Shown: positions 1 through 64,000 of the stretch, piece after piece
How the letters are laid out: the number at the start of each line of letters is the position of its first letter
Numbering within the stretch: position 1 is the stretch's first letter
From: Euglena gracilis
Lineage: Eukaryota
DNA: 64,000 nucleotides
Assembly: GCA_039621445.1 (NCBI GenBank)
Contig: CP154954.1
Coordinates: forward strand, 24,192,954 to 24,256,953
Reading direction: 5' to 3'
Position numbers and translations under genes: made by a program
Notes under the pieces: model-generated
Seen by the model: only the letters and a program-made list of their open reading frames with translations
Database searches by the model: none
What the model was told of the DNA's origin: nothing

Positions 1-58
1 GTAAGTGCCAACTGGTGGTACCTGTCGTGCTACCTGTGGCGGGACTTCCACGCCCAGG

Positions 59-511
59 TCACGCATGGTAATGTCCGCCGCGAATCCCGATCTGTCCGAG
101 TCGGTGTAATACACCGAACCGGTCATCGTCGCCTGGGCACTCATACACCACAGGGCTGGAGGGGTGTTCGCGGTGGTCAAAATTTACGGCAGTGGTCATC
201 CACAACGCCTGGGTGAGGTAGTCTGGTGCCGGGTTTGCGCTCATACGCATCACCCGGTTCATCGTCTCCGCCGTGCGGTGGATCATCACACCCGCGTACG
301 GTGGGAGGCGACGAGAGCCTGATGGCTGAGATGACCGCGCTTCCGCGGATATCGGGGTCATCCTGCTACTGCTGCTGGCTTCAGGGTTTCCCTGAGCCGC
401 AGTCCGTGTAGGTGGTTGCGTACCGTATCGATACGCATACTGGTCAGGTGGAGGGTGAGTGGTGGGGTGGTAAGGCGGTACTCCTCCTGGCTCCCTTCCA
501 CCGGGCAGCAT
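59..511 (-). CDS. Pro-rich ORF of unknown function (possibly gag-like), preceded by a polypyrimidine tract/AG
   Basis: 150-aa ATG ORF; the minus strand upstream has a long T/C tract ending TTCTTTCTTTCCGCAG (about 650-602). No recognisable domain. Confidence 0.25.
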   Translation of the reverse strand: MLPGGREPGGVPPYHPTTHPPPDQYAYRYGTQPPTRTAAQGNPEASSSSRMTPISAEARSSQPSGSRRLPPYAGVMIHRTAETMNRVMRMSANPAPDYLTQALWMTTAVNFDHREHPSSPVVYECPGDDDRFGVLHRLGQIGIRGGHYHA

Positions 512-672
512 GATACTGCCCGGGGTCGGTGCGGTGGGATGGTTAGGTTGTTGGTTGTGAGGTGGTAAGGTTAACCGCTTGAGTATTGTTTGCTAAAAAA
601 TCTGCGGAAAGAAAGAATGATAAGAATAGATGATAAAAAGAAAAGAAAACAACATGGGTTTCCCATGCGTTC

Positions 673-1140
673 TCAAAAACTTGTCATGGAAACATCAATG
701 TTATGCTTCTTGTTCCACAGCTTCCAGTTCTGCTGGACAGACCCAACAAAACTGGTTGCTGGCTCCCAAGTGTCCTCCTCGGGCCCATACCCTTTCCAGG
801 GGACCTTCCAAAGGTGCATACCTTTGTCGATTTTGTCATCGATAATTTTATCGACTACAAAGTCGTCGGTCTCAGGTAATCTGGAACGGGGCTGGAAGTG
901 CAGACACGGGATGGGTTTCCCATCCGGCGGTGACAGGTATGGCTTGAAGTCGTCCATATGAACGTCCTCAACACGATTCGGTAATGCAACCTTGTATCGC
1001 CCGCTGGTACCTAGTCTTTCTAGGCTTTCACAGGTGCCGAGCAAAAGGGGGTCCAGTTTGGAAGACTGCATGCGAGTACGGCTATTCCGCACCCACACGC
1101 GGTCACCGGGACTATACACAGGTGACTTGAAATTCTGCAA
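673..1140 (-). pseudogene. Integrase C-terminus with chromodomain
   Basis: SPGDRVWV...GRYKVALP...VHMDDFKPY followed by FVVDKII...WKGYGPEEDTWEP chromodomain motif. Confidence 0.85.
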
Positions 1141-1254
1141 AAACGATTTCCGTTTAGTTGCATGAATATCAGTGACTCGCTTCTGGACTGCAGAACGTAG
1201 ATTTTCTACTTCCGCAAAACAGGTCTCGCAACTGACACTCGTTCGGGCGGGTCT

Positions 1255-2018
1255 CTACGAAGGGACATCCCCTATGGCCGGAGGGTCCCGTCCGAAAACT
1301 AATTTATAGGGGGAGTGAGGTAAAACCAGCCCTGGTAGGGTATTGATATAAAACAAACACCATGGTAGCAATGATATCCAGTTGCTGCGCGAGTCAGCCA
1401 GTGAAAGGCGAAGCATATTCACGACGGATTTCACGGCTGCCTCGGCTCTACCATTGCCTTTGGGTCGGTATATAATGCAAAAATGCTGCTCAATTCCGAG
1501 TAAACCGCACAAAGTGGTGAAAAACCTTGAAAAAACCAAATGGTCTTGATCACTCACGATTTCATTCGGTAAACCGATTAAGCAAATGCATTTCTCCAAA
1601 AATATATTTGCCAAATTTTGGGCAGTCAACCCTGACTTCTGGCGTGGAATGGCTACAATGTACGCACTCAGCCTGCAGACGACAACAAAAACGTAATCGT
1701 AAATTTTGTCGTCCGTTCCTTTGCACGGTTCTAATTCCAGAAAATCCATGCAGAGGGAGGTAAAAATGTCAATGGTACGGGGAAAAAGTCCATCGTACCA
1801 GGGGGGGTGCCTCTGCGGAGTTTTACCGCTTGACAAATTTGACACCGTTGCGCTATTCGTAAACAGCGTGAGTAAAGCACCTTCTCGCTCAGGGTTGTGC
1901 AACACCTGCGGCCCACCAACGAAAGAAGTTTGGGGGCCCCAGGGTGACCGTGGTTGTGAGCACAAAATCGCATCATCAACCAGGTCCTGGGGGATACAAT
2001 ATTTGTAACCCGACTCAT
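1255..2018 (-). pseudogene. Retroviral-type integrase (HHCC zinc finger plus DDE core), frameshifted
   Basis: HNHGHPG...CQIC in ORF 1731-2018; CMDF, IVSDQD, GNGRAEAAVK, SPYKLVFG in ORF 1255-2316. Confidence 0.85.
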
Positions 2019-2407
2019 TGCGAAAAATCAACCGTAAAGGTGAAAGAGTGTAATTGTCCAGCACTTCGCCATTACGAAGTCTGGTGACGATGGTGTCATA
2101 CACCGGATCATTCGCGAAAGAACAGTGGGGAAGGGGACTCCGTGCGCGTAATACGCCGGGGTCCGGACGTGCTTCCACGTCGGCGCCTTCCACGCACTGG
2201 TGCGAACATGAATAGTTGTGAAACGGGAAAAGAATCCAAAAGATTGTCCGCAAAGTCGTTTCGACGTGAGTATTCGTCAGCTTCTTGACTTCCATGAAAA
2301 GTCGTGTCTCCCTCATCCGGGTTCCCAGGGTAATACCAAGGGGCCCGACTGAGCGGATCCGCTACTTTCTGTGTGTGACCAGGGGTATAAATAACCAAAA
2401 GGTTGAA

Positions 2408-2905
2408 TTAACTCAGGAACTCATGCCATCTGCATCGCCTTCCGACAGATGACATGGCCTTGTTCAAATCCTCGGTGTAGCAGTGTTGGAGACTCTCATG
2501 ATCGGTCTTGACGAGGATCTGGACGAGGCTGCTGGCGACCCAGTTGCGAAATTTCTGGAGTATAAGCACCATTGAGTAGGTTTCCTTCTCGCGTATACTC
2601 CACTTGATTTGACCTTCACCGTCGTCGCCCTGTAGCCTTCTGCTGAAGAAAGCCACAGGTCGGAGTTCATTCGCCGCGTTTTGCTGGCTAAGAACTCCGC
2701 CAACAGCGTAATCGCTGCTGTCCACTTCCAGCACATATGGTTTGTACGGGTCCGCGATTTCGAGGACAACATTCTCCAAAAGCAAAACATTGATTTTCTC
2801 AAGGGCCTCACGCATTTGGTCATCCCAAATGACTTTGGTGTTGTCAACAGCCCGATTTTTGAGCTGTTTGGTGAGGGGCACCACGATTTTCGCAAAGTCC
2901 TTCAT
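2408..2905 (-). pseudogene. Ty3/gypsy RT connection/RNase H
   Basis: FAKIVVPLT, VDSSDYAVGGVLSQ, PVAFFSRRL, EKE, TDHESL, RWHEFLS. Confidence 0.9.
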
Positions 2906-2986
2906 ATGTATCGCGTAGTATTGTCAATGGGCTAATCCCAAAAATCCTTTGAGGTGAGTAATCGTTTTGATTACCTCAGGGGTCCA

Positions 2987-4369
2987 TTATTTAATGGTTT
3001 CGAGTTTGCTCGCAGCGGCTTTCCGCTGTCCATTGCTGAGGATGTGGCCACAAAATTTTATAAGCTCGCGAAACAAATGCATTTTCGTGCCTTTCGCGAA
3101 AAGCACATGTTTTTGGAAAGCGGTTAGTACCGCGCAAACATGGTGAAAGTATGTGTCGAGGATATCCTTGCTCGATTTTGCGGATGGTGGTGGTGTTCCC
3201 ACCAGTACATCATCAATGTACACAATGACAATCGGTAAGTCGCGTAAAACCCATTGAATCATGCGTTGAAACATGGCTGGGCCATTCTTAACACCCATGG
3301 GGAGTACCGTCCATTGGGACACACCCTTGGATGTCTCGACTGCCGTGTATGGTTGGGAGTCAGGGTGTAAGTGCATTTGGTGAAAACCGTCCTCCAGATC
3401 GAAAATTGACCACAACCGGTTTTCCGATTGTTTGGTGATCAAATCCTCGATAAGGGGGAGCGGGAAGGGATCATCCCTTGTCTGGGAGTTCAGGTACTGG
3501 TAATCCAGCACCAGTCTCCATTTCTTCTGACCTGAGGGGTCTGGGGGTTTAGGAACAACAAAACCTTGGGATGTCCACTCGCTTTTCGAGGGTACAATCC
3601 ACTTGCGCTGAATAAGCTTCTCAATCATTTCATTGAGAGCTTGTTCGCCTTCTCCCGAACAACGAAAAAATTTTCGGTGCATTGGTTTGGCTCCTTCCTT
3701 CAGCTCGATCTTACAAACACCGAACGGACCGCGTCTCGCGGGGTCGATGTCGCACGCGTATACTGGATTTTCCAGCACACCGTGAAATTCGCGGGTGATC
3801 CACGAACAGAATTCAGCTGACTTAAGATGCTGACCTGCACTCTCGATGACTGCGGAAACCACCACGGTATCCCTGGGGTTACCGAGCTTCCTCGGCACCG
3901 CGAAATCGGACATTCCGAATGCATCGAAGAAACATACGCCAAAAATGATTTCTTGTAAGGGTGGTAATATTTTACCACAAAAATCTTCAAAAATCGGTAC
4001 ATTGGTGGGTAAATCCCACCAATGAAAACACACATACGATAGTTGGGTGAACCATTCCGCTTCCGGAATGATGGGTATGAGAATAACTCCACGGGCTTCA
4101 TCCCGCAGAATTTTCTCAACAACACATTCGAGAAGTTTTTGGGGAGGGTGCATGCATAACACCGTATCACCCCAAAATTTATCAAATGCGTTGGAGTGTT
4201 GTGACCAATGACGTGGCAAACGGGCATGTGCATTGGATGAAAAGGCATCAATTTCCAATGCCAAATCAAAGGAATCAGCCAATGTCGCGATTTTGGAAAA
4301 CCATCGTTCCAAAATGTGATATTGACCAAAACTGAAAGCATTCCATACGCGTTTCACGTATTCATGCAC
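2987..4369 (-). CDS. Dam-like N6-adenine methyltransferase domain fused in frame to gypsy reverse transcriptase
   Basis: N-part IDAFSSNAHARLPRHWS...NAFDKFW...MHPPQKLL..VVEKI....GVILIP..P...W resembles the DIRS MT domain; C-part WRLVLDY, DLEDGFHQ, LPMGVKNGP, YIDD. Confidence 0.8.
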   Translation of the reverse strand: MHEYVKRVWNAFSFGQYHILERWFSKIATLADSFDLALEIDAFSSNAHARLPRHWSQHSNAFDKFWGDTVLCMHPPQKLLECVVEKILRDEARGVILIPIIPEAEWFTQLSYVCFHWWDLPTNVPIFEDFCGKILPPLQEIIFGVCFFDAFGMSDFAVPRKLGNPRDTVVVSAVIESAGQHLKSAEFCSWITREFHGVLENPVYACDIDPARRGPFGVCKIELKEGAKPMHRKFFRCSGEGEQALNEMIEKLIQRKWIVPSKSEWTSQGFVVPKPPDPSGQKKWRLVLDYQYLNSQTRDDPFPLPLIEDLITKQSENRLWSIFDLEDGFHQMHLHPDSQPYTAVETSKGVSQWTVLPMGVKNGPAMFQRMIQWVLRDLPIVIVYIDDVLVGTPPPSAKSSKDILDTYFHHVCAVLTAFQKHVLFAKGTKMHLFRELIKFCGHILSNGQRKAAASKLETIK

Positions 4370-5149
4370 CCGATTTCCGGGCTGGAGTGAAGAAACACAA
4401 TGAATGGATCCACAAACATGCGGATTGTCTTACGCTGCCCCAAGGGTTAATCCCAAGGGACTTTGGACAGGCTGGGGTTTTCCCCATTCCGCATCAAATT
4501 TGTACCAAGTGTAATCGGGATGGTGATTAGGAATGACGCTTTTCGCGTTTCCAAACAACAAGGCTAATCCGCGTTGTTGGAGTACTCGGTGTATCTCCGC
4601 GCATTGCGGGCTACAACCAAGTGTATCATGTGGTGTGGATTCCGTTTTCGGAATTGCGATTAATGTTGGATTTTGAACTAAACATCCACAATCGAAATCC
4701 GATTGGGTGGAAATTCTCCTGCAGTGCACACATTGGTAGGAAGTGTGATGGTGTGACGGGTGTGCCTGTAAGTGGGTGTTGATGGCATTAGCCGGTGTGT
4801 CTCGTACAGGTGTGCCTGGATTCGGCACAACTGGTGGGAAACGGAGTGGTGGTGTAGCTGGGCGACTACTCAACACCGTGATCACTGCAGGCCTTTGGAC
4901 TTTCGTCTTGTAACCTAGTGGAACGGCGGGGGTACCGCTACTCGCTTGCCCTACCTCATTTGGAACGCATGTAGGTGTGTCATTGGGTAGGGGGGAGGCT
5001 TTCTCCGTACCCCGGGTGTGGAAAACGGTTGTTGGTGTGGTGGATAACGGTGTTGCCATTGAGGGTAACGGTGTTTTAAAAGTGGTGGTCGTCGTGGTGG
5101 ATGCCAACAGTGATGGTGGTTTGGGTTGCATTGATGTGTTGGGTGCTGT

Positions 5150-6700
5150 GCGCAAACCGTGGGAGTGGCAATCCACAACCAATCGGTACTGGCGTAAAAA
5201 CGGGTATCCCAAAATTACGTCAGACCCGTGAATTCCGGCCTCGTAACCAAAAATATTGGTGAAGTGTTGCAATTGTGGGGGGGTGTGGGCGCAAGGCGGT
5301 AGACTGGGGGGGGGTAGTGGGTAGTCGGCCGACTAGTCGGCCGACTACCCAATTGGTCCACCGACTAGGCCTAGTCGGTAGCTAGTCGGCGAGACAGGGG
5401 GGGGGGGGGGGGTAGTGGGTAGTCGGCCAACTTGTCGGCCGACTACCCACTCTAATGTACTAACGGGTCAAAACCGCCGACTTTTAAGCCCCCACCCCCC
5501 TCAAATAACAAAATCCCTTCTGTGTTTGCAACATACTCGGGGGCTAAGTCGTTTTTGTGGCTCACTTTGGCATAGGCGGGGGGGGGCTCCGCCCCCCCGC
5601 CCCCCCCCCTTAAAAACAAAAATCCCTTCTGTGTTGGGCACCTTTTTGGGGGGTAAGGTGTTTTTGTGGCTCTCTTTTTGAAAGGGGGGGGGGGGTCCGC
5701 CCCCCCCCCCCCCGCACCCCCCCTCAAAAAACAAAATCCCTTCTGTGTTGGCAACATACTCGGGGGCTAAGTCGTTTTTGTGGCTTACTTTGGCATAGGC
5801 GGGGGGGGGGGGGCTCCGCCCCCCCCGCACCCCCCCCCTCAAGTAACAAAATCCCTTCTATGTTGGCAATAGACTTGGAGGGATAAGACCCTTTTTTTGT
5901 GCAAATTTTGACTTATATTGAAAATTCAATGGGGAGAGGTGTACTTTTGTCAAAAGTGGGGGGGGCGGAGCCCCCCCTCGCCTATGCCAATGTGAGCCAC
6001 AAAAACGACTTAGCCCCCGAGTATGTTGCCAACACAGAAGGGATTTTGTTATTTGAGTCTCGGATTGGGGTGGAGGGGGGAGTTTTCTGCCTCTCGTGAT
6101 GCAGAACGCAGATTGCAGATTGCATTTCTAAAGGATTTTAATGTAATCCCTGTTTCATCATTGGTTTCTTCCCCCTGGCCCAAAATGGACATTTTCCCCC
6201 AATTTCTTTGCATATTCACCCCCGATTGGGGGGTTCTGGAGCCATTTGGGTGGGTTTTGACCGGCTTTGAGCTGATTTAGACAAAAAAATTTTCCCAGGG
6301 GGGGGCTTAAAAGTAGGCGGTTTTGACCCGTTAGTACATTAGAGTGGGTAGTCGGCCGACTAGTCGGCCGACTACCCACTACCCCCCCGCCGACTAGCTA
6401 CCGACCAATTAGTCGGCCGACTAGTCGGCCGACCAATTGGGTAGTCGGCCGACTAGTCGGCCGACTACCCACTACCCCCCCCCCAGTCTACCGTTTGGCA
6501 CTTGGGGTGTGAGTGATGCTTTGGAATGATGGGCAAGAGTATCTCGAGCACACATCCCAAATCACCACCGCACATGGGGGTATTATCCGCGGTTGTAATT
6601 TTGATCTGTTTCTTGGCGCTTACCAAGAAAGGGGTCGGTATCAACCGCAACCGAAAGAGCAGTGCAATGCGGCAACCGAATTAAAATTTTAACTTTGGTG
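5150..6700 (-). pseudogene. Aspartic protease remnant split by a MITE
   Basis: IKITTADNTPM (6465-6650) and DVILGYPFLRQYRLVVDC (ORF 4430-5272) flank the 5297-6493 insertion; catalytic DTG not intact. Confidence 0.6.
5297..6493. mobile_element. Non-autonomous TIR element with palindromic GTCGGCCGAC subterminal clusters, copy 1
   Basis: Termini CGGTAGACTGGGG / CCCCAGTCTACCG; internal 75-100 bp repeats; inverted second copy at 28341-29600; no TSD seen. Confidence 0.85.
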
Positions 6701-6904
6701 GAGAAATTTTGAATGCGGATTTCCGGTTGGACGAGTAATTTCATTGGTGGTACGCAAAGTGAAGGGTCTGGCGGAAATACGTTTGCATGCCAACTTTCCC
6801 ATGAACCCTTTCCTACTTTGCTCAGCATTCAGAGCAGAAATGTGGAGTGGTGGGTAGGGGACCCGAAATAATTCAGGGTACTGACCGTGAAGGCGGATGG
6901 GCAG

Positions 6905-7170
6905 GGGGGGCAAGGTTGATCAGGTCTTACCTCCATCTGTTCATCATGATGACGACAATTCCCGGCCGGGTGACGTTTTCATTCCACGACTTGACAGTGA
7001 TGGCCTGGTTGCGATTGATGTCACCATCCAGCCTGTCCATCCACTCCATGGGTGTGTTACTGCAGGGATCAGTTTCCATCCAACCCTTGAGCATCTTTGT
7101 TCATATTTGCTGATTTTTTGGGGTCTTCTGCCTTCAGGTGTTGTTACGTTTTCACTGAGACGCAGGGGAT
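6905..7170. mobile_element. Relic of a CRE-like RLE endonuclease with internal inversion
   Basis: RPGDVFIPRLDSDGLVAIDVTI on + (about 6960-7030); continuation HPLR...KY...GWKLIP on - (7170-7035). Confidence 0.7.
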
Positions 7171-7185
7171 GAACACAGGAGGCGT

Positions 7186-7310
7186 GAGGACGGACGGACG
7201 GACGGACGGACGGACGGACGGACGGACGGCTGGAGAAAATTCCTTTCATCTGGACGGACGGCTGGACAGCGTGCATTTTGGTCTGGACGGACGGACGACT
7301 AGGTTGGTCT
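7186..7310 (+). repeat. (GACG)n-headed short interspersed repeat
   Basis: (GACG)n then TTCATCTGGACGGACGGCTGGACAG...CTAGGTTGGTCT; related copies at about 20435-20545 (+) and 29950-30093 (-). Confidence 0.75.
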
Positions 7311-7831
7311 TTTTTTTCCCACCAGATTCAAACAGTTTCCTCACAGCTTCACGGTGGGTAGCACAGCTTCACCCAAACCGCGCCCAGGGCCCAGGGAAAT
7401 GTCTCTTTTGGCCCTCGCCACAAGAGGAACCCTCTTGTGACTCCCTGTGCCGCCACAGGTCGCGGGTAGCTTATACTGTGGGTTTAATGTACAAAAGAGT
7501 GTTGTAAGGGTGCGGAGGTTGGTTAGCGGAAGATGAGCAAAGGTCACCTTCAATATATATTGGGCGGGGAGGGGGGCGTTTGTACCTCTTTTGCCACTGG
7601 ATGGCGTGTTTGTGTCGGGTTTTTTGGCTTTTGTTGCGTTTTGCTTCTCTGCGTGTCTATGTGACCCATTGACTTGTCTTTGGCTCGGCGTGTGGCTCGG
7701 CTCAAGGGGTTACTAGGGGTTACTGAGTTGTGTCTTCTTTGCTCATTCTTGTAATCTGACCTTGGGGTGCAAACATAGCTGGTGAGAGTTCAAGGTTGGT
7801 TATTTGGTTGAGAGTTTGGGCTCAAAGGCCT

Positions 7832-8662
7832 TCAGACAGAATACGGTGAGTGGGCGGAAGACAGGGTGATCTCATCTTTGGAAGAATACAAGCTCCAAAC
7901 GAGCTGTCTACTGATTTCTCTGATAAGTGTGAAGGACAGGCCTTGCCAAATGTCTGCTTGTGCGGCCCGCCATTGCCACCCTTCCCGCTGCCCCAGAAGG
8001 GCTTTGAGGATGGTGGCCATCAAGGAGCGCGCTTCTTGTCCCATGCCCCCGTAGCAATCCATGACGAATGGCGTCAACCGCCAGCCCAGTCGTTGGCATG
8101 TTGCATCATATTTGGTATGCTTTTCAGCCTCCTGACGTGTTTGCCATTGTGAAAGGCTTTCTGCACTTCGGAGCGGATGACTTTGCGCAAGTGTGTGGCG
8201 GATTGTCACATCCACTGCAACGGGTCCATCACTGTCCAAGCGAGGAATGAAGATGTCCCCAGGCCGGGAACGGTCATCAGCTCGTTGTTCTTTACGGGCT
8301 GTAAATCCTTCCTTCTGTGTTGTGGTTGTCAGAAAATCTTGGACAGCCCCGTGCCGCCGGGTGATGAAGTTTGATTTGCAGCACACGAGGTGGTGTCCGA
8401 GAAAGTCTGACGGTCCAAAGCATTTGGGACAGAGGTTGGGATCGGATTCCATTGGTGTGAGAGTCATTCCGAGGGACCAACGAAGTGTGCAGCGGAATTC
8501 AGCCGTGGGCAACAGGGTGCGGAGTCCTTGAGATGGTGTCAAAGCGGCCCACGCCATAGCATGCGGTTGGCATTGGCTTGCAAAACGCCAATGCCAAAAG
8601 GTCCATTCAATGTGTCCCGAAGTGTTTTCTGGCGGGCAAGCATGCTCTGCTGGTTCCACCAA
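7832..8662 (-). pseudogene. Copy A zinc knuckle plus restriction-like endonuclease
   Basis: CPKC-x-HLVCC, RRHGAVQD, RPGDIF, VAVDVTI, GGMG; frameshifted from the RT by a small deletion near 8590. Confidence 0.85.
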
Positions 8663-9817
8663 CGTTGTGAATTGTGTGGAGACTGTGCTTGAGGGATCAG
8701 GTTTTTGTCACTGGCCCATTGTGGCAGTGGAGCCATTTGACCAAGATCATTGAGGGCTGTCCGTAAACAATCGTCGGCGTCCTTGGGAAGGATGTCCATG
8801 GCAGCAGGCAGTCCCAATACAGAGGGAGCTCTTCGACAGAAGTCCACCACTTGAGACAATCTGGCAGGCACGCGTTGAAATAGTGGATCCGAGATTCCCA
8901 GTCCACCGCATCTGATGGCCAGGGAGACTTGCAACCATTCTTCTGGGGTGCAAGGGGAGCCGACCATGCCACTGAATGTTTCCCGAATAATTCCCGACAA
9001 CGTCTTGCATGCCGCTGTTGCAGAGGAGATTTTGCAGGCGCGCAAGAGGTCATTCACTTTGCAAGCGGATAAGCAACACCGAAGCAAGGTGAATTGCACA
9101 TGCGATTGAGGTAGGTGCCGAAGTACTGTGCAAGAACGTCGGATGTCTTCAATGCGCTTATTCCAAACTTCTTCACAGAAGCGGTCATCTTGGGGGTGGT
9201 GGACAGGGACCCCCAAAACTTTCAGACCAGAACCAGCAACAAAGGCGGTCAGTGGTATTTGATGTAAGGGGCTATCCTGTGGCGTGCCAGGGGGAATGCA
9301 AGGGACACCTTCTGTTGATGTGAACGCTGGTCCCCACAATCGACATTTTGCAGGGTTCACGGCCAACCCAAGCGTGGCTGCCTCGTGAATAAGAAAGGCA
9401 AGGGCATTGTGCAATTGGGCTGGCGATCCCAGCAGATGGGCATCATCCAAGTACCACCCCTGCCATTCGACCAAAGGTGAGAGGCCCTCACAAAGGTCTT
9501 GCACACCCCAGGCGAAAGCTGCAGGTCCGCATGGGTCGCCTTGTTGAGCTCCCCTCTGGGAAGGCAGACAATGGTTTCCACAATACAGCTTGCTGTGTTG
9601 GGCGTAGCACGAATCCAGCCAAGGGCACACTTCTGGGCATCGTCTACGGATGGATTGCAGGATTTTTTCCCGTGACAAGGAGTTGAAGGCATTTTTGAAA
9701 TCCACTTGAAGCAGCCCCCAGCGATTGTCTCTGTCCGAGTGCAGAGTGTCCACCATCTGTTGGATTCCCATTGCGATCAGTGGACATGCATTCGGCACAC
9801 CAACGCCACATTGTGGA
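8539..9817 (-). pseudogene. Copy A reverse transcriptase core
   Basis: DFKNAFNS, GAQQGDPCGP, WYLDD, LKVLGVP, GGLGI. Confidence 0.9.
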
Positions 9818-11479
9818 GAGCCTCCCGGACCCGGAAAAAGCGTTATTGAGTTGAAAATGAGCGTTTTTCGACCCGCCAGGGCACCTTTTTGGGCCGCCAA
9901 CCCATTGATTTTGGGTCAAAACCGGGTCAAAAAAGTCGAAAAATATCGAAAAAAATTTTTCGCCCAAAACCATGTTTTTGAGCCTCCTGGACCCGGAAAA
10001 CATCAAAGCATTTACCACCATGGGATGACGCATGAGGCATTTGCCAACCAATCGGCGGAGTGTTTCACCTGCTGCGATCGGGCGAGTGTCTTCATCACAC
10101 ACTGTGTGCTCCACAAGGTTTCCAAAAGCATCCTCTTCCATTGCTGTTTGTTTGTTCTGTTTTCGCAGAGGTGTCAACCTGGCGGAGGAAAGAATTGGGG
10201 CCATGCCGGGGTGGACACCGTTTGTAATTGCCCGACAGATGAAGGTATCAAGCACTTCGAGGAGGTCATCTCCACAAGCCCCTGGGTAGTCTCCAACCAT
10301 GGCCTTGAGGTGGTCAGGTCTCAGGCCAGAGGGTCCCGGTGCGGATTCCTTTGGGAACCCGAATATAGCTTTGCGCAAATTTTGTAATCGCTCTTTTGTG
10401 CTTTCCGGGTCCGAAGGAAAGGTAATCGTTTGTGAAGAGTCGGACACTGGGATGCGCGGTGGAGGCTCAGGTGGGTGAAGTTCACGCAGCCTTTGAATTA
10501 CTTTTGGGTCATTGCTGTTCTGAACCCCCTCAGAGGTGAGCTCTCGGCAGGCTTTTGAAATAGCCCACCAACCCCCATTGGCCAAAATCACATTGCTGGG
10601 GTTACGCTATTCTCTGCTCCATGCCCACCATCCCTTCATCCCACTTTTGAGGAAATTTCTTTTGATGACCGCGGCACCCTTGTATACCTGCCTCGTGGAG
10701 CCCTCCTCAATGTCAATCAAACCTACCTGCAATTGTTGAGGCATTTCAACAGGGAACCTGGCTGGGAAACCCTGCACGCCTTGTGGGGCTTCCCCAAAGC
10801 GGTGCTTTGTCCTTTGCAGCGTGGCGGGCGATCGAACTGGGCGATGGTGGGGAGAAAAATTGCATAACGAGCTCGCCTGTATCTCACCCGTCCTGTGTTT
10901 GATTCTTGGTTGGACTCCAGTCTCCCACAAAAGCCACAAGGCAGACAGACAAGGCAAAAAACAGCACTGGCAGCCAAGGCAACTGAAGAACGGTTCCTCT
11001 CCCGCATTGAAGCCTTGTTGGCCACGGGGTCTAGCTGGGGCTGGTGACGATGCTGCTGCCGTTGTTGCCACTGAGTATGAAGAGCTGGCACCCAAAGGGG
11101 GGTTGGAGAAGTTCAGGAAAGGGGTCGCCTGATTTGCTTGCATCCACATGGCCCCAACGTCTGACGGGGGGAAGGGTCCTGGTCCTTGTGTGCCAATTGG
11201 GTTCTCCATGATGACCGTGGAGCACATTGAGGGGAGGCCTTGTTGGCCAAAGAACAATGGACCTGGCAGATTTGGGAACCAAGATCCCCTTTCCAATGGT
11301 GGCAGTGCGGGTGGTGGTGTGGTCGGGGGGATGGAAATTTGTGATGCTGGCGCCATGTCAACGTCCTCACCCGACACCGACGGGGGCTCTGCGGGCGGTG
11401 GTGCTGTAGGAGGGATGGAGATTTGTGATACTGGTGCCATGTCAATATCCTCACCCGAAACAAATGGTGGGTCTGCAGG

Positions 11480-11518
11480 AGGTCCGGGGTTACTTTCAAT
11501 TTCCCCACAGGTCAGCAA
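11480..11518 (-). other. 2A-like motif, variant (LLTCGEIESNPGP)
   Basis: Translation in ORF 10607-11914; D-to-E change in the DxExNPGP core. Confidence 0.75.
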
Positions 11519-11859
11519 AGACCGACCTCGTCCTGCTCCCCCCGATGCTGCCAGGGTAGGCTGCGTGCTGTCTTTTGCAGGAGTGTAAAGCACAAGCACT
11601 TTTCTTTGTTTGGCCCACGATGGGTGGTTTTTTCCTTTCATCGGACAGGGAACCTGGGGGTGGTCAAGTTCATTTTGCTGAGGTGGGGAGGTTGCAGGCA
11701 AGCAGAATCTGGCAGAACTGGCTGGCTGGGGAGCCATTGTTGCAGACCAAAAAGTGGTGCTGTCTGGCAGGGGGGCCACTGTTGCAGTCCAAAATGTGGA
11801 GGAACATGGTTTGCCAGTTTGTCGGGGGCTTTTCAGGCTGAGAGCAAAATTGGTGTCAG

Positions 11860-12780
11860 GGGAGGCCTTTGCAGGCCCATGGCATTTGCAGGCCACTGGG
11901 ACAAAATGCTGCAACAGGTGTCACGGGGGGGCCTTTGCAGGCCCAGGGCCTTTGCAGGCCACTGGGGCAAAATGGTGTTGGAGGGGGGCCTTTGCAGGCC
12001 AAGGGCCTTTGCAGGCCACTGGGGCAAAATGGTGCAACAGACCGAAATGGTGTCACAGGGGGGCCTTTGCAGGCCCAGTGACTTTGCAGGACACTGGGGT
12101 AAAACAGTGTCACTGAGGGGTTGGGGTGTCAATGTCAAGTCAAAACTGCTGCAAAAAGTGTCAACAGATGAAAGGAGTTTCACTTCAGGACACAGGTTTT
12201 CACTGGCACTTTCCAACAAAGCAAACAAAGCAAAAGAGAATGCACAGAGAAGGAATGCAAATAGGTTCCAGGTGGCAGTGGGGGGCTTACAACAGATGTT
12301 GGTGCAGCCACTGGCCCTGAGTCTGGCAATGAAAACCAAAACTGTGAAAAGATGTCTGATGCCTGGTGTGAGATGACAGGGGTAAGGATGGAGGACAATG
12401 TTTGAAAGCAATCTGGGGGGTTGGATGGGGAAGATGTCAGCACCAGAAGGTTTCCCTGCATGCAAATGGAAAGGTTGATGATGGGTGACCTTTGGAGACC
12501 CAAAGAATGGTTGTATGCATGATGGGTTTGCAGTGGTTGGGCATGATAGAAGGGGTGGGTATGCAGTGATTGGGGGGCTGACCATTGGGGGGGGCCTTTG
12601 CAGGCCCAGTGGCTGGGGGGGCCTTTTCAGGCCCATTGGCTGTGGGGGCCTTTGCAGGCCCACTGGCTGGGGGGGCCTTTTCGGCCCAGAAGGGTTGGTG
12701 GGGGCCTTTTCAGGCCCAGTGGCTGGGGGGGCCTTTTCAGGCCCAGAAGGGTTGGTGGGGGCCTTTTCAGGCCCAAAGAA
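11860..12780. repeat. GGGGCCTTT(G/T)CAGGCCC hairpin-unit tandem arrays in the copy A 5' region
   Basis: Many imperfect copies at about 11860-12090 and 12590-12780; equivalent arrays at 17360-18130 in copy B. Confidence 0.85.
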
Positions 12781-13064
12781 ACCAGATAAGCCATAAAGGC
12801 CACACCGGCCATAGACAGCATGATGGGCTCCTGCAGTAACACCAAAGGGCCTTGTAACTTGAATAAAGCTACCTGCACCAGCAGGGCTTCTGCTTTCTTC
12901 CGCCTGCACCAGCAGGACTTCTGCCTTCTTCCGCCTGCACCAGCAGGACTTCTGCCTCTTCCGCCTGCTCCAGCAGGACTTGTAAGTGGGTTCGACGATA
13001 GTTGAATTCTTGACTTGGATACTTGACCCCACCAGGGGCTTTCAATTGTCCGCCATGTATTATG

Positions 13065-13090
13065 CGAAAAAAAATAGACACTCAGAAAGT
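13065..13090 (-). other. Euglenid spliced-leader exon sequence at the 5' end of copy A
   Basis: Reverse complement reads ACTTTCTGAGTGTCTATTTTTTTTCG (26 nt); followed by element sequence, not a GT donor. Confidence 0.93.
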
Positions 13091-13571
13091 GTCTATTTTT
13101 TATTTAAAGGTTGGTCTAAAAAACCCACGGTGGGTAGCACAGCTTCACCCAAACCGCGCCCCGGGCCCAGGGAAACGTCTCTTTTGGCCCTCGCCACAAG
13201 AGGAACCCCCTTGTGACTCCCTGTGCCGCCACAGGTCGCGGGTAGCTTATACTGTGGGTGTAATGTACAAAAGAGTGATGAGATATACTTGTTCAGGGTG
13301 CAGAGGTCATTGGTTAGCGGAAGATGAGCAAAGGTCACCTTCAATATATACCGGGCGGGGAGGGGGGCGTTTGTACCTCTTTTGCCACAGGATGGCGTGT
13401 TTGTGTCGGGTTATGGCTTTTGTTGTGTTTTGCTTCTCTGCGCGTCTATGTGACCCATTGATTTGTCTTTGGCTCGGCGTGTGGCCCTGCTCAGTGGGTA
13501 ACTAGGGGTTAAACATAGCAGGTGAGAGTTCCAGGTTGGTTATTTGGTTGAGAGTTTGGGCTGAAAGACCT

Positions 13572-16500
13572 TCAGACAGAATATGGTGAGTGGGCGGAAG
13601 ACAGGGTGATCTCATCTTTGGAAGAATACAAGCTCCAAACGAGCTGTCTGCTGATTTATCTGATAAGTGTGAAGGACAGGCCTTGCCAAATGTCTGCTTC
13701 TGCGGCGCGCCGTTGCCACCCTTCCCGCTGCCCCAGAAGGGCCTTGAGGAGGGTGGCCATCAAGGAGCGTGCCTCTTGTCCCATGCCCCCGTAGCAGTCC
13801 ATGACGAATGGCATCATCCGCCAGCCCAGGCGTTGGCATGTTGCATCATATTTGGCATGCTTTTCAGCCTCCTGACGTGTTTGCCATTGTGAAAGGCTCT
13901 CTGCACTTCGCAGCGGATGACTTTGCGCAAGTGTGTGGCGGATTGTCACATCCACTGCAACGGGTCCATCACTGTCCAAGCGAGGAATGAAGATATCCCC
14001 AGGCCGTGAACGGTCATCAGCTCGTTATTCTTTACGGGCTGTAAATCCTGCCTTCTGTGTTGTGGTTGTCAGAAAATCTTGGACAGCCCCGTGCCGCCGG
14101 GTGATGAAGTTTGATTTGCAGCAAACGAGGTGGTGTCCAAGAAAATCTGATTGTCCAAAGCATTTGGGACAGAGGTTGGGATCGGATTCTATTGGTGTGA
14201 GAGTCATTCCGAGGGACCAACGAAGTGTGCACCGGAATTCAGCCGTGGGTAACAGGGTGCCGAGTCCTTGAGATGGTGTCAAAGCGGCCCATGCCATAGC
14301 GTGTGGTTGGCATTGGCTTGCGAAGCGTACAGCATCAGGTCCATTCAATGTGTCCCGAAGTGTTTTCTGGCGGGCAAGCATGCTCTGCTGATTCCACCAA
14401 CGTTGTGAATTGTGTGGAGACTGTGCCTGAGAGATCAAGTGTTTGTCAGTGGCCCATTGGGGCAGTGGGGCCATTTGACCAAGTTCATTGAGGGCTGTCC
14501 GCAAACAATCGTCAGCGTCTTTGGGAAGGATGTCCATGGCAGCGGGCAGGCCCAAGACAGAGGCAGCTCTTCGACAGAAGTCCACCACTTGAGACAATCT
14601 GGCAGGCACACGTTGAAATAGTGGATCCGAGATTCCCAGTCCACCGCATCTGATGGCCAGGGAGACTTGCAACCATTCTTCTGGGGTGCAAGGGGAGCCG
14701 ATCATGCTACTGAATGTTTCCCGAATAATTCCCGACAATGTCTTGCATGCCGCTGTTGCAGAGGCTATTTTGCAGGCGCGCAAGAGGTCATTCACTTTGC
14801 AAGCGGATAAACAAAAACGAAGCAAGGTGAATTGCACATGCGATTGAGGTAGGTGCTGAAGTACTGTGCAAGAACGTCGGATGTCTTCAATGCGCTTATT
14901 CCAAACTTCTTCACAGAAGCGGTCATCTTGGGGGTGGTGGACAGGGACCCCCAACACTTTCAACCAGCAAGAAAGGCGGTCAGTGGTATTTGGTGTAAGG
15001 GGCTGTCCTGTGGCGTGCCAGGGGGAATGCAAGGGACACCTTCTGTTGATGTGAACGCTGGTCCCCACAATCGACATTTTGCAGGGTTCACGGCCAACCC
15101 AAGCGTGGCTGCCTCCCGAATCAGAAAGGCAAGGGCATTGTGCAGTTGGGCTGGCGATCCCAGCAGATGGGCGTCATCCAAATACCATCCCTGCCATTCG
15201 ATTAGGGGTGAGAGGCCCTCACAAAGGTCTTGCACACCCCAGGCGAAAGCTGCAGGTCCGCATGGGTCGCCTTGCTGAGCTCCCCTCTGGGAAGGCAGAC
15301 AATGGTTCCCACAATACAGCTTGCTGTGTTGGGCGTAGCACGAATCCAGCCAAGGGCACACTTCTAGGCAGCGTCTACGGATGGATTGCAGGATTTTTTC
15401 TCGTGACAAAGAGTTGAAGGCATTCCTGAAATCCACTTGAAGCAGCCCCCAGCGATTGTCTCTGTCCGAGTGCAGAGTGTCCACCATTTGTTGGATTCCC
15501 ATTGCGATCAGTGGACAAGCATTCGGCACCCCAACGCCACATTGTGGAGGACTCAGTTCTTTCAAAGCGTTTACCACTGTGGGATGACGCATGAGACATT
15601 TGCCAACCAATCGGCGGAGGGTTTCACCTGCTGCGATCGGGCGAGTGTCTTCATCACACACCGTGTGCTCCACAAGGTTACCAAAAGCATCCTCTTCCAT
15701 TGCTGTTTGTTTGTTTTGTTTTCGCAGAGGTGTCAACCTGGCGGAAGAAAGAATTGGGGCCATGCCGGGGTGAACACCGTTTGCAATTGCCTGACAGATG
15801 AAGGTATCAAGCACTTCGAGGAGGTCATCTCCACAAGCCCCTGGGTAGTCTCCAACCATGGCCTTGAGGTGGTCAGGTCTCAGGCCAGAAGGTCCCGGTG
15901 CGGATTCCTTTGGGAACCCGAATATAGCTTTGCGCAGATTTTGCAATCGCTCTTTTGTGCTTTCCGGGTCCGAAGGAAAGGTAATCGTTTGGGAAGAGTC
16001 GGACACTGGGATGCGCGGTGGAGGCTCTGGTGGGTGAAGGTCACACAGCCTTTGAATCACTTTTGGGTCATTGCTGTTCTGAACCCCCTCAGAGGTGAGC
16101 TCTCGGCAGGCTTTTGAGATAGCCCCGTGGCCAACAAGGCTTTCAATGCGGGAGAGGAACCGTTCTTCGGTCGCCTTGGCCGCCAGTGCTGTTTTTTGCC
16201 TTGTCTGTCTGCCCTGTGGCTTTTGTGGGAGACTGGAGTCCAACCAAGAATCAAACACAGGACGGGTGAGATACAGGCGAGCTCGTTCTGCAATCTTTCT
16301 CCCCACCATCGCCCAGTTCGATCGCCCGCCACGCTGCAAAGGACAAAGCACCGCTTTGGGGAAGGCCCACAAGGCGTGCAGGGGTTCCCCGCCGGGTTCC
16401 CTGTTGAAATGCCTTAGCAGTTGCAGGTAGGTTTGATTGACATTGAGGAGGGCTCCACGCGGCAGGTAAACAAGGGTGCCTCGATCATCAAAAGAAATTT

Positions 16501-17458
16501 CCTCGAAAGTGGGATGAAGGGATGGTGGGCATGGAGCAGAGAATGGCGTAACCCCAGAAATGTGATTTTGGCCAATGGGGGTTGGCGGGGGTCTGGCTGG
16601 GGCTGGTGACGGTGCTGCTGCGGTTGTTGCCACTGAGTATGAAGAGCTGACACCCAAAGGGGGGTTGGAGAAGTTCAGGAAAGGCGTCGTCTGATTTGCT
16701 TGCATCCACATGGCCCCAAAATCTGAGGGGGGGAAGGGTCCTGGTCCTTGTGTGCCAATTGGGTTCTCCATGATGACTGTGGAGCACAGTGAGGGGAGGC
16801 CTTGTTGGCCAAAGAACAATGGACCTGGCAGATTTGGAAACCAGGATCCCCTTTCCAATGGTAGCACTGCTGGTGGTGGTGCGGTCGGGGGGATAGAAAT
16901 TTGTGATGCTGGCGCCATGTCAACGTCCTCACCCGACACCGACGGGGGCTCTGCGGGCGGTGGTGCAGAAGGAGGGATGGAGATTTATGATGCTGGCGCC
17001 ATGTCAATATCCTCACCCGACACAAATGGTGGGTCTGTAGGAGGTCCGGGGTTACTTTCAATGTCCCCGCAGGTCAATAAAGACCGACCTCGGCCCGCTC
17101 CCACCGATGCTGCCAGGGTAGGCTGTGTACTATCTTTCGCAGGAGTGTAAGGCAAAAGCACTTTTTTTTGTTTCAGCGGAGAGGGAACCTGGGGGTTGTC
17201 AAGTTCACTTTGCTGAGGGAAGGTTGTAGGCAAGCAGAATCTGGCAGAACTGGCTGGCTGCGGGGCCACTGTTGCAGACCAAAAAGTGGGCGTGCTGTCT
17301 GGCTGGGGGGCCACTGTTGCAGGCCAAAATGTGGAGGAGCATGCTTTGCCAATTTGACAGGGGCCTTTCAGGCTGAGAGCAAAAATGGTGTCAGGGGGGG
17401 GCTTTGCAAGCCCATGGCATTTGCAGGCCACTGGGACAAAATGCTGCAACAGGACCAA
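13572..17458 (-). pseudogene. Copy B polyprotein: 2A, N-terminal region, RT, CCHC, RLE
   Basis: ORFs 16985-17458 and 14960-16939 are in the same frame; APGPSGLRP, RPIAAGETLRR, QQGDP, YLDD; 14025-15077 and 13656-13979 continue it. Confidence 0.88.
17042..17080 (-). other. 2A (StopGo) peptide, canonical (GRGRSLLTCGDIESNPGP)
   Basis: Exact DxExNPG-P core in frame with the downstream RT ORF. Confidence 0.85.
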
Positions 17459-18404
17459 AAGGTGTCACAGGGGGGCCTTTGCAGGCCCAGGGCCTTTGCA
17501 GGCCTCTGGAGCAAAATGGAGTTGGAGGGGGGCCTTTGCAGGCCCAGGGCCTTTGCAGGCCACTGGGACAAAATGGTGCAACAGATCGAAATGGTGTCAC
17601 AGGGGGGCCTTTGCAGGCCCAGTGACTTTGCAGGACACTGGGGTAAAACAGTGTAACTGAAGGGTTGGGGTGGCAAAATGTTTTTCAATGTCAAGTCAAA
17701 ACTGCTGCAAAAAGTGTCACTGAGGGGTTGGGGTGGCAAAATGTTTTTCAATGTCAAGTCAAAACTGCTGCAAAATGTGTCACAGCTTTTGGTGTAACAT
17801 GTGATGTGAAAACTGGGGGTTTGCCACTTCAATTGATCAGAGGTTTGGGATGCAATGCAGAACACAGAAAAGAAGACCTTGGAGCTGAAAGTAGCACTTA
17901 ATGGTTGGCAGAAGGCGGGCCTTTGCAGGCCCAAAGGGGGGGGCCTTTGCAGGCCCAAGATGAGGGGCCTTTGCAGGCCCAAATGGAGGGGCCTTTGCAG
18001 GCCCAAAGACTGGGGGGGCCTTTTCAGGCCCAGTGGCTGGAGGGGCCTTTTCAGGCCCTGTAGCAGGGGGCCTTTTCAGGCCCAGGGCCTTTTCAGGCCA
18101 GTGGTGGTGTTGAGGGGGCCTTTTCAGGCCCAATACAGCCCACAGCAGCATGGTGAAGTTCTGCAGCAGCAGACCAAAGGGGTGAGAAGCCCAAGAACTT
18201 GAGTTCTTCTTTGTCTTGTCTTGAGCTTGTACTTTTGCTTGACTTCTGCTTCTGCCTGCACCAGCAGGACTTCTTCTGCCTGCACCAGCAGGACTTCTTC
18301 TGCCTGCACCAGCAGGACTTGTGAGTAACTTTCGATGATAGTTGAACTCTTGACTTGGATATTTGTCCCCACCAGGGGCTTTCAATTGTCCGCCATGTAT
18401 TATG

Positions 18405-18430
18405 CGAAAAAAAATAGACACTCAGAAAGT
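18405..18430 (-). other. Euglenid spliced-leader exon sequence at the 5' end of copy B
   Basis: Exact 26-nt SL on the minus strand. Confidence 0.93.
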
Positions 18431-19061
18431 GTCTATTTTCTTCGTGCCACTGGTCGGTGGATTCGGTTCGCCCCACCACCGTCAATTGCTGGTCAGAGTT
18501 TCTTTCTCTAGACAATACAGCCTACTGGATTTGAAGAGTTCAGGGGAGTAAGGCTATGTACAGAGGCAACAGTCTGTGCACGCTGGTGAAGGGAGGGAAG
18601 GTAAAACGGGCGAGCTTAGAGAATAGTATAAGGCGCGAGGTGCGGGGGCAGGTAAGAGGGGTGAGCTTAGCAAAAAGATCTCGTCATGCTGCGGGTGCAC
18701 AGGCGATTTGTAATCCTGTTCTCGACCTCCGCAATTCTGATTGGTCATTGAGATCTGGATTGGGTGGACGGGCCCTTCGTTTCCTACTGCACCAGGATCG
18801 GGTCAGGAGGTGCGCTTGAAGAGGTTGTATGGTGGACCTGGCTGGCACTTGGCTTGAGGTCCCTCACGGGGGTTCAGCCCCCCTTCGATTGTGTGCGACT
18901 TCTGCACCTCCATGGTGGACGTCCGGAGAGAGTTCTCGGCTTTTGGTATTCCATTTCGGGTGTTTGGAGCTCAGCCTCGTGGCTATGAAGTACAGTAGGG
19001 TTTATGAGATTCAGGGAGGCAATGGTCAGCAAGCTCTTCGGGGCATTGTCCCCAAACCTCA

Positions 19062-19358
19062 AGAAACTCTGGAATATACAAGGAGAGAAAAGTGCTGACG
19101 TGTCCAGGGAGGTGAGAGTAATTTACAATACACAACTTGATGTCTGTCACAGGGTAAGTGGGCCGTTGTCGACCTTTTTTGTGTCTCATGTGTCTTTTTC
19201 CGATCTTTGTCGGTCATAACCCACTCGAGTGGTTGGCGGTGCCTCAAATTACATGGTCCCTGAATGGGCCTGAGAAACTCTATACCAGGAGAGAAAAGTG
19301 CTGACGTGTCCAGGGAGGTGAGAGTAATTTACAATACACAACTTGATATCTGTCACAG
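19062..19358 (+). repeat. About 80-bp direct repeat pair
   Basis: AGGAGAGAAAAGTGCTGACGTGTCCAGG...TCTGTCACAG at about 19081-19152 and 19287-19358. Confidence 0.85.
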
Positions 19359-22218
19359 AAACTCTCAAAATTGCGAGAGTGAACTTATTCCTAATTACTG
19401 TGGCTTTTCTGCTTGTTTTTTTTTCGACATGTCACATGGCTGAGACCCCTGGCGTGGTTCGTTACAAGCTGGGATTATCAAGTACAAGTTGTCAAGTTTC
19501 AAGTTCAAGTCAACTTATAAGTCCAAGTACAAGACCAAGGTGAAGTGGAGGCATTTTGAATTCAGATGGTATCACAATCAAAATAGAGGTTTTACTTTTG
19601 AAATGATTGAATCCGAAGAAATGATAGACAGCCTGGACAGATGAGGCGAAAGAAAGTGGAGGAGACATTGGTGAAACTTTGTGTTGGATTTGTATTGTCA
19701 AGCTCCCCGTGACAAAGGTTTGCCAAATAATTCTGTCACTGAATGTTCATTTTTCTCTGTTGCAGTTGTTGGAAGGACATGATGAGAGTCATTGGAATGA
19801 TTGGTAATCTGGACCTGAGCATGTCCCTGCTAAACTGCTCCATTTTGTTTTAGTTGCGGAGCCAACGTCTGTATTTTCTGACTCTTGTTGCTGCTTGAAG
19901 GTTTTTTTTTGTCTGCCACTGTTTCCACTGTTAGTCTGGGAAAATAAATTTAATGAAAAGTATGTGGCTGTTGCATCAATTGTTGGCATGCATGTTTGAA
20001 TGCATTTTTTTCTTTAGCAGGAGCTTTGTTTATAGTTTTTTTTTGTTTTGGGCAAGATGGTGCCAGATTTTGACCGGAAACGTTTTGTCCTGAGATGCTC
20101 GTTTTCTTCTGAAACTTGTTTTTTTGTTCCTTGCATTCTTTTTTTGCTGTGCAACAAGTTCTCTTTGCTCAAGAAAGCTAAAAATTGGGGGGGTGCGGTG
20201 TTTGAGTCTGGCAAATGGGTCAGTTTTGGAGGGTTTGTGATGGCCAGTTTTGGACCGATGGGTGGCCATGTTTCTGGCCAGTTTTGTTGGCCATATTTTC
20301 ATAAAGCCAACAGGCGGGCCGTATTTCGGGCCGAACATTCACACGGGCAAACTTAGGCCCAGACAAACTTAGTCCCCCGCTGGCACACATTTATTCCTTA
20401 TCCAGCCATCAGTGCGTGCGGCATGCTTATTGTTTGGGCTGGATAGCCGGGCGGCTAGCAACAGTGGCTTTCATCTGGACGGACGGCTGGACAGCCGGCA
20501 TGTTGGTCGGCTAGGTTGGTCTGCCAGCCGGCTAGGTTGGTCCGGCCAAACGCCCCCGCATGTCAAGTCCACAGCAACTTTTTGTCCTTGCCAACGATGA
20601 ATTAGAAGATCAGCCGGTCTGTCACTGTTTGAGGGAACATCCAAAAAACCACTGCCATCCGGCCATCCAGACCCTAATGCACAAAAGCACTTGCCAAAAC
20701 AGCCTTTCGAAAGAAACCATCCAAAGGGGAATGATGACACTGTAGCACCAACATTCCACATGGCAGGAACCCTAGAATGACAAGTACCTTCACATCATCT
20801 CAATGCACGTCCTCGAACCTCCAACTCATCCTCTCGAACCTGCACGGGCAGGTGCTGCCGAGCTGCAACTTCAACAAGGAGTACTTGTTGTTCGGCTCGT
20901 GGAATAGTTGCTTCCAGGCTACCAGGGGCAGGGGAGGGAACCTGTGCGGGATGGGAATACAACGTTGCACCAAGAACACAGGCCACGTTGCTCCTTCTTT
21001 GCTTGGAAACCTGCTCGCTGAGCCACGGATGTCAAATAGTCCTGAATTGCTGTATGCCGCCGGGTAAGATTGTTGTATTTGCAGCAGAGCAAGTGGTGAC
21101 CAGAGACATCCAGTTGACCATGGCATTTTGGGCAAAGCAAGGTGGTGTTGTTAGCAGGTTCGGTGAGAGCCATTCTAACATTCCACCGCAAGAGGCACCG
21201 AAATTCAGCAGATGGCAAACAAGTCCGTTTTGCCGTGCTGGGTCTGCCGCTGCCCAGGCCGTTGTATGTGGTTGGCACTGACTTTGGAAACGAACCTGTT
21301 CCATCGGTGGCAGGGCCTTGCTCAACGTTGTTTGCCTTGCAGTAGCGAACTGAGAGTTGTACCATTTTTGGGCAGTGTGGGAGCTTTGGTGGAGGCCAAT
21401 GGTGTAGGATTCGCCCAGTCGAAGCCTGCTCCCAGGGCGTGGGTAGCTGCTAGTGATGGCAGGCTGCTGCATGGGGCATGTGTTGGAGATGGAGCTGCAG
21501 GGCTTGCTGCTGTTGAGCCAGCTACTGCATGGCGGCCTGCTGCTGCCCCGGCTGCCAGACGAGCTGGCCCAGCAGTGCTGGATTCTGCCGCGGTTCGGGC
21601 TGCTGGGAACCCCTTGGCTCCATCGGATGATGTCGTAGTCGATGTGGAATCGTCACGCTCAGATGAGGCTGGCTGCTTTTTAAGCTGCCTGCTCACCTGC
21701 TTTCTGGGATTCTGTCTCTCTGCCTTCTGTGTCGCAGCCTTCTTCTCCTGTTCTTCCCAGTGATGCTGCTCCTCTTGCCAATGCTTCTTGTCCCTGGCTC
21801 GCTGCTTGCCTTCAAGCCTTTTCCTCTTTCTGTCCTCCTTCTGTAAGTAATTTCGGCCGTACCTTTTTTTGCAGAGCTCGCTCCCATTTTTCGTCTTCCT
21901 CTCTCTGTCGCTTGGTTGAACTCACTTTGTGGACTTCATGACAGGGTCGTTCACCATCGCCATGGTGGTCAGCAGATAACATCAATGTCCCTAACTAGTT
22001 GCCCTCCCATTGTACATATGTATGACACAAGGCCTTCCTCCCTCGAAGGCAGGAACAAGCAAGTTGGAGCTGAACACTTTCCAAGCTCTCTTTTTCAAAC
22101 TCCCTTTATGACAAGGAATGGGGTCATTTTGACATTGAACTTCCAAAACTGAAAATGGGGTCAGGAGGCAAGGTAAACGCCACAAAAAAACTAACTAAGC
22201 CCCTTCCCAAAATTGAAC

Positions 22219-22456
22219 TGTGGCCCAAAACTGGCCCCGACCTGTGGCCCAAAACTGGCCACGGCCTGTGGCCCAAAACTGGCCACGACCTGTGGCCCAA
22301 AACTGGCCACGACCTGTGGCCCAAAACTGGCCAGCACACCTGGCCCAAAACCGGCCAGCACACCTGGCCCAAAACTGGCCAGCACACCTGGCCCAAAACT
22401 GGCCAGCACATCTGGCCCAAAACTGGCCAGCAGATCTGGCCCAAAACTGGCCACAA
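22219..22456. repeat. 21-bp minisatellite
   Basis: About 11 copies of TGGCCCAAAACTGGCCA(CGACCTG/GCACACC)-type units. Confidence 0.92.
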
Positions 22457-23078
22457 GACGTGAATCAAACCGTTGAAAATCAAATCAGACTGACCCAGAT
22501 TGCCATGACGTTGAAAAAAAATGGACAGACAAAAACCTTTGACTTTCTTTAGGCACAGCAACAGCAAAAACACAGAACAAAATGGAGCAGCATGGACATC
22601 CTCAGGTCCAGATTAGTAACGAAGTCCTTCCAATAGGTCCATCATCTCAAGCCATCTGTGTACAGGTCTCAGCTTCGTCTCATGACAATCATCTGCAGCA
22701 GCGCCTCAGCCACTTCTGCATGATAGACTTCAGAAATTTCTTGCCTTGTGATCTGCAGAAGGGAAAGATGAACTCCCTGACAACGTTGCTTGGCACACCT
22801 TTGAGAGCTTGCTGCCGAGAGAAGTCAGTAAAAACTTGGTGTCGCCAAATATTTCTTCCCTGCAGCAAAGTAGAATAATTTTCGGTAGGACATAATTCCA
22901 GGGCGGAAATTTCGCCGTTTAAATCTGGTCACCGAAATACCGACGGGGGTTCCTTGTTTCGGCGCTCTAAAACGGTTTAAGAGCGGCGGATTAAAAGTGA
23001 ACGGAAATACTTCACGTGCGAATAAAAGCCTCTCCTGTACCCCACTCGGGGCTTTCAGGCCATGAGCACGTGTGGAGA

Positions 23079-23099
23079 CGAAAAAAAAATAGACACTCA
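23079..23099 (-). other. 5'-truncated spliced-leader relic
   Basis: TGAGTGTCTATTTTTTTTTCG on the minus strand (one extra T). Confidence 0.8.
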
Positions 23100-24111
23100 C
23101 ACTTCCTTACTATACCTTTCTGATTATTTTCCCCGGTCGATTATTCCCCCCCCCACTTTCGGCCCAAAAACAGGAAAGCCGGACCCGGGCGATTATCCCC
23201 CCCCCCAATTTTTGGACTTTCTGGGTGACAAACACAAAGGAAAGTGCTCATGATGCTGATGCGCCTGATGCTGTGCTCAACTCACTTACGACGAGGGCGC
23301 AGATTGTTTCATGCAGTTCTGCTTACAATACAATATTTTCCACTGTTCCGCTGACCTACATTGCGGGCACCAGATGTGCCTCGCTTCTTGTTCACAGCCT
23401 TCATACTTGGCTTCACGGGCGTAACAAAAGTACTTGCAGTGGGGGACCCGGGCGATTATTTCCCCCCCTGGTTTCCGGCTCCGTGGGGGGGGAATAATCA
23501 AAAAGGTATAGTAATGACATTTGGGCTGACCAAGCCCGGGAGCTGACTGATTGTACAGGGTGTACACTGATTGTTCGAGTGCCCATTCTTGGCCTGGACC
23601 CAGTGTCTCACTTTTGACCTTTCTGGCATTGAACTTTTCAAAACTTCCAGCACAGCACGAGTAAAGACTGGACTTCTTGAAAGTTCAATCAGTGACCCAC
23701 GCAATCAGTGTAAGCATTTTGCTCCCTACAAAACAATTGGCATTCTTCATTCGCTTTGCGTGCCTTCGGCACCCAGCGGCTAGCTTGACACAGGCACAGA
23801 CACTTGGGACACAGGTCGGCAGAGCTGGCGTTTTTTTGTTTTTTAAAAAAATGTTTTTTTGTTTTTTATTTAAAAAAACGGGCAAAAAACGGCAAAAAAA
23901 CAAAGGGGAAAATGATGGTCCAAATTTTGCCTTTGATCGCAAGGGTGAACCAATCTTAGCTCAAATGACTTGAAAACCAATACTTTTGGTTGTCTTCAAC
24001 AAGAATGGTCAAAATAGGGCATTTTTCTGCCATTTTGGCTTGAAACCATTCCAAACTCGGTCCTTTTTTGACAGAGCGCGGGAACAAAAGGCAAAATTTA
24101 CCTGTTAACTA

Positions 24112-24324
24112 CCACTACCCCCCCTTATTTGACCCCCCCCTTAATTGAGCATTTGGGTCTGGGAAAATTTTTTTTAAGGCGCCGAAGGCGCTGAAAATTT
24201 TTTTTGGCCTGTCTCAAAGCCAAATTTTTGACCCCCCCCCCCTTATTTGACCCCCCCCCCTTAATTGAGCATTTGGGGGGTCCTTTAGGCCGTAGGTGTG
24301 CTCAAATAAGGGGGGGGGTAGTGG
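24112..24324. mobile_element. MITE with TA TSD (Tc1/mariner-type)
   Basis: TA|CCACTACCCCCCCTTATTTGA...TCAAATAAGGGGGGGGGTAGTGG|TA; related inverted copy at about 34685-34886. Confidence 0.8.
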
Positions 24325-24559
24325 TATGCTTTTTGTATTTGGGAAGCTCGCTGACCGAGGATGGGCTAAAATTAAAGGCAATTTTTTTTTGCCCTGGACC
24401 CTCAATGGTGTTTTTTTTGTTTTTTTTAAAAAACATGTTTTTTTTAAAAAAAACGTGTTTTTTGACTTCGTTTTAAACGAAGTGCCAGCTATGCAGGTCG
24501 GACTTGGACTTGGACAGACTGGGCAGTTGCCACCGACACCGAAACCGGTGCTGGAGAGG

Positions 24560-25530
24560 CGGCGTGAGAGACAACGCGGCGGGTGTAGAGTATGACGAGG
24601 CAGAAAACACGTACGAGCAAACCATCGGGATGTACGACGAGGCAGATGCCGCAAGTGAAGGATGCGAGGAGGAAGCTGGACCTCCTGGGCAGCTGCACCT
24701 GGGAGATGTGGAATAAATGGCCCACCGCGGCAATGGAAGAGATGGACAAGGAGATCAAGTCCACGAAGGAGGCGTCCGCGGTAGCCTTATCTGCAAGTGG
24801 CAGAGGGGAAGGCAAGGTCATCGCGCAGTTCATGGAGACCATCCAAGCGAAGTACCAACGGCTCGAGGGCCGGTTGGTGCAAGCCATCGCTGCCGTGCAG
24901 GCCGAGCACCGATGATGCGAGGCAGAGGTGCTGAGCTTCATGGCAATGGTGCATGCCGGGCCCGGAGAAGGGGTGGCCCGGGTGGTGGACCCGGAGACCG
25001 CGGTGGAGGTGTCCCGGCTCCGGGAAGCCATGGCTACGCGGGAGGAGCTCGCCGTAGTGGTGCCGCAGATGGAGGAACGACCACAGCCGATGGAGCTCAA
25101 CTACCGGGGGGATGAAAATACCGCTCGGTAGCAATACCGAATGGATTAATACCGCTCTTTAATAAAACCTGCCAGATGCCTGATCGTTACGCTGTCAGGC
25201 AGGAAAAACTCACTCCGCGGCCCAGATTAATTTTTGCCTGATCCTAATTCCAGCCGCCGTGCCAGAAAAATGCCCAGATCGCCAGTTACGGAAACTCGCC
25301 CATTAATTAATGCAGCGCGGTATTTTCATCCCTCCGGTACAAGATGGAGATCTCGGTGCAAGTGCAGTATTTCAACAAGCTGTCTGAAAAGATTGCAATG
25401 GAGCTGGAAGACAAATGCAGGATGTACTTGGAGAAGACGTTGCGAGAAGTGGATCACGTGGTGACGACCATGTTAAGAGAGATACTGGAGACGAAGGAGC
25501 GGATCAAGCAGTGTTGTGCCAGGTTGTCAA
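24560..25530 (+). pseudogene. Decayed coiled-coil-like coding sequence interrupted by a MITE
   Basis: GC-rich E/A/K-rich frames 24504-24716, 24592-24915, 24928-25103, 25340-25530; stop at 24913; frame restored across the MITE (ELNY|KMEIS). Confidence 0.55.
25104..25337. mobile_element. MITE with TA TSD
   Basis: TA|CCGGGGGGATGAAAATACCGC...GCGGTATTTTCATCCCTCCGG|TA. Confidence 0.9.
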
Positions 25531-26424
25531 GTGCCCGCTCGGCCGCGGGACCCTCCGTGTCTGCGGTCTGCCTGTGTCTGCAGACGACGCCACCAACCTG
25601 GGGTGCCACCGATCCTTACCAACCGCCCCCCGGCCTGCATCGGCGGGGGCGGCCCGAGCCCCAGCTGAGCAGTCCGCATCGTCGAACTCCGTTCGCTCTG
25701 CAAGGGACGGATTCTCACCGCCGCACTCTGCATATGCATTTCAACGGCGACCGACCACGGCAGTCACACGAGCAGAGTCACTGTCCGTGTACCAGCACCA
25801 ACCACCATCGTCCATCGTCCAGCGAGCACTATCACGCACGCAACCGTCCAAAACGTCGCTGTCTGTGTCGTCGTCACATCGGTCTGCACCGGCATCGCGT
25901 CCCCCGAGCACCACCCGCTTCTCAGCTCAGGCCACCGGTTGGGGCAACATTATGGTCTATGTAAAACGGTCCTTTCTCTCGGGGGCGGAAAGGGAACGAA
26001 ACCCTGGGCAGGGGAGTGTCAAAGGACGGGCTTTTTCGGATTCTCTGTGCAACTGGCAACTGTTCAATCACTCACCCGTTTGTCTGGTAGCGACTGGCTA
26101 CTGTTCAACCACCGTTGGCCGTTTAATGTCCCATTTGACAAAAATTGGGGGTCTGATGTCCAAAATGGCTGACGCCCCTGAATTTCCTAATTATAACCTA
26201 TTTGCCTAAATGTCCTAATTTAACCTATTTGCCCGTCATCTATCTGACGACGGAAAACCCTGGTGCGGCGTACGTTGATGAGGACGATGATGTCACCTTC
26301 GCTTTCGGCACACTCAGTGATGTTGATGTGGACGATGGTGTCGGTTGACACCTGCCGCAGGCAGGATCTCTCACCTTCCTTTGGAGAATTCAGGCCTCTT
26401 CTCTTTATTTGGACCTGCTGCTAT

Positions 26425-26690
26425 GTGGACACAAGATGTAGCCCCCTCCTTTGACCAAGATGTGCCAGAAAGCCGGACCCAAAATGTTTCCCCCAACCGT
26501 GGCCAAGATGTGGCACCAAAATGTTGCACACCTGTGGCACCAAACTGCCCCCAAGATGTGCACCACACTGGCGCCAAGATGTGCACCAAAGACCCCAAGG
26601 TGTGCACCAAACTGGCCCCAAAATGTGGCCATCAGAATGGTCCCAAAATGCTCGTAGCCAAGATGTGGCCCAAGATGTGGCACCAAATTG
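26425..26690. repeat. Degenerate minisatellite (CAAGATGTG...CACCAAA units)
   Basis: Repeated CAAGATGTG / TGTGCACCA words. Confidence 0.65.
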
Positions 26691-26857
26691 GGGGTGAATG
26701 TTGCAGGTGCTTGGGTTGACAAAAAACTGTTTAAGGATCTTTTCCCAGGGAGCTTTTCCTAGGGCAAGGCAAAACATCTGAAGCATGAAAGGAGCAAACT
26801 ACTTGTGCAGGACATCACGATGGGGGTGCTACCCCCGTGACCCCCCCCCCCCGTGAC

Positions 26858-27205
26858 CAGGGTTCGATATAAGGAGGGCGTACATGGTTTAGGTGGGGGG
26901 GGTGTCCCCCCCCACCCCCCCCCCCTCCGACCCTCGGGGGGGTTCCCGGGACCCCCCCCAAAAAGGGTCAATTTTTTCCTCCGGCGCTTCGAGCCGAAAT
27001 TTTTTTGCATTTTTGGCACATTTTTGCCCCAAAAGTGCCCAAAATGGCACTTTTGGTCGTTTTGGGGGGTCAAAAAATTTTCGGTCACCCAGACCGCGCC
27101 ACTGTTTAGGTGGGGGGGGGTGTCCCCCCCCCCCCCCCCCCCCTCCTGGCCCGCAAGGGGGGGGTCCGGACCACCCCCCCCCACCTGTCCTTATATCGAA
27201 CCCTG
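26858..27205. mobile_element. hAT-type MITE, 8-bp TSD
   Basis: CCCGTGAC|CAGGGTTCGATATAAGGA...TCCTTATATCGAACCCTG|CCCGTGAC. Confidence 0.92.
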
Positions 27206-28340
27206 CCCGTGACCCCCCGGTGACCCGAGAATCGAGCCTTCAATTTTCATACAATGCATCAACCTTCACCACTTCAGCCTTACTTTTCATTCATCATTTG
27301 ATTTTTGATGTAGGTGGCGGTTTGGTTGCTTTTCATCAATTTTCTGGTTGAAACCATCGGAAATTTACCTTGACATGGTCAAAAAATGGAAAGAAATGCC
27401 AAGATTTGAGGTGAAAAAAATTTCGACCCAAACAATGGCGCTTTTTTGGCGTATGAATTTGACCAAAAAAAATGTCCTATTGGCAAAAGGGGAGATTGCG
27501 GAAGTCCAAAAAGTGGTCATTTTTGGCCATTTTTGGGCCATTTTGACCAAAAAAATGCTTTCTGGTCCGAAAGTGGTCATTTTTGGGTGATTTTTATGTC
27601 CGATATTGGTCATTTTTTTCATTTTTTTTTGAAGGGGAATTTTGTAGGATTTTCTTGACCGTCACATTTTTTTGGGATGCATTTTGGGCCATTTTGAAAA
27701 AACGGCATGGCAAAAAGGGGGGGAGGAAAAAGATGAAATTTTTATGGAAGAAACCCCCCCCAAAAAAAACAGAAAAGAATTGTCCTCACCCCACCTTCCA
27801 TTTGGACTACCACCCCCCCCCCCATATTGTCCCCCCCCCCATATTGTCCCTCGGCCCGGCCGACGAGGGGTTTTTTTGGCTCGGTCAATGAAATTTCCTT
27901 TGGTACCCCCATATTGTCCCCCCCCCATATTGTCCCGGCGGGCCTCCTGGGGAGAGGTCGGTGGGACAATATGGGGGGGGGGGTGGTAAGCCCCTCTTTG
28001 GCACCCAACGCCCAACGCACCTTCACACCCAAAAATGGCCAAGAACCTTGTCCCCTAAAAAGGTGCCAAAAATTGGTGCATTTCCACACCCAAAACAGCA
28101 TTTTTTGGCCATTTCTTCAAAATGGCCATTTGGGAATTTTTTCCTGGGCCCAAAAATCACTGATTTTAGGATGCGTGCCGCCCTGCTTGTGATGGGATGC
28201 AACATCATGGATGCTGCCTCCCAACTACCTCCAAAGTGGCATTCTTCCCCCGTGACCCCCCCCCCCCCATGACCCGCACCACCCCCGATGGCCAATCCCA
28301 ACAAAATGGAGCAGTTTAGCGTCCAAATTAGGACTGTAGA

Positions 28341-29600
28341 CGGTTGACTGGGGGGGGGGGGGTCCTGGGTGGTCGGCCGACCAGTCGGCCGACCACCCAA
28401 TTGGTCGGCCAACTAGGCCTGGTCGGCAGCTAGTCGGCGAGACAGGGGGGGGGGGTACTGGGTTGTCGGCGGATTAGTCGGCCGACCACCCACTCTAATG
28501 TAGTTACGGGCCAGTCTCGCCGACTTTTAAGCCCCCCCCTGAGAAAAAACTTTTGTCCAAATCACCCCAAAACCAGTCAAAACCCACTCAAATGGCTCCA
28601 GAACCCCCCAATCGGGTGTGAATATGCAAAAAACTGGGGGCAAAATGTCCATTTTGGGCCACTTTTGGGAAAAGAACACTTCTCCCCGTTGGATTTTCAA
28701 TGTATAAGTCAAAATTTGCACAAAAAGGACTTAGCCCTCCAAGTATATTGCCAACATAGAAGGGATTTTGTTATTGGGGGGGGGGGGGGGGGGGGGGGGG
28801 GCGGAGCCCCCCCCGCCTATGCCAAAGTGAGCCACAAAAACGACTTAGCCCCCGAGTATGTTGCCAACATAGAAGGGATTTTGTTATTTGAGGGGGGGGG
28901 GCGGGGGGGGGCGGGGCCACCCCCCCCCCGCCTATGCCAAAGTGAGCCACAAAAACGACTTAACCCCGGAGTATGTTGCCAACATAGAAGGGATTTTGTT
29001 ATTTGAGGGGGGTGCGGGGGGGGGGCGGAGACCCCCCCCCCCCTCTATGGCAAAGTGAGCCACAAAAACGACTTAGCCCCCGAGTATGTTGCCAACATAG
29101 AAGGGATTTTGTTATCTGTGCTCGGGTGGGGGTGGAGGGGGGAGTTTTCAGCCTGTCGTGATGCAGAATGCTTGCATTTCTAAAGGATTTTCATGTAATC
29201 CCTGTTTCGTCATTGATTTTTTACCCCTCCGGACCCCATCAAGGGCCCACCAACCCCCCACCGACCAAAGATTTCCATCTGAGGGTGTTCCTGATGGTGT
29301 AAGGCACTTTTTTGGACCCATCTGGACCATTTCCGGGTGGTTTGGACCTGCCACAGACCATTTTTATGACCACCGACTAGCCACCGACTAATTTGCATAC
29401 AATTTTCTTCATAAAAAGTCGGCGAGACTGGCCCGTAACTACATTAGAGTGGGTGGTCGGCCGACTAATCCGCCGACCACCCAGGACCCCCCCCCCCTGT
29501 CTCGCCGACTAGCTGCCGACCGGGCCTAGTCGGCCGACCAGTTGGGTGGTCGGCCGACTAGTCGGCCAACCACCCAGGACCCTCCCCCCCCAGTCTACCG
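28341..29600. mobile_element. Non-autonomous TIR element with GTCGGCCGAC clusters, copy 2 (inverted relative to 5297-6493)
   Basis: Same termini and internal GCCTATGCCAAAGTGAGCCACAAAAACGAC repeats. Confidence 0.85.
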
Positions 29601-30203
29601 CCTAGAGCCCCAGATTAGAAACAAACTCCTTCCAATAAGTGGGTCTCAGCGATTTCTGCTTGACAATCATCTGCAACAGCGCCTCAGCTGCTGGCTACTC
29701 CTCATAATAGACTTCAGCAATTTTTTGTCAGTGATCTGCAGCAGAGAAAAAAAGATCATTCCCTGACAGCATTGTTTGGCAAACCTTTGTCACCAGAGAA
29801 GAGCTTGATGCCGAGAGAAGTCAACGTCTTCTGGTATCTTAGCACAATTAGAAACAAGCAAACCCTGCACCGCACGAAGGGGAAAATGTGCCGTCTGGGT
29901 CAGTTGACGGCTTGTGTGTAGTAAAAGGCGAGACCTTTCGCGATTTTGAGACCAACCTAGCCGTCCGTCCGTCCAGACCAAAATGCACGGCCGAAACCCT
30001 GTCCAGCCGTCCGTCCAGATGTAAGGAATTTTCTCTAGCCGTCCGTCCATCCGTCCGTCCGTCCGTCCGTCCGTCCGTCCGTCCGTCCGTCCGCACAGCT
30101 CCAATGGCTCGGAGAGGGTGGGTTTTGCCACATTTTCAGCCACATTCAATGCCCTCTTTCAAAAAGAAGTGCCACTGTCTCGCTGCCCTTTGGCGGCGAA
30201 AAA

Positions 30204-31138
30204 ACAACAACCGTGTCTGCACTTCAAGCCCCGTTCCAGATTACCTGAGACGGACATTTTTGTAGTCGATAAAAATATTGATCACAAAATCGCCAAAGGT
30301 ATGCACCTTTGGTACAGCGTCACCCCGATCTCCCCCCCCCCCGAATAATCCCCCCCCATTTTTGGCCAATTTTCGGAATCCTGGTGTGGTCCAAAAAACA
30401 GCTGAATAATCCCCCCCCCAGAAAAATTTGGAATGCCAGTTGTGGTGATAGACACAAAGAGTTGGAACTCATTCTCTTCACCAGCCCGAAGGTCACTTCC
30501 TGGGGCGCAAGTTCAGTGCAAGAGAACGAGCCAATTTGGCATCGAGGTCAGATTGTGCAGCGTCAGCTGCCTCCCCATCGCTCAGAATGTCAGCAATAGG
30601 GGGCACGACAACACCGTCTGTGGGACAGTGGAAATCAAATGCAATGCCCCGAAAAGAGTTCAAAATCCACAACCAGTCCAAAAAACAGCTGAATATTCCC
30701 CCCCTCAAATTTTTGGAATTTTGGCTGCCCAAGGGGGGGGGGGGAATTGATCGGGGTGACGCTGTAAGTCCGCTGGAAAGGGTATGGGCCCGAGGAGGAT
30801 GCTTGGGAGCCAGCAACCAGTTTTGTTGGGTATGTCCAGCAAGAATGGAAGCTGTGGAACAAAAAGCACAACATTGATGTTTCCATTACAAGCTTTTGAG
30901 AACGCATGGGGGACCCATGTTGTTACATGTGTATAGTCCTGGTGACCGCGTGTGGGTGCGGAATAGCCGTACTCGCATGTAGTCTTGCAAGTTGGCTCGG
31001 CTTTGGCTCGGCCCCTGCGAGAGCCTATAAAGACCAGGTACAAGCAGGCGTTATAAGGTCGCACTACCCATTGGTGTTGAAGACGTTCACATGGAATACT
31101 TCAAACCGTACCTGACACCGCGGGATGGGACACAACAA
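30204..31138 (+). mobile_element. Permuted fragment of the gypsy integrase C-terminus/chromodomain
   Basis: Homologous to the reverse complement of 650-1125 with the two halves swapped; split by a MITE. Confidence 0.8.
30315..30764. mobile_element. MITE with TA TSD inserted in the chromodomain relic
   Basis: TA|CAGCGTCACCCCGATC...GATCGGGGTGACGCTG|TA. Confidence 0.9.
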
Positions 31139-31464
31139 TGGTTTTGTTTGGCTTGCCATGTATCTCCCCCCGAGAAAAGAAGCTTCTGCACCCCTACTCC
31201 CGACTGCCTCCAAAGTAGCATACTTCCCCCCACCTGACCCCACCTGTGACCCCCCCCCCCCCGTGACCCTCCCCGTGACCCCCAAAACTTTTCTTTGGTG
31301 ACAAATTGGCTATTGCTTGCGGCCGTCCGCTTTCGCCTTGGGAAAATGATTTGTCTCCTTTGCCCGGTACAGAAAGTTCCGATATCATTCAAAAACACAC
31401 AGCGGCAATTTTTTTGGCTCCCCCCCCCCCCCGGGGGAAAAATTGTTCCTACACCTATGACGCC

Positions 31465-32750
31465 CATCCTAGGGTCGTGGGCCGACCCTCGGGTCGACCT
31501 TGGGGTCGGCCCACCCACGACCTCGACCCCCCCTATCAAAAAAATTCGAAATTTTTTTTGATGCTTTAGGCCTTCAAATACAAAGAAAACAAACCAAAGA
31601 GATAAACCCCCCCCCCCAAATAACACCCCCCCCCCCGGTGTGTTATTTGGGCACCCGAACTGGGGCCCCAGGGGGGTGTGTGTTATTTGGGGGGGGGTGT
31701 TATTTTTACATGGAAAACCAAAGGAAAACAGGGGGTGTGTTATTTGGGCGCTCGAAATCGGCCCCCGAGGGGGGGTGTGTTATTTGGGGGGGGGTGTTAT
31801 TTGGGGGGGTGTGTTATTTGGGGGGGGTTTACTAAAATTGATTACTTATGCTAAAATACACCCCAAAGTCACTTCGTGACATGAGGGATTCTGTGCTTTT
31901 GGGGCCCTTGAAAGTTGAGCAACACAAGGTATTTCGCCCCCAAAACGACTTGGATACACAAGGGATTTGCCCCCCAAAATGACATGGAAACACAAGGGAT
32001 TTGCCCCAAAACGACTTGGAAACACAAGGGGTTTGCCCCCCAAAACGACTTGGAAACACAAGCGATTTGCTTCCCAAAACGACTTGGGAACGCAAGGGAT
32101 TTGCCCCAAAATGACTTTCCAAAGTTGCCAAAAATGATTGAAAATGTGCATTCAAATTTTTTCCATGCAAAACCTAGCGGGCGTTTTTTTTGTTTTTTTA
32201 AAAAAAAATTGTTGAACTTAGTAGGATTCAAAGTATGGCAAACTTGGGAGTATCATAGCGAGTTTTTTCAATGAAATTTTCCTTTTTTTTGAAGTTTTTT
32301 TTACTGTTTTTTTTAAAAAAAAAGAACATGTTGTTTTTTTTTTAAAAAAAATACAAAAAAATGCCCACTATGGTCCCCCAAAACGACTTGGAAACACAAG
32401 GGATTTGCCCCCAAAACGACTTGGAAACACAAGGGATTCGCCCCCCAAAATGACTTGGAAACACAAGACATTTTGTTATTTTGGGGCACTCGAGCAGTTG
32501 AACAACAAAAGGGATTTTGTTATTTCTTCTGGTTACTTTGTTTTCTTTTGTATTTGAAGGCCTAAAACATCAAAAAAAAACGAATTTTTTTTTGATAGGG
32601 GGGTGGGCGAGGTCGTGGGGTGGGCCGACCCTAGGGTCAGTCCACGACCCTAGGACGGACGACCCTGGGGTCGACCCACTCCACGTCCTGGGGGGGGGGG
32701 GGTCGACGTTAGCAACCTTAGCGACCCTAGCGACCCTAGGGTCGTATTGG
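31465..32750. mobile_element. Foldback-like element with long inverted arms, a nested MITE (about 31603-31831) and a 31-bp minisatellite
   Basis: 31500-31600 is the inverted complement of 32535-32635; CCCCAAAACGACTTGGAAACACAAGGGATTTG repeats at 31935-32115 and 32376-32468. Confidence 0.75.
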
Positions 32751-32759
32751 CGACCCTAG

Positions 32760-33240
32760 CCCCATGCCAGATCCGGGATATGAACACGGTGTACCGTTTC
32801 TCCAGGTACAGGGAACGCAGCAAGGCTTTGAAGTTGTTCACCCGGGTGGTGTAGTCGCTAGGCAGAAATTGCTTTGCCCCTGTAACTCGGTGATACACCA
32901 CCCATTACCACCGCGCCACCTGGTGAAAAATTCATCCCTGTGGTGTTCCTTCAAAGCCACCAGATCCAGTTGGACTTCAGGAGACAGCGTTGTGATAAAT
33001 TCCTCAAGCAATGAACGCGTCACAACTTCAGCATCCCGGACAAAACAAAAAAAATTGTGCAGCTTCTCGCCCAATACACGGTACTTCATCAACGGGCGGT
33101 TACTTTTTTGGCTACCTTTTCCGGTTTGTTCCTCCGAAACCCGATCAACGGGCTTCGGAATGACCACAGCTCCCTCCCGCCGGCTGTTGGGGAAGACAGG
33201 CTTGAAAGACAGCATCGTCTGGCGCATTTTGGGAGCCATG
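32760..33240 (-). pseudogene. pogo/Tc5 (CENP-B-like HTH) transposase N-terminal fragment
   Basis: KYRVLGEKLHNFF..VR...VVTRSLL...FFTRWR, then after a frameshift YHRVTGAKQFLPSDYTTRVNNF; recognised by eye. Confidence 0.55.
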
Positions 33241-36111
33241 GCTGCAAAAAGAGAAAGAATGTAAAAAAATCCTTGCGGAAAATGGCCAGGGACAATAAGG
33301 GGGCGGGGACAATAAGGGAGGGGTATTGCCACACATTCTCCCACTTGTGGAACTTCCAGCCTTCACGCCTACTTTTGACGTAAGGTGCCTCACCCAGCAC
33401 ACCCCGCCCCCCTCCCCCCCGAATAACCCTGAAACCGGGGAGTGGGCTTCTATTTGGGGGGGGGGGGGTGGGGCACTATTTGGGAAAGTGGTCGAAAACC
33501 AAGGTGTCTGAGTCTTGTCGAATGAATTTCTTTGTGGGTCCACATGTCCTACCTTTCCCAACCATGCAAAGTGATTTCTTGTGAATGGATTGCATTATTA
33601 AACGTAAACCCATTGAACCAATGGCTGAAGGAGCCAAAGGACTTGTTGTCCCAATTGGCATGCAATCCACAGGGTGGGGCCAGGCGGGGGGGGGGGGACT
33701 ATTCAGAACGTTGGTTGAAAACCGAGGGGGGGCTGTTCCCAGGTTTTTTCTTTTTGTCGCGAGCGATTGGATTTCTAATTTTCTAATCACCTCTGTTTGA
33801 CCCCCAACTCCCCCTCCAGGCCCGATTTTTTTTTCAGCCGCGAAGGGGTCCAAACTGGGTAGGATATAAGCCATCCCCCTCCCCAGTTTCAACTCTGCCA
33901 TTTCGTCGGGGTCAGATTTTCGTTCAAAAGATCGATGTTCCCAAAATATCTCGAGAAAACGTACATTATCTCCGGAAGTGTCTCGCAGACCAAATGACCC
34001 GTAAATAGAAGCCCGGCACCTGCCCTGTGAATGTGAACAAGAAAAACAGGGTGTATTGTCAATTCACAAAAATATGCCCTTTTTTTTGTGATACCGTATT
34101 CACAAAAAAGCAGGGCATATTTTCGTGAATAGGATTTTTTTGTGCAAATGGTAAATTCAGGAAATGGAAATTGCCCGCTATTGAACCAAGACAAAGAGCA
34201 AAAAGGGGATGTAACGACACATGAGGCAGTGATGAGCAAGGTCGGTGCACAACCTGTGCAACGACGGCGACACACCCATGATCCATGTTTGGGCTCATGA
34301 CACAAAATCACACAATGCCTATGGTACGACAACGAACACATGACATTGCACATGGTTCATCACGACAAGGGGAGCGTGGCGAACAACCACAGCACATCGG
34401 GCGAAGGCAGGAGCAGCACATTGTTTGATCACCACTTGCCCATCAAAAAACAGTGGGGGATCAAGCACCCAAGCAGTCCAGGCACAAAGGAAAGCGCCTA
34501 GTTCCTCGAGACAGCACCAAGCACATTGCAAACCTCCTCAAATTCAAGGAGGTGTGTGAATGCGGATTGCTCTATCCCTTCAGAACCGGATGCTTTCTTC
34601 TTGGTGGCCTCCACCAGAACTCTACCATTGAAGGGGTCAACGACAGGGTTTTTTCTTTTATCCCAACCTTGCTTAATTGTGGCCTACCACACCCACAGCC
34701 TAAAGGACCCCCAAATGCTGAATTACGGGGGGGGGTCAAATAAGGGGGTCAAAATTTTGGCTTTGAGAGAGGACAAAAATTTTCGGCGCCTTCCGTGCCT
34801 TAAATTTTTTTCCCCGGAACCAAATACTCAATTAAGGGGGGGGTCAAATAATTAATTCAATGCTCAATTAAAGGGGGGGTCGTGGTAATTGTGGTTTAAT
34901 TCTAGCAACTTTTGGGGGTTGCGGCAACATTCGGTCCATAGTGTTTGCAGTTCTTTGCCCTTAAATCAGATTGAAGCACAACACAGTGAATGTACATACC
35001 CTTATGTCCACACCCTTATGCTCTAAGCCGAAAATCCGCGCAAGGCCAAGCATTGTGGGGGCCTTTGGGCATCGGACCAGGCGCCTTTGGCGCTCGGTCC
35101 CCCCCCCCCAAAGTGCCCCCCAATAACTTTGCCTTATGCCCATATCTCGTTTTCCAGCGCCAGCCGCACGATATGTTCATGGTTAGGGTCATCCGGATGA
35201 ACATTTCATACATTGGTTTCTATTCATGAAAAACAGGGTGTATTTCCTATTCAAGAAAATATTCCTTTTTTTTCGTGAATACCTTTATATGAAAAACAGA
35301 GCAGATTTTTGTGAATACCCCCCCCCCCTCAAAGTGGCCACCCTCCAGGCAACATGAAACCCCAAAACGGCCACTGTAGGGGAGGGGACACTTTGGGGGG
35401 GAGGCACTTTTTGGGTTTCAGTGCCTTCGGCGCCAAAAGAAAGTGGCCACTTTGAGGAGGGTAAACCAAATTTGCCAAAAAATTTTGGCCACTCTGAGGG
35501 GGGGGGACACTTTGAGGGGGTGGCGTGAGGCAGGATTTTTTTCTCAAAAAGTGAAAAAAAAAGTTCCCCAAATGTCCCAAACCATGGCTTGAAGCACACC
35601 AACAAAATACAGGGAAGGCGCCGGGCCTTTCTATTCACGGTTACAGAAAAATCGTGGGCTCTAACCCGTATACAGGGCGTAAAAAGGGTTTTGCCCACAA
35701 TTTTTAAATAATCACTCCCCGTTTCGCCACTTTGGCCACGCCTGACCCGTGTTCCGGCGTGCTTTTGTGGCCCAAAATGGCCATTTTGGGGAGTTTTTTT
35801 GGGGGGGCAATTTTTGGTAAAAAAACCAATTTTTTCCAAAATATCTCGTCAATGAAGCAAAATCAAAGGAAATGTCCAGAGAGCAAAAATGAAGCCCTTG
35901 GAACACCCTATCCAACTTTACCTTTCCCCCAACTCTTCGTGTAGCCCGAGTTACGGCCATTTTGTTTGGCCAAAACTTTGGCCCATTTCAGGGGCAATTT
36001 TGGGCCGTTTTCGGGGGTCCAAATGCTCATTCAACCCTTTTTGAATTTTGAATGGATTTTTTTTTTAGAAAAAATATTCACCATTCATGTTGTTTTTCCC
36101 CACAGTGTGAC

Positions 36112-39100
36112 ATGTCTCAGCACCAATTGGTGCTAACATGCTTCCATGGCCCACGATACTGCACTTTTTGTAATGAATTTATCTTCGGCCTTACATATCA
36201 AGGGTTTGCTTGCACCCAATGCGGCATTGCTTTCCAAGGGATGCTTGATTGCAATTTCTTGTGTCATGTGTTAGAGCAGGAAAAAAAATTCCCTAAAATT
36301 ACACATTCCAGAGATTCGGTATGGCACAAGCCCTCCCCCCAACACGTCCCTCAAAAATGGGTTTACAGGGGCGGCTCCCCTGTGACCCCGTGACCCCGGC
36401 AATGGAGCTTGCGCAAACAGAACAGAAAATGACCACAAAATTCGATTCTGATTCTGGCCGATCTGACGATCGCGAGCGTATCTCTGGCTGCGTGCATTGT
36501 TGAGGTTCCAAGTTACCCCTCGATTGAAAGCTCTTTTCAACAGACGGCCAGCGGTGATGATGACAGTTTTCCACGATGCATGGTACTCTTATTCCAAAAC
36601 AACACCAATTTTCACCAAAATTGGATACCCACACTATAGTCCCCAAATGGCAAATCTCATTCTGCTACATGGTTATAACAGTCATATCACCACCCCATTT
36701 TCCCATTTTACAGTTGTTTTTTGCAATGATGCGGAGAGTGGAATTTGGACCATTTTCTCAGGACATTTCATTTGTTGATGTGCATTCACACAACTTCATT
36801 TGACAAAGACCCAAAAAAGACCCCTTCAAGGATTTGGACGAGCTTTGACGACCCCATATGTGTGGTTTCCTTTTCAAAAAGTCAACCCCCTAAATGCACC
36901 TTTTGGGGGCTGACGTTGACTAGTCCCCATCCTTGGTCATTTTTATATCATGGAAAAATATTGGAAATATTTCCAAATTTTCCGCAATTTTCCCGCAATT
37001 TTTCTGCAATTTTTCCATCGGAAAAATGAAAATTTATTTTTCCGCAAAATAAGCAACCCTAAAAAAGTGACAAACAAAGTATTTCATTCACCTTTTGTTT
37101 TTTTTTTAACATGGTGCCCAAATGGATTTAGGGGGCTTGGTAATTGTTCGCCACATTCCCCAGATGGCAGGAGGGGTTGCAATGGTGTCAGGAGACTAAG
37201 TTTCTGTTTAATACCTTGGCCCATGATACAAAAATTTTAAGAAGAGATCAAAGTGATGAAAAAGTCCAAGGGTTTTCCCCAATGGTTTGTATTGCACCAG
37301 CTGTGTGGAACGACGGGCCCTGCTGGGGTAGGCAATAGATTATCACCCTGATTCCGTCCCAATTTCCAATATTTTTTTTTAAGCCATGAGCATCCGGATT
37401 CCATCTTTCCGAAACAACTTCATTTGACCCGCATCTCTGAGTTGTGGGTGTATCAGTGGGGGGCGGGGTTTGTGGTACTGGGGTGGGGTCCCCCAGGACC
37501 CCCCCCCCCAGGGTGGGTGGGTGGGGGGACCCCCCCTCCCCCCGGTCTCAAAAAGAACCCCTGGCTCGATTTTGCAAACACCGAACGGACCGCATTTCAC
37601 CGGTGTCGTAGGCGTATACTGGATTTTCCAGCACACCATGAAATTTGCGGGTAATCCTCAAACAGAAATCGGCTAATTTAGGATGTTGTCCAGAACTCTC
37701 AATGACTGCAGAGATTTGGACCAGGGGTTAATTGGGAAGGTGTCACACAGTTTCATTTCTCCTTTGGGTGCCGTTTTAGGCTCCTAGTTCTGGGTGCCTT
37801 CTCGTTAGATGATAGAAGTCTTCTAATTTTTTTTTGCTTTCAAACACAACTTTTTGCCATGAATCAGGGCTTTGGATGAGAAAAATGTGCTCTTTTTGAG
37901 CCAGACACTGTGCCCCTTTGAAATGGTCCAAAATTTTCCAACCATGCGGCTTGTGTGACCGCCACCACAAGTGAATTATTCGAGAACTGTGTCCCCCGGC
38001 TTCACGTCCGAACTGGCGTCTGAGGAATCACGGCCGATTTCGCCCCAAATACCCATGTTTGGGACATTTTTTGGCGACTTTGGTCCGATTGGTGGCCGAT
38101 TGAAATTGGTAGATTTCACACGTCTGATTCCATGTTTCTGCCCTTCGATCAAAAGCTCTTCTCTTATTTTTTGGCAATCGTATATTCCAAAAGTTGACAT
38201 ATTGTTCCTGTCATATCTCAACAAATGTCATACGTTTTTTTTTTTCAGCTGGAGAAAAGTTGTCATAGCCAAGCACTTTTGACTATTTTTTTTTCTTTGG
38301 TTTATCTTTTTTTTGTTGGTTGACAGGACAAATGTCGGCATGTCATTTTAATGACAGCAGACAAATGCGACTTTAGGTCTGTCGGCATACAGAGGGAGAA
38401 GGTATCAATCGAAAGCTCTCAACAATACCTTTAGGGCTCTGAAAATCGCCGATCGCATGTTCCGACGCTGATTGCAAATTGCACTGTTCAGCTGCCATGT
38501 TGCCGCTCGATCGAAAGCTCTTCTCAAGGACTTTTCAGCAAATGGCCTCAGATTTCAGCCATGCTTCAATGTAGTCCTATTTCAGAAACTACTCAAAATT
38601 TGCAAAGTGAAATTATTGCCCAATTTGCTCAGATATGCTTACCACATGCGTGCAAACCATTTTGGACACTTTCTGGCACTTTTTATTCTTTATCCTGGGC
38701 AGAGCAATCCCAAAATGCACGCCTTTGTTGTTTCAAGGACATCAGACAGGTTGGTACGACGGGGCATTTTTCACGTATCCCGGGGGGGGGGGGCAATTAT
38801 TTGGGTTTTTGTTGAAAATCCTTGGGGAGGCTATTATTCAGGGGGGGGGCTATTATTCGGGGGGGGGGGGGTTTGACAGGTCGATTTCGCCGACATTTAA
38901 CCCCCCTTGAACAAAATCCTAAGCTGACTAGTCGATGGTCGTAAAGATGGTGTCTGGCTGGGCCAAATCACCCAGAAATGGTTTGAATAGGGTCAAATGA
39001 GTGCTCTTCACATATAAACATCCAGAGGTAAAAATGCAGGGTCCGTGTGTGGGTCAGTGGGGCTCGGTGAGGCTCCAGAGGGATAAAGTACCACTGGCAG

Positions 39101-39660
39101 ACAAGGGTTGAAAATGAAAATCCCTTACAAATATTTTGCATTTTGAGGGGGCGGAATACTCCCCCCTGACCTGGGCCTCAATTCGGGCTATTTTCTCTGC
39201 AAATAACGTTGTGAAGTGGCCTCCTCGGGGGGGGGGGTGCCCCCGCACCCCCATCAAATAGCAAACTCCTGTTGTGCTGACAACACTCTTGGGGGGTCTA
39301 GTCCTTGTTGTGGGTGATTTTGACTGGGTTGTGCTTGCCGCTATATGGAAAATCTCATGGGAAGAGGTAAAATTTTGCTAAAAAGTGGCCAAAACGTATA
39401 TTTTTATCCAAAACTATTGCAATATTCACCCCGTCTGGGGGACGTGTATTTCGGGGGTTTTATTTTTTGGGGGGGGTTTACATTGTAAGGTAAATGCCAT
39501 CAAGTAAAGATGCATCCCATGCCCTCATTCACAAGAAATGTGAAGCTCAAGCCAACACTGCAGCATATGCACGGTGCCCTGGGTTTAAGGACGAGAATCG
39601 ACCAAACAAAGAATTCCGAGGGGAGCGGATCACACTTAAGGAGTCCACCGCATCTTTCTG
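36112..39660 (+). CDS. C1 (PKC-type zinc finger) domain in two exons (36112-about 36225; about 39521-39660)
   Basis: MSQHQLVLTCFHGPRYCTFCNEFIFGLTYQGFACTQCG + ALIHKKCEAQANTAAYARC gives the H-x12-C-x2-C-x13-C-x2-C-x4-H-x2-C pattern; pyrimidine tract/CAG at 36103-36105 just before the ATG. Confidence 0.8.
37563..37712 (-). mobile_element. Gypsy RT fragment
   Basis: Matches 3703-3853 (GPFGVCKIE). Confidence 0.8.
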
Positions 39661-39810
39661 GTTTTGGATCTACAAGATTTATTTATTTGTGCGCAGAAAC
39701 AAGAAATATTTTTGCTTATGCTTCCTGTTTTCCATTTGTGAGTGGAGCGTGACTTTGATGAATGACCAAAGCCGATGTCATTTTCAAAGCATCATGGATG
39801 GAATGTTTCA

Positions 39811-40690
<880 letters not shown>

Positions 40691-40691
<1 letters not shown>

Positions 40692-40920
40692 ACACTTCCA
40701 AAAGTGTGATTTCAGAGGAAGCGGTGCCAGAGTTCAAAACGCCTTGTATTTTCGAATTGTTTGCTGAGAAGTGTTTACTGATCATCAAGAAGAGTTCACG
40801 AATCGAGGGCCACAAAACGACCAACGTCTCCATCAAGACTCTGAAGGTGGTGGCGGTGGATCCTGACAGAATTGAATTGACATATGATAGCAAATGCCGA
40901 CTCTACCGGCTGGAAAATCG
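40691..40920 (+). CDS. Probable internal exon(s), possibly a PH-like fold
   Basis: Open protein-like frame [17 protein letters not shown]...[26 protein letters not shown]; boundaries unresolved. Confidence 0.45.
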
Positions 40921-42023
40921 TACAGTGCGTGTCGGTCATCTTGCTTCATTTCTCAATGCTTGTTTGAGAAGGATGGGGGGGGGGGGGGGGGGGGGGGGGG
41001 ATATTAACTCGTGTTGGCCTATTTTTTTTTTTCATTGTGGGAATGTTTGCATTTCCGCTTGAATTGTGGGTGTGTTGCCATACTTTTCGTTCTCATTCCC
41101 CCCTTTTTTTCTCAGATTGGTGTCGCAGTAGTGTTGTCTGATCATTTAATAATCTTTTGCTTTTCCACATGATGGTTTCTGTGCGGTCTTTCTTCTCAAA
41201 CCCCTTCCAGATGTATCCCCACTTATTATTTCAGAAAGTCAGCCGACCCCCCACCTGGCTTTATTTCAAACCCAAGCAAAGGACATTGATGATTCCCTTT
41301 TTGTCCATGCCAACACCATTCATTTGCTTTGGCTTGAAGCTTCTTTTTTCCCAATGAAGTGGAAGAGCAGGGAGGCATGGAAGACTCTTTCTTATCATGC
41401 CTTGCAAATATCAAGGAGGCCTTCGGACGTCCTTTTCCTCTGCGTGTCAACTCTGCCGGTTTGGACTTTGCTCATTTGAAACGTGGATTGTTTCATTTTG
41501 GCACGTTCTTGCACATTGTAGTCGTTCAAATGGAGTTGTATGCACATCAGCCCTCAACGAAACACCATGTCGAAGCACAGGTCTTCTTTTCCCTTAGTGG
41601 TGATAGAAATAAAGAATATCATATATGTCTAAATGGCGGTTGGTTCCAGCCAAAAGCCATTCAAACTCACTGGGGGGCACTTCAAACTCAGCAGTGTGAA
41701 ATGAACGTCCAACAGAAGATGCTTCGGATGGGTGCTTCGTCAGGTACCCAAAGGCATTTGAGCCCTTTAAGCCCTGGATGTCGTCGGGCTGGGCCCGTTT
41801 GGATACAGAACGGGGTATTTTTAAGCTGGCGGGCCCCCGACTGGCTGGCCATGGATCCCCGGGGTCTAAAGAAATCCGCTTAATCATATGAAATTTCCCA
41901 ACCCAAACCCAACTTAGTGGTATATTTAAACCAAAGTTTTATTGCACCATTTTACTCAGCCCAAGGGATGTGTTTCACGTTTTTTCCGCATTTTTTTCCC
42001 GCATTTTTTTGCAAATTTCCAAG

Positions 42024-42332
42024 CTGGCTGTATTTTAGTCGGGTGCCGACCCCACCCCGGGGGGGGGGGGTGTCTGCAGGCACTCCAAGGCACTCTCAAT
42101 CCGACCCCCCCTCCCGGGGGGGGGGGGTAGGGCACACGGCCAAAAGTGCCCTAGCACAACCCCGGCGCCAAAGGAACCGGGGAACCAAAAATAGCCTATT
42201 TTCAAAGGAATGTGTCTCTGCACAGGCCGAAATCCGACCCCCCCCCCCGGGGCGGGGGTTGTGCCTGCCTGAGCAGGCACTCACAGGCACTCCGGACCCC
42301 CCCTCCCCCCGGGGTTGGTTGCCGACAGCCTG
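42024..42332. mobile_element. hAT-type MITE, 8-bp TSD
   Basis: TTTCCAAG|CTGGCTGT...ACAGCCTG|TTTCCAAG; same family as 50124-50423. Confidence 0.88.
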
Positions 42333-45026
42333 TTTCCAAGTACGATTTTTGAGCATGTTTTTAGCGTTTTTTGCGCGTTTTTCAATTTTCTTTCCAGCAC
42401 ATTTCCTTTTTTTGCTTTTTGACGCATTTTTTTTCATTATTTGCCAAAATTTCGCAATGTCAGATTTTTTTGGCCATTCCCCCCTTTTTTTGCATTTTTT
42501 TTTGTATTTTTTGAACTGACATTTTGCTCATAATTCAATACGTGAGCAATTCGATTTTCAGACTTTTGCACTTTCTGCCAGAATTTGCACATTTTTGCGC
42601 ATTTTTTTCGAGGCTTGGCTGGCGCATTCCTGCCTCCCCTGATTTGCCACAGCAATTTTGAAAGTGTGCGCTGCGACTGTCGCGCCCCCATTCAATTTCT
42701 TCTTGAATTTTTTTGTTGTGTAGTTTTTTGTAAGTTTTTTTCAGTTTGTGTCGTTCTTCACCATGTCAAAGAAGTTCTGTGCCGCATCCACCGCGACAAA
42801 ATGCTCATATTTTTTTTAGAATAATGAGAATGATTGTGCAGACTACATTACAAATGAAACATAACTTCCCAGGCAGTCCCCTGATGCAGAAAACTGTCTG
42901 GGAGGTTGAAAAATGGAATTTCTGCACAGCCCAGTCATTAATGACATTTGCATTTGCGGACACCTGAAGAATGGCAAAGCCATTCGTTGGGCAAAGCCCG
43001 ATTCCAGTACCCTGCCCAGTCCGTCTTCATCAGGAAACATTGGCAAGAGGATGGCCTTGGTTTGTTCTGTAACCCTATGCGGATGCTGGCACCCTTGATT
43101 TCCCACCAACCTGCCCTTCCCAATGACTTTCTTCGCATTGTGATCGGATCCTGAAGGCAAGTTCAAAAACATCTTCAAAACCTTCAGTAGGATCCGTGTC
43201 GAATTGTGTGTGTGTGTGTGCACCCCCAAGGCAAGGGTGTATTCCAAAGGTGTATACTTTCACCCCAGCTCATTACCCCCCCCCCCAGGTTGCTGGGGCC
43301 AGTGTCATTATCCCCCCTTAAAGGGTTTGGCTTGGTTGCTCCCTTGGCCATTGGTGGCAACATGCCCCCCCCCCGCCAGGCTGTGCGGAAATCCCTGAAA
43401 CCCTATGGGCGGTGGTTGGGGAGTCGACCCCCCTCCCTGCTGGGTGGGGGGCGACCCCACCAGCACCAGGCCTTGTTATATTTTCTGGCGCCGATTTTTA
43501 GGTCACAATCTTCCTTCGGCGCCGAAGGAATTTTTCCTTGTGGGTTGTGTGGTGGGTGGGTGGGGGTCGACCCCCATTTTGCCAGAGGGCCTGATGGCGA
43601 GGTCGACTCCCCTCCCCAGACCTTCCCGTACATCCCCCCCCCCCCAAGTTTGACCACAGTGGTTTCCCCAATCGATTCCCCCCCCCCCCTAACCAGTATT
43701 CCCCTCTTTGGCCGAGGGTAAAAGAACTGTCATTTGGGGGGGGGGGAGGGTACGTCATGTTGGGGAGTGAATGTGGTGCATGACTTTTCAGCCCTGCCTT
43801 GTGCTGTCGTGGTGGGCCTGTGGCCAGTCCACACAATCACCTGGTCACTGGCCGACCCCCCCCCCCCCCCCGAGGGTGAGTGACTGGTTTTATCAGAGTG
43901 ATTGACTGGTTTTTTTCTTGGCCCGGACCCCCTCCCCCGGGGGGGGGGGTCGGCAAAAAACCACCAAAGTGACCCGGCGCCGAAGGCACTGGAAAACTTT
44001 TTTTTGGCTTTTTTTCACGTTTGTGGTCAAATTTCCTTTGGATTCCAGAGCGGCCGACCCCCCCAGGGGGGGAGTGACTGACTTGTCTTCCAAAAAAGAG
44101 ACTTACTGGTTTTGGAAAGAGTGGAAGTGACCCCCCTCCTCCCGGGGGTCGGTAAAGAACTGTATGGGCCAGCCTCTTTACTCAGTAATGGATCAAACTC
44201 TGTACATGGCCTGACTACCGTGGCTTCTGTGTCATTCACGCAAACAAAAATGCCCCTCAACCATGCAAAAGCGTCGATTACTTTTCATTTCTAAGAAAAC
44301 CAGCAAACACTGTTAAACAGAAGAATATATGGTGTCTCCACTGTTCTCATTCATCTTTTTTTTTCCATTCGCAGCCCAGAAACAAAAAGCCTGTTCCTCA
44401 ATACAGCTCCTAAGGTTATTGGATGGGCAATTTTAATATTTGGGCGGTCTGCAGCGAAATTGAAATCAATAAAACACCATTTCCAATAAAGGAAACACGC
44501 AAAATTTGAAGAAGAAGTATAAGAAAGTGGAGGCAGTGATTTGGTCAAGGTGACCAATTTGGGCTATAAACTGGCCAAACATGGCCCCAAATCAACCAAA
44601 TTGGTCATCTTGACCAAATCACTGCCTCCACAGCCAGCGCTAACAGGGTACGTCACCCACCCAGTATTGACCACCTCGCCCCCTTGCATGGGCTGTGGAT
44701 AGTGACAAACAAAAGTCACAAATTGGAAAAGTTTACAACTTGCTTCAGATTTGCACAAAGCCCTGTGGCAGTGGTGCTGTGCGGGGCGGGGCTGTGCTGG
44801 TGAACACACCATCACCACAGCCCATGGGCTAACATGGGCTTTGGGCTTGGGGTTGAGTACCACCCACAAAGTCAAGGGGGTATACAAATGATTCGGCACA
44901 CTGTGCAAATGCAAACACATATGCATATGCAAATACAAATGCAAGTGCACATACAAATACAAAACATGGACACAAACACAAATGGAAATACAAATTGCAG
45001 ACACAAATGCAATACAACACAAGTCC

Positions 45027-46150
45027 AGTACAGCACAGCACAGTACAGTACGCACACAGCACAGTACAGTACGCACACAGCACAGTACAGTACAGTACAG
45101 TACAGTACAGTACAGTACAGTACAGTACAGTACAGTACAGTACAGTACAGTACAGTACAGTACAGTACAGTACAGTACAGTACAGTACAGTACAGTACAG
45201 TACAGTACAGTACAGTACAGTACAGTACAGTACAGTGCAGTACAGTGTACAGTACAGTGCAGTACAGTGTACAGTACAGTGCAGTACAGTGTACAGTACA
45301 GTGCAGTACAGTGTACAGTACAGTACAGTACAGTACAGTACAGTACAGTACAGTACAGTACAGTACAGTACAGTGCAGTACAGTGTACAGTACAGTGCAG
45401 TACAGTGTACAGTACAGTGCAGTACAGTGTACAGTACAGTGCAGTACAGTGTACAGTACAGTACAGTACAGTACAGTACAGTACAGTACAGTACAGTACA
45501 GTACAGTACAGTGCAGTACAGTGTACAGTACAGTACAGTACAGTGTACAGTACAGTACAATGTACAGTACAGTACAGTGTACAGTACAGTACAGCACTGT
45601 GTACCAGGCTTCTTTTTAAGTCACCCGACCCCCCCCCCCCTGGGGGGTGGGTGGGTGGGTCCGGGCCGGACCCCCCCGGGGGGGGGGGGGTCCCGCGCCG
45701 GAGGCGCTGGGTATACCTTTTCGGTGCGAAGCGCCGAAATTTTTTGAAAATTGCCTTTAACGGGCCCGATTTTTGGGGGGGGGGTCCCGCCCCCCCCGGG
45801 GGGGGGGGCCCGCGCCACCCTGGGTGGGTGGGGGGACCGGACCCCCCCGGGGGTCTTAAAAAGAAGCCTGCTGTGTACAGTACAGTACAGCACTGTGTAC
45901 AGTACAGCACTGTGTACAGTACAAAGTGCAGTACAGTACAGTACTGTGTCCAGCACAGTACAGTGCTGTGTACAGTACAATACAGTACTTTGTGCAGTAC
46001 AATGCACTACAGTGGTGTCTAAGTGCAGTACAGTGTTGTGTCCATTACAGTCAGTACAGTACAATACCGTGTGCAGCACAGTACTGGATACAGCACAGTC
46101 AGGCTGGGGGTAAGGGTTAGGGTCAGTGCTGTGTACAGCACAGTACTGTG
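45027..46150. repeat. (CAGTA)n microsatellite, degenerate at the ends
   Basis: Direct repeats, interrupted by a MITE at 45605-45870. Confidence 0.97.
45605..45870. mobile_element. hAT-type MITE, 8-bp TSD
   Basis: CTGTGTAC|CAGGCTTCTTTTTAAG...CTTAAAAAGAAGCCTG|CTGTGTAC. Confidence 0.93.
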
Positions 46151-46884
46151 CTTCTGGACCATTTTGGCCAAGACCGCCAATTTTTTTTGTCCCCAATTTT
46201 CTTGCCTCCAATTTTTTTTTTGGCACCAATCCCTCCCCTGTACGCTCGCTACGCTGCACCACACTACCAGTGCAGTTCAGGCTTCTTTTTCAGTCTGAAG
46301 CCCCCTGAGGGGGAGGGGTGGGTGGGTGGGTAGGTTTTGGGCTGGATCCCCCCGGGGGATCCCAGGCCGGAGGGTTTGTGAAATTCTTCTAGTCCCCTCC
46401 AGCAAAAGTGCACTAATTCCCAAAACTGCAATTTCTACATTTTTTTCCTGCAGTTTTCCCGCAATTTTTACGAAGCCTTCTGATATCGATTCCCTCCTAC
46501 CTGAACTATGTTTCTCACAATATAATGTACATACATAAACCATATAATTTTACACAATAAATTTTGCAATTACAACTTCAATTACAATCATTCTCATAAT
46601 TGCAATTGCAATGAAGTACAACATAATTGCAATAACAAAAACAAGCACGCGAGCACGCAAGCAAGCAAGCAAGCAAGCAAGCAAACAAACAAACGAATGA
46701 ATGGTGATGGAGGCAAGTCATTCAATAAACAAGGATTTTGGGGGCATCTCCCTCCCTGTGTCAGACCACCCAAAGCCTTTTCTTTCTAGTGATGTCCTTG
46801 GTGTTTCTGCTCACACATGCACACAGTCAAACCCATGCACATTTTTTCCCATGATAACTTGAGAACTCCCTAATACAATGTTTG

Positions 46885-48621
46885 AGCATCCTGGCGCATT
46901 TTCTGTGCCTCAAGAACCGTGGCTTCTCACCACCCGCCGAAGGCTTTATCAGATCCGAAACCCTCGCCTTTGGTCTCTGCCCCCTCCCTCATTGGCTGGG
47001 AGGGTTCGACCCCTATGCTTTGCATTTAAGACGATCAACATCCAACCCCAAACAAAAAAGACCAAAAAATAAATCAAACAAAAAACAAAAAACAATAAAC
47101 AAAACAAAAAATAAATAACAAACAAAAAAATCCAACCCCAGTCGCATTGAACGCAGTGGAGACACCCCACCGGGAGGCGAAGCCGGGCCCTGGCAGCCAC
47201 GTGTCGCCCACCGGGGGCAGCTTCCGCAGCAACGTGAAGGTCCCGGTCCCCGGCGGGTCGGGAGGCCGGCTGTCGCCGAAGGCCCCGCCCTCCCCCCAGC
47301 CGGGGCGGGCACCAGTCACCCCCAGCAACCGCCTTTCCCCGAAGTCCCTGCCTTCCGACCAGGGGGACACAGGTCTCTGGGCTTTGACATTGCATATGAA
47401 CACCACTCAAAAAAGAGCGGAGAAAGGTGGAATGACTGGGGGGGGGGTGTCCGGGGTTCCTTTGATGCTGGGTGGATACCCAATAAAAATGGTAGAATTG
47501 TTTCCAATTCCAAAGTGCAAGTATGACCCCCTCGAGGGCGTTTTCGCTAGGTATTGCTGACTGCCCATTGACCCTTCATTTTTGGGACAATTCATGTGCA
47601 AAATTTTTGGGTAAAATCCTTTTGAAATAATTTCACAAGTTTTTAAGTACCCCCCCCCCAGTCGTACGACCACCCCTCATTTACGACCACTCCCCGGTCA
47701 CAGGTTGCAGGTCATGGGGGTTTTATGACCCCCCCCCCCCGGTCACAGGTTGCAGGAACCCGGTCATACGACTAGGGGGGGGGTATTACCCTGTGCTGTC
47801 GTCCAGTTGGCTCAAGGTGCTTATACATCCCAAAAATCATTTTGTATTTTATACATTTGGGTTGGATTCCTTTTTTCATTCCATGGCCCTGTGGCTTTGC
47901 CCAACCTCCGTGGGACTGCTCTCAGGCATCTGCAGGTAAGCACCATTTTCCATGCACGGAATACAATTACCCCCTTCCCCCCAAATGAACACCCCCCCCC
48001 TCCCCAGTAAAGTGCAATCTCAAACTACACCCCCGTCCCCCCTGCCCAGACAAGTTGGCCTGGGATGAAGCTAGTGGGACAGGGTTGTTCTGATGTTGGC
48101 CATGCGCCGAAGGTTGCTCAGATTAAGAACCCCTGGCACGCGGCCTAAATTTGGGTCCGAATTTGTTTTAATTGTGGCTTACGCCCAAATGCAATTCCTG
48201 ACAGGGTTGCATTTTGCATTGCATGCAAAGCGTGTCTTTTTTTTGGTCGCTCTAAACAGAAATGGCTTTATTGTTTTGGCACAATTTAGAAATTGGCCTG
48301 AACTTGACCAGTTCATATGTTACAAATGGAACATCACCAAAATTTTCCGGCCTTGTCCTGAATGGTTCTATCGACAGGCTTCACATGGCATCTCCACACT
48401 GCTGCCTCCACCCCCATGGGGACACCAACAGTGAGAAATGGGGGGTGATCCGCATTTTCCATTTTTTCCACATTAGAGTGGCTTTGGGGTAATATTTATT
48501 TCGGGGAGAGATTTAAAATCTGGAGGTCATTTTTTTTTGCAGAGACTCATGAAAAGTTGCCAAGCGAAATCAGCGCCAAAAAGCATTTTTACTCCAGGCA
48601 CACCCTTCATATTGTCGTTTT

Positions 48622-48656
<35 letters not shown>

Positions 48657-51600
48657 CTTTTTCTTTCACATTGTTTTTTTTTGATTTCACAATGCTTCTC
48701 CGTTCCTTTTTTCGAGCTTGCGTGCGTCTGTGCGCGTGTGCCCGGGTGCGCGGGTGCACCTGCCTGCCTGCAAGGCCTGCACCTTCGCCAACCCCCCGGA
48801 CAAGGACGCCTGCACCATGTGCGCCACCAAGAAAGGCTCCTCTGGGCCACGGCGGGAGAGCCCCTCGCTGCCGCTCCCTTCCGCCCCGCCGCTCCCCGCC
48901 AGTTCACCAGGGCCGGCGTCGAGGGGGGCTGAGCCACCCAATGGCAGTGAGCGAATGGAGGAGCTTTGGGCACCTGGGAGTGCCCGAAATGAATCCAAAG
49001 GTGACCGCCACCTCAGGCACCGGGTGGTGCGCTGTTAATTGGACCCCCACCTGTCTGATTTTTGTTTGTTTTTCTTCAGAGTTACCATTAAAACTCTGGA
49101 GGTGAATATATTATGTTATAAAATTGGGATTGGGACTGCTTTGGACAACCGGGGCTGTGGTTTTATTTAGACTCTGCGCTTGTGGCACCCTTCTATTGGG
49201 GGGGGGGGCGGGTTTAGCCGGGTTCAGGGGCTGCGAGTTGACATTTTTTTCTGTTGGACATTTCCCCCCCATTTTTCGTCACAAACCTCAGTTGGGGCGA
49301 ACTGGGTTTTCAGGCCGCCCGGAATTCTCCCTCTTTTGACTGCAGCTTGACACCTTCGGCTGGTCTGAGGGATCCGCTGACCTGATTCGACTGCAGCTTC
49401 CTATTCGCTTTCCAGCAACCTTTGGTAGGCGGGCGAGAAGGTTCCCGCCTTTTGGCCATCGCTGGAGGCCACCCCTGCTCCGTCGGCGGAGGGGCCGTGG
49501 GTGTGCGAGGTCTGCACACTGCGAAACCCGGCGACGCTGATGCAGTGCAGCGCCTGCCTCGCGCCCTGCCGGAGCAAAGACCCGTCGCAGTCCCTCGCAG
49601 GCCACCGGATCACTGCCCCCCCCTCCCCGAAATGGGGATGCCCAGCCCGGAATGCAGGTGGGGGGATGTGCAGATTTGTGCATTTCTTCAAATTGTACAA
49701 GAATCTTGTGTTTTTAACACGCTTTTCGGCATTTTTGCTGCATTTTTTGAACACTTTTTGGTTTTTCAGGTTTGTTTTTGCATTTTTTTTGTATTTCCCC
49801 CAATTTCACACATTTTTGCCTGTGTATTTTTTTGAAAAAAAGTTATATTTCCTTGTTTTTTTCTGTGTAATTTTTTTGAAAATTTGTGTTTTTTTTGTAT
49901 GTTTTGGGGTGATTTTTACATTTTTTTTTAACATTTTGATTTTTTTTGCATCCGCCCCCCCCCCCGCATGCACAGTTTGTGCATTCTTGCGCCCTTTGAG
50001 CATCATTGCCAGGGTACCGCATATCTCTGCAGAATGGCTTTCACTCCCTGTGCTTTCTCCCTCACAATTGACTTCTGCAACACTGCACTTTTTTCTGACC
50101 CCCCCCCCCAAGTAAGACCCCACCAGGCTGTATTTTAGTCGGGTGCCGACCCCACCCGGGGGGTGGGCAGGCACCCCAAGGCCCTCCAAATCCGACCCCC
50201 CCCGGGGGTAGGGGGGTAGGGCACACGGCCAAAAGTGCCCTAGCACAGACCCGGCGCCGAAGGCGCCGGGGAGCCAAAATGGCCTATTTCCAAAGGAATG
50301 TGCCTGGGCACAGGCCCAAATCCGACCCCCCCCCAGGGGGGGGGGTAGTGCCTGCCTGGGCAGGCACTCATAGGCACTCCGGACCCCCCTCCCCACCCCG
50401 GGGTTGGTAAAAAAAACAGCCTGGACCCCACCCCAGGATTTTCGGGAAAATCCAAAATATACACCACCGAAAACAGAAAAAGACCCCAAAATGGGTGATT
50501 TTTTCTACATTTTTTGGGGTTTTTTTTGCTCCTCTCAAATGTGTTGCAATTTGCATTTTTGGGGACAATTTGCATTCATTGCCAAAAATCACCTTTTTTG
50601 ACCTATTTTTGGGCCATCCTACCGGAAGGTTTTTTTCGGCTAAATTTTTCAAAAAAATTCAAAAAGTAGATAACCCCCCAAAATAAGACCCCCTGGGTCT
50701 TTTTAGCAACGGACCCAAAAAGCAGACCCAGGGTCTTTTTTGGGGGTGTGTTTAGTTGCAAGGACGCAATAATCTCATGAATTTTTGGACGTCAACGCCA
50801 CAAATGTAATGTGATAAAGGAAGTCCGAAACGAAAAGTTTCAGGGCTTCTATTTGGTACAGTTACAAATTTTCCTCTTTGAGGTGAGACGTTCCAATCAC
50901 ACTTTGGGTAAATTGCTGAGGGAGTATGTGGTTTCTAAATCTTGCCCCATCCCCTGCCATGGGGGGCTGCTGGCGAACTTCAACAACGACGCCGAGATCC
51001 AGAAGTATGTCCAGGCCAGGGTTGTATGGGAAGCTCCGCAGACATGAGGTAGGTGGTAGGGGGGGGTCACCCCCCCCCCCCAGGGGGGTAAGGTCTAAGG
51101 TGGTAGGGGGGGGGTCCCCCCCCAGTTTCGGAAGGGGGGGTCCCCCCCAGAGATTCCCATACAACCCTGGTCCAGGCCCAGAAGGATTTGCTACAGTTGC
51201 TGCGCGCGGGACGTCTGACGCAGGGCGCGTACCAGAAGATGGCGCCCAAGGCCTCTGCTCAATCCGAAACCATCCCCAGTGGGAGGGGGGTTCTCCATCC
51301 ACTCGACAGGGAGGGACAGGGTATTACGTGAGCGTTGGCTTTGTACAGGGTTTTTTTTATTTGTGGACCCCCGGGGGGGGGAGGAGGTCCACGAATAAAA
51401 GGGGGGGGTAGGGTGGGTGGGTCCGGCCGAGACCCCCCCCCCCTGAGGGGGTCCCCCCAGGGAGGAGTGGGTTATATTTTTCGGCGCCTTTGGCGCCGAA
51501 TTTTTTTGAAAAGGTGCTATTTTTAGCAATCTTTGGCCATTTTCAGGGAAAAGAAAGTGGGTTCCCCAGGACCCTCCCCGCGGGGGGGGGGGGCCCCCGG

Positions 51601-54600
51601 GCCCCCGGGGGGGGGGGGGGGGGGGGGGCCCCCCCCTCCCCCCAGTCTTTAAAAAAACCCCTGTCAGGAGAGGGGAAGGGCCTCTCCCGCGGACCCCCCC
51701 GGAACCAAAAGCATTTCTTCTCCGGGGCTTTGTGCCGGAAGACTGCTTTTTATCACATTTCTTTGTTCATTTGTTGAAAAGATTGCGAGTTCGGGCACTT
51801 TTTGAAGCCCCCCCCAGAATTTTTTTGGGCAGAAGGGGGAGGGGGGAAGGGGGCACCAGATCCCCCTTCCCCCCGAGAAGCAACCCGGGGGGTAAAAAAA
51901 AAACCTGCGCAAATCACTCTTCTTCTCCTGGGGAGGCGGGGGGTTCCGAGCAGGGCTTTGGCGGCGCAGGGGCTGCAGGCCTCCTCCTCCAAGCCGGGCC
52001 ACCCCGGCGCGGCCAGCCCGGCGGCGGTGAAGGACGCGTTCGAGCTGCCGCAGGGCGTGTCGGAATCGGTGCTGAGGTCCGCCTCCCTCCGCCCGCCTTC
52101 CAGCCAACCGAGCATCCCTCCCCGGCGGTGGGAATATGTTTGTGGAACAGACTTCCACGAAGCACTTGGCCGAAAATGTGACCGAATCCAATTTTTTTCC
52201 TGGCATGCTGGACCAAAAGCTGGAATCCATGACACGTCAGTCAAACCCTGTAGGTTTATTCCGGAGTGTCTGACTGGATTTTTTTTTTGCTCCGGACCCC
52301 ACCGGGGTGGGGGTCGGCCAGGACTGGCCTAAATTTCGGCGCCGAAGGCCCCAGAAATTTTGGGGTATCGACCAAAGTCTATTCATTTTTGGCCGTTATG
52401 GCCGAAATGGCCAAGTGACCCTCAGGGTCCTCCCCGAGGATGGGAAGTGGGTGACTGGTTTTTCAAAAGTAACTGACTAGTTTTTTGGAATGAACTCCCC
52501 CCTCCGGTGAAGACCTCCCTTCTGGAGATAAATTCTTTTCTTTTCCTGTGCTTTGTGCCCCATCCTGAAGAACGTCATTCTCCCTCAACCCTCTGTTATC
52601 CTGTGGCGCATTTGCTCAAAACGCCCACACTGGCCTGTTTCGATATCAGCAGTCTCCACCACATATGTCGCCTTGTGGCCCCAAATACCACCCTCCCTTG
52701 CTGAAAGAACACCACCCTTGTGTGGTGAACAACGGATAAACCGTCATTTCCCAGTCGCTGGTATTCCAGAGGTGAGGCATTCTTACCTTGGCATGTTCCT
52801 CGACCGCGAGGCGCATTGCCCCAGCGTCGATCTGGAACTCACAGGCCATTCCCGTGTGGCGACAGCTTGCTACCTGCTTGAAGTCGGAGTGCTTCAGGCG
52901 GCCTTCCACCTGCTTGTACTCCTTCTTCCATTTTTCCAACATCTCCAAGTCATTGACCACGGGACAGCCCCCCCCCCCACCACGGGTTGTTGATCACAGC
53001 TTAGTGGTCTTGGGACAAGCGAGGGTATGATTATGACACGGGGTCCTGTCTCTCGCAGGCAGTGGTATGACTGGGACACCAAGCGGTGGATGGAGGAGCA
53101 CGTGCAGGTGGTGGTGGACTGGCAGCCCCTGGCCCAGGGCAACCTCCGCGTGGCGGTGCGGATGCTGGACCTCTCCCGGCCAGGGTTAGACGGGGGGTTG
53201 GGGGTGGGGGGTGGCTGTCCCCGACCCCTTCCGCCTGCAAGGGATGTTCCTCTGAAGAAAGACTTTCCCGTTGGTGCCTCGTGCATCGGTCCAATTCAGC
53301 CCCGAATGATTTCCACAAAGTGCAACGCTGTCCTTTTTGGCAAGGTCGGAGGCAAAAATCAGTGATCCAGACTGCATTATTGGCCAGGTCGGGCTGTTCT
53401 CTGAATTCCACCCCCTGGGACTTGCGTTAAACCCTGCTCCTGGCCCAAGGGGCAACGGGCTTGTGTGGCAAAGTACCTGAAGGTGTTGCCTTATCTTGTG
53501 CCACGTGGCTCAGTCAAATTATCAAGTTGCTGAATGGTTTTTTTTTTTTTTTAAGTGTATTTATCTTTATTCTAATTCATTTATATGTCTGTAGATTTTT
53601 CAATTAACCAATACCTGCGAAAAGAGCACCTTATGATTCAATGTGGTTGTATTTTTCAGAGAGCCTTATTTTAAAAATCCTGTTTTTTTGAAAGCAGGAA
53701 AAACGAAAAGTTTAATTTTTAACAATGTTTGAGGGTGGCAGAGTACTTCCTGAATTGATATATCCCATTGCCGAAAGGAACTGGGAACGGCACAGTCCCT
53801 TCAGACGAGGGTGTTGCAGGCCCTCCTGAATACCACATATCTCGATTATCGATGCCTGGAGTTAGAGTCCAAGGCGTTTTTTTTCCCTTTCTGTTGGGTG
53901 TATTTTCCAAACTCAAAAAACTTCCAAATCCAAACCACTTCACCAGCTGCTGTGGGGTAACCCTAACACTCACCCCACATGAAATTGAAACCCTTCCTGA
54001 AATTCTGGTAAATCAGAGATGCCCCTCTTTTCAACGTACCCCATCGTTGTGTCATTCATGAACCTTGACCTCATGAACCTTGTCAACCTGTGACCTTGAA
54101 CTTGTGTCATTCATGAACCTTTCAATCTTCAAATGGTTCCCAATAAAATTAAAAAAAATGCCTGCTCCACAGAGAGCCTTGCGTGACAACCTGAAGAAGA
54201 AAGGTTTGGAGATAGGCTTAGGGTTACGGTGAGTTCTGGGTGGAGGAGTGGTTCTTTGAAGGAGGGAATAGATCCCGGAGTTACGTCAATTTTCTCTAGG
54301 GTTTTTTTTTAAAAAGTATGATGCCTGCTTCCGCTGTGGATGTGTCAGCCGAAGTTGGTCTTTTGTGGGGGGGGGGAGCTGGTTACCGGGAAAATAAAAT
54401 TTGAGCAGGAAAGAACGTTTCGCAAAAAGTTCTCGTATTTTTGTCAGGATTTCCAACGTGGTTGATGCAGAATTTTCAACTCCAACTTAACTCTGCCAAG
54501 GATGTGATGATTGCTGTTATGATTGCTCCAATAAGATAGCAAAAATTTCAGTCCCCTCCCCCACAGTGTTGCAAGGAGTTTTCTGTGTTCAAAATCTCAG

Positions 54601-57438
54601 GGCTGGGAAAATCATAAGATTTTGGAGGTAATTCTCATGGATATTGCCAGAAGAGCAATTTTGGAATTTTTCAATCCAGAATCTTCCGGACTTTTTCCAG
54701 TTTTGTCCAATATTTCCTTCTTTTCTTGTCATTGATCATTGATCGCCCCCATACAGATTTATGCCCCCAATCACAGTTTTGAAAGGGGGACACACACCTT
54801 TGTTCACTGCTTTGCGGAAACGCTGGAGGGCACTCCCCGACCCCTCCCAGATTTCTTTTTAATCAAGGTCGCAGGTGGGTGGGTGCTCTGTGCAGGAGGG
54901 GAGGCAAGCACTTTGGACCCCCCTGGGGGGTCGGGTTTTGGGGTTGGTAATGTAATAGCACACCCCCTGGCACCGAAGGTGCTGGGGGCCAAAAGTGGCC
55001 ATTTTCAAGGGAAATTGACTTGGCCGGGTCCCAAATCCAACCTCCTGGAGGGAGGGTTGCTTTGGGAGGCGCCCCATAGGGCAAGGCACCCCTCCCCCCC
55101 CCCTCAGGGTTGGTAAACAGAAGCCAGACCCCTCCTCCACGGGGGAGGGTGGTGGATTTTTGAGAGCGGGTGGGTGGGTGGGTGGATCGCTGGCCAACCA
55201 CACCTCGGTCCACCATGGGTCAATCTGGCCCGGCCAAAGGCCAGGCCGGATAGTTTTTCAAGGGTTTCCGGCCAATTTTTTGGTGGTTGGGTGGGTGGGT
55301 CGACCCCCGGGTGGGGGGAATCGTGGGTGGGTGGGTTTTCAAAAGGGGGTGGGTGGGGTTGGGCCCAGGAAAAGTGCATTAGTGAAACTGTGGTCGGGAT
55401 GTGCGCCACCCCAAGTTCCGAGTTGCACCACAGGACCCCCCCCCCCAAGCGGCGCCTGGGGTTTCCGTCGCTCTGCACAGCCGGAGCACTACGACCCGAA
55501 GGAGGGGGACCAGCAGTACTTCGTGGACGTGGAGATGCAGGCGCACTGTCGGGCAGTGGCGGACGCCTTCAACGCTGCCCGGCCGCCGAAGGAGGTCTCC
55601 TTCTTGGAGGCCGGGCCTTTCTCTCTGGGAGCTCACTCCCCCCCCCCCTTCCCCCAATGGTTCGGTCGGTCCCCACCGAGGACGGTTTGCCTCCAGTGGC
55701 TGGGATGCTCCACACCCGGCTCCGTCAAGATAACCCATTTCCCCACCTATGGGGGTCCTTCCTTTTGGCTCGCTGGCCAAAAAACCATCCGGACAATGTC
55801 ACCTGGTCTCAATCTAGGGGCAGAGTGAATGGAAAGATGCCACCATTCACATTTCACATTAAAATGGATATGATGTCAGGTGCCATTTGGAATCCGTCTG
55901 GGCATTGGCGGTGCTCCCTTTTCGCCAACAGATGAACCCTCATTCGCACTTGTGCCGTCACTTGCTCTGGGCTGAATTTCAAGGTGCGGCCGACCCTACC
56001 CTACCCTGCTGGTACCCCAAGGTACTCCAATACCCCTCTCCCCCAGGGTTTGCCAAATCCAGCCTGCCCCATTGTTGTGGTTGGTACCCTGTTTTTGGAG
56101 GCCTGTCGTTTTGGGCAGAGGCCAGTGTTACCCTTCCCATTGACGTGTGATATGCCATCGTTGGACAAACTTGTCAGCTGGCTGTAGGTGTCTACCTGTT
56201 TGGGGTTGCTAGGAAAGAGGAACAGGGCTCGTCGCAGGCATGGGTGATCTGCCGCTCTGGCAACGTGCTACCAAACCAACGGGTGTGCTTTGTTTGCCTT
56301 CGTGCATTTCTCGGAAGAGCTCAAAGTTCCCCAAGAAAGAGTATGATTATCAATTCAGCCTTTTAACCTTTCTCTGATAATTTGGCTTATATCATACTTT
56401 CATGTTTTGGATAAGTTGGATTATATTTCATCTTACAAATTTGGGAAAGCGCTATTTCCCTTCATAAAATGTCTAATGGAGTGTATTATTTTTTGTGCTC
56501 TTCCGTAAGAGGTTCCTATGTGTCCCCCCTCTGATGGTTTCCTGCCTCTCTGTGTGGCCTCAGGTCCTCGCAGCCGAACCGTATATTGACCCCACAAGCT
56601 ACTTGAAGCACAACAACAACCACACATCACCCCCCGTTTTGCCTCTGTGCCTCACTTCACGCACAGGGGAGCACACACCAGCCGGTGGACCAGCCCCAGG
56701 ATGGGGTGATGTGTGGCCCCAATTGGGGGTTTGTTCATCCCCTGGCCCGGAACACGCCGCAGGCGTTCTCCCATTTCTCCTGGGAGTACACCCAGCACCG
56801 ATTCATGATCGTCAGCCAGGCTGTCAGGCAGATGGATATCCGCCCGATGCCGCAATTTTTTTTATTGGCATCCCTGTCCCCCAGATGACCTCCTGTCGCC
56901 TCATGTCTGCCCGCTGTGGTTTCAGTGGCGCATTTCCCCTCCGGCCTCATTCTGTTTTGTCACCCGAGCCTTTCGCCGGCAGCCTGCCTGGGATATCCAG
57001 GGAGTGGGGGACGTGTACACGGACCCCCAGATCCACAGTGCGACCCATGCAGTTGCTTTGTGCCTTCGGTGTCGATTACTTACGCCGCTCCTGGGTGCGG
57101 GGTGGTTGGCGGGCAGGACCCTGGGGGATTCTCCGACTACAACAAATGGTAATGGCTGGGGAGGCTGTTTTGTCAACATTGGGGGGAGGGTGGTATCTGA
57201 GTTCCTTTGGGTAGTACGAAGGTTCTCATCACCCATTCTGTAGTCCGCAGGGTTGAACGCCATTTTGCCCAAACATCAGCTGAATTTGCTGTGCAGCCCA
57301 AATTTTCATTGGAATGGCCTGGGGGGGGGGGTGGGTTGACGGAGGGGGATCAACTGCATGATTGAAAAGGACCCTGATATTTTCATTTTGATTGAGGAAG
57401 CACCCACCTCCCATTGGACAGAAAAAAATACACTGTGG

Positions 57439-57476
<38 letters not shown>

Positions 57477-57719
57477 CGCTGAGCTTGCCTCGACCCTCTC
57501 CTGTGGTGGGCACATGTATGGCGCTGACGACGATGGAACGGGGAAGGGACCCTGGGGGATGGGCAACTGCGGCATGGAGGCCAGGCTTTGAGCACCGTAT
57601 TATCACCCCACCTGCAAGTGCACGAAACACCAATGAATACTCAGCACCCAGCAAGCAAAAAGAACACAGACAACACCCCCCCCCCCATACACCCACCCAC
57701 CCACCTGCACGCACCCACG

Positions 57720-57776
<57 letters not shown>

Positions 57777-60700
57777 ACGCACTCACTCACTCTGACACAC
57801 ACACGCACGCACACACACACACACACACACACCCACCCACCCACACGTGTGCAATTTCGGATGGATGAAAATGCATGCACAATTCTCAAATAAAAAAAAT
57901 CCATAAAACAGGGCATTTTAGAAACAACAAGAAAGTGGGTGTATCTTCGTTCAGTTTTGGATTGAATATGAATGAATATTGCTTTCTGATGCTATTTTAA
58001 TTTTGATCGGACAGGACATTAAAGTTTGCAAAAAGCTGGTGTTTTGTGTGTGTGTGTGTGTGAAATGTTTTCCTGATCTGATGAACGACGAATAAAAGGA
58101 CAGCCCACATCTCTTGGCTCCCCCGGTTGTGTGGAGGCCATGCAAGTAGGACACCTCTGATTCCCTGGTTCCGCCGCAGGATATTCTGACATTTCAACCC
58201 CACCCCCACTGATCCCCCCCCCCCCCCCACTTATACCCCCCCCCCCTCGGGCCGACCAACCAAACCGGATCCTATAACCCCCCCCCCCCCCGGGGAAGAA
58301 AAATGGAAACCGCCGGGGACGATTTTTCCAGCCCCAAACCACCCAAATACTGATTTTTTGGCAATTTTTTTTTTTTGAGACCGACCATCATCAAAAATGC
58401 CATTTTGACGAAATATGCCGAAAATTGCCAATTTGGGGGGTTTCGGGTCATTTTGGGGGGGGGGTCGGATTTTCACCAACAATTCCGGATCCTATAACCC
58501 CCCCCCCCCTGCCGGCCGACCGGCCGACCAACCTGACCAGAACCTATAAACCCGGGTGGTTTATGTTTGTGTTGTGTTTGATCTTGATGTTAGGATGTTA
58601 GTTGATGTTGGAGTTTGAGTAGGGTTACAGTTAATTTTGGAATGTGGTTTGGGTTGTGGTTTAAGCGAGAAATTGGGGTGGGTTGGGTGTATCATGCCTA
58701 AATTTAGCCTGAATTAAGGCCAAAAATGTGGCTTTGAACTCCGACCAAAATTTTCGTCAAATTTTTGTGTTAATTTGCCAGATCTTTGAATACAACTTCT
58801 CACCCCAACCCAACTTCTATAATTAACCCTAAATCAGAATCGTGGGGAAGGTGGCCTCCAAAATGTTCTCCCGACACGGATTGCCTTCAAGGATCAAACA
58901 ATATTATTTTTATCATTGTTCATTTTCATCATTTTATTGAAGGCAACCATCTGCATTTCTTCTGCCAAGAAAATTCTCTCGCCAGAGAATGCCTTTTCAA
59001 ACAATTATTTTGGGGGTACAGTTTTTTTTTTTGGCCTGGTGTTGCTCCACCAGAAAACTGCTGTTATGGTCGTTGCGGCTGTTCAGATGGGGTCACCCGC
59101 GCCCCCATAGGGTGGAGGTGAGGTCCTTACCGACCCCCATGGAGGGGGGGTCGGTACGGTCGGTACGACCCCCTCGATGACGGCTGCCCCCTCCAAGCCT
59201 GCCGCTGGGCATCAACAAGTTCCTGGAGACCCACCACTGCAACGCCGTCTGCCGCGCGCTGGGCATCGCCCGGCCCTCCAAGGTCGCCGTCGCGCAGCCC
59301 ACCACGTCCTCCGGCACGCAGGTCGGCGGGCGACTCTCCGATGAAGAAATACAGAGGAATGGCTGCTGGCCGTTTGCCACCCACGCAGAAGTGTCCGCAG
59401 CCTATTTTGCGCGCGGGAGGTTTGCTCAGCAGGACGTTGGAAGAAAGAAATGGACGCGCTGCTTTAATAGCCCGCAAAGTTGTAGTTTTGGGTGCTGCCC
59501 TTATGGTTCAAAGGGCGTGGAAAGTTAGATTTGTAAAGTAAGTTAGTTTTCATTTCTTTTTTTTAAGAAATGTATTCTGTGCATTTTGTGTCACCAACGT
59601 TGGATCAATTTCTTTCCCTTTCTCTACCTCTTACATTTCAGGTACCGTTGAGGGACAACAGGAGCACTCCGGCGTGGAATTTCAAGCTTCATGACTTCGA
59701 CCAGCGAAACCCTCCTTCCGCATGCCGCCGTCATCTGGCCTCCCTGGCATTTCAAATCAAGCACCAAGCCTCGTCATTGGAATTAGAGGTTGGTTATGTA
59801 TCTGAAACTTCACACAAAAATTTCCCCCTCCCTGTTTTTGTCCTGTGTTTTTATCATGTATTATTTCATCTGTCCACAAACTTGACTTCAGGGCAATTTT
59901 GGTCCAGGTGTGCCCTAAGCACAAACTCTACAACTCTGCCTTCATTTGACAGCCTGGGCCGACCATGGTCCTTGGCTAAAGGAAGCCCAGACGATACCAG
60001 AGCTCCCAAAGAAGGTGCTCGCCTCCCTGTACAAGCTTTCTGGAGGCAAACTTGTTTAAGTGGACTCAGTGCACTAAATTGTTTTCTTCTCAAGTTTGCT
60101 GCCAAAAAAGCCAAAAAACTTGTTCCGTGCAATACCAATGGGTTGGGTTTTTTTCTTCTGTCCGCAAATTGTGTCTTTCCGTCAACACGGGGGGGGTGCT
60201 TAACCCCCCCCCCCCCTGTGTCAACGCCACATTCCCTGAAAAATGCCGTGTGTTGGATAGGGATGAGGTTGGGGATTTCTTCGCGATTCAGTGCCCTGAT
60301 CAACGGCTGCGTGTCTCCAGACCAATGAGCACAGGCGGTCCCTCAGTTTGCTAACGGGGCCGGGGAGCTTTCGCTGTGACCATCCGTGACCTGCGGCCGG
60401 TGCGGGACGGCATGGGCAGGGGCGGGTTCCCTGTCGTCTCAGGCAGAACTCTGCCGTGGCCGGCCACCACGGACCGGAAATGGGCAGGCAGCACCACTTG
60501 AAGAACTGGGGCAATGGAATGGGGCCATCCATAGCCGCCAGGGAAACTGCACACTGACACTGAAAGACAGGGGCAGAGGAAAAGCGGTGTTGAGGAACAG
60601 CGGTTTGAGCTTTGAAGGGCGGGGCAAAAGGGGGAGCACAAACAGAAATTGGAGTAACCGCCCTCCCCCAGTAGAAGCACGGGTGCGCTTATAGCGGACC

Positions 60701-61980
60701 GCCGCCTCTGGCAGCGGGGTTGCCTTCTATTTGGACCCTACCTCCGCGATTTTTGCTGGTTTTCTTCAGAAATCCCATGGGGGGGGGTTGCGCTTGTAGC
60801 GAACCGCCGCCTTTGGCGGCGGCGGCGGCAGGGGTGTACGCTTTTATTTCGACCCCGTGCTTGTAGCGGCCCCGTGCTTCTATATGCTGTTTGAGCTTAT
60901 CGTGCCATCATCATCACAAATCAATTGTGTGTTTTCCAGACTTGATGACTTTAGGGGTGTGTGGCTTGCTCTCCATGTGCTCCTCCCTCCCCTGTGGCCC
61001 AACGTTGGAGGATTTGTCCTTGTTGAAGATGGAGATGGAGGAGTTCAACCACATTGTGGACCTTTTCAACGGCCTCGATAAGGATGGCAATGGCGTGGTA
61101 TGGTCCCCTTGCCTCGGCTTTCTGTACCTTTGCATGTGGCAGGGCGCGGATGGCCCACACCCCATCACCATTTCAGCCACATCCTTGAGTGCCGGCTGAA
61201 AAAATGAGTGATATGTGGGGGATGATGGGAGCGGCGCGGCAGGGGAGCATGTTTGGTTTTAGCTTTCAGTTTCAGTTTCAGTTTGAGTTTTCCCGACGTG
61301 CAGTCAAGAGGACCGGGGCTGGGGTTGTGGTCCCAGCAGGGGTTGCTCTTCGGGCATTGGAACTCCCGAATGATGGGCAGGGGTCTGTGCGCAATTCGAG
61401 GGTGATGAGGATAGCCTGCAAATGAAACTCATTTTTATCAAGGAAACGATCCATAGAAAACGAACGCTTACAAAGTGTCTTTTTTTTGAGGGATGGGGTC
61501 GAGGGATTCATGGCATGATATTAATTTTTTGTGTTTTATGACTTTTTTGATTTATGTCTGATTTTGTGGTCCTTTGTGCAGTGGATGGTTTCAGCCACCC
61601 TCGAAGCTTTGCAGTGGCCGCTCGACGCTCTGCAGCCGGCCACCTTCACCTGAACAACATCGCCGCTTTTCTAAGGTCTCTTCCGCCAGGCACCCCTCCC
61701 CCCCCCCTTCACAGCTGACGCCGCGCAAAAAGCTCCACCGAGAGGGGGGTGAAAAAGGGGGGATGAAAAAAAGGGGGGGGAAAGGGGAAAAGGAAAAAAA
61801 AGCCACTCCCCCGCCCCCTGTCACAGCTTCGGACGGACGGTGGGTGGACGAGTGCTGTCCCGCATGGACTCCGCCACCTTTGCGTTCAACCGGGAGAACA
61901 CGCAGTACCTCCTGCAGCTGGCCCAGAGCTCCGAGATCTCGTTCAAGCAGTTCCTGCTGTGGTACAAGGGCGTGGAGTGA
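46885..61980 (+). CDS. Multi-exon alpha-kinase (eEF2K/MHCK family) with two RanBP2-type zinc fingers and a C-terminal EF-hand
   Basis: Exons approx 46885-46972, 47142-47380, 48767-49020, 49429-49651, 50962-51013, 51175-51251, 51959-52076, 53059-53177, 53442-53482, 55481-55609, 56238-56264, 56564-56617, 56721-56813, 56992-57037, 57521-57578, 59207-59321, 59642-59698, 60382-60413, 61001-61097, 61850-61980. Yields [77 protein letters not shown]. Confidence 0.88.
48767..49575 (+). CDS. Two RanBP2-type zinc fingers (separate exons)
   Basis: [18 protein letters not shown] and [20 protein letters not shown] match W-x-C-x2-C-x3-N-x6-C-x2-C. Confidence 0.85.
50124..50423. mobile_element. hAT-type MITE, 8-bp TSD, nested in an AATAAGACCC-family repeat
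   Basis: GACCCCAC|CAGGCTGT...ACAGCCTG|GACCCCAC. Confidence 0.9.
51014..51174 (+). mobile_element. MITE-derived intron (element 51017-51169, 16-bp TIR, perfect 8-bp TSD)
   Basis: GTCCAGGC|CAGGGTTGTATGGGAA...TTCCCATACAACCCTG|GTCCAGGC; removing 161 nt restores [17 protein letters not shown]. Confidence 0.88.
53178..53441 (+). other. Nonconventional intron, MITE-like, 7/8 TSD
   Basis: CTCCCGGC|CAGGGTTAGACG...CGTTAAACCCTG|CTCCTGGC; splicing gives [18 protein letters not shown]. Confidence 0.88.
55610..56237 (+). other. Intermediate intron (GC-AG with paired ends)
   Basis: FLE|AWVIC; TTGGAGGC vs TCGCAGGC flanks; CGGGCCTT can pair with AGGGCTCG. Confidence 0.75.
56618..56720 (+). other. Nonconventional intron (CAC/GTG variant, 14-bp terminal stem)
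   Basis: aacCACACATCACCCC...GGGGTGATGTGTGgcccc; splicing gives KHNN|NWGFV. Confidence 0.88.
56814..56991 (+). other. Nonconventional intron
   Basis: agcCAGGCTG...CAGCCTGcctgg; splicing gives FMIV|DIQG. Confidence 0.88.
57579..59206 (+). other. Nonconventional intron
   Basis: ggcCAGGCTT...AAGCCTGccgct; splicing gives [17 protein letters not shown]. Confidence 0.85.
57720..57846. repeat. (CA)n microsatellite; (CT)n at 57445-57472
   Basis: Direct repeats. Confidence 0.95.
59699..60381 (+). other. Nonconventional intron
   Basis: gacCAGCGAAA...TTTCGCTGtgacc; splicing gives KLHDF|IRDLRP. Confidence 0.75.
60414..61000 (+). other. Nonconventional intron (3+6 geometry)
   Basis: gggCAGGGGCGGG...CCCTCCCCTGtggccc; the EF-hand frame requires 6 rather than 5 nt after CTG. 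Confidence 0.55.
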
Positions 61981-62701
61981 GAGCGCCCCCTGACCCCTCA
62001 CACCCGCACGACCCGGAGGAAGGGCTGGGGGGACTGTGGGGCTCCGCCTGGCTGACCGACCAGGCCCGGAGTGCCCCGCACCTCCCGTCCCGTGTTGGAC
62101 GTTTGCCGCCCCTCCTCCTGCCCCACCCTGAACTGCCCACCCCTCAGCCCCTCGACCCGCTGCGATGGCAACCGCTCTGCTTCCTGGGGTTGTGCCTGAC
62201 GCCAGACGAGGTCAGCAAGGGAATTAAGGGGGGGGGTGGCCGACTGTTACCAGACCACACTCTCCCCCAATCCTTTGGCAGTTTGGACTGTTCATGCACG
62301 TATCAGGGGGGGGGGGGATGTGTTTCGCATTTTTTAACACATTTTTGCGCATTTTTTTCCCCTCAAAGCTGGGCTACCGCATTCCCCCAGCCGGCATGTA
62401 TTTGAGCTTTGGGGCAATTGGAGGAAAGCAATTCGGGGCAGTGTTTCCCAGGCCGCAGCAAGAGGCCCTGTGCCCCCACCACACTCGTGCACCTTCCCTG
62501 TGTTGCTTCGAAATGCTTCTCCAGCGACAAACCTGTCTTGTCTGCGCCGGTTGCCAACTCCTTGCATGGCAACAGCTTTCCATGTTCTTGTGGCACAGTC
62601 AACCGTTCACTGCTGAAATGGGATTGGCCATCAACCCCATCTTGCCAGGCGGTCAACTGATCTTTGGGTTTGACCGTCTTGGGTGCATGCAAATAATCTT
62701 A

Positions 62702-63115
62702 CCCCCCCCCCAAAATAAGACCCCCCCAAAATAAGACCCCCCCTGGGCTGATCGAGCAAAAATCCAAAAATAAGACCCCCCCATAAATAAGACCCCTTGA
62801 CGGTGCGAAGCGCCGGGGACGGTGAAAATTTTCCCTGAAAAATTACCAAAAACCCCAATTTCATTCACAAAAATGATGAAATTTCAAAAATTCTCAGATT
62901 TTTGAAGTGCAAAAAACATGGTAAATGTCAAATTACACCAATTTACACATGGCGCGAAGCGCCGAAGGAAAATTTTTAGCACTCTTGGGAACCTCTTTGG
63001 GCCCGGGTCGGTCAAGAAAAAGTCCAAAAATAAGACCCCCCCCCCCCCAAAATAAGACCCCCCCCCCACCTGAAGGCTTCCAGCAACCGACCCAAAAATA
63101 AGACCCGGGTCACGG
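62702..63115. mobile_element. AATAAGACCC-repeat MITE-like element
   Basis: Multiple AAAATAAGACCCC units; related sequence at about 50100-50720. Confidence 0.6.
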
Positions 63116-63535
63116 TACAGCTTTCATAACAGGTGTATGAAAGCTGTTCAAATACACAATTCCTGTGATCAGAGGAAAGTCCTACCAGAATGGAAGGCCT
63201 GATCAAATCAAGTATCATTAGTGTCATGCAATTTGACACTGTGGAAAATAGGAGAGTAATTTGTGGGATATTTGTTTGACAATAGTTTATATGTCATATA
63301 CATATTTTTCCGGGCATGCTTTTCGAAACAAGGCCTCTTTGATTGCTTTGTTTATGTCTTATTCAAACCATTTTCTTTCGAGTTTCTTTTCTTGTCGAAG
63401 GGTATTGTCGCTCTTACTGTGCGCGATTTCGTGCGAACTCGGCACAACTGCACTCAGCTAGTGGATGCACTTTTTTTTGCTACTGGTGGCTGCTGATTTT
63501 GTCAGTCTTTGTGTGCAGATGGTGCTACCCCCCAC

Positions 63536-63990
63536 CAGGGGGGGGGGAAATGCAACTTGCATAATTTGCATTTTTTTGCATAATCGGCTTTTCCCGAAAT
63601 TTGCATTTTTTTGCATTTTTTTGCATTTTGTTGCATAAAATATTTTCCCCGCAAAAATTTTTTGTGGTTGGTTGCCATATGTTTGATTTTTTTTGCATAT
63701 TTTTGCATTTTCTACATAAAATATTTTGCCCTGGAAAAAATTTTTGTTGTTGGTTGCCATATTTATGGATTTTTTTGCATTTTTTTTTTGCATTTTTTTG
63801 CATAAAATATTTTGCCCTGGAAAATTTTTTTGATCTTAGGCAGCAAAGCTCTGTTATATTCCAGCTTTTTCTCAGGTTTTTCATGCAATTTGCATTTTTT
63901 TTGCATTTTTTTGCATTTTTTTGCATTTTTTTTTGCATTTTTTTGACTTGCATAATTTGAAGGGCCCAGTTGCATTTCCCCCCCCCCCTG
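63536..63990. mobile_element. hAT-type MITE with internal TTTTTTGCA repeats
   Basis: CAGGGGGGGGGGAAATGCAAC...GTTGCATTTCCCCCCCCCCCTG flanked by CCCCCAC on both sides. Confidence 0.85.
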
Positions 63991-64000
63991 CCCCCACACC

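Follow-up and report, generated by a model that had tools for sequence, protein, structure and literature searches.

A Dam-like methyltransferase-fold domain with a non-canonical motif IV is an inherited part of a high-copy chromovirus family in Euglena gracilis

Introduction

In the pol of a gypsy-type retroelement of Euglena gracilis, a segment resembling a Dam-type adenine methyltransferase (MT) lies in the same frame as the reverse transcriptase (RT) and upstream of it. The locus belongs to a 64,000-nucleotide stretch of contig CP154954.1, the whole of which is called the window below. It raises three questions: does the resemblance reflect homology, does the segment belong to the family of the element or to one copy, and would such a domain methylate adenine? 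A first-pass annotation had seen in the segment a potential DNA writer joined to a chromatin reader, the chromodomain of the same element. We consider it highly probable that the element, which occupies about 673-6825 of the minus strand, is dead and truncated at its 5' end, that it is a copy of a Ty3/gypsy chromovirus present in very high copy number, and that the Dam-like domain of this chromovirus is homologous and inherited and is most likely non-catalytic or weakly catalytic.

Results

The pol of the element runs from a protease through a Cys4 motif, the Dam-like MT domain, RT, RNase H, DDE integrase and an SH3 domain to a chromodomain (Table 1). The protease, RT, RNase H and DDE integrase order of Ty3/gypsy elements is present in successive minus-strand ORFs recognised by Pfam, collinear with the relative P0153, and the chromodomain stands C-terminal to the integrase as in chromoviruses (Pfam Chromo), the natural pol stop (673-675) following shortly after it. 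The window element and P0153 are 53-54% identical over about 1600 aa, and their domain order is identical, chromodomain included. The ORF at 2987-4429 (-), of 480 aa, contains EIDAFSSNAHARLPRHWSQHSNAFDKFWGDTVLCMHPPQKLLECVVEKILRDEARGVILIPIIPEAEWF and RVT_1 (residues 293-463). Residues 54-147 of this ORF correspond to 3990-4270, where the first-pass annotation had placed a Dam-like domain; the domain was found there with the layout described for it, and its full extent covers this interval and is somewhat larger. Its location between the protease and the RT of a gypsy element bearing a DDE integrase and a chromodomain is likewise supported by Pfam and by tblastn against P0153. Of the 39 relatives whose sequence extends 120 aa or more beyond the Dam match on its upstream side, five have the Cys4 motif, all of them from the window element's own clade. 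A DIRS element was ruled out, as an rve integrase is present and no Phage_integrase was found in the scanned window ORFs or in 24 + 3 relatives. Elsewhere, a Pfam scan of 110 further ORFs of the window returned two LINE-type RTs and two zinc-finger matches, and nothing else.

Table 1. Features of the chromovirus pol and of the element nested in it, in window positions
Feature	Position	Strand	Evidence or remarks
Protease region, N-terminal part, two frames	6504..6825	-	tblastn: P0153 residues 16-64 = 6825-6679, 67-124 = 6677-6504
Nested non-autonomous TIR element, splits protease	5282..6503	.	TIRs; inside, tandem repeats of 109-115 bp with abundant G/C runs
Aspartic protease, C-terminal part (..GSDVILGYPFL..)	5105..5281	-	tblastn against intact relative P0153, residues 124-182
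Cys4 motif C-x2-C-x9-[FY]-D-C-x-C, linker upstream of MT-like domain	4682..4732	-	Shared with five relatives of its own clade
Dam-like (DIRS-type) methyltransferase-fold domain, ~145 residues	3941..4378	-	Residues 18-163 of ORF 2987-4429; upstream of RT, same frame
Pfam Dam core match	4043-4282	-	Residues 50-129 of ORF 2987-4429
Motif-IV position, C-M-H-P-P-Q, after strand 4	4139..4156	-	Alignment of 110 relatives and the window copy; AF2 model
Reverse transcriptase	3041..3553	-	Pfam RVT_1 E 1.1e-22; 78% identity to P0153
RNase H	2411..2827	-	Pfam RT_RNaseH_2 E 8.8e-23, RT_RNaseH E 2.6e-21
HHCC zinc finger upstream of integrase core	about 1767-2030	-	Frame differs from that of the rve core
DDE integrase core	1462..1755	-	Pfam rve E 3.2e-8; 34.2 bits, cutoff 32.6
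Tf2-1-like SH3 domain, integrase C-terminus	952..1107	-	Pfam SH3_Tf2-1 E 3.4e-4, under cutoff; also in P0153
Chromodomain, C-terminal end of pol	754..861	-	Pfam Chromo E 1.7e-9; 37.9 bits, cutoff 25.1; aligns with the P0153 chromodomain

The window copy is at present functionless. It carries five in-frame stops (4430-4432, 2987-2989, 2924-2926, 2408-2410 and 1255-1257) and at least three frameshifts, and its 5' end is truncated near 6830. The nested TIR element has arms (5306-5368 and 6421-6483) that are 97% complementary, and residue 124 of P0153 aligns at both flanks of the insertion (tblastn). A second copy of the TIR element lies at 28338-29610 of the window. No direct repeat pair flanking the chromovirus as LTRs was found in 1-12000 or elsewhere in the window, the 5' end being truncated and about 670 bases lying past the 3' stop. 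A second copy of the MT domain was not found in the window by tblastn (best non-self E 0.65), and Rfam gave no match across its 64 kb. A dinoflagellate spliced-leader motif was likewise absent (0 matches), and a protein atlas returned eukaryotic clusters only. Two RNA runs, of each of which about 5-6% was sampled, yielded 15 and 66 reads at a likeness of at least 85% and none at 99% or above, that is, low-level reads of the family and no reads supporting transcription of the window copy itself.

The MT-like domain is genuinely homologous both to phage Dam (PF05869) and to the domain known from DIRS retrotransposons. The match of the window copy to Pfam Dam spans profile positions 22-105 of 169, with E 0.019 (15.1 bits) for the whole ORF and E 0.0032 (17.6 bits) for the domain alone. 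As these scores fall under the curated cutoff of 28.1 bits, membership in the Dam family rests on transitive homology. An exhaustive phmmer search identified 286 proteins at E ≤ 1e-3, 74 at E ≤ 1e-10 and 5 at E ≤ 1e-30 (best E 1.1e-38); a word-indexed protein search with ORF residues 1-190 had returned 110 candidates and none at E ≤ 1e-3, the exhaustive search later recovering the family. In the alignment of these relatives (A1), 50 of the 58 members match Pfam Dam at E ≤ 0.01 (best 2.6e-12) and 52 match the PHROG family phrog_111, 'DNA methyltransferase' (best 9e-19). Pfam Dam was also found in 22 of 24 scanned relatives, nine of which exceed the curated cutoff; within the clade of the window element, two of ten scanned members reach 1e-5. 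PDB chains searched by sequence, with the single protein and with the profile, gave no match at E ≤ 10, and a single-protein search of JGI metagenomes gave 30 pattern matches and no relatives. The near-invariant residues D61, F63, W86, P95, P96, K106 and P119 are retained, the conserved D61-x-F63 being what we take to be motif I. The Pfam check is hence weak for the window copy alone and strong through its relatives, and the suggestion of a DIRS-type, phage-Dam-like homologue is upheld by sequence in this indirect way, and by the fold.

The AF2 model of the domain (pLDDT 89.8, pTM 0.80) has a class-I methyltransferase fold, the nearest counterparts of which are adenine-N6 methyltransferases; in the model, a strand (E90-93) is followed by the motif-IV loop. 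Searched against BFVD, it gave 13 matches at E ≤ 1e-3, every named one being a phage adenine or DNA methyltransferase, with the phage N6-adenine methyltransferases at E 8.8e-8 to 8.6e-5. In comparisons with the PDB, VIA-align ranked PCIF1 first (rmsd 2.6 over 121 residues) with a Z of 9.9, modestly above the 7-8 typical of models without a clear match, followed by METTL5 (Z 8.4), T4 Dam (Z 7.9) and E. coli Dam (Z 7.2). PCIF1 was also the best Foldseek match, at E 2.7e-3, no PDB structure being matched at E ≤ 1e-3. Structure prediction, which the first-pass annotation had named as a check, returned a methyltransferase fold with phage N6-adenine methyltransferases and PCIF1 as best matches.

The rank of PCIF1 among solved structures favours a reading in which the domain is an RNA module of the PCIF1 type that would bind or N6-methylate adenosine of the element's transcript, or mimic the PCIF1 of the host. 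Iyer, Zhang and Aravind had suggested such a role for DIRS1, in passages that speak in its favour (PMC4738411). Two of the 58 relatives touch Pfam PCIF1_WW, and the BFVD matches include PCIF1-like proteins of giant viruses (E 1.6e-3 to 5e-2). However, the phage Dam models of BFVD are far better matches (E 1e-7 to 1e-5), the two relatives touching PCIF1_WW stand against the 50 that match Pfam Dam, and a Pfam scan found no WW domain in the window ORFs. Moreover, no chain among the PDB matches listed has an entry title naming a PF05869-type phage Dam, so that the top rank of PCIF1 may simply mark it as the nearest solved relative. We regard a PCIF1-type role as unlikely.

In motif IV, [DN]-P-P-[YFW], the Asn hydrogen-bonds and the aromatic residue stacks. 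The window copy departs from this motif: it reads MHPPQ, as the first-pass annotation had noted, at 4153-4139, and its C-M-H-P-P-Q contrasts with the W-[IML]-N-P-P-F of most relatives. The triplet NPP occurs in 67 of 111 aligned sequences (110 relatives and the window copy), and the residue after the triplet is aromatic (F, Y or W) in 79. Thirty of the 110 relatives examined (about a quarter) are without the catalytic Asn. The two fragments closest to the window copy also carry His (P0112, LWMHPPQK; P0012, LRMHPPPQ), so the change looks like a family trait; the His-bearing relatives include the intact 1677-aa ORF of P0153. Moreover, a separate clade of ten relatives retains H-P-P, and a C-P-P clade also exists. 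The 40 best-supported rows of differences in the DNA runs (113 more exist) include the neighbouring Cys92 codon and none at the His codon; a minority of copies may nevertheless bear Asn. The odd motif is probably common to the closest relatives and not private to the window copy, as far as these sequences indicate. Since both the Asn and the aromatic residue of N-P-P-[FYW] are replaced (H-P-P-Q/P), catalysis is doubtful, and the domain is most likely non-catalytic or weakly catalytic in the family, judging from its motif. The suspected inactivity of this copy is thus sustained as far as catalysis is concerned, but not as a peculiarity of one copy; with His common to the closest relatives, the idea of a potential DNA writer is weakened family-wide. 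Given the intact P0153 and the ten-member H-P-P clade, His might be tolerated or functional.

Alternatively, the domain of this family could be an active DNA N6-adenine methyltransferase despite its His, placing 6mA on cDNA or RNA:DNA intermediates while the chromodomain would steer integration. Neither the fold nor the other near-invariant residues have been lost, the domain has been maintained in intact ORFs and in a family of very high copy number, and the fixation of H-P-P in a separate clade points the same way. More 6mA on insertions of DAM-LTR elements, in three species, is reported in sections of a preprint by Fernandez-Moreno et al., May 2026 (bioRxiv 10.64898/2026.05.21.726589). Yet the replacement of both motif-IV residues argues against activity, and the Dam-like domain is 44% identical to that of P0153 as against 77-78% for RT and RNase H. 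Furthermore, eukaryotic DAMs expressed in dam-minus E. coli gave no gain of 6mA, as stated in the same sections of the preprint, and the MT domains of DIRS1 are judged inactive in the passages of Iyer et al. that deal with them (PMC4738411). We consider an active writer quite improbable.

The MT-like domain is inherited as an integral component of the family, as it is in a wider metagenomic clade. Eight database polyproteins (P0010, P0021, P0024, P0039, P0057, P0087, P0153 and P0154) have it upstream of RT (RVT_1), and two of these, of 1677 aa (P0153) and 1991 aa, end in a chromodomain. In two DNA runs, 13721 and 8997 contig pieces align to 2900-4500 at a likeness of at least 85%, and the depth over the domain equals that over RT in both; in the first run, the mean of the depth bins is about 1.04 million over MT (3926-4411) and RT (3008-3709) alike. 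The first-pass annotation had asked whether other copies lack the domain, as in a one-off chimera; the relatives, the intact ORFs, the continuous frame and the even depth rule this out. A chance resemblance, or a local chimera formed by a DIRS fragment nested in one gypsy copy, could appeal to the sub-threshold Pfam score of the window copy and to the abundance of nested repeats in the window, but it has next to no chance of being right against significant relatives in the hundreds, the same domain order in intact ORFs, a single frame that continues from the protease into RNase H in the alignment with P0153, even MT and RT depth in two DNA runs and no tyrosine recombinase among the ORFs scanned.

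Discussion

Chromoviruses have recently been described to capture Dam-like domains, and the element is an independent example of this, read from raw sequence. It also adds a caution, as the catalytic Asn is missing from part of the relatives and apparently from the whole high-copy family. A canonical domain of this kind would be produced within the Pol polyprotein and would carry out SAM-dependent N6-adenine methylation of the element's replication intermediates; methylation is proposed, in the preprint sections cited above, to give new insertions a 6mA mark of permissive chromatin. In the present family, it is most likely the fold that is retained, with the domain serving as a binding or scaffolding module. 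We put forward, as a tentative proposal that may well prove wrong, that the family and the metagenomic clade, with its order of protease, Cys4 motif, Dam-like domain and RT through to the chromodomain and a motif IV that has changed to N-P-P-[IVL] or H-P-P, form a further, divergent lineage of DAM-LTR chromoviruses that the published screen (E ≤ 1e-5) largely missed. On this proposal, the very high copy number reached with His, together with the separate H-P-P and C-P-P clades, would indicate that retrotransposons keep the domain for something other than adenine methylation. If so, the retained role could be binding or recruitment (of SAM, of nucleic acid or of the 6mA machinery of the host). 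Should the loss of Asn hold, a non-catalytic alternative is needed to models that have such elements mark their own DNA with 6mA, and the natural N-P-P, H-P-P and C-P-P versions are a ready comparison set for biochemistry.

The window element belongs to the published kind of element called DAM-LTR, in its chromodomain-bearing form. Like these elements, it has a Ty3/gypsy-type pol with a DIRS-derived Dam-like domain and a chromodomain: Dam-like and RVT_1 domains share one ORF of a non-DIRS element, with rve and Chromo downstream. As chromodomain-bearing DAM-LTRs are already published by Fernandez-Moreno et al. (bioRxiv 10.64898/2026.05.21.726589), the kind of element is known, and the pairing of writer and reader to which the first-pass annotation had drawn attention is present but not new, being the subject of that preprint. 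Its sections on these elements name five DAM-LTR lineages and attribute 30.9% of DAM-TEs to chromodomain-containing LTR elements. They also describe the pocket triplet as Asn-Pro-Pro in almost all DAMs, whereas the window family has His-Pro-Pro-Gln/Pro. The hmmsearch screen described there used E ≤ 1e-5 and the window copy scores E 0.003-0.019, a rough comparison since E-values vary with search size; the divergent clade of the window element may lie below the threshold of that screen.

Among the other known systems, the MT domain of DIRS1-type retrotransposons, reportedly described by Goodwin and Poulter, is of the same family and has the same layout (D-x-F-A-S ... W ... N-P-P-F ... K ... P-x-W). 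DIRS elements have a tyrosine recombinase, and their MT domain lies downstream of RT/RNase H; in contrast, the window element combines a chromodomain with a DDE integrase, and its MT domain lies upstream of RT. The phage N6-adenine methyltransferases (PF05869, phrog_111) share the fold and the order of motifs and are the best match both in BFVD and by profile, but the domain of the window element is shorter, lies inside a polyprotein and has its catalytic Asn replaced. Compared with prokaryotic Dam, eukaryotic DAM is described, in sections of the preprint, as lacking the first catalytic subdomain as well as half of the target-recognition region, namely its first half (bioRxiv 10.64898/2026.05.21.726589). 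The cap-specific adenosine N6-methyltransferase PCIF1/CAPAM, in whose clade passages of Iyer et al. 2016 place the DIRS1 MT domains (PMC4738411), is the best solved-structure match, although the window element is without a WW domain and sequence matches to Dam are far more frequent than those to the PCIF1 family. Finally, the DNMT-carrying retrotransposons reported by de Mendoza et al. 2018, in the parts concerned with these elements (PMC5890265), are alike in that their pol has captured a domain of the DNA methyltransferase type; however, theirs are C5-cytosine methyltransferases, whereas the window element carries a fold of the adenine-N6 type.

A Dam-like domain precedes the reverse transcriptase in a chromovirus pol

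Stop-to-stop ORFs and Pfam matches delineate a single retrotransposon pol on the minus strand (window ~673-6825), whose final stop codon (673-675) lies directly past the chromodomain. The Dam-like domain occupies residues 18-163 of the reverse transcriptase (RT)-bearing ORF 2987-4429, upstream of the RT and in the same reading frame. Some 100-160 residues before the Dam-like match lies a Cys4 motif (CVHCRRISTQSDFDCGC). Of 39 relatives whose sequence extends far enough upstream, 5 keep it, all five from the window's clade, and it may represent a putative zinc-binding module travelling with the methyltransferase (MT)-like domain. Other copies of this chromovirus family are present as scrambled pieces, including an integrase tail plus chromodomain piece 83-92% identical to 648-1126 and an RT-proximal piece 81% identical to 3703-3856; the MT domain is absent from all of these fragments. 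Two LINE-like elements encode 2A-like NPGP peptides in their upstream ORFs, where 84-bp tandem repeats are also found.

Features of the chromovirus pol and of the surrounding window
Feature	Position	Strand	Remarks
Cys4 motif	4682-4732	-	
Dam-like domain	4378-3941	-	
Reverse transcriptase	3041-3553	-	RVT_1, E 1.1e-22
RNase H	2411-2827	-	RT_RNaseH_2, E 8.8e-23
DDE integrase core	1462-1755	-	rve, E 3.2e-8, 34.2 bits (cutoff 32.6)
Tf2-type SH3	952-1107	-	E 3.4e-4, below cutoff
Chromodomain	754-861	-	E 1.7e-9, 37.9 bits (cutoff 25.1)
TIR element, copy within protease	5282-6503		arms 5306-5368 and 6421-6483
TIR element, second copy	28338-29610		
LINE-like element	7832-11920	-	RVT_1, E 1.7e-11; GEIESNPGP 11480-11506
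LINE-like element	14963-17464	-	RVT_1, E 6.3e-11; GDIESNPGP 17042-17065
Scrambled chromovirus fragments	30211-31133	+	
Scrambled chromovirus fragments	37564-37712		
Microsatellite	39813-40692		(TATATG) x147
Microsatellite	45022-45594		(AGTAC) x109

The window copy is dead. Its pol is interrupted by in-frame stops (4430-4432, 2987-2989, 2924-2926, 2408-2410 and 1255-1257) and by shifts of frame, one near 2111-2154 and two within the zinc-finger region of the integrase (~1767-2030). The protease is split by a ~1.2-kb element with terminal inverted repeats (TIR), the arms of which are 97% complementary, and residue 124 of the relative P0153 aligns to both of its flanks. The two copies of this non-autonomous element are 82-86% alike; the long inverted repeats are made of GGGTAGTCGGCCGACTA units, and the interior contains tandem repeats of 109-115 bp in which G and C form long runs. 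Similarity to P0153 stops at ~6825, where LINE-like sequence adjoins. Neither gag nor LTRs were found in the window, and no RNA read matched the element at 99% likeness or above.

Sequence relatives and predicted fold point to a methyltransferase homologue

No match was obtained by a word-indexed protein search with the window ORF or by a sequence search of PDB chains. An exhaustive phmmer search of 1.84 billion representatives returned 286 proteins at E<=1e-3, of which 74 reach <=1e-10 and 5 reach <=1e-30; the top relative, P0002, has E 1.1e-38 and 50% identity. Matches to Pfam Dam (PF05869; curated cutoff 28.1 bits) were weak both for the whole ORF (E 0.019, 15.1 bits) and for the domain alone (E 0.0032, 17.6 bits). 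The window copy thus stays below the cutoff, but 22 of the 24 relatives scanned match Dam at E<=0.01, and 9 of the 24 exceed the cutoff. In an alignment of 58 members, 50 match Pfam Dam (best 2.6e-12) and 52 match the PHROG family phrog_111, "DNA methyltransferase" (best 9e-19). These relatives and profiles confirm the Dam-like domain upstream of, and in frame with, the RT.

An AlphaFold2 model built on the same alignment was confident (mean pLDDT 89.8, pTM 0.80) and shows an alpha/beta domain with the H-P-P loop after strand 90-93. Thirteen BFVD structures match at E<=1e-3; those with names are phage adenine or DNA methyltransferases (E 8.8e-8 to 8.6e-5). Among solved structures, human PCIF1 is the best Foldseek match (2.7e-3, with none at E<=1e-3) and tops the 48,161 chains compared by VIA-align (Z 9.9, rmsd 2.6, 121 residues), ahead of an archaeal RNA methyltransferase (Z 9.1), METTL5 (8.4), T4 Dam (7.9) and E. 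coli Dam (7.2). In BFVD, PCIF1-like giant-virus proteins rank behind the phage methyltransferases (E 1.6e-3 and weaker). Models that match nothing often still reach a best Z of 7-8, so solved structures by themselves give modest support; it is the BFVD matches and the profiles that carry the assignment as a methyltransferase homologue.

The domain is inherited within an abundant family

Dam lies upstream of RVT_1 in eight relatives (P0010, P0021, P0024, P0039, P0057, P0087, P0153 and P0154). The uninterrupted P0153 (1677 aa) comprises Dam, RT, RNase H, integrase zinc finger, rve, SH3 and Chromo; P0154 (1991 aa), likewise uninterrupted, shares this order except that no SH3 is matched. By its predicted domains, the window element has this same architecture, including the DDE integrase and chromodomain that the first-pass annotation had associated with the Dam-like domain. 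P0153 is 53% identical to the window over 1108 columns (5281-2111) and 54% over 493 (2154-691), with 78% in RT, 77% in RNase H, 44% in the MT-like domain and 33% in the protease tail and linker. Different placements of the Dam-like domain occur in P0108 (1905 aa), between RNase H and integrase, and in P0132 (1114 aa), between rve and RVT_2, a copia-like order.

In two DNA sequencing runs of one organism, 13721 (X1) and 8997 (X2) contig pieces matched 2900-4500 at >=85% likeness, and the mean X1 bin depth, a summed depth that does not equal copy number, came to ~1.04 million for the MT part (3926-4411) as well as for the RT part (3008-3709). These contig numbers and the equal depth indicate that the family is very abundant and that its copies carry the domain. 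A one-off chimera is rejected by this equal depth and by the same order in intact relatives.

The catalytic motif is apparently altered in the family

Motifs were compared between the window and the 110 of 150 listed relatives whose match starts at or before query residue 60 and extends to residue 125 or beyond. The triplet is N-P-P in 67 sequences, H-P-P in 12 including the window, C-P-P in 9 and another in 23; F directly follows it in 67. Asn is absent in 30 of the 110 relatives (His in 15, Cys in 10). In a FastTree tree, indicative only, computed with the Asn column masked from rows with >=90 aligned residues, 10 His-bearing sequences form one clade and the Cys-bearing ones cluster, suggesting that the catalytic Asn was replaced clade by clade. 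The His clade includes P0054, P0064 and P0088, and the Cys group P0019, P0025 and P0032. The window's clade in that tree (P0002-P0011, P0014 and P0036) mostly reads N-P-P-[IVL], with H-P-P, H-P-M, Y-P-P, N-P-H and N-P-T scattered. The two fragments closest to the window read LWMHPPQK (P0112) and LRMHPPPQ (P0012). In the DNA runs, nearly all matched contigs have a Trp codon at the Cys92 position, and a His codon difference is not among the best 40 of 153 difference rows. These motifs and codons suggest that the family itself has the motif W-M-H-P-P-Q/P, in which Cys92 would be the sole change specific to this copy. The non-canonical motif noticed at first pass stands, but its His is apparently common to the family rather than private to this copy.

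In adenine-N6 methyltransferases, the Asn or Asp of motif IV forms a hydrogen bond with the amino group that is to be methylated, and the flipped adenine stacks against the motif's aromatic residue. As both are replaced, methyl transfer by the family's domain is doubtful. A non-catalytic role is the reading we favour, with reasonable rather than strong confidence; the data fit a fold retained while catalytic constraint was relaxed in the window's clade. An RNA-directed, PCIF1-like role has a small chance of being correct. Iyer, Zhang and Aravind assigned the MT domains of DIRS1 to the PCIF1 clade and judged them inactive, perhaps binders of template transcripts or PCIF1 mimics (PMC4738411). 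That the domain is an active DNA writer is improbable. A preprint on DAM-LTR retrotransposons (Fernandez-Moreno et al., bioRxiv 10.64898/2026.05.21.726589) reports 6mA enrichment on these elements but no activity in dam-minus E. coli. Overall, the first-pass observation is confirmed, with its interpretation supported; the analysis shows the domain's homology and fold, where it sits in pol, and that it is inherited in the family.

Comparison with known DAM elements

The same preprint proposes that TE-borne DAMs mark replication intermediates with 6mA or bring in AMT1, an enzyme of the host. Its most abundant DAM-TE class, at 30.9%, is chromodomain-bearing LTR elements, so this kind of element is already known. 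However, its screen used E<=1e-5, whereas the window copy scores E 0.003-0.019 and 2 of 10 scanned members of its clade reach that threshold against Pfam Dam. The comparison is approximate, since E-values change with the size of the search; the window element's lineage is divergent and may be new. Likewise, Asn-Pro-Pro is described there in almost all DAMs, whereas Asn loss is frequent and clade-wise among the relatives aligned here, a pattern that may also be new.

Follow-up and report, generated by a model that had tools for sequence, protein, structure and literature searches.

Two nonconventional introns of an alpha-kinase gene of Euglena gracilis are probably MITE insertions into coding exons that are spliced out together with one target-site duplication (TSD), whereby the pre-insertion mRNA is regained. 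The origin of euglenid nonconventional introns, and the reason for their 3- and 5-nt cut distances, has been an open question since the 1990s. Within one gene and its surroundings, in a window of 64 kb (the whole stretch of DNA analysed), we found an intron still recognisable as a transposon with an intact 8-bp duplication, a second that is slightly decayed, and sister copies outside exons. These offer a concrete, testable origin for this class of non-GT-AG introns.

Six introns are missing from a transcript-derived protein

The host gene was identified from protein P0001 (EukProt EG_transcript_3313) and Pfam, and the six introns under study lie within it.

36112..61977, + strand: E. gracilis C1 / RanBP-zinc-finger / alpha-kinase / EF-hand gene, 745-aa product
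51014..51174, + strand: intron 1 (J11), nonconventional, 161 nt, an element plus one TSD
53178..53441, + strand: intron 2 (J14), nonconventional, 264 nt, element at 53181-53436 with CAGGGTT ends
56618..56720, + strand: intron 3 (J18), 103 nt, CAC...GTG ends, perfect stem of 13-14 bp, TSD 4/8, which is chance level
56814..56991, + strand: intron 4 (J19), 178 nt, CAGGCTG ends, TSD 1/8
57579..59206, + strand: intron 5 (J21), 1628 nt, CAGGCTT ends, TSD 3/8
59699..60381, + strand: intron 6 (J23), 683 nt, CAGCGAAA ends, TSD 2/8

Mapping of P0001 onto the gene placed 24 junctions and left residues 696-704 unmapped. Pfam detected PF02816 at residues 425-610, together with PF00130, PF00641 and PF13405, and the alpha-kinase domain is complete in P0001; intron 4 interrupts its conserved motif ...MIV|DIQGVG. 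The coordinates of the six introns, proposed in an earlier note on this DNA, all proved correct. P0001 spans every junction without them and shows 0 mismatches in the tested flanks across each. This evidence for their removal is at the protein level and comes from one transcript-derived protein, which belongs to another data set and has several residues unlike the window. Range 51009-61000 of the gene holds 14 introns, five GT/GC-AG and nine non-canonical; the earlier list was right in its six entries and had missed others, including 51241..51967, 57038..57525 and 60414-61000.

Paired ends lie 3 nt past the donor and 5 nt short of the acceptor

With these boundaries, Watson-Crick pairing begins at +4 and stops at -6 in 6/6 introns, which bears out the claim that the paired ends start 3 nt past the donor and end 5 nt short of the acceptor. 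Perfect terminal stem runs measure 16, 7, 13, 7, 7 and 8 bp in introns 1-6, and one further outward base pair is possible in the helices of introns 1 and 3. The expected pairing of CAG at +4..+6 with CTG at -8..-6 was seen in five of the six and not in intron 3 (56618-56720), where CAC...GTG keeps the CA/TG core and fails the CDG rule of the published code. In the N3/N5 register all six introns have non-GT/GC-AG borders (though a shifted placement of intron 1 would give GC-AG), and the first base of the downstream exon is always a purine (G, G, A, G, G, A).

In the portion of the report available to us, the experimentally defined code reads N3-CDG/CHG-N5-6|R, with a 5' spacer of strictly 3 nt and tolerance of a 6-nt 3' spacer; synthetic 50-bp introns carrying it are spliced, showing that it is sufficient (Nomura et al. 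2025, PMC12501133). Protein mapping lets junctions slide: 10 positions are compatible with the protein for intron 1, 6, 5 and 3 for introns 2, 3 and 5, and 2 each for introns 4 and 6. For some introns the 3|5 register was thus chosen among several, on the strength of the published code.

Introns 1 and 2 have the anatomy of transposon insertions

We compared the 8-mers that flank the paired ends. In introns 1-6 they were identical at 8/8, 7/8, 4/8, 1/8, 3/8 and 2/8 positions, with a chance per comparison of 1.5e-5 for 8/8 and 3.9e-4 for 7/8 or better. The TSD is thus perfect in intron 1, 7/8 in intron 2 and unrecognisable in the rest, just as had been described.

51017..51169, no strand: MITE within intron 1, 153 bp, inverted ends CAGGGTTGTATGGGAA, 16/16 perfect, 20/21 extended
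51009..51016, no strand: left TSD copy of intron 1, GTCCAGGC, 5 nt of exon plus 3 nt of intron
51170..51177, no strand: right TSD copy of intron 1, GTCCAGGC, 5 nt of intron plus 3 nt of exon
53173-53180 and 53437-53444: TSD copies of intron 2, CTCCCGGC and CTCCTGGC, 7/8 identical

Intron 1 and, slightly decayed, intron 2 show the full anatomy of a DNA-transposon insertion, with inverted ends and an 8-bp TSD. The RNA fold of intron 1 has a terminal stem (MFE -107.5 kcal/mol, z = -4.1); the inverted ends of intron 2 are perfect over 7 bp and match at 10/12 overall. P0002, from another data set, is an unspliced ORF running into intron 2. No close copies of the six intron bodies were found within the 64-kb window, and a metagenome pattern scan for intron copies gave 0 matches. 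It is well supported that in introns 1 and 2 the MITE and one TSD leave the transcript scarlessly.

Sister elements lie outside exons

The window also contains free CAG...CTG MITEs with an 8-bp TSD, as previously claimed. There are three, all with CAGG(G/C)T inverted ends and perfect TSDs, and a further MITE belongs to a second class.

45605..45870, no strand: MITE, 266 bp, ends CAGGCTTCTTTTTAAG, TSD CTGTGTAC at 45597-45604 and 45871-45878
50124..50423, no strand: MITE, 300 bp, ends CAGGCTGT..., TSD GACCCCAC at 50116-50123 and 50424-50431, in intron J10
26858..27205, no strand: MITE upstream of the gene, 348 bp, ends CAGGGTTCGATATAAGGA, TSD CCCGTGAC at 26850-26857 and 27206-27213
30315..30764, no strand: second-class CAG...CTG MITE, 450 bp, 16-bp perfect inverted ends, TA duplication

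The 45605-45870 element sits in intron J6, within an ACAGT-type satellite, and its reconstructed 16-mer empty site is present as uninterrupted paralogous satellite units at 45891 and 45908. These empty sites fix its TSD at 8 bp and its termini at CAGG...CCTG. The three elements are related to the introns by their ends: CAGGGTT is common to introns 1 and 2 and the 26858 element, and CAGGCT(G/T) to introns 4 and 5 and the 50124 and 45605 elements. Internal G-run/C-run hairpin modules are likewise common to intron 1 and a non-exonic copy; an internal module of the 26858-27205 MITE is 87.5% like intron 1.

An 8/8 TSD was found in four of the 39 CAG-started inverted-repeat pairs in the window that passed the arm filter, against ~6e-4 expected, and the terminal inverted repeats of these four elements are 16-23 bp long. 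Two microsatellite regions aside, no other inverted-repeat elements are flanked by direct repeats of at least 6 bp. The second-class MITE interrupts a gypsy-like fragment in its chromodomain-coding part; with 30315-30764 removed, the flanks align to an intact paralogue at 648-909 (- strand) with a surplus of 2 nt. The presence of this TA-duplicating element indicates that CAG ends and hairpins are not tied to the 8-bp TSD class.

A model for scarless removal

We propose that a non-autonomous DNA transposon family with CAGG(G/C)T inverted ends and an 8-bp TSD would insert into exons, and that nonconventional splicing would recognise the hairpin whose stem starts CAG...CTG, with the cuts lying 3 nt before the 5' arm of the stem and 5 nt after its 3' arm. 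At these distances each cut would separate base 5 from base 6 of its TSD copy. The removed RNA would be the element plus 8 nt, the exact pre-insertion sequence would be back in the mRNA, and a gene with such insertions would still give an intact protein. The anatomy, the non-exonic copies, the one paralogous empty site and the intron-free protein come from this analysis; the literature supplies the rule of cutting at 3 and 5 nt and the finding that it suffices for splicing (PMC12501133).

The earlier note had equated the splice consensus with the transposon end geometry. Scarless removal of the element plus one TSD is well supported for introns 1 and 2, and the geometry matches the published 3+5 code (PMC12501133). 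Beyond this, we infer a causal connection, more than mere compatibility, between the 3+5 geometry and the 8-bp duplication, and a similar MITE origin for the four older introns and for nonconventional introns generally. More tentatively still, and at less than even probability, nonconventional splicing may in effect 'excise' at the RNA level in a way that fits the staggered cut made by resident CAG-ended transposons, with most of the ~70% nonconventional introns of Euglena being MITE descendants and the C at +3 a fossil of target preference. If so, the frame would be kept whenever the TSD length leaves a remainder of 2 on division by 3.

The spacer rule and the age series across the gene

A competing account, which we consider a possibility somewhat short of an even chance, holds that 3+5 = 8 is compatible and not causal. 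Any CAG...CTG hairpin would be cut at fixed distances, 8-bp-TSD MITEs would merely happen to be scarless, and most older introns would have other sources: MITEs of different classes, conventional introns that were converted, or re-insertion at the RNA level. Two further nonconventional introns were mapped.

60414..61000, + strand: nonconventional intron J24, N3-CAG...CTG-N6|A, spacer sum 9, single protein-compatible position
47920..48771, + strand: nonconventional intron J8, N3-CAGGCA...TGCCTG-N5|A

Among the 19 non-canonical junctions, 10 have a spacer sum of 8, two fit N3/N6 and seven fit neither, and the nine departures from 8 favour compatibility without causation. The sum is 9 at J10 and J24, 10 at J7 and 6 at J9, and five junctions have no clear terminal helix. 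Inverted ends with a TSD at the borders were present in introns 1 and 2 only (2/10 sum-8 introns). The absence of a residual TSD from the eight older introns of the gene that share this geometry points the same way. Their 8-mers match at 21/64 positions, versus ~18/64 in cross controls (permutation p = 0.19), which is chance level, and the age series previously read into the introns is not supported; intron 3 combines a long perfect stem (13-14 bp) with no TSD.

The TA-duplicating CAG-ended MITE also fits the competing account, since N3/N5 removal would delete 6 nt in frame: with 8 - 2 = 6, the loss from an insertion with a TA TSD would be exactly two codons. So do the published proposal that conventional introns were converted (PMC3935182) and the tolerated 6-nt 3' spacer (PMC12501133), as given in the parts of these reports available to us. 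Against it, the CAGG(G/C)T termini and the C at +3 that old introns display agree with the ends and target preference of the young MITEs to a degree that the published code does not call for, and the two exonic elements with a TSD both lie in the correct register. C occupies +3 in 11/14 introns (P = 3.5e-5) and is the eighth TSD base in 5/5 MITE insertions; G is at +7 in 8/10 CAG introns.

Assignment of the transposon family

CAG-started ends are typical of hAT elements (Ac/Ds, hobo, Hermes, Tol2); Merlin ends begin differently. The elements here resemble hAT MITEs in their 8-bp TSD (8/8 in four elements, 7/8 in one), short inverted ends (16-23 bp) and CAG start. With the hAT target consensus the five TSDs agree weakly, having T at position 2 in 3/5 and A at position 7 in 3/5. 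For hAT, inverted ends of 10-25 bp and a TSD of 8 bp are described (PMC3942097). These traits are not exclusive to hAT, and the superfamily may be hAT, Merlin or another.

The same mechanism could operate with MITEs of Merlin, or of a different superfamily that makes 8-bp TSDs (P, for example), in place of hAT, an assignment that we regard as rather unlikely. In its favour, the draft genome of E. gracilis is reported to contain two Merlin families whose members have conserved DDE motifs, 8-bp TSDs and near-perfect inverted ends (PMC8101967); they share with the elements here the species, the TSD length (8-9 bp for Merlin) and the near-perfect inverted ends. The search for a hAT transposase that the earlier note had called for found none within the window ORFs: no hAT-like ORF was present among the 65 listed ORFs of at least 170 aa or the nine ORFs scanned against Pfam, and these gave no transposase for the window, the IS1595 type included. 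The CAG start of the ends counts against Merlin. The hAT-type label was based on TSD length and CAG ends and is not supported by this analysis.

Recent insertion and break repair

We infer that this haplotype splices intron 1. It is improbable, though worth weighing, that intron 1 instead arose by very recent insertion, perhaps in this haplotype or strain alone, and stays unspliced here, P0001 coming from an allele without it. Its perfect TSD and 16/16 inverted ends would suit such an event, as would the origin of P0001 in another data set and its differing residues. Set against this, intron 1 carries the whole of the sufficient code as described in the available report: GGC-CAG, a stem of at least 12 bp, CTG-GTCCA and then G (PMC12501133). 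Staggered double-strand-break repair with filler DNA, proposed for an E. agilis gapC intron with 8-nt repeats (PMC4770533, seen in part), is a very improbable source of the repeats in place of transposase integration, as three non-exonic sites repeat the end motif, the TSD length and the internal modules, and one of them has a clean paralogous empty site, which together are the signature of a transposon family.

Comparison with known introns

A MITE origin of euglenid nonconventional introns has been a hypothesis since 2014. That origin, TSD-like repeats, the N3/N5 code and the 8-nt repeat of a newly gained intron in E. agilis have already been published; the link 3+5 = 8 = TSD length was not found in the portions of the literature on euglenid nonconventional introns available to us. 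It predicts that, genome-wide, stem-anchored flanking 8-mers will be alike. If true, the geometry of the published splicing code would be explained, and Euglena would be the clearest case of host RNA processing neutralising exonic DNA-transposon insertions.

According to the accessible text, nonconventional introns make up 71.8% of E. agilis introns (PMC12501133), have been proposed to be converted conventional introns (PMC3935182) and are removed spliceosome-independently as circular RNA (PMC11282704). All six introns fit their published features, namely non-GT-AG borders, CAG/CTG pairing, 3- and 5-nt spacers and an exon-start purine (Milanowski 2014, 2016; PMC12501133), intron 3 with CAC/GTG. 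In the parts of these papers at hand their origin is unclear or 'MITE-like', whereas here two introns keep an intact or near-intact 8-bp TSD beside non-exonic sister elements. Intron 4 of gapC in E. agilis ACOI 323, strain-specific and newly gained, is likewise a recent nonconventional intron with 8-nt direct repeats at its junctions, but was attributed to the repair of a double-strand break, and neither a transposon family nor free copies are shown in the available portion of that report (PMC4770533). The introners of Micromonas, Aureococcus, dinoflagellates and others are also DNA-transposon insertions with inverted ends and TSDs that serve as introns, and there too the TSD helps to form the splice sites, such that the exon is restored on removal. 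As described in the available text, however, introners are removed by the spliceosome through GT/GC-AG sites from the element or the TSD (PMC11282704), whereas the introns described here follow a hairpin-measured, non-GT-AG code.

A transcript-derived protein defines the junctions of the alpha-kinase gene

The exon-bearing ORF 51107-51331 retrieved P0001 (EukProt 'EG_transcript_3313'), a protein of 745 aa that is 100% identical to it over the exon part and whose record name points to a Euglena gracilis transcriptome as its source. P0001 carries an Alpha_kinase Pfam domain (residues 425-610, E = 3e-47), a C1 domain, two RanBP zinc ribbons and an EF-hand; seeds and tblastn assign it to 36112-61977 on the + strand. 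Exhaustive trial of all split points between adjacent P0001 blocks defined 24 junctions (J1-J24), 19 of which are non-canonical. The range studied in the earlier note (51009-61000) holds 14 introns: GT/GC-AG introns at J13, J15, J16, J17 and J22, the six that it had proposed as nonconventional, and additional non-canonical introns at J12, J20 and J24. Window and P0001 differ by single residues (I/S, L/P, V/A) at 43039-44183 (J5), 47357-47898 (J7) and 59208-59324, which suggests allelic or strain variation between assembly and transcriptome. P0001 residues 696-704 (LTPDEVVAM) had no match in the interval 61098-61852, between exons 61002-61097 and 61855-61977; they may point to a micro-exon, to a different allele or to a fault in the assembly or the transcript. 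A 6-aa match of residues 696-701 at 62196-62213, downstream and out of order (E = 0.64), was treated as chance.

Six nonconventional introns without counterpart in P0001 (perfect run of paired ends; identity of flanking 8-mers; slidable positions left by protein mapping)
Intron 1 (J11), 51014-51174, + strand: 16 bp; 8/8; 10
Intron 2 (J14), 53178-53441, + strand: 7 bp; 7/8; 6
Intron 3 (J18), 56618-56720, + strand: 13 bp; 4/8; 5
Intron 4 (J19), 56814-56991, + strand: 7 bp; 1/8; 2
Intron 5 (J21), 57579-59206, + strand: 7 bp; 3/8; 3
Intron 6 (J23), 59699-60381, + strand: 8 bp; 2/8; 2

All six introns were missing from P0001 as the earlier note had placed them, and the test windows on either side showed 0 mismatches. 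Conserved alpha-kinase motifs are interrupted by intron 3 (...KHNN|NWGF...), intron 4 (...FMIV|DIQGVG...) and intron 5 (...GNCGME|GINKF...). The predicted splicing of these introns is drawn from a single transcript-derived protein, P0001, a few residues of which do not agree with the window. A second protein search returned only P0002, a 110-aa unspliced genomic ORF from another data set which, although not spliced evidence, shows that intron 2 exists beyond the present assembly.

With the boundaries of the earlier note, intron ends pair from +4 to -6 in 6/6 cases, confirming that the paired ends start 3 nt after the donor and stop 5 nt before the acceptor, and the first downstream exon base is a purine in all six. 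The terminal triplets proposed for these introns, CAG/CTG, are present in 5/6; intron 3 departs from them with CAC/GTG. To compare target site duplications (TSDs), we aligned a left 8-mer of 5 exon and 3 intron nt with a right 8-mer of 5 intron and 3 exon nt. As described before, the repeat is perfect in intron 1, has one mismatch in intron 2 and is unrecognisable elsewhere; under window composition, 8/8 identity is expected by chance with a probability of 1.5e-5, and 7/8 or better with 3.9e-4. Since the junction of intron 1 is free to slide over its 10 positions, this intron alone does not fix the 3|5 register. As RNA, intron 1 adopts a hairpin whose closing stem is made of the intron ends (MFE -107.5 kcal/mol, z = -4.1, 0/200 shuffles as good).

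Intron 1 belongs to a family of MITEs with 8-bp TSDs

A scan for CAG-started inverted repeats kept 39 pairs after arm-identity and low-complexity filters, and 4/39 are flanked by perfect 8-bp repeats.

CAG...CTG elements with perfect 8-bp TSDs
26858-27205: MITE, 348 bp, upstream of the gene; TSD CCCGTGAC
45605-45870: MITE, 266 bp, within intron J6 of the gene; TSD CTGTGTAC
50124-50423: MITE, 300 bp, within intron J10 of the gene; TSD GACCCCAC
51017-51169: MITE forming the body of intron 1, 153 bp; TSD GTCCAGGC

The first three correspond to the free CAG...CTG MITEs mentioned in the earlier note, each with its perfect 8-bp repeat. An unbiased scan of the window from any 9-mer inverted seed detected, beyond these four and two microsatellite regions, no inverted-repeat element flanked by a repeat of at least 6 bp. 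Terminal CAGGGTT is common to intron 1, intron 2 and the 26858 element, and terminal CAGGCT(G/T) to the 45605 and 50124 elements and introns 4 and 5; internal modules, namely G-run/C-run hairpins and GGCGCC-type palindromes, are also common to the elements. The 45605 element is surrounded by ACAGT-type satellite, and its reconstructed empty-site 16-mer occurs uninterrupted in adjacent units at 45891 and 45908, from which it follows that its TSD is exactly 8 bp and its termini are CAGG...CCTG. An extra C directly follows the right TSD copy in 4/5 elements; a 9-bp TSD is ruled out because the empty site of 45605-45870 assigns that C to the element. Collectively, the shared ends, modules and TSDs and the empty site indicate that these elements, intron 1 included, belong to a transposon family and were truly inserted at the DNA level. 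When metagenomes were scanned for the pair of inverted ends that bound the intron-1 element, 0 matches came back.

G-run/C-run hairpin and GGCGCC-palindrome modules also fill conventional and nonconventional introns at 50430-50740, 51340-51650, 52290-52420, 54880-55370 and 58200-58540, which suggests many older, nested MITE insertions. The palindromes 28427-29515, 28512-29430 and 44534-44624 were rejected by eye as CAG-terminated elements, as their flanks continue the palindrome.

Other repeats in the window
59-5332, 8539-10606 and 14025-16984, - strand: Ty3/gypsy-like retrotransposon with reverse transcriptase, integrase and chromodomain, plus two copies of another reverse-transcriptase-bearing element with long near-identical ORFs in common
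28427-29515: nested palindrome of ~1.1 kb with perfect arms of at least 14 nt at two nested positions, in a repeat-rich stretch upstream of the gene
39800-40620: TA/TG-rich microsatellite inside introns of the gene
45082-45600 and 45871-46000: long ACAGT-type satellite in introns of the gene, host of a MITE insertion

Probable removal of a MITE and one TSD at introns 1 and 2

According to PMC12501133, the code for nonconventional splicing asks for a spacer of exactly 3 nt in front of C-D-G, one of 5 (or 6) nt behind C-H-G, a purine after that, and pairing in the stem. Introns of 50 bp that were synthesised on these rules alone undergo splicing. Intron 1 (GGC-CAG... 16-bp stem ...CTG-GTCCA|G) contains every code element, and intron 2 likewise satisfies the whole of the published N3/N5-6 code (3-nt 5' spacer, 5- or 6-nt 3' spacer). 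An insertion into a target t1-t8 would produce the sense strand t1-t8 | CAG...CTG | t1-t8, in which both N3/N5 cuts would fall between t5 and t6. The piece removed would then be t6-t8, the element and t1-t5, and the exon junction would be restored as t1-t8.

At introns 1 and 2, removal of the element together with one TSD is shown at the protein level. That nonconventional splicing removes a MITE plus one 8-bp TSD scarlessly, as the earlier note held, is well supported for these two introns, with their TSDs of 8/8 and 7/8 and the code in place; the remaining introns lack a TSD, and the same MITE/TSD origin is plausible for them. We infer that the enzyme's 3 + 5 and the transposon's 8 may be linked beyond mere compatibility.

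The 8-nt geometry does not extend to all introns or all CAG-ended elements

A terminal helix with a spacer sum of 8 is present at 10/19 non-canonical junctions (J1, J2, J5, J8, J11, J14, J18, J19, J21 and J23). J10 and J24 fit N3/N6, the sum is 10 at J7 and 6 at J9, and a clear terminal helix of the N3/N5-6 kind was not found at J3, J4, J6, J12 and J20. With introns 1 and 2 set aside, the 8-mers on the two sides of the other eight sum-8 introns agree at 21/64 positions (permutation p 0.19), against 2.29/8 in a cross-pairing control. Sum-8 introns thus fall into two with a TSD and eight without, with no graded decay. Intron 3 keeps a perfect 13-14 bp stem yet has no TSD, so that stem quality, being under splicing selection, is no clock. 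The proposed introner age series is not demonstrated.

A 450-bp CAG...CTG element with perfect 16-bp inverted ends, 30315-30764 (the TA-TSD CAGCGTCACC... class), has no 8-bp repeat and interrupts a gypsy-like retrotransposon fragment where it codes for the chromodomain. When the element was excised in silico, its flanks aligned 90% to the intact copy 648-909 (- strand) and, where the element had been, were longer by exactly 2 nt (...GGTA|element|TAAG...), indicating a TA duplication. It looks like a second, Tc1/mariner-like class, and therefore not all CAG-ended hairpin elements of the genome belong to the 8-bp class. Cut at N3/N5, a TA-class insertion would lose 6 exon nt, with the frame still kept. 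The TA class weakens the earlier equation of the splice consensus with hAT end geometry and favors a broader tie of CAG-ended transposons to the splicing system.

Sequence biases in the wider intron set extend the support past introns 1 and 2. Position +3 is C in 11/14 junctions of the gene placeable in the N3 register (P = 3.5e-5), position +7, after CAG, is G in 8/10 (P = 5e-4), and TSD position 8 is occupied by C in 5/5 MITE insertions (TSDs at 26850, 45597, 50116, 51009 and 53173; P = 9e-4). As the published code leaves the spacers free, these biases are what one would expect if the introns had inherited them from CAGG-ended elements that favor ...C targets; the splicing enzyme's own preference may also be their source. 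If inherited, C at +3 could be a trace, kept by the intron consensus, of the target sites that the transposon prefers.

Comparison with known systems

A MITE origin of nonconventional introns was put forward in 2014 (PMC3935182); 8-nt direct repeats at a new, strain-specific nonconventional intron in E. agilis gapC were interpreted as break repair (PMC4770533); and a 2024 review termed intron ends TIRs and junction repeats TSD-like (PMC11282704). The 2025 paper that sets the N3/N5-6 code put aside the 84.4% of introns that are 'slidable' and still called the origin of nonconventional introns unclear (PMC12501133), and a December 2025 paper still regards a MITE origin as plausible (PMC12621601). 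In openly accessible full texts, we found no statement that connects an 8-bp TSD with the spacer sum, no free sister copies and no superfamily name for Euglena nonconventional introns. Our finding is a concrete, testable sharpening of the published MITE-origin hypothesis.

The earlier note had assigned the elements to the hAT type. Neither the 65 window ORFs of at least 170 aa nor the 9 window ORFs scanned against Pfam include a DNA transposase; the Pfam scan gave reverse transcriptase, integrase and chromodomain. The elements agree weakly with the hAT terminal and target consensus. Merlin families with 8-bp TSDs are documented in E. gracilis (PMC8101967), and the hAT label is not supported in the form given. 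The likeness to hAT elements, whose TSDs are 8 bp and whose inverted ends measure 10-25 bp (PMC3942097), lies in these two features, both of which are present in the elements of the window.

Follow-up and report, generated by a model that had tools for sequence, protein, structure and literature searches.

The nonconventional (NC) introns of euglenids follow a splicing code which the searchable text of Nomura et al. (PNAS 2025, PMC12501133) gives as 5'-N3CDG-/-CH'GN5-6|R(exon)-3'. According to the same text, N3-CAG/CTG-N5|R together with stem pairing is required in E. gracilis knock-ins, and synthetic introns made to the NC rules were spliced in this species like the natural ones; in E. agilis, 84.4% of the introns are 'slidable', and the hybrid introns carrying both motif sets, which make up 0.8% of introns, show NC-like pairing and were judged to be NC-processed. 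The genome-wide NC consensus of E. gracilis has been described as CCAGG at +3..+7 and CCTG at -9..-6 in the accessible part of PMC11170887, and NC introns are excised as full-length circles, after the conventional introns and independently of lariat chemistry, as stated in the passages that cite Guminska 2018 and 2021. For intron 5 of E. gracilis tubA, a conventional/intermediate ('C/I') intron, Milanowski et al. (2014, PMC3935182, in the portions available) regarded a nonconventional nature as most likely. A transposon origin of euglenid NC introns has been hypothesized since 2014 (PMC3935182), and the earlier support, as given in the searchable papers, consists of what decayed introns show, namely short inverted ends and TSD-like repeats. 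In 2025 the origin was again described as 'unclear', in a text whose accessible portions do not tie the 3- and 5-nt spacers to the length of a duplication (PMC12501133).

The locus considered here lies in the window, i.e., the whole 64,000-nucleotide stretch of Euglena gracilis DNA that was analysed, and probably represents a recent MITE-like insertion into an alpha-kinase coding exon that was born as an NC intron and is removed from the mRNA.

The element and its host exon

The host gene (36112-61977, plus strand) encodes, in at least 26 coding blocks, a 745-aa protein with C1, two zf-RanBP, alpha-kinase and EF-hand domains. Its exon at 50976-51245 (plus strand), with a nonconventional intron on either side, contributes 109 nt to the mRNA and is interrupted by a 153-bp MITE-like element (51017-51169, plus strand), small and without coding capacity, with CAGGG...CCCTG termini, internal G/C-run palindromes and stops in the host frame. 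The element is bounded by perfect 16-nt terminal inverted repeats (TIRs) at 51017-51032 and 51154-51169 (16/16 complementary) and by a perfect 8-bp target-site duplication, GTCCAGGC, whose left copy (51009-51016) is coding (..V Q A..) and whose right copy (51170-51177) was recognised by sequence and repeat search, all these features being given on the plus strand. By the repeat search, the inverted arms extend to 21 nt at 95% complementarity (51016-51036 / 51150-51170), and the direct repeat reads GTCCAGGCC (51009-51017 / 51170-51178), its ninth base being the element's own first C. The 16-mer CAGGGTTGTATGGGAA has exactly two matches in the window, one per strand and each at a terminus of the element, with 0.07 matches expected by chance and two or more found in 0 of 100 shuffles. 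When the window was scanned blindly for CAG..CTG pairs with a TIR of at least 12/14 and an 8-nt flank identity of at least 7/8, this element and three others were returned, every one with 8/8 flanks, and no match was obtained in any of 20 block shuffles or in the reversed sequence. The perfect TIRs and duplication reported in the first-pass annotation are, thus, confirmed by the repeat search and the blind scan.

The element and a single 8-bp duplication make up 161 nt (161 mod 3 = 2), and deletion of these 161 nt fuses both frames into a single ORF, as had been claimed for an insert whose length is not a multiple of three and whose removal yields a continuous frame. With the element retained, the frame would run into a stop at 51045-51047, before the kinase domain (residues 425-610) is reached. 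The transcript-derived protein P0001 (EukProt EG_transcript_3313) lacks the 161 nt and is continuous over the insertion site, across which the homologues P0002 and P0003 (~50%) are gapless. The intron counts for the host gene are based on the 22 of 25 exon junctions that were resolved exactly, the other 3 being left out. Among these 22 introns, a GT/GC-AG option is absent in 16, the CA..TG geometry fits 12, and the intron at 51017 alone combines 16/16 terminal pairing with 8/8 flanks, so the label 'youngest case' given to it earlier stands within the host gene.

The nonconventional code and the splice registers

Protein-guided mapping yields 10 equivalent starts (51009-51018) for the 161-nt intron, and since all 10 registers give an identical mRNA, the cut positions are unreadable from the product. 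In one of them, 51014-51174 (plus strand), every sequence item of the NC code is found (GGC-CAG…CTG-GTCCA|G, with a paired stem): CAG at +4..+6, CTG at -8..-6, a donor spacer of 3 nt (GGC), an acceptor spacer of 5 nt (GTCCA) and a purine, the G at 51175, with which the downstream exon begins. The NC consensus quoted above, as far as it is given in the accessible part of PMC11170887, is matched exactly in the same register. In the predicted RNA fold, 51014-51032 pairs with 51154-51172, with an MFE of -110.3 kcal/mol (z -3.97), and none of 200 shuffles was as stable.

According to the mechanism proposed here, a non-autonomous DNA transposon with CAG...CTG termini and an 8-bp duplication would have inserted recently into the alpha-kinase coding exon of E. 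gracilis. Its inverted repeats would pair in the pre-mRNA along the predicted stem, and the NC splicing machinery would read CAG and CTG at the stem base, cut 3 nt ahead of CAG and 5 nt behind CTG, before the purine, and join the exons. As the spacers of 3 and 5 nt sum to 8, the length of the duplication, the excised 161 nt would correspond to the element plus one duplication, whereby the pre-insertion reading frame would be exactly restored.

Another of the 10 registers, 51015-51175 (plus strand), has GC-AG boundaries and gives the identical mRNA, in agreement with the 1-nt slide to a GC-AG intron with the same product that had been pointed out beforehand. With such a register present, the intron differs from NC introns as strictly defined, which lack GT/GC-AG boundaries, and is, as judged from its boundary sequence, a 'hybrid' or 'intermediate' one. 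It might be the spliceosome that removes the element as a GC-AG intron, the NC-like features being incidental, and the G found here at +5 is indeed the only prominent base in the E. gracilis GC-AG logo published in PMC11170887 (accessible part), where the conventional 3' ends are described as a C-rich tract followed by CAG; the 3' end of this register, ..TTCCCATACAACCCTGGTCCAG, is moderately C-rich only. However, the 5' site GCCAG agrees in only 2 of 5 positions with the U1-pairing consensus of the same source, GTGTG, both GC-AG splice sites sit at the base of the predicted 19-bp stem, and the described introns of comparable character, namely those with both motif sets in E. agilis (PMC12501133) and the analogous tubA intron 5 (PMC3935182), were judged to be NC in the available texts. 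Both GC and AG come from the duplicated target and not from the element, which makes them a coincidence of where the element inserted. Spliceosomal removal of the element is, therefore, considered unlikely, and excision by the NC route at 51014-51174 the probable course.

Absence from the transcript and presence in DNA

Reads of three RNA runs cover both exon halves (bins 50907-51016 and 51127-51346), and RNA depth is found also in the bins of two further exons, at ca. 48769-48906 and 49483-49584. Behind 51245, an identical loose end in runs X21 (8 reads, agreement 1) and X24 (7 reads, agreement 0.99) continues at 51968, and the flanks of the element are, thus, exonic in mRNA, as the first-pass annotation had supposed. 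Among the 15 joints listed of 116, only one is RNA-supported (a single X24 read, 50157-50348), and none is an RNA joint of the 51013/51175 type. In the bin consisting purely of the element, the three RNA runs have depths of 2.99, 1.74 and 4.76 versus roughly 6-10 in the exon, the latter figure being approximate, and 5 reads of X24 have unlike flanks at 51017. Since non-exonic RNA depth exceeds 0.4 only where the depth of the DNA run X4 is at least 100,000, this distribution points to other copies of the element as the likely main source of the reads in its bin. Trace RNA (up to 0.32 per direction) is present in bins 50577-50796 at X4 depths of 687-2,887, and in the tested bins of unique intron sequence (49587-50026, 50467-50576, 50797-50906) no reads were found in any of the three RNA runs. 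Partial retention of the element may also occur, the RNA depth in its bin being above zero.

The further claim that the element is not retained agrees with P0001, i.e., with one assembled transcript taken together with the following argument on alleles. P0001 differs from the window in a few residues (e.g., R vs. L at residue 281), and at 48852, 48869 and 49524 most RNA reads differ from the window, from which it follows that the transcripts represent another allele or strain than the window. With more than one allele indicated by these variants, the element might be unspliced, the filled allele being null or its transcripts NMD-degraded and the intact transcript originating from an empty allele, a homeologue or another strain; intron-retaining transcripts are lost to NMD according to the accessible text of PMC12501133 and would, accordingly, be invisible. 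Against this, at 49524 the X4 DNA has the base of the transcript type, at full depth, and it also has the element, without the break at 51017 that an empty allele would cause; both element junctions (50708-51040 and 51168-51326) are spanned with 0 differences by X4 contigs whose depth (171 and 178) is that of unique sequence. In addition, all 14 contig runs in which the stretch is present, marked as 'DNA?' or of kind unknown, contain 0.74-0.90 of the words sampled from a stretch that is one-third element, and no RNA run is among those listed as containing it. As the words are present in 14 runs and both junctions are spanned by X4 contigs, the insertion at 51017 is no assembly artefact. The element also fits all sequence items of the code whose synthetic introns were spliced in E. 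gracilis (PMC12501133, accessible text). It is, therefore, very unlikely that the element goes unspliced, and an element-bearing allele is probably the source of the spliced product, in line with NC removal.

In the runs X15-X20, marked as 'RNA?', the word share was 0.14-0.16, which is about that expected from exon-only words; these runs are not counted as evidence.

Copies, relatives and known systems

The X4 DNA contigs end at 51016/51017 in 17 + 11 = 28 unlike flanks, and the X4 word depth at the element is 538,345 against ~170 at unique sequence (~3,000x), a ratio inflated by shared G/C runs. From these contig breakpoints and word depth, the element at 51017 looks multi-copy. No second full copy of the 153-bp element was recovered as sequence in the window or in metagenomes: BLAST against the window returned the element itself and short G/C-run matches only, and the metagenome scan for both TIRs at the correct spacing gave 0 loci. 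The Rfam scan of the whole window gave 0 matches.

The three further intact elements of the window, all on the plus strand, are a 300-bp relative of very high copy within the upstream intron (50124-50423; CAGGCT... ends, duplication GACCCCAC, X4 word depth 0.2-1.6 million, loose ends at 50122-50124), a 266-bp relative within another intron of the host gene (45605-45870; duplication CTGTGTAC) and a 348-bp relative outside the host gene (26858-27205; CAGGGTT ends, duplication CCCGTGAC), the last of which has internal blocks in common with the element at 51017. In all four intact window elements the 8-bp duplications are 8/8 and mutually unrelated in sequence. A one-base extension of the TIR, by a C ahead of CAG and a G behind CTG, was considered and rejected, as the base after CTG is G in just 2 of 5 elements by eye; the final base of the duplication is C in 5 of 5 (also by eye), which looks like a target preference and not a part of the TIR. 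The MITEs of the hAT superfamily have an 8-bp target-site duplication and a TIR start of the YARNG type, and the element at 51017 shares these features with its 8-bp GTCCAGGC and CAGGG start. However, two of the four window elements begin with CAGGC, and no hAT transposase or domain was found in the 16 scanned of the 89 window ORFs of at least 150 aa, which gave gypsy-like and other RT elements only; membership in hAT is, for both these reasons, a lead only.

An old NC intron without any transposon, its stem and flanking repeat having arisen in place, could draw on the paired ends and short direct repeats of NC introns in general and on their frequent slidability in E. agilis (PMC12501133, accessible text) and is scarcely credible against the 16/16 and 8/8 perfection with 0 matches in each of 20 shuffles, the 28 unlike X4 flanks and the word depth at ~3,000x the unique level, the three further elements in non-coding DNA with perfect and unrelated 8-bp duplications, and the blocks shared with the element at 26858.

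An older intron of the host gene (53178-53441, plus strand) has CAGGGTT...AACCCTG ends like those of the element at 51017, with 11/16 terminal pairing and the flanks CTCCCGGC / CTCCTGGC (7/8). Across the 11 other CA..TG introns of this gene, the 8-nt flank identity averaged 3.27/8, as compared with 2.45 after permutation (P = 0.015) and 2.09 with the register shifted; this refers to one gene and a small sample, with the register picked among the allowed ones.

The MITE origin of NC introns is an already published hypothesis, of which the locus at 51017 is a new and unusually clean example. In the literature as judged by titles and abstract starts, apart from Guminska 2021 (J Mol Biol) and the supplements and figures of PMC12501133 and PMC3935182, which could show such cases, intact multi-copy MITEs with 8-bp duplications were not found as Euglena introns. 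The locus presents the starting state, namely an intact element in conserved coding sequence, absent from the transcript and carrying the complete experimentally defined NC signal, and could explain the peculiar 3/5-nt spacing in a simple way, the spacers summing to one duplication; in addition, it is a natural substrate for telling the two splicing routes apart by mutation. It also suggests that a part of the 'GC-AG' intron class of E. gracilis consists of NC introns read one base off. More broadly, it is put forward tentatively, as a possibility falling somewhat short of the probable, that the 3/5-nt spacer rule mirrors the 8-bp duplication in RNA, that still-active CAG...CTG (hAT-like) MITEs are the source of most NC introns, and that 'intermediate' introns reflect chance target sequence. 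If this were true, every exonic insertion whose duplication has a purine at position 6 would be precisely erasable from its birth, in any target, and the 'intermediate' or GC-AG-looking introns would be those in which positions 5-8 of the target happen to be ..AG-GY; for random spacers, arithmetic puts this at about 1 of 128 cases, which is of the same order as the published 0.8% (PMC12501133, accessible text).

Compared with the known systems, as far as these are described in the accessible texts, the intron at 51017 is like the Euglena NC introns (PMC12501133) in CAG at +4..+6, CTG at -8..-6, the 3/5-nt spacers, the acceptor-exon purine, the pairing after CAG and before CTG, the slidable boundaries and its absence from mRNA, and is unlike them in being also an intact and apparently multi-copy transposon with perfect 16-nt TIRs and an 8-bp duplication. 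With tubA intron 5 (PMC3935182) it shares the direct repeats that allow several registers, a GC-AG register that follows the NC one by 1 nt, CA at +4,+5 and TG at -7,-6; however, tubA has a short CAG repeat only, without a recognisable transposon, and at 51017 the full duplication and TIRs survive, so that the origin of the hybrid character (a target ..AGGC) is directly readable. The introners, or MITE-derived spliceosomal introns, of Micromonas and others (Mob DNA 2024, PMC11282704) are likewise non-autonomous DNA transposons of small size that have TIRs and duplications, insert into exons, are removed from RNA and have splice sites to which the duplication contributes. The introners, however, depend on the spliceosome with its GT/GC-AG boundaries, and those of Micromonas have duplications of 3 nt, whereas the element at 51017 has an 8-bp duplication and the signals of a different, stem-dependent system.

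The inserted element and its relatives

At 51009-51177 on the + strand, a 153-bp MITE-like element (51017-51169) is placed between two copies of the target duplication GTCCAGGC; it starts with CAGGGTTGTATGGGAA and ends with its exact reverse complement, with the inverted arms reaching 21 nt at 95% complementarity. The terminal 16-mer occurs twice in the 64 kb, both times at the element ends, with 0.07 matches expected by chance and two matches found in 0 of 100 shuffles. The blind scan of the window for CAG..CTG pairs at a spacing of 40-1500 nt, with terminal complementarity of at least 12/14 and flank identity of at least 7/8, returned four elements, all with 8/8 flanks; the same scan gave no match in the reversed sequence or in any of 20 shuffles, and looser thresholds brought no extra elements in the window. 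Given such empty controls and the rarity of the 16-mer, the anatomy is real and far beyond chance, and the perfect terminal inverted repeats (TIRs) and duplication read by the first-pass annotation are thus confirmed by the 16-mer search, the scan and the shuffles. The interior consists of G-run/C-run palindromes, similar to those all over the window.

Three further intact MITE-like elements (26858-27205, 45605-45870 and 50124-50423) lie in non-coding DNA between the perfect 8-bp duplications CCCGTGAC, CTGTGTAC and GACCCCAC, respectively, which are mutually unrelated and end with C in all, while the elements have in common CAGG(G/C)T...CCTG ends and internal blocks. In the DNA run X4, word depth over the 50124 element is 0.2-1.6 million, and RNA reads pass into it from many different flanks. 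The X4 contigs with 17 and 11 unlike flanks terminate at 51016/51017, and the word depth within the 51017 element is ~3,000x the unique level, a figure that is not a copy number; accordingly, this element appears to be a multi-copy repeat. No transposase was found among the window ORFs scanned. The surroundings are repeat-rich eukaryotic DNA with microsatellites, a gypsy-like LTR retroelement and other RT elements: the ORFs of the gypsy-like element (673-5332, - strand) encode RT (RVT_1), RNase H, integrase core and a chromodomain with a Tf2-type SH3 domain, and a second RT-bearing element is present twice, at 7832-11920 and 14025-17464 (- strand), in diverged copies with long ORFs in common and RVT_1 in each.

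The host gene and its transcript

RNA-Seq reads of three runs carrying the same species label map to discrete exons on the + strand of the window, and the exon end at 51245 has an identical continuation, located at 51968, in 8 reads of the run X21 and 7 reads of X24. The search with the downstream exon led to one protein, P0001 (745 aa, source name EG_transcript_3313, EukProt), whose name, along with the literature, suggests a Euglena gracilis transcriptome as its source. P0001 contains C1, two zf-RanBP, alpha-kinase and EF-hand domains, and aligns with the window as 26 colinear blocks (36112-61977) with identity at or near 100%, including the host exon 50976-51245 (+ strand). Three junctions (43038-44184, 47347-47899 and 61097-61855) are not exactly reproducible from P0001, with a few residues unplaced, likely reflecting small exons or allelic differences. 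The introns of the gene also contain a long dinucleotide-type microsatellite (~39700-40730) and a tandem minisatellite (~44800-45620), both recognised solely from repetitive ORF translations.

The transcript behind P0001 reads across the insertion site and lacks 161 nt, that is, the element and one duplication. The homologues P0002 and P0003 (~50% identity) align across the site gap-free, so that removal of the element restores conserved sequence, while in the frame with the element retained a stop stands at 51045-51047, upstream of the kinase domain. P0001 and its homologues support the earlier proposal that the element would lie in an exon and be absent from the transcript. Among the 15 joints listed (of 116), one is supported by RNA: that at 50157-50348, by a single X24 read.

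The element may be partially retained in RNA: the three RNA runs give depths of 2.99, 1.74 and 4.76 in the bin purely within it (51017-51126), with the exon depth being ~6-10, as calculated from partly exonic bins. Appreciable RNA depth outside exons is confined to the bins where X4 word depth reaches 100,000; none of the three RNA runs has reads in the unique intron bins tested, the stretch 50577-50796 has RNA traces only (up to 0.32 per direction), and 5 X24 reads pass from unlike flanks into the element at 51017. Because of this confinement and these flanks, other copies are the best explanation for the reads in the element bin.

Possible routes of excision

The nonconventional (NC) splicing code, defined by E. 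gracilis knock-ins (Nomura et al. 2025, PMC12501133), is described there as 3 spacer nt, CAG, a paired region, CTG, 5 (to 6) spacer nt and a purine-initial exon, with synthetic introns obeying it spliced like the natural ones. The register 51014-51174 reads GGC-CAG...CTG-GTCCA|G with 16/16 pairing, and 51014-51032 is predicted to fold opposite 51154-51172 (MFE -110.3 kcal/mol, z -3.97). In this register the element corresponds letter for letter to the genome-wide NC consensus of E. gracilis, CCAGG at +3..+7 and CCTG at -9..-6 (PMC11170887). CAG and CTG here come from the element's own termini and the spacers from the duplicated target, and NC excision would take out exactly the element and one duplication, because 3 + 5 = 8. 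This arithmetic was not found stated in the parts of the literature examined; the 2024 review comes close, with TIR at +4..+6 / -8..-6 and 'TSD repetitions' at the boundaries (PMC11282704). Judging from the sequence, NC splicing is the most likely mode of removal, and the element could account for the 3/5 spacer rule.

The introns on either side of the host exon (49583-50975 and 51241-51967) are NC, without a GT/GC-AG register; the latter, of 722 nt, has CAA..TTG at the model positions with a 5-nt GGCGC slide, and RNA loose ends confirm its 5' boundary. No GT/GC-AG option exists in 16 of the 22 resolved host-gene introns, and 12 show CA..TG geometry, followed by a purine in 11. The 11 CA..TG introns other than the 51014-51174 one have a mean of 3.27/8 flank matches vs 2.45 permuted (P = 0.015), which hints, in a small sample, at decayed duplications around them. 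The 264-nt NC intron 53178-53441 has the CAGGGTT..AACCCTG ends of the 51017 element and the flanks CTCCCGGC / CTCCTGGC (7/8), and probably stems from an earlier insertion of a related element.

The 1-nt slide noticed in the first-pass annotation was found at 51015-51175, as a GC-AG intron with identical product, so that the spliceosome might remove the same 161 nt. Such a route is unlikely, as hybrid introns, fitting both NC signals and GC-AG, make up 0.8% of introns in E. agilis and are thought to be NC-processed (PMC12501133). Since GC and AG both fall within the duplication, it is the target (..AGGC) that gives the insert its hybrid character, from insertion onward, which bears out the suggested origin at birth. 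The earlier interpretation is supported, with the NC route favoured over the spliceosomal one. The published E. gracilis 'GC-AG' class comprises 659 introns, with only G at +5 in the logo (PMC11170887). With the NC consensus C at +3, the slide would read 'GC' wherever +2 is G and would account for that G alone; part of this class may be NC introns read one base downstream. The 51017 element is a natural substrate for deciding between the routes.

Most RNA reads differ from the window at 48852 (G>T), 48869 (T>G) and 49524 (A>C), so the expressed allele or strain is not that of the window; P0001 fits the non-window allele (residue 281: R vs L), part of the X22 RNA reads has 51205 C>T, and the host gene is represented by at least two alleles or strains. 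That the transcript stems from an empty allele devoid of the element is unlikely, since at 49524 X4 shows the transcript-type base with full depth, its contigs of unique depth (171, 178) span both element junctions with 0 differences, it shows no break at 51017, as an empty allele would produce, and 14 runs (marked 'DNA?' or of unknown kind) contain 0.74-0.90 of the sampled words.

Relation to known systems

The hAT elements have an 8-bp duplication and CAGGG-like ends, and the 51017 element resembles them in both features. The MITE origin of NC introns has been published as a hypothesis and restated in 2024 and 2025 (PMC3935182, PMC11282704). The literature search, by the titles and abstracts listed, gave no report of a coding exon interrupted by an intact, multi-copy element that carries an 8-bp duplication. 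The 51017 element is an unusually clean case of the proposed MITE-derived NC introns, and the same two-register situation is described for tubA intron 5 (PMC3935182).
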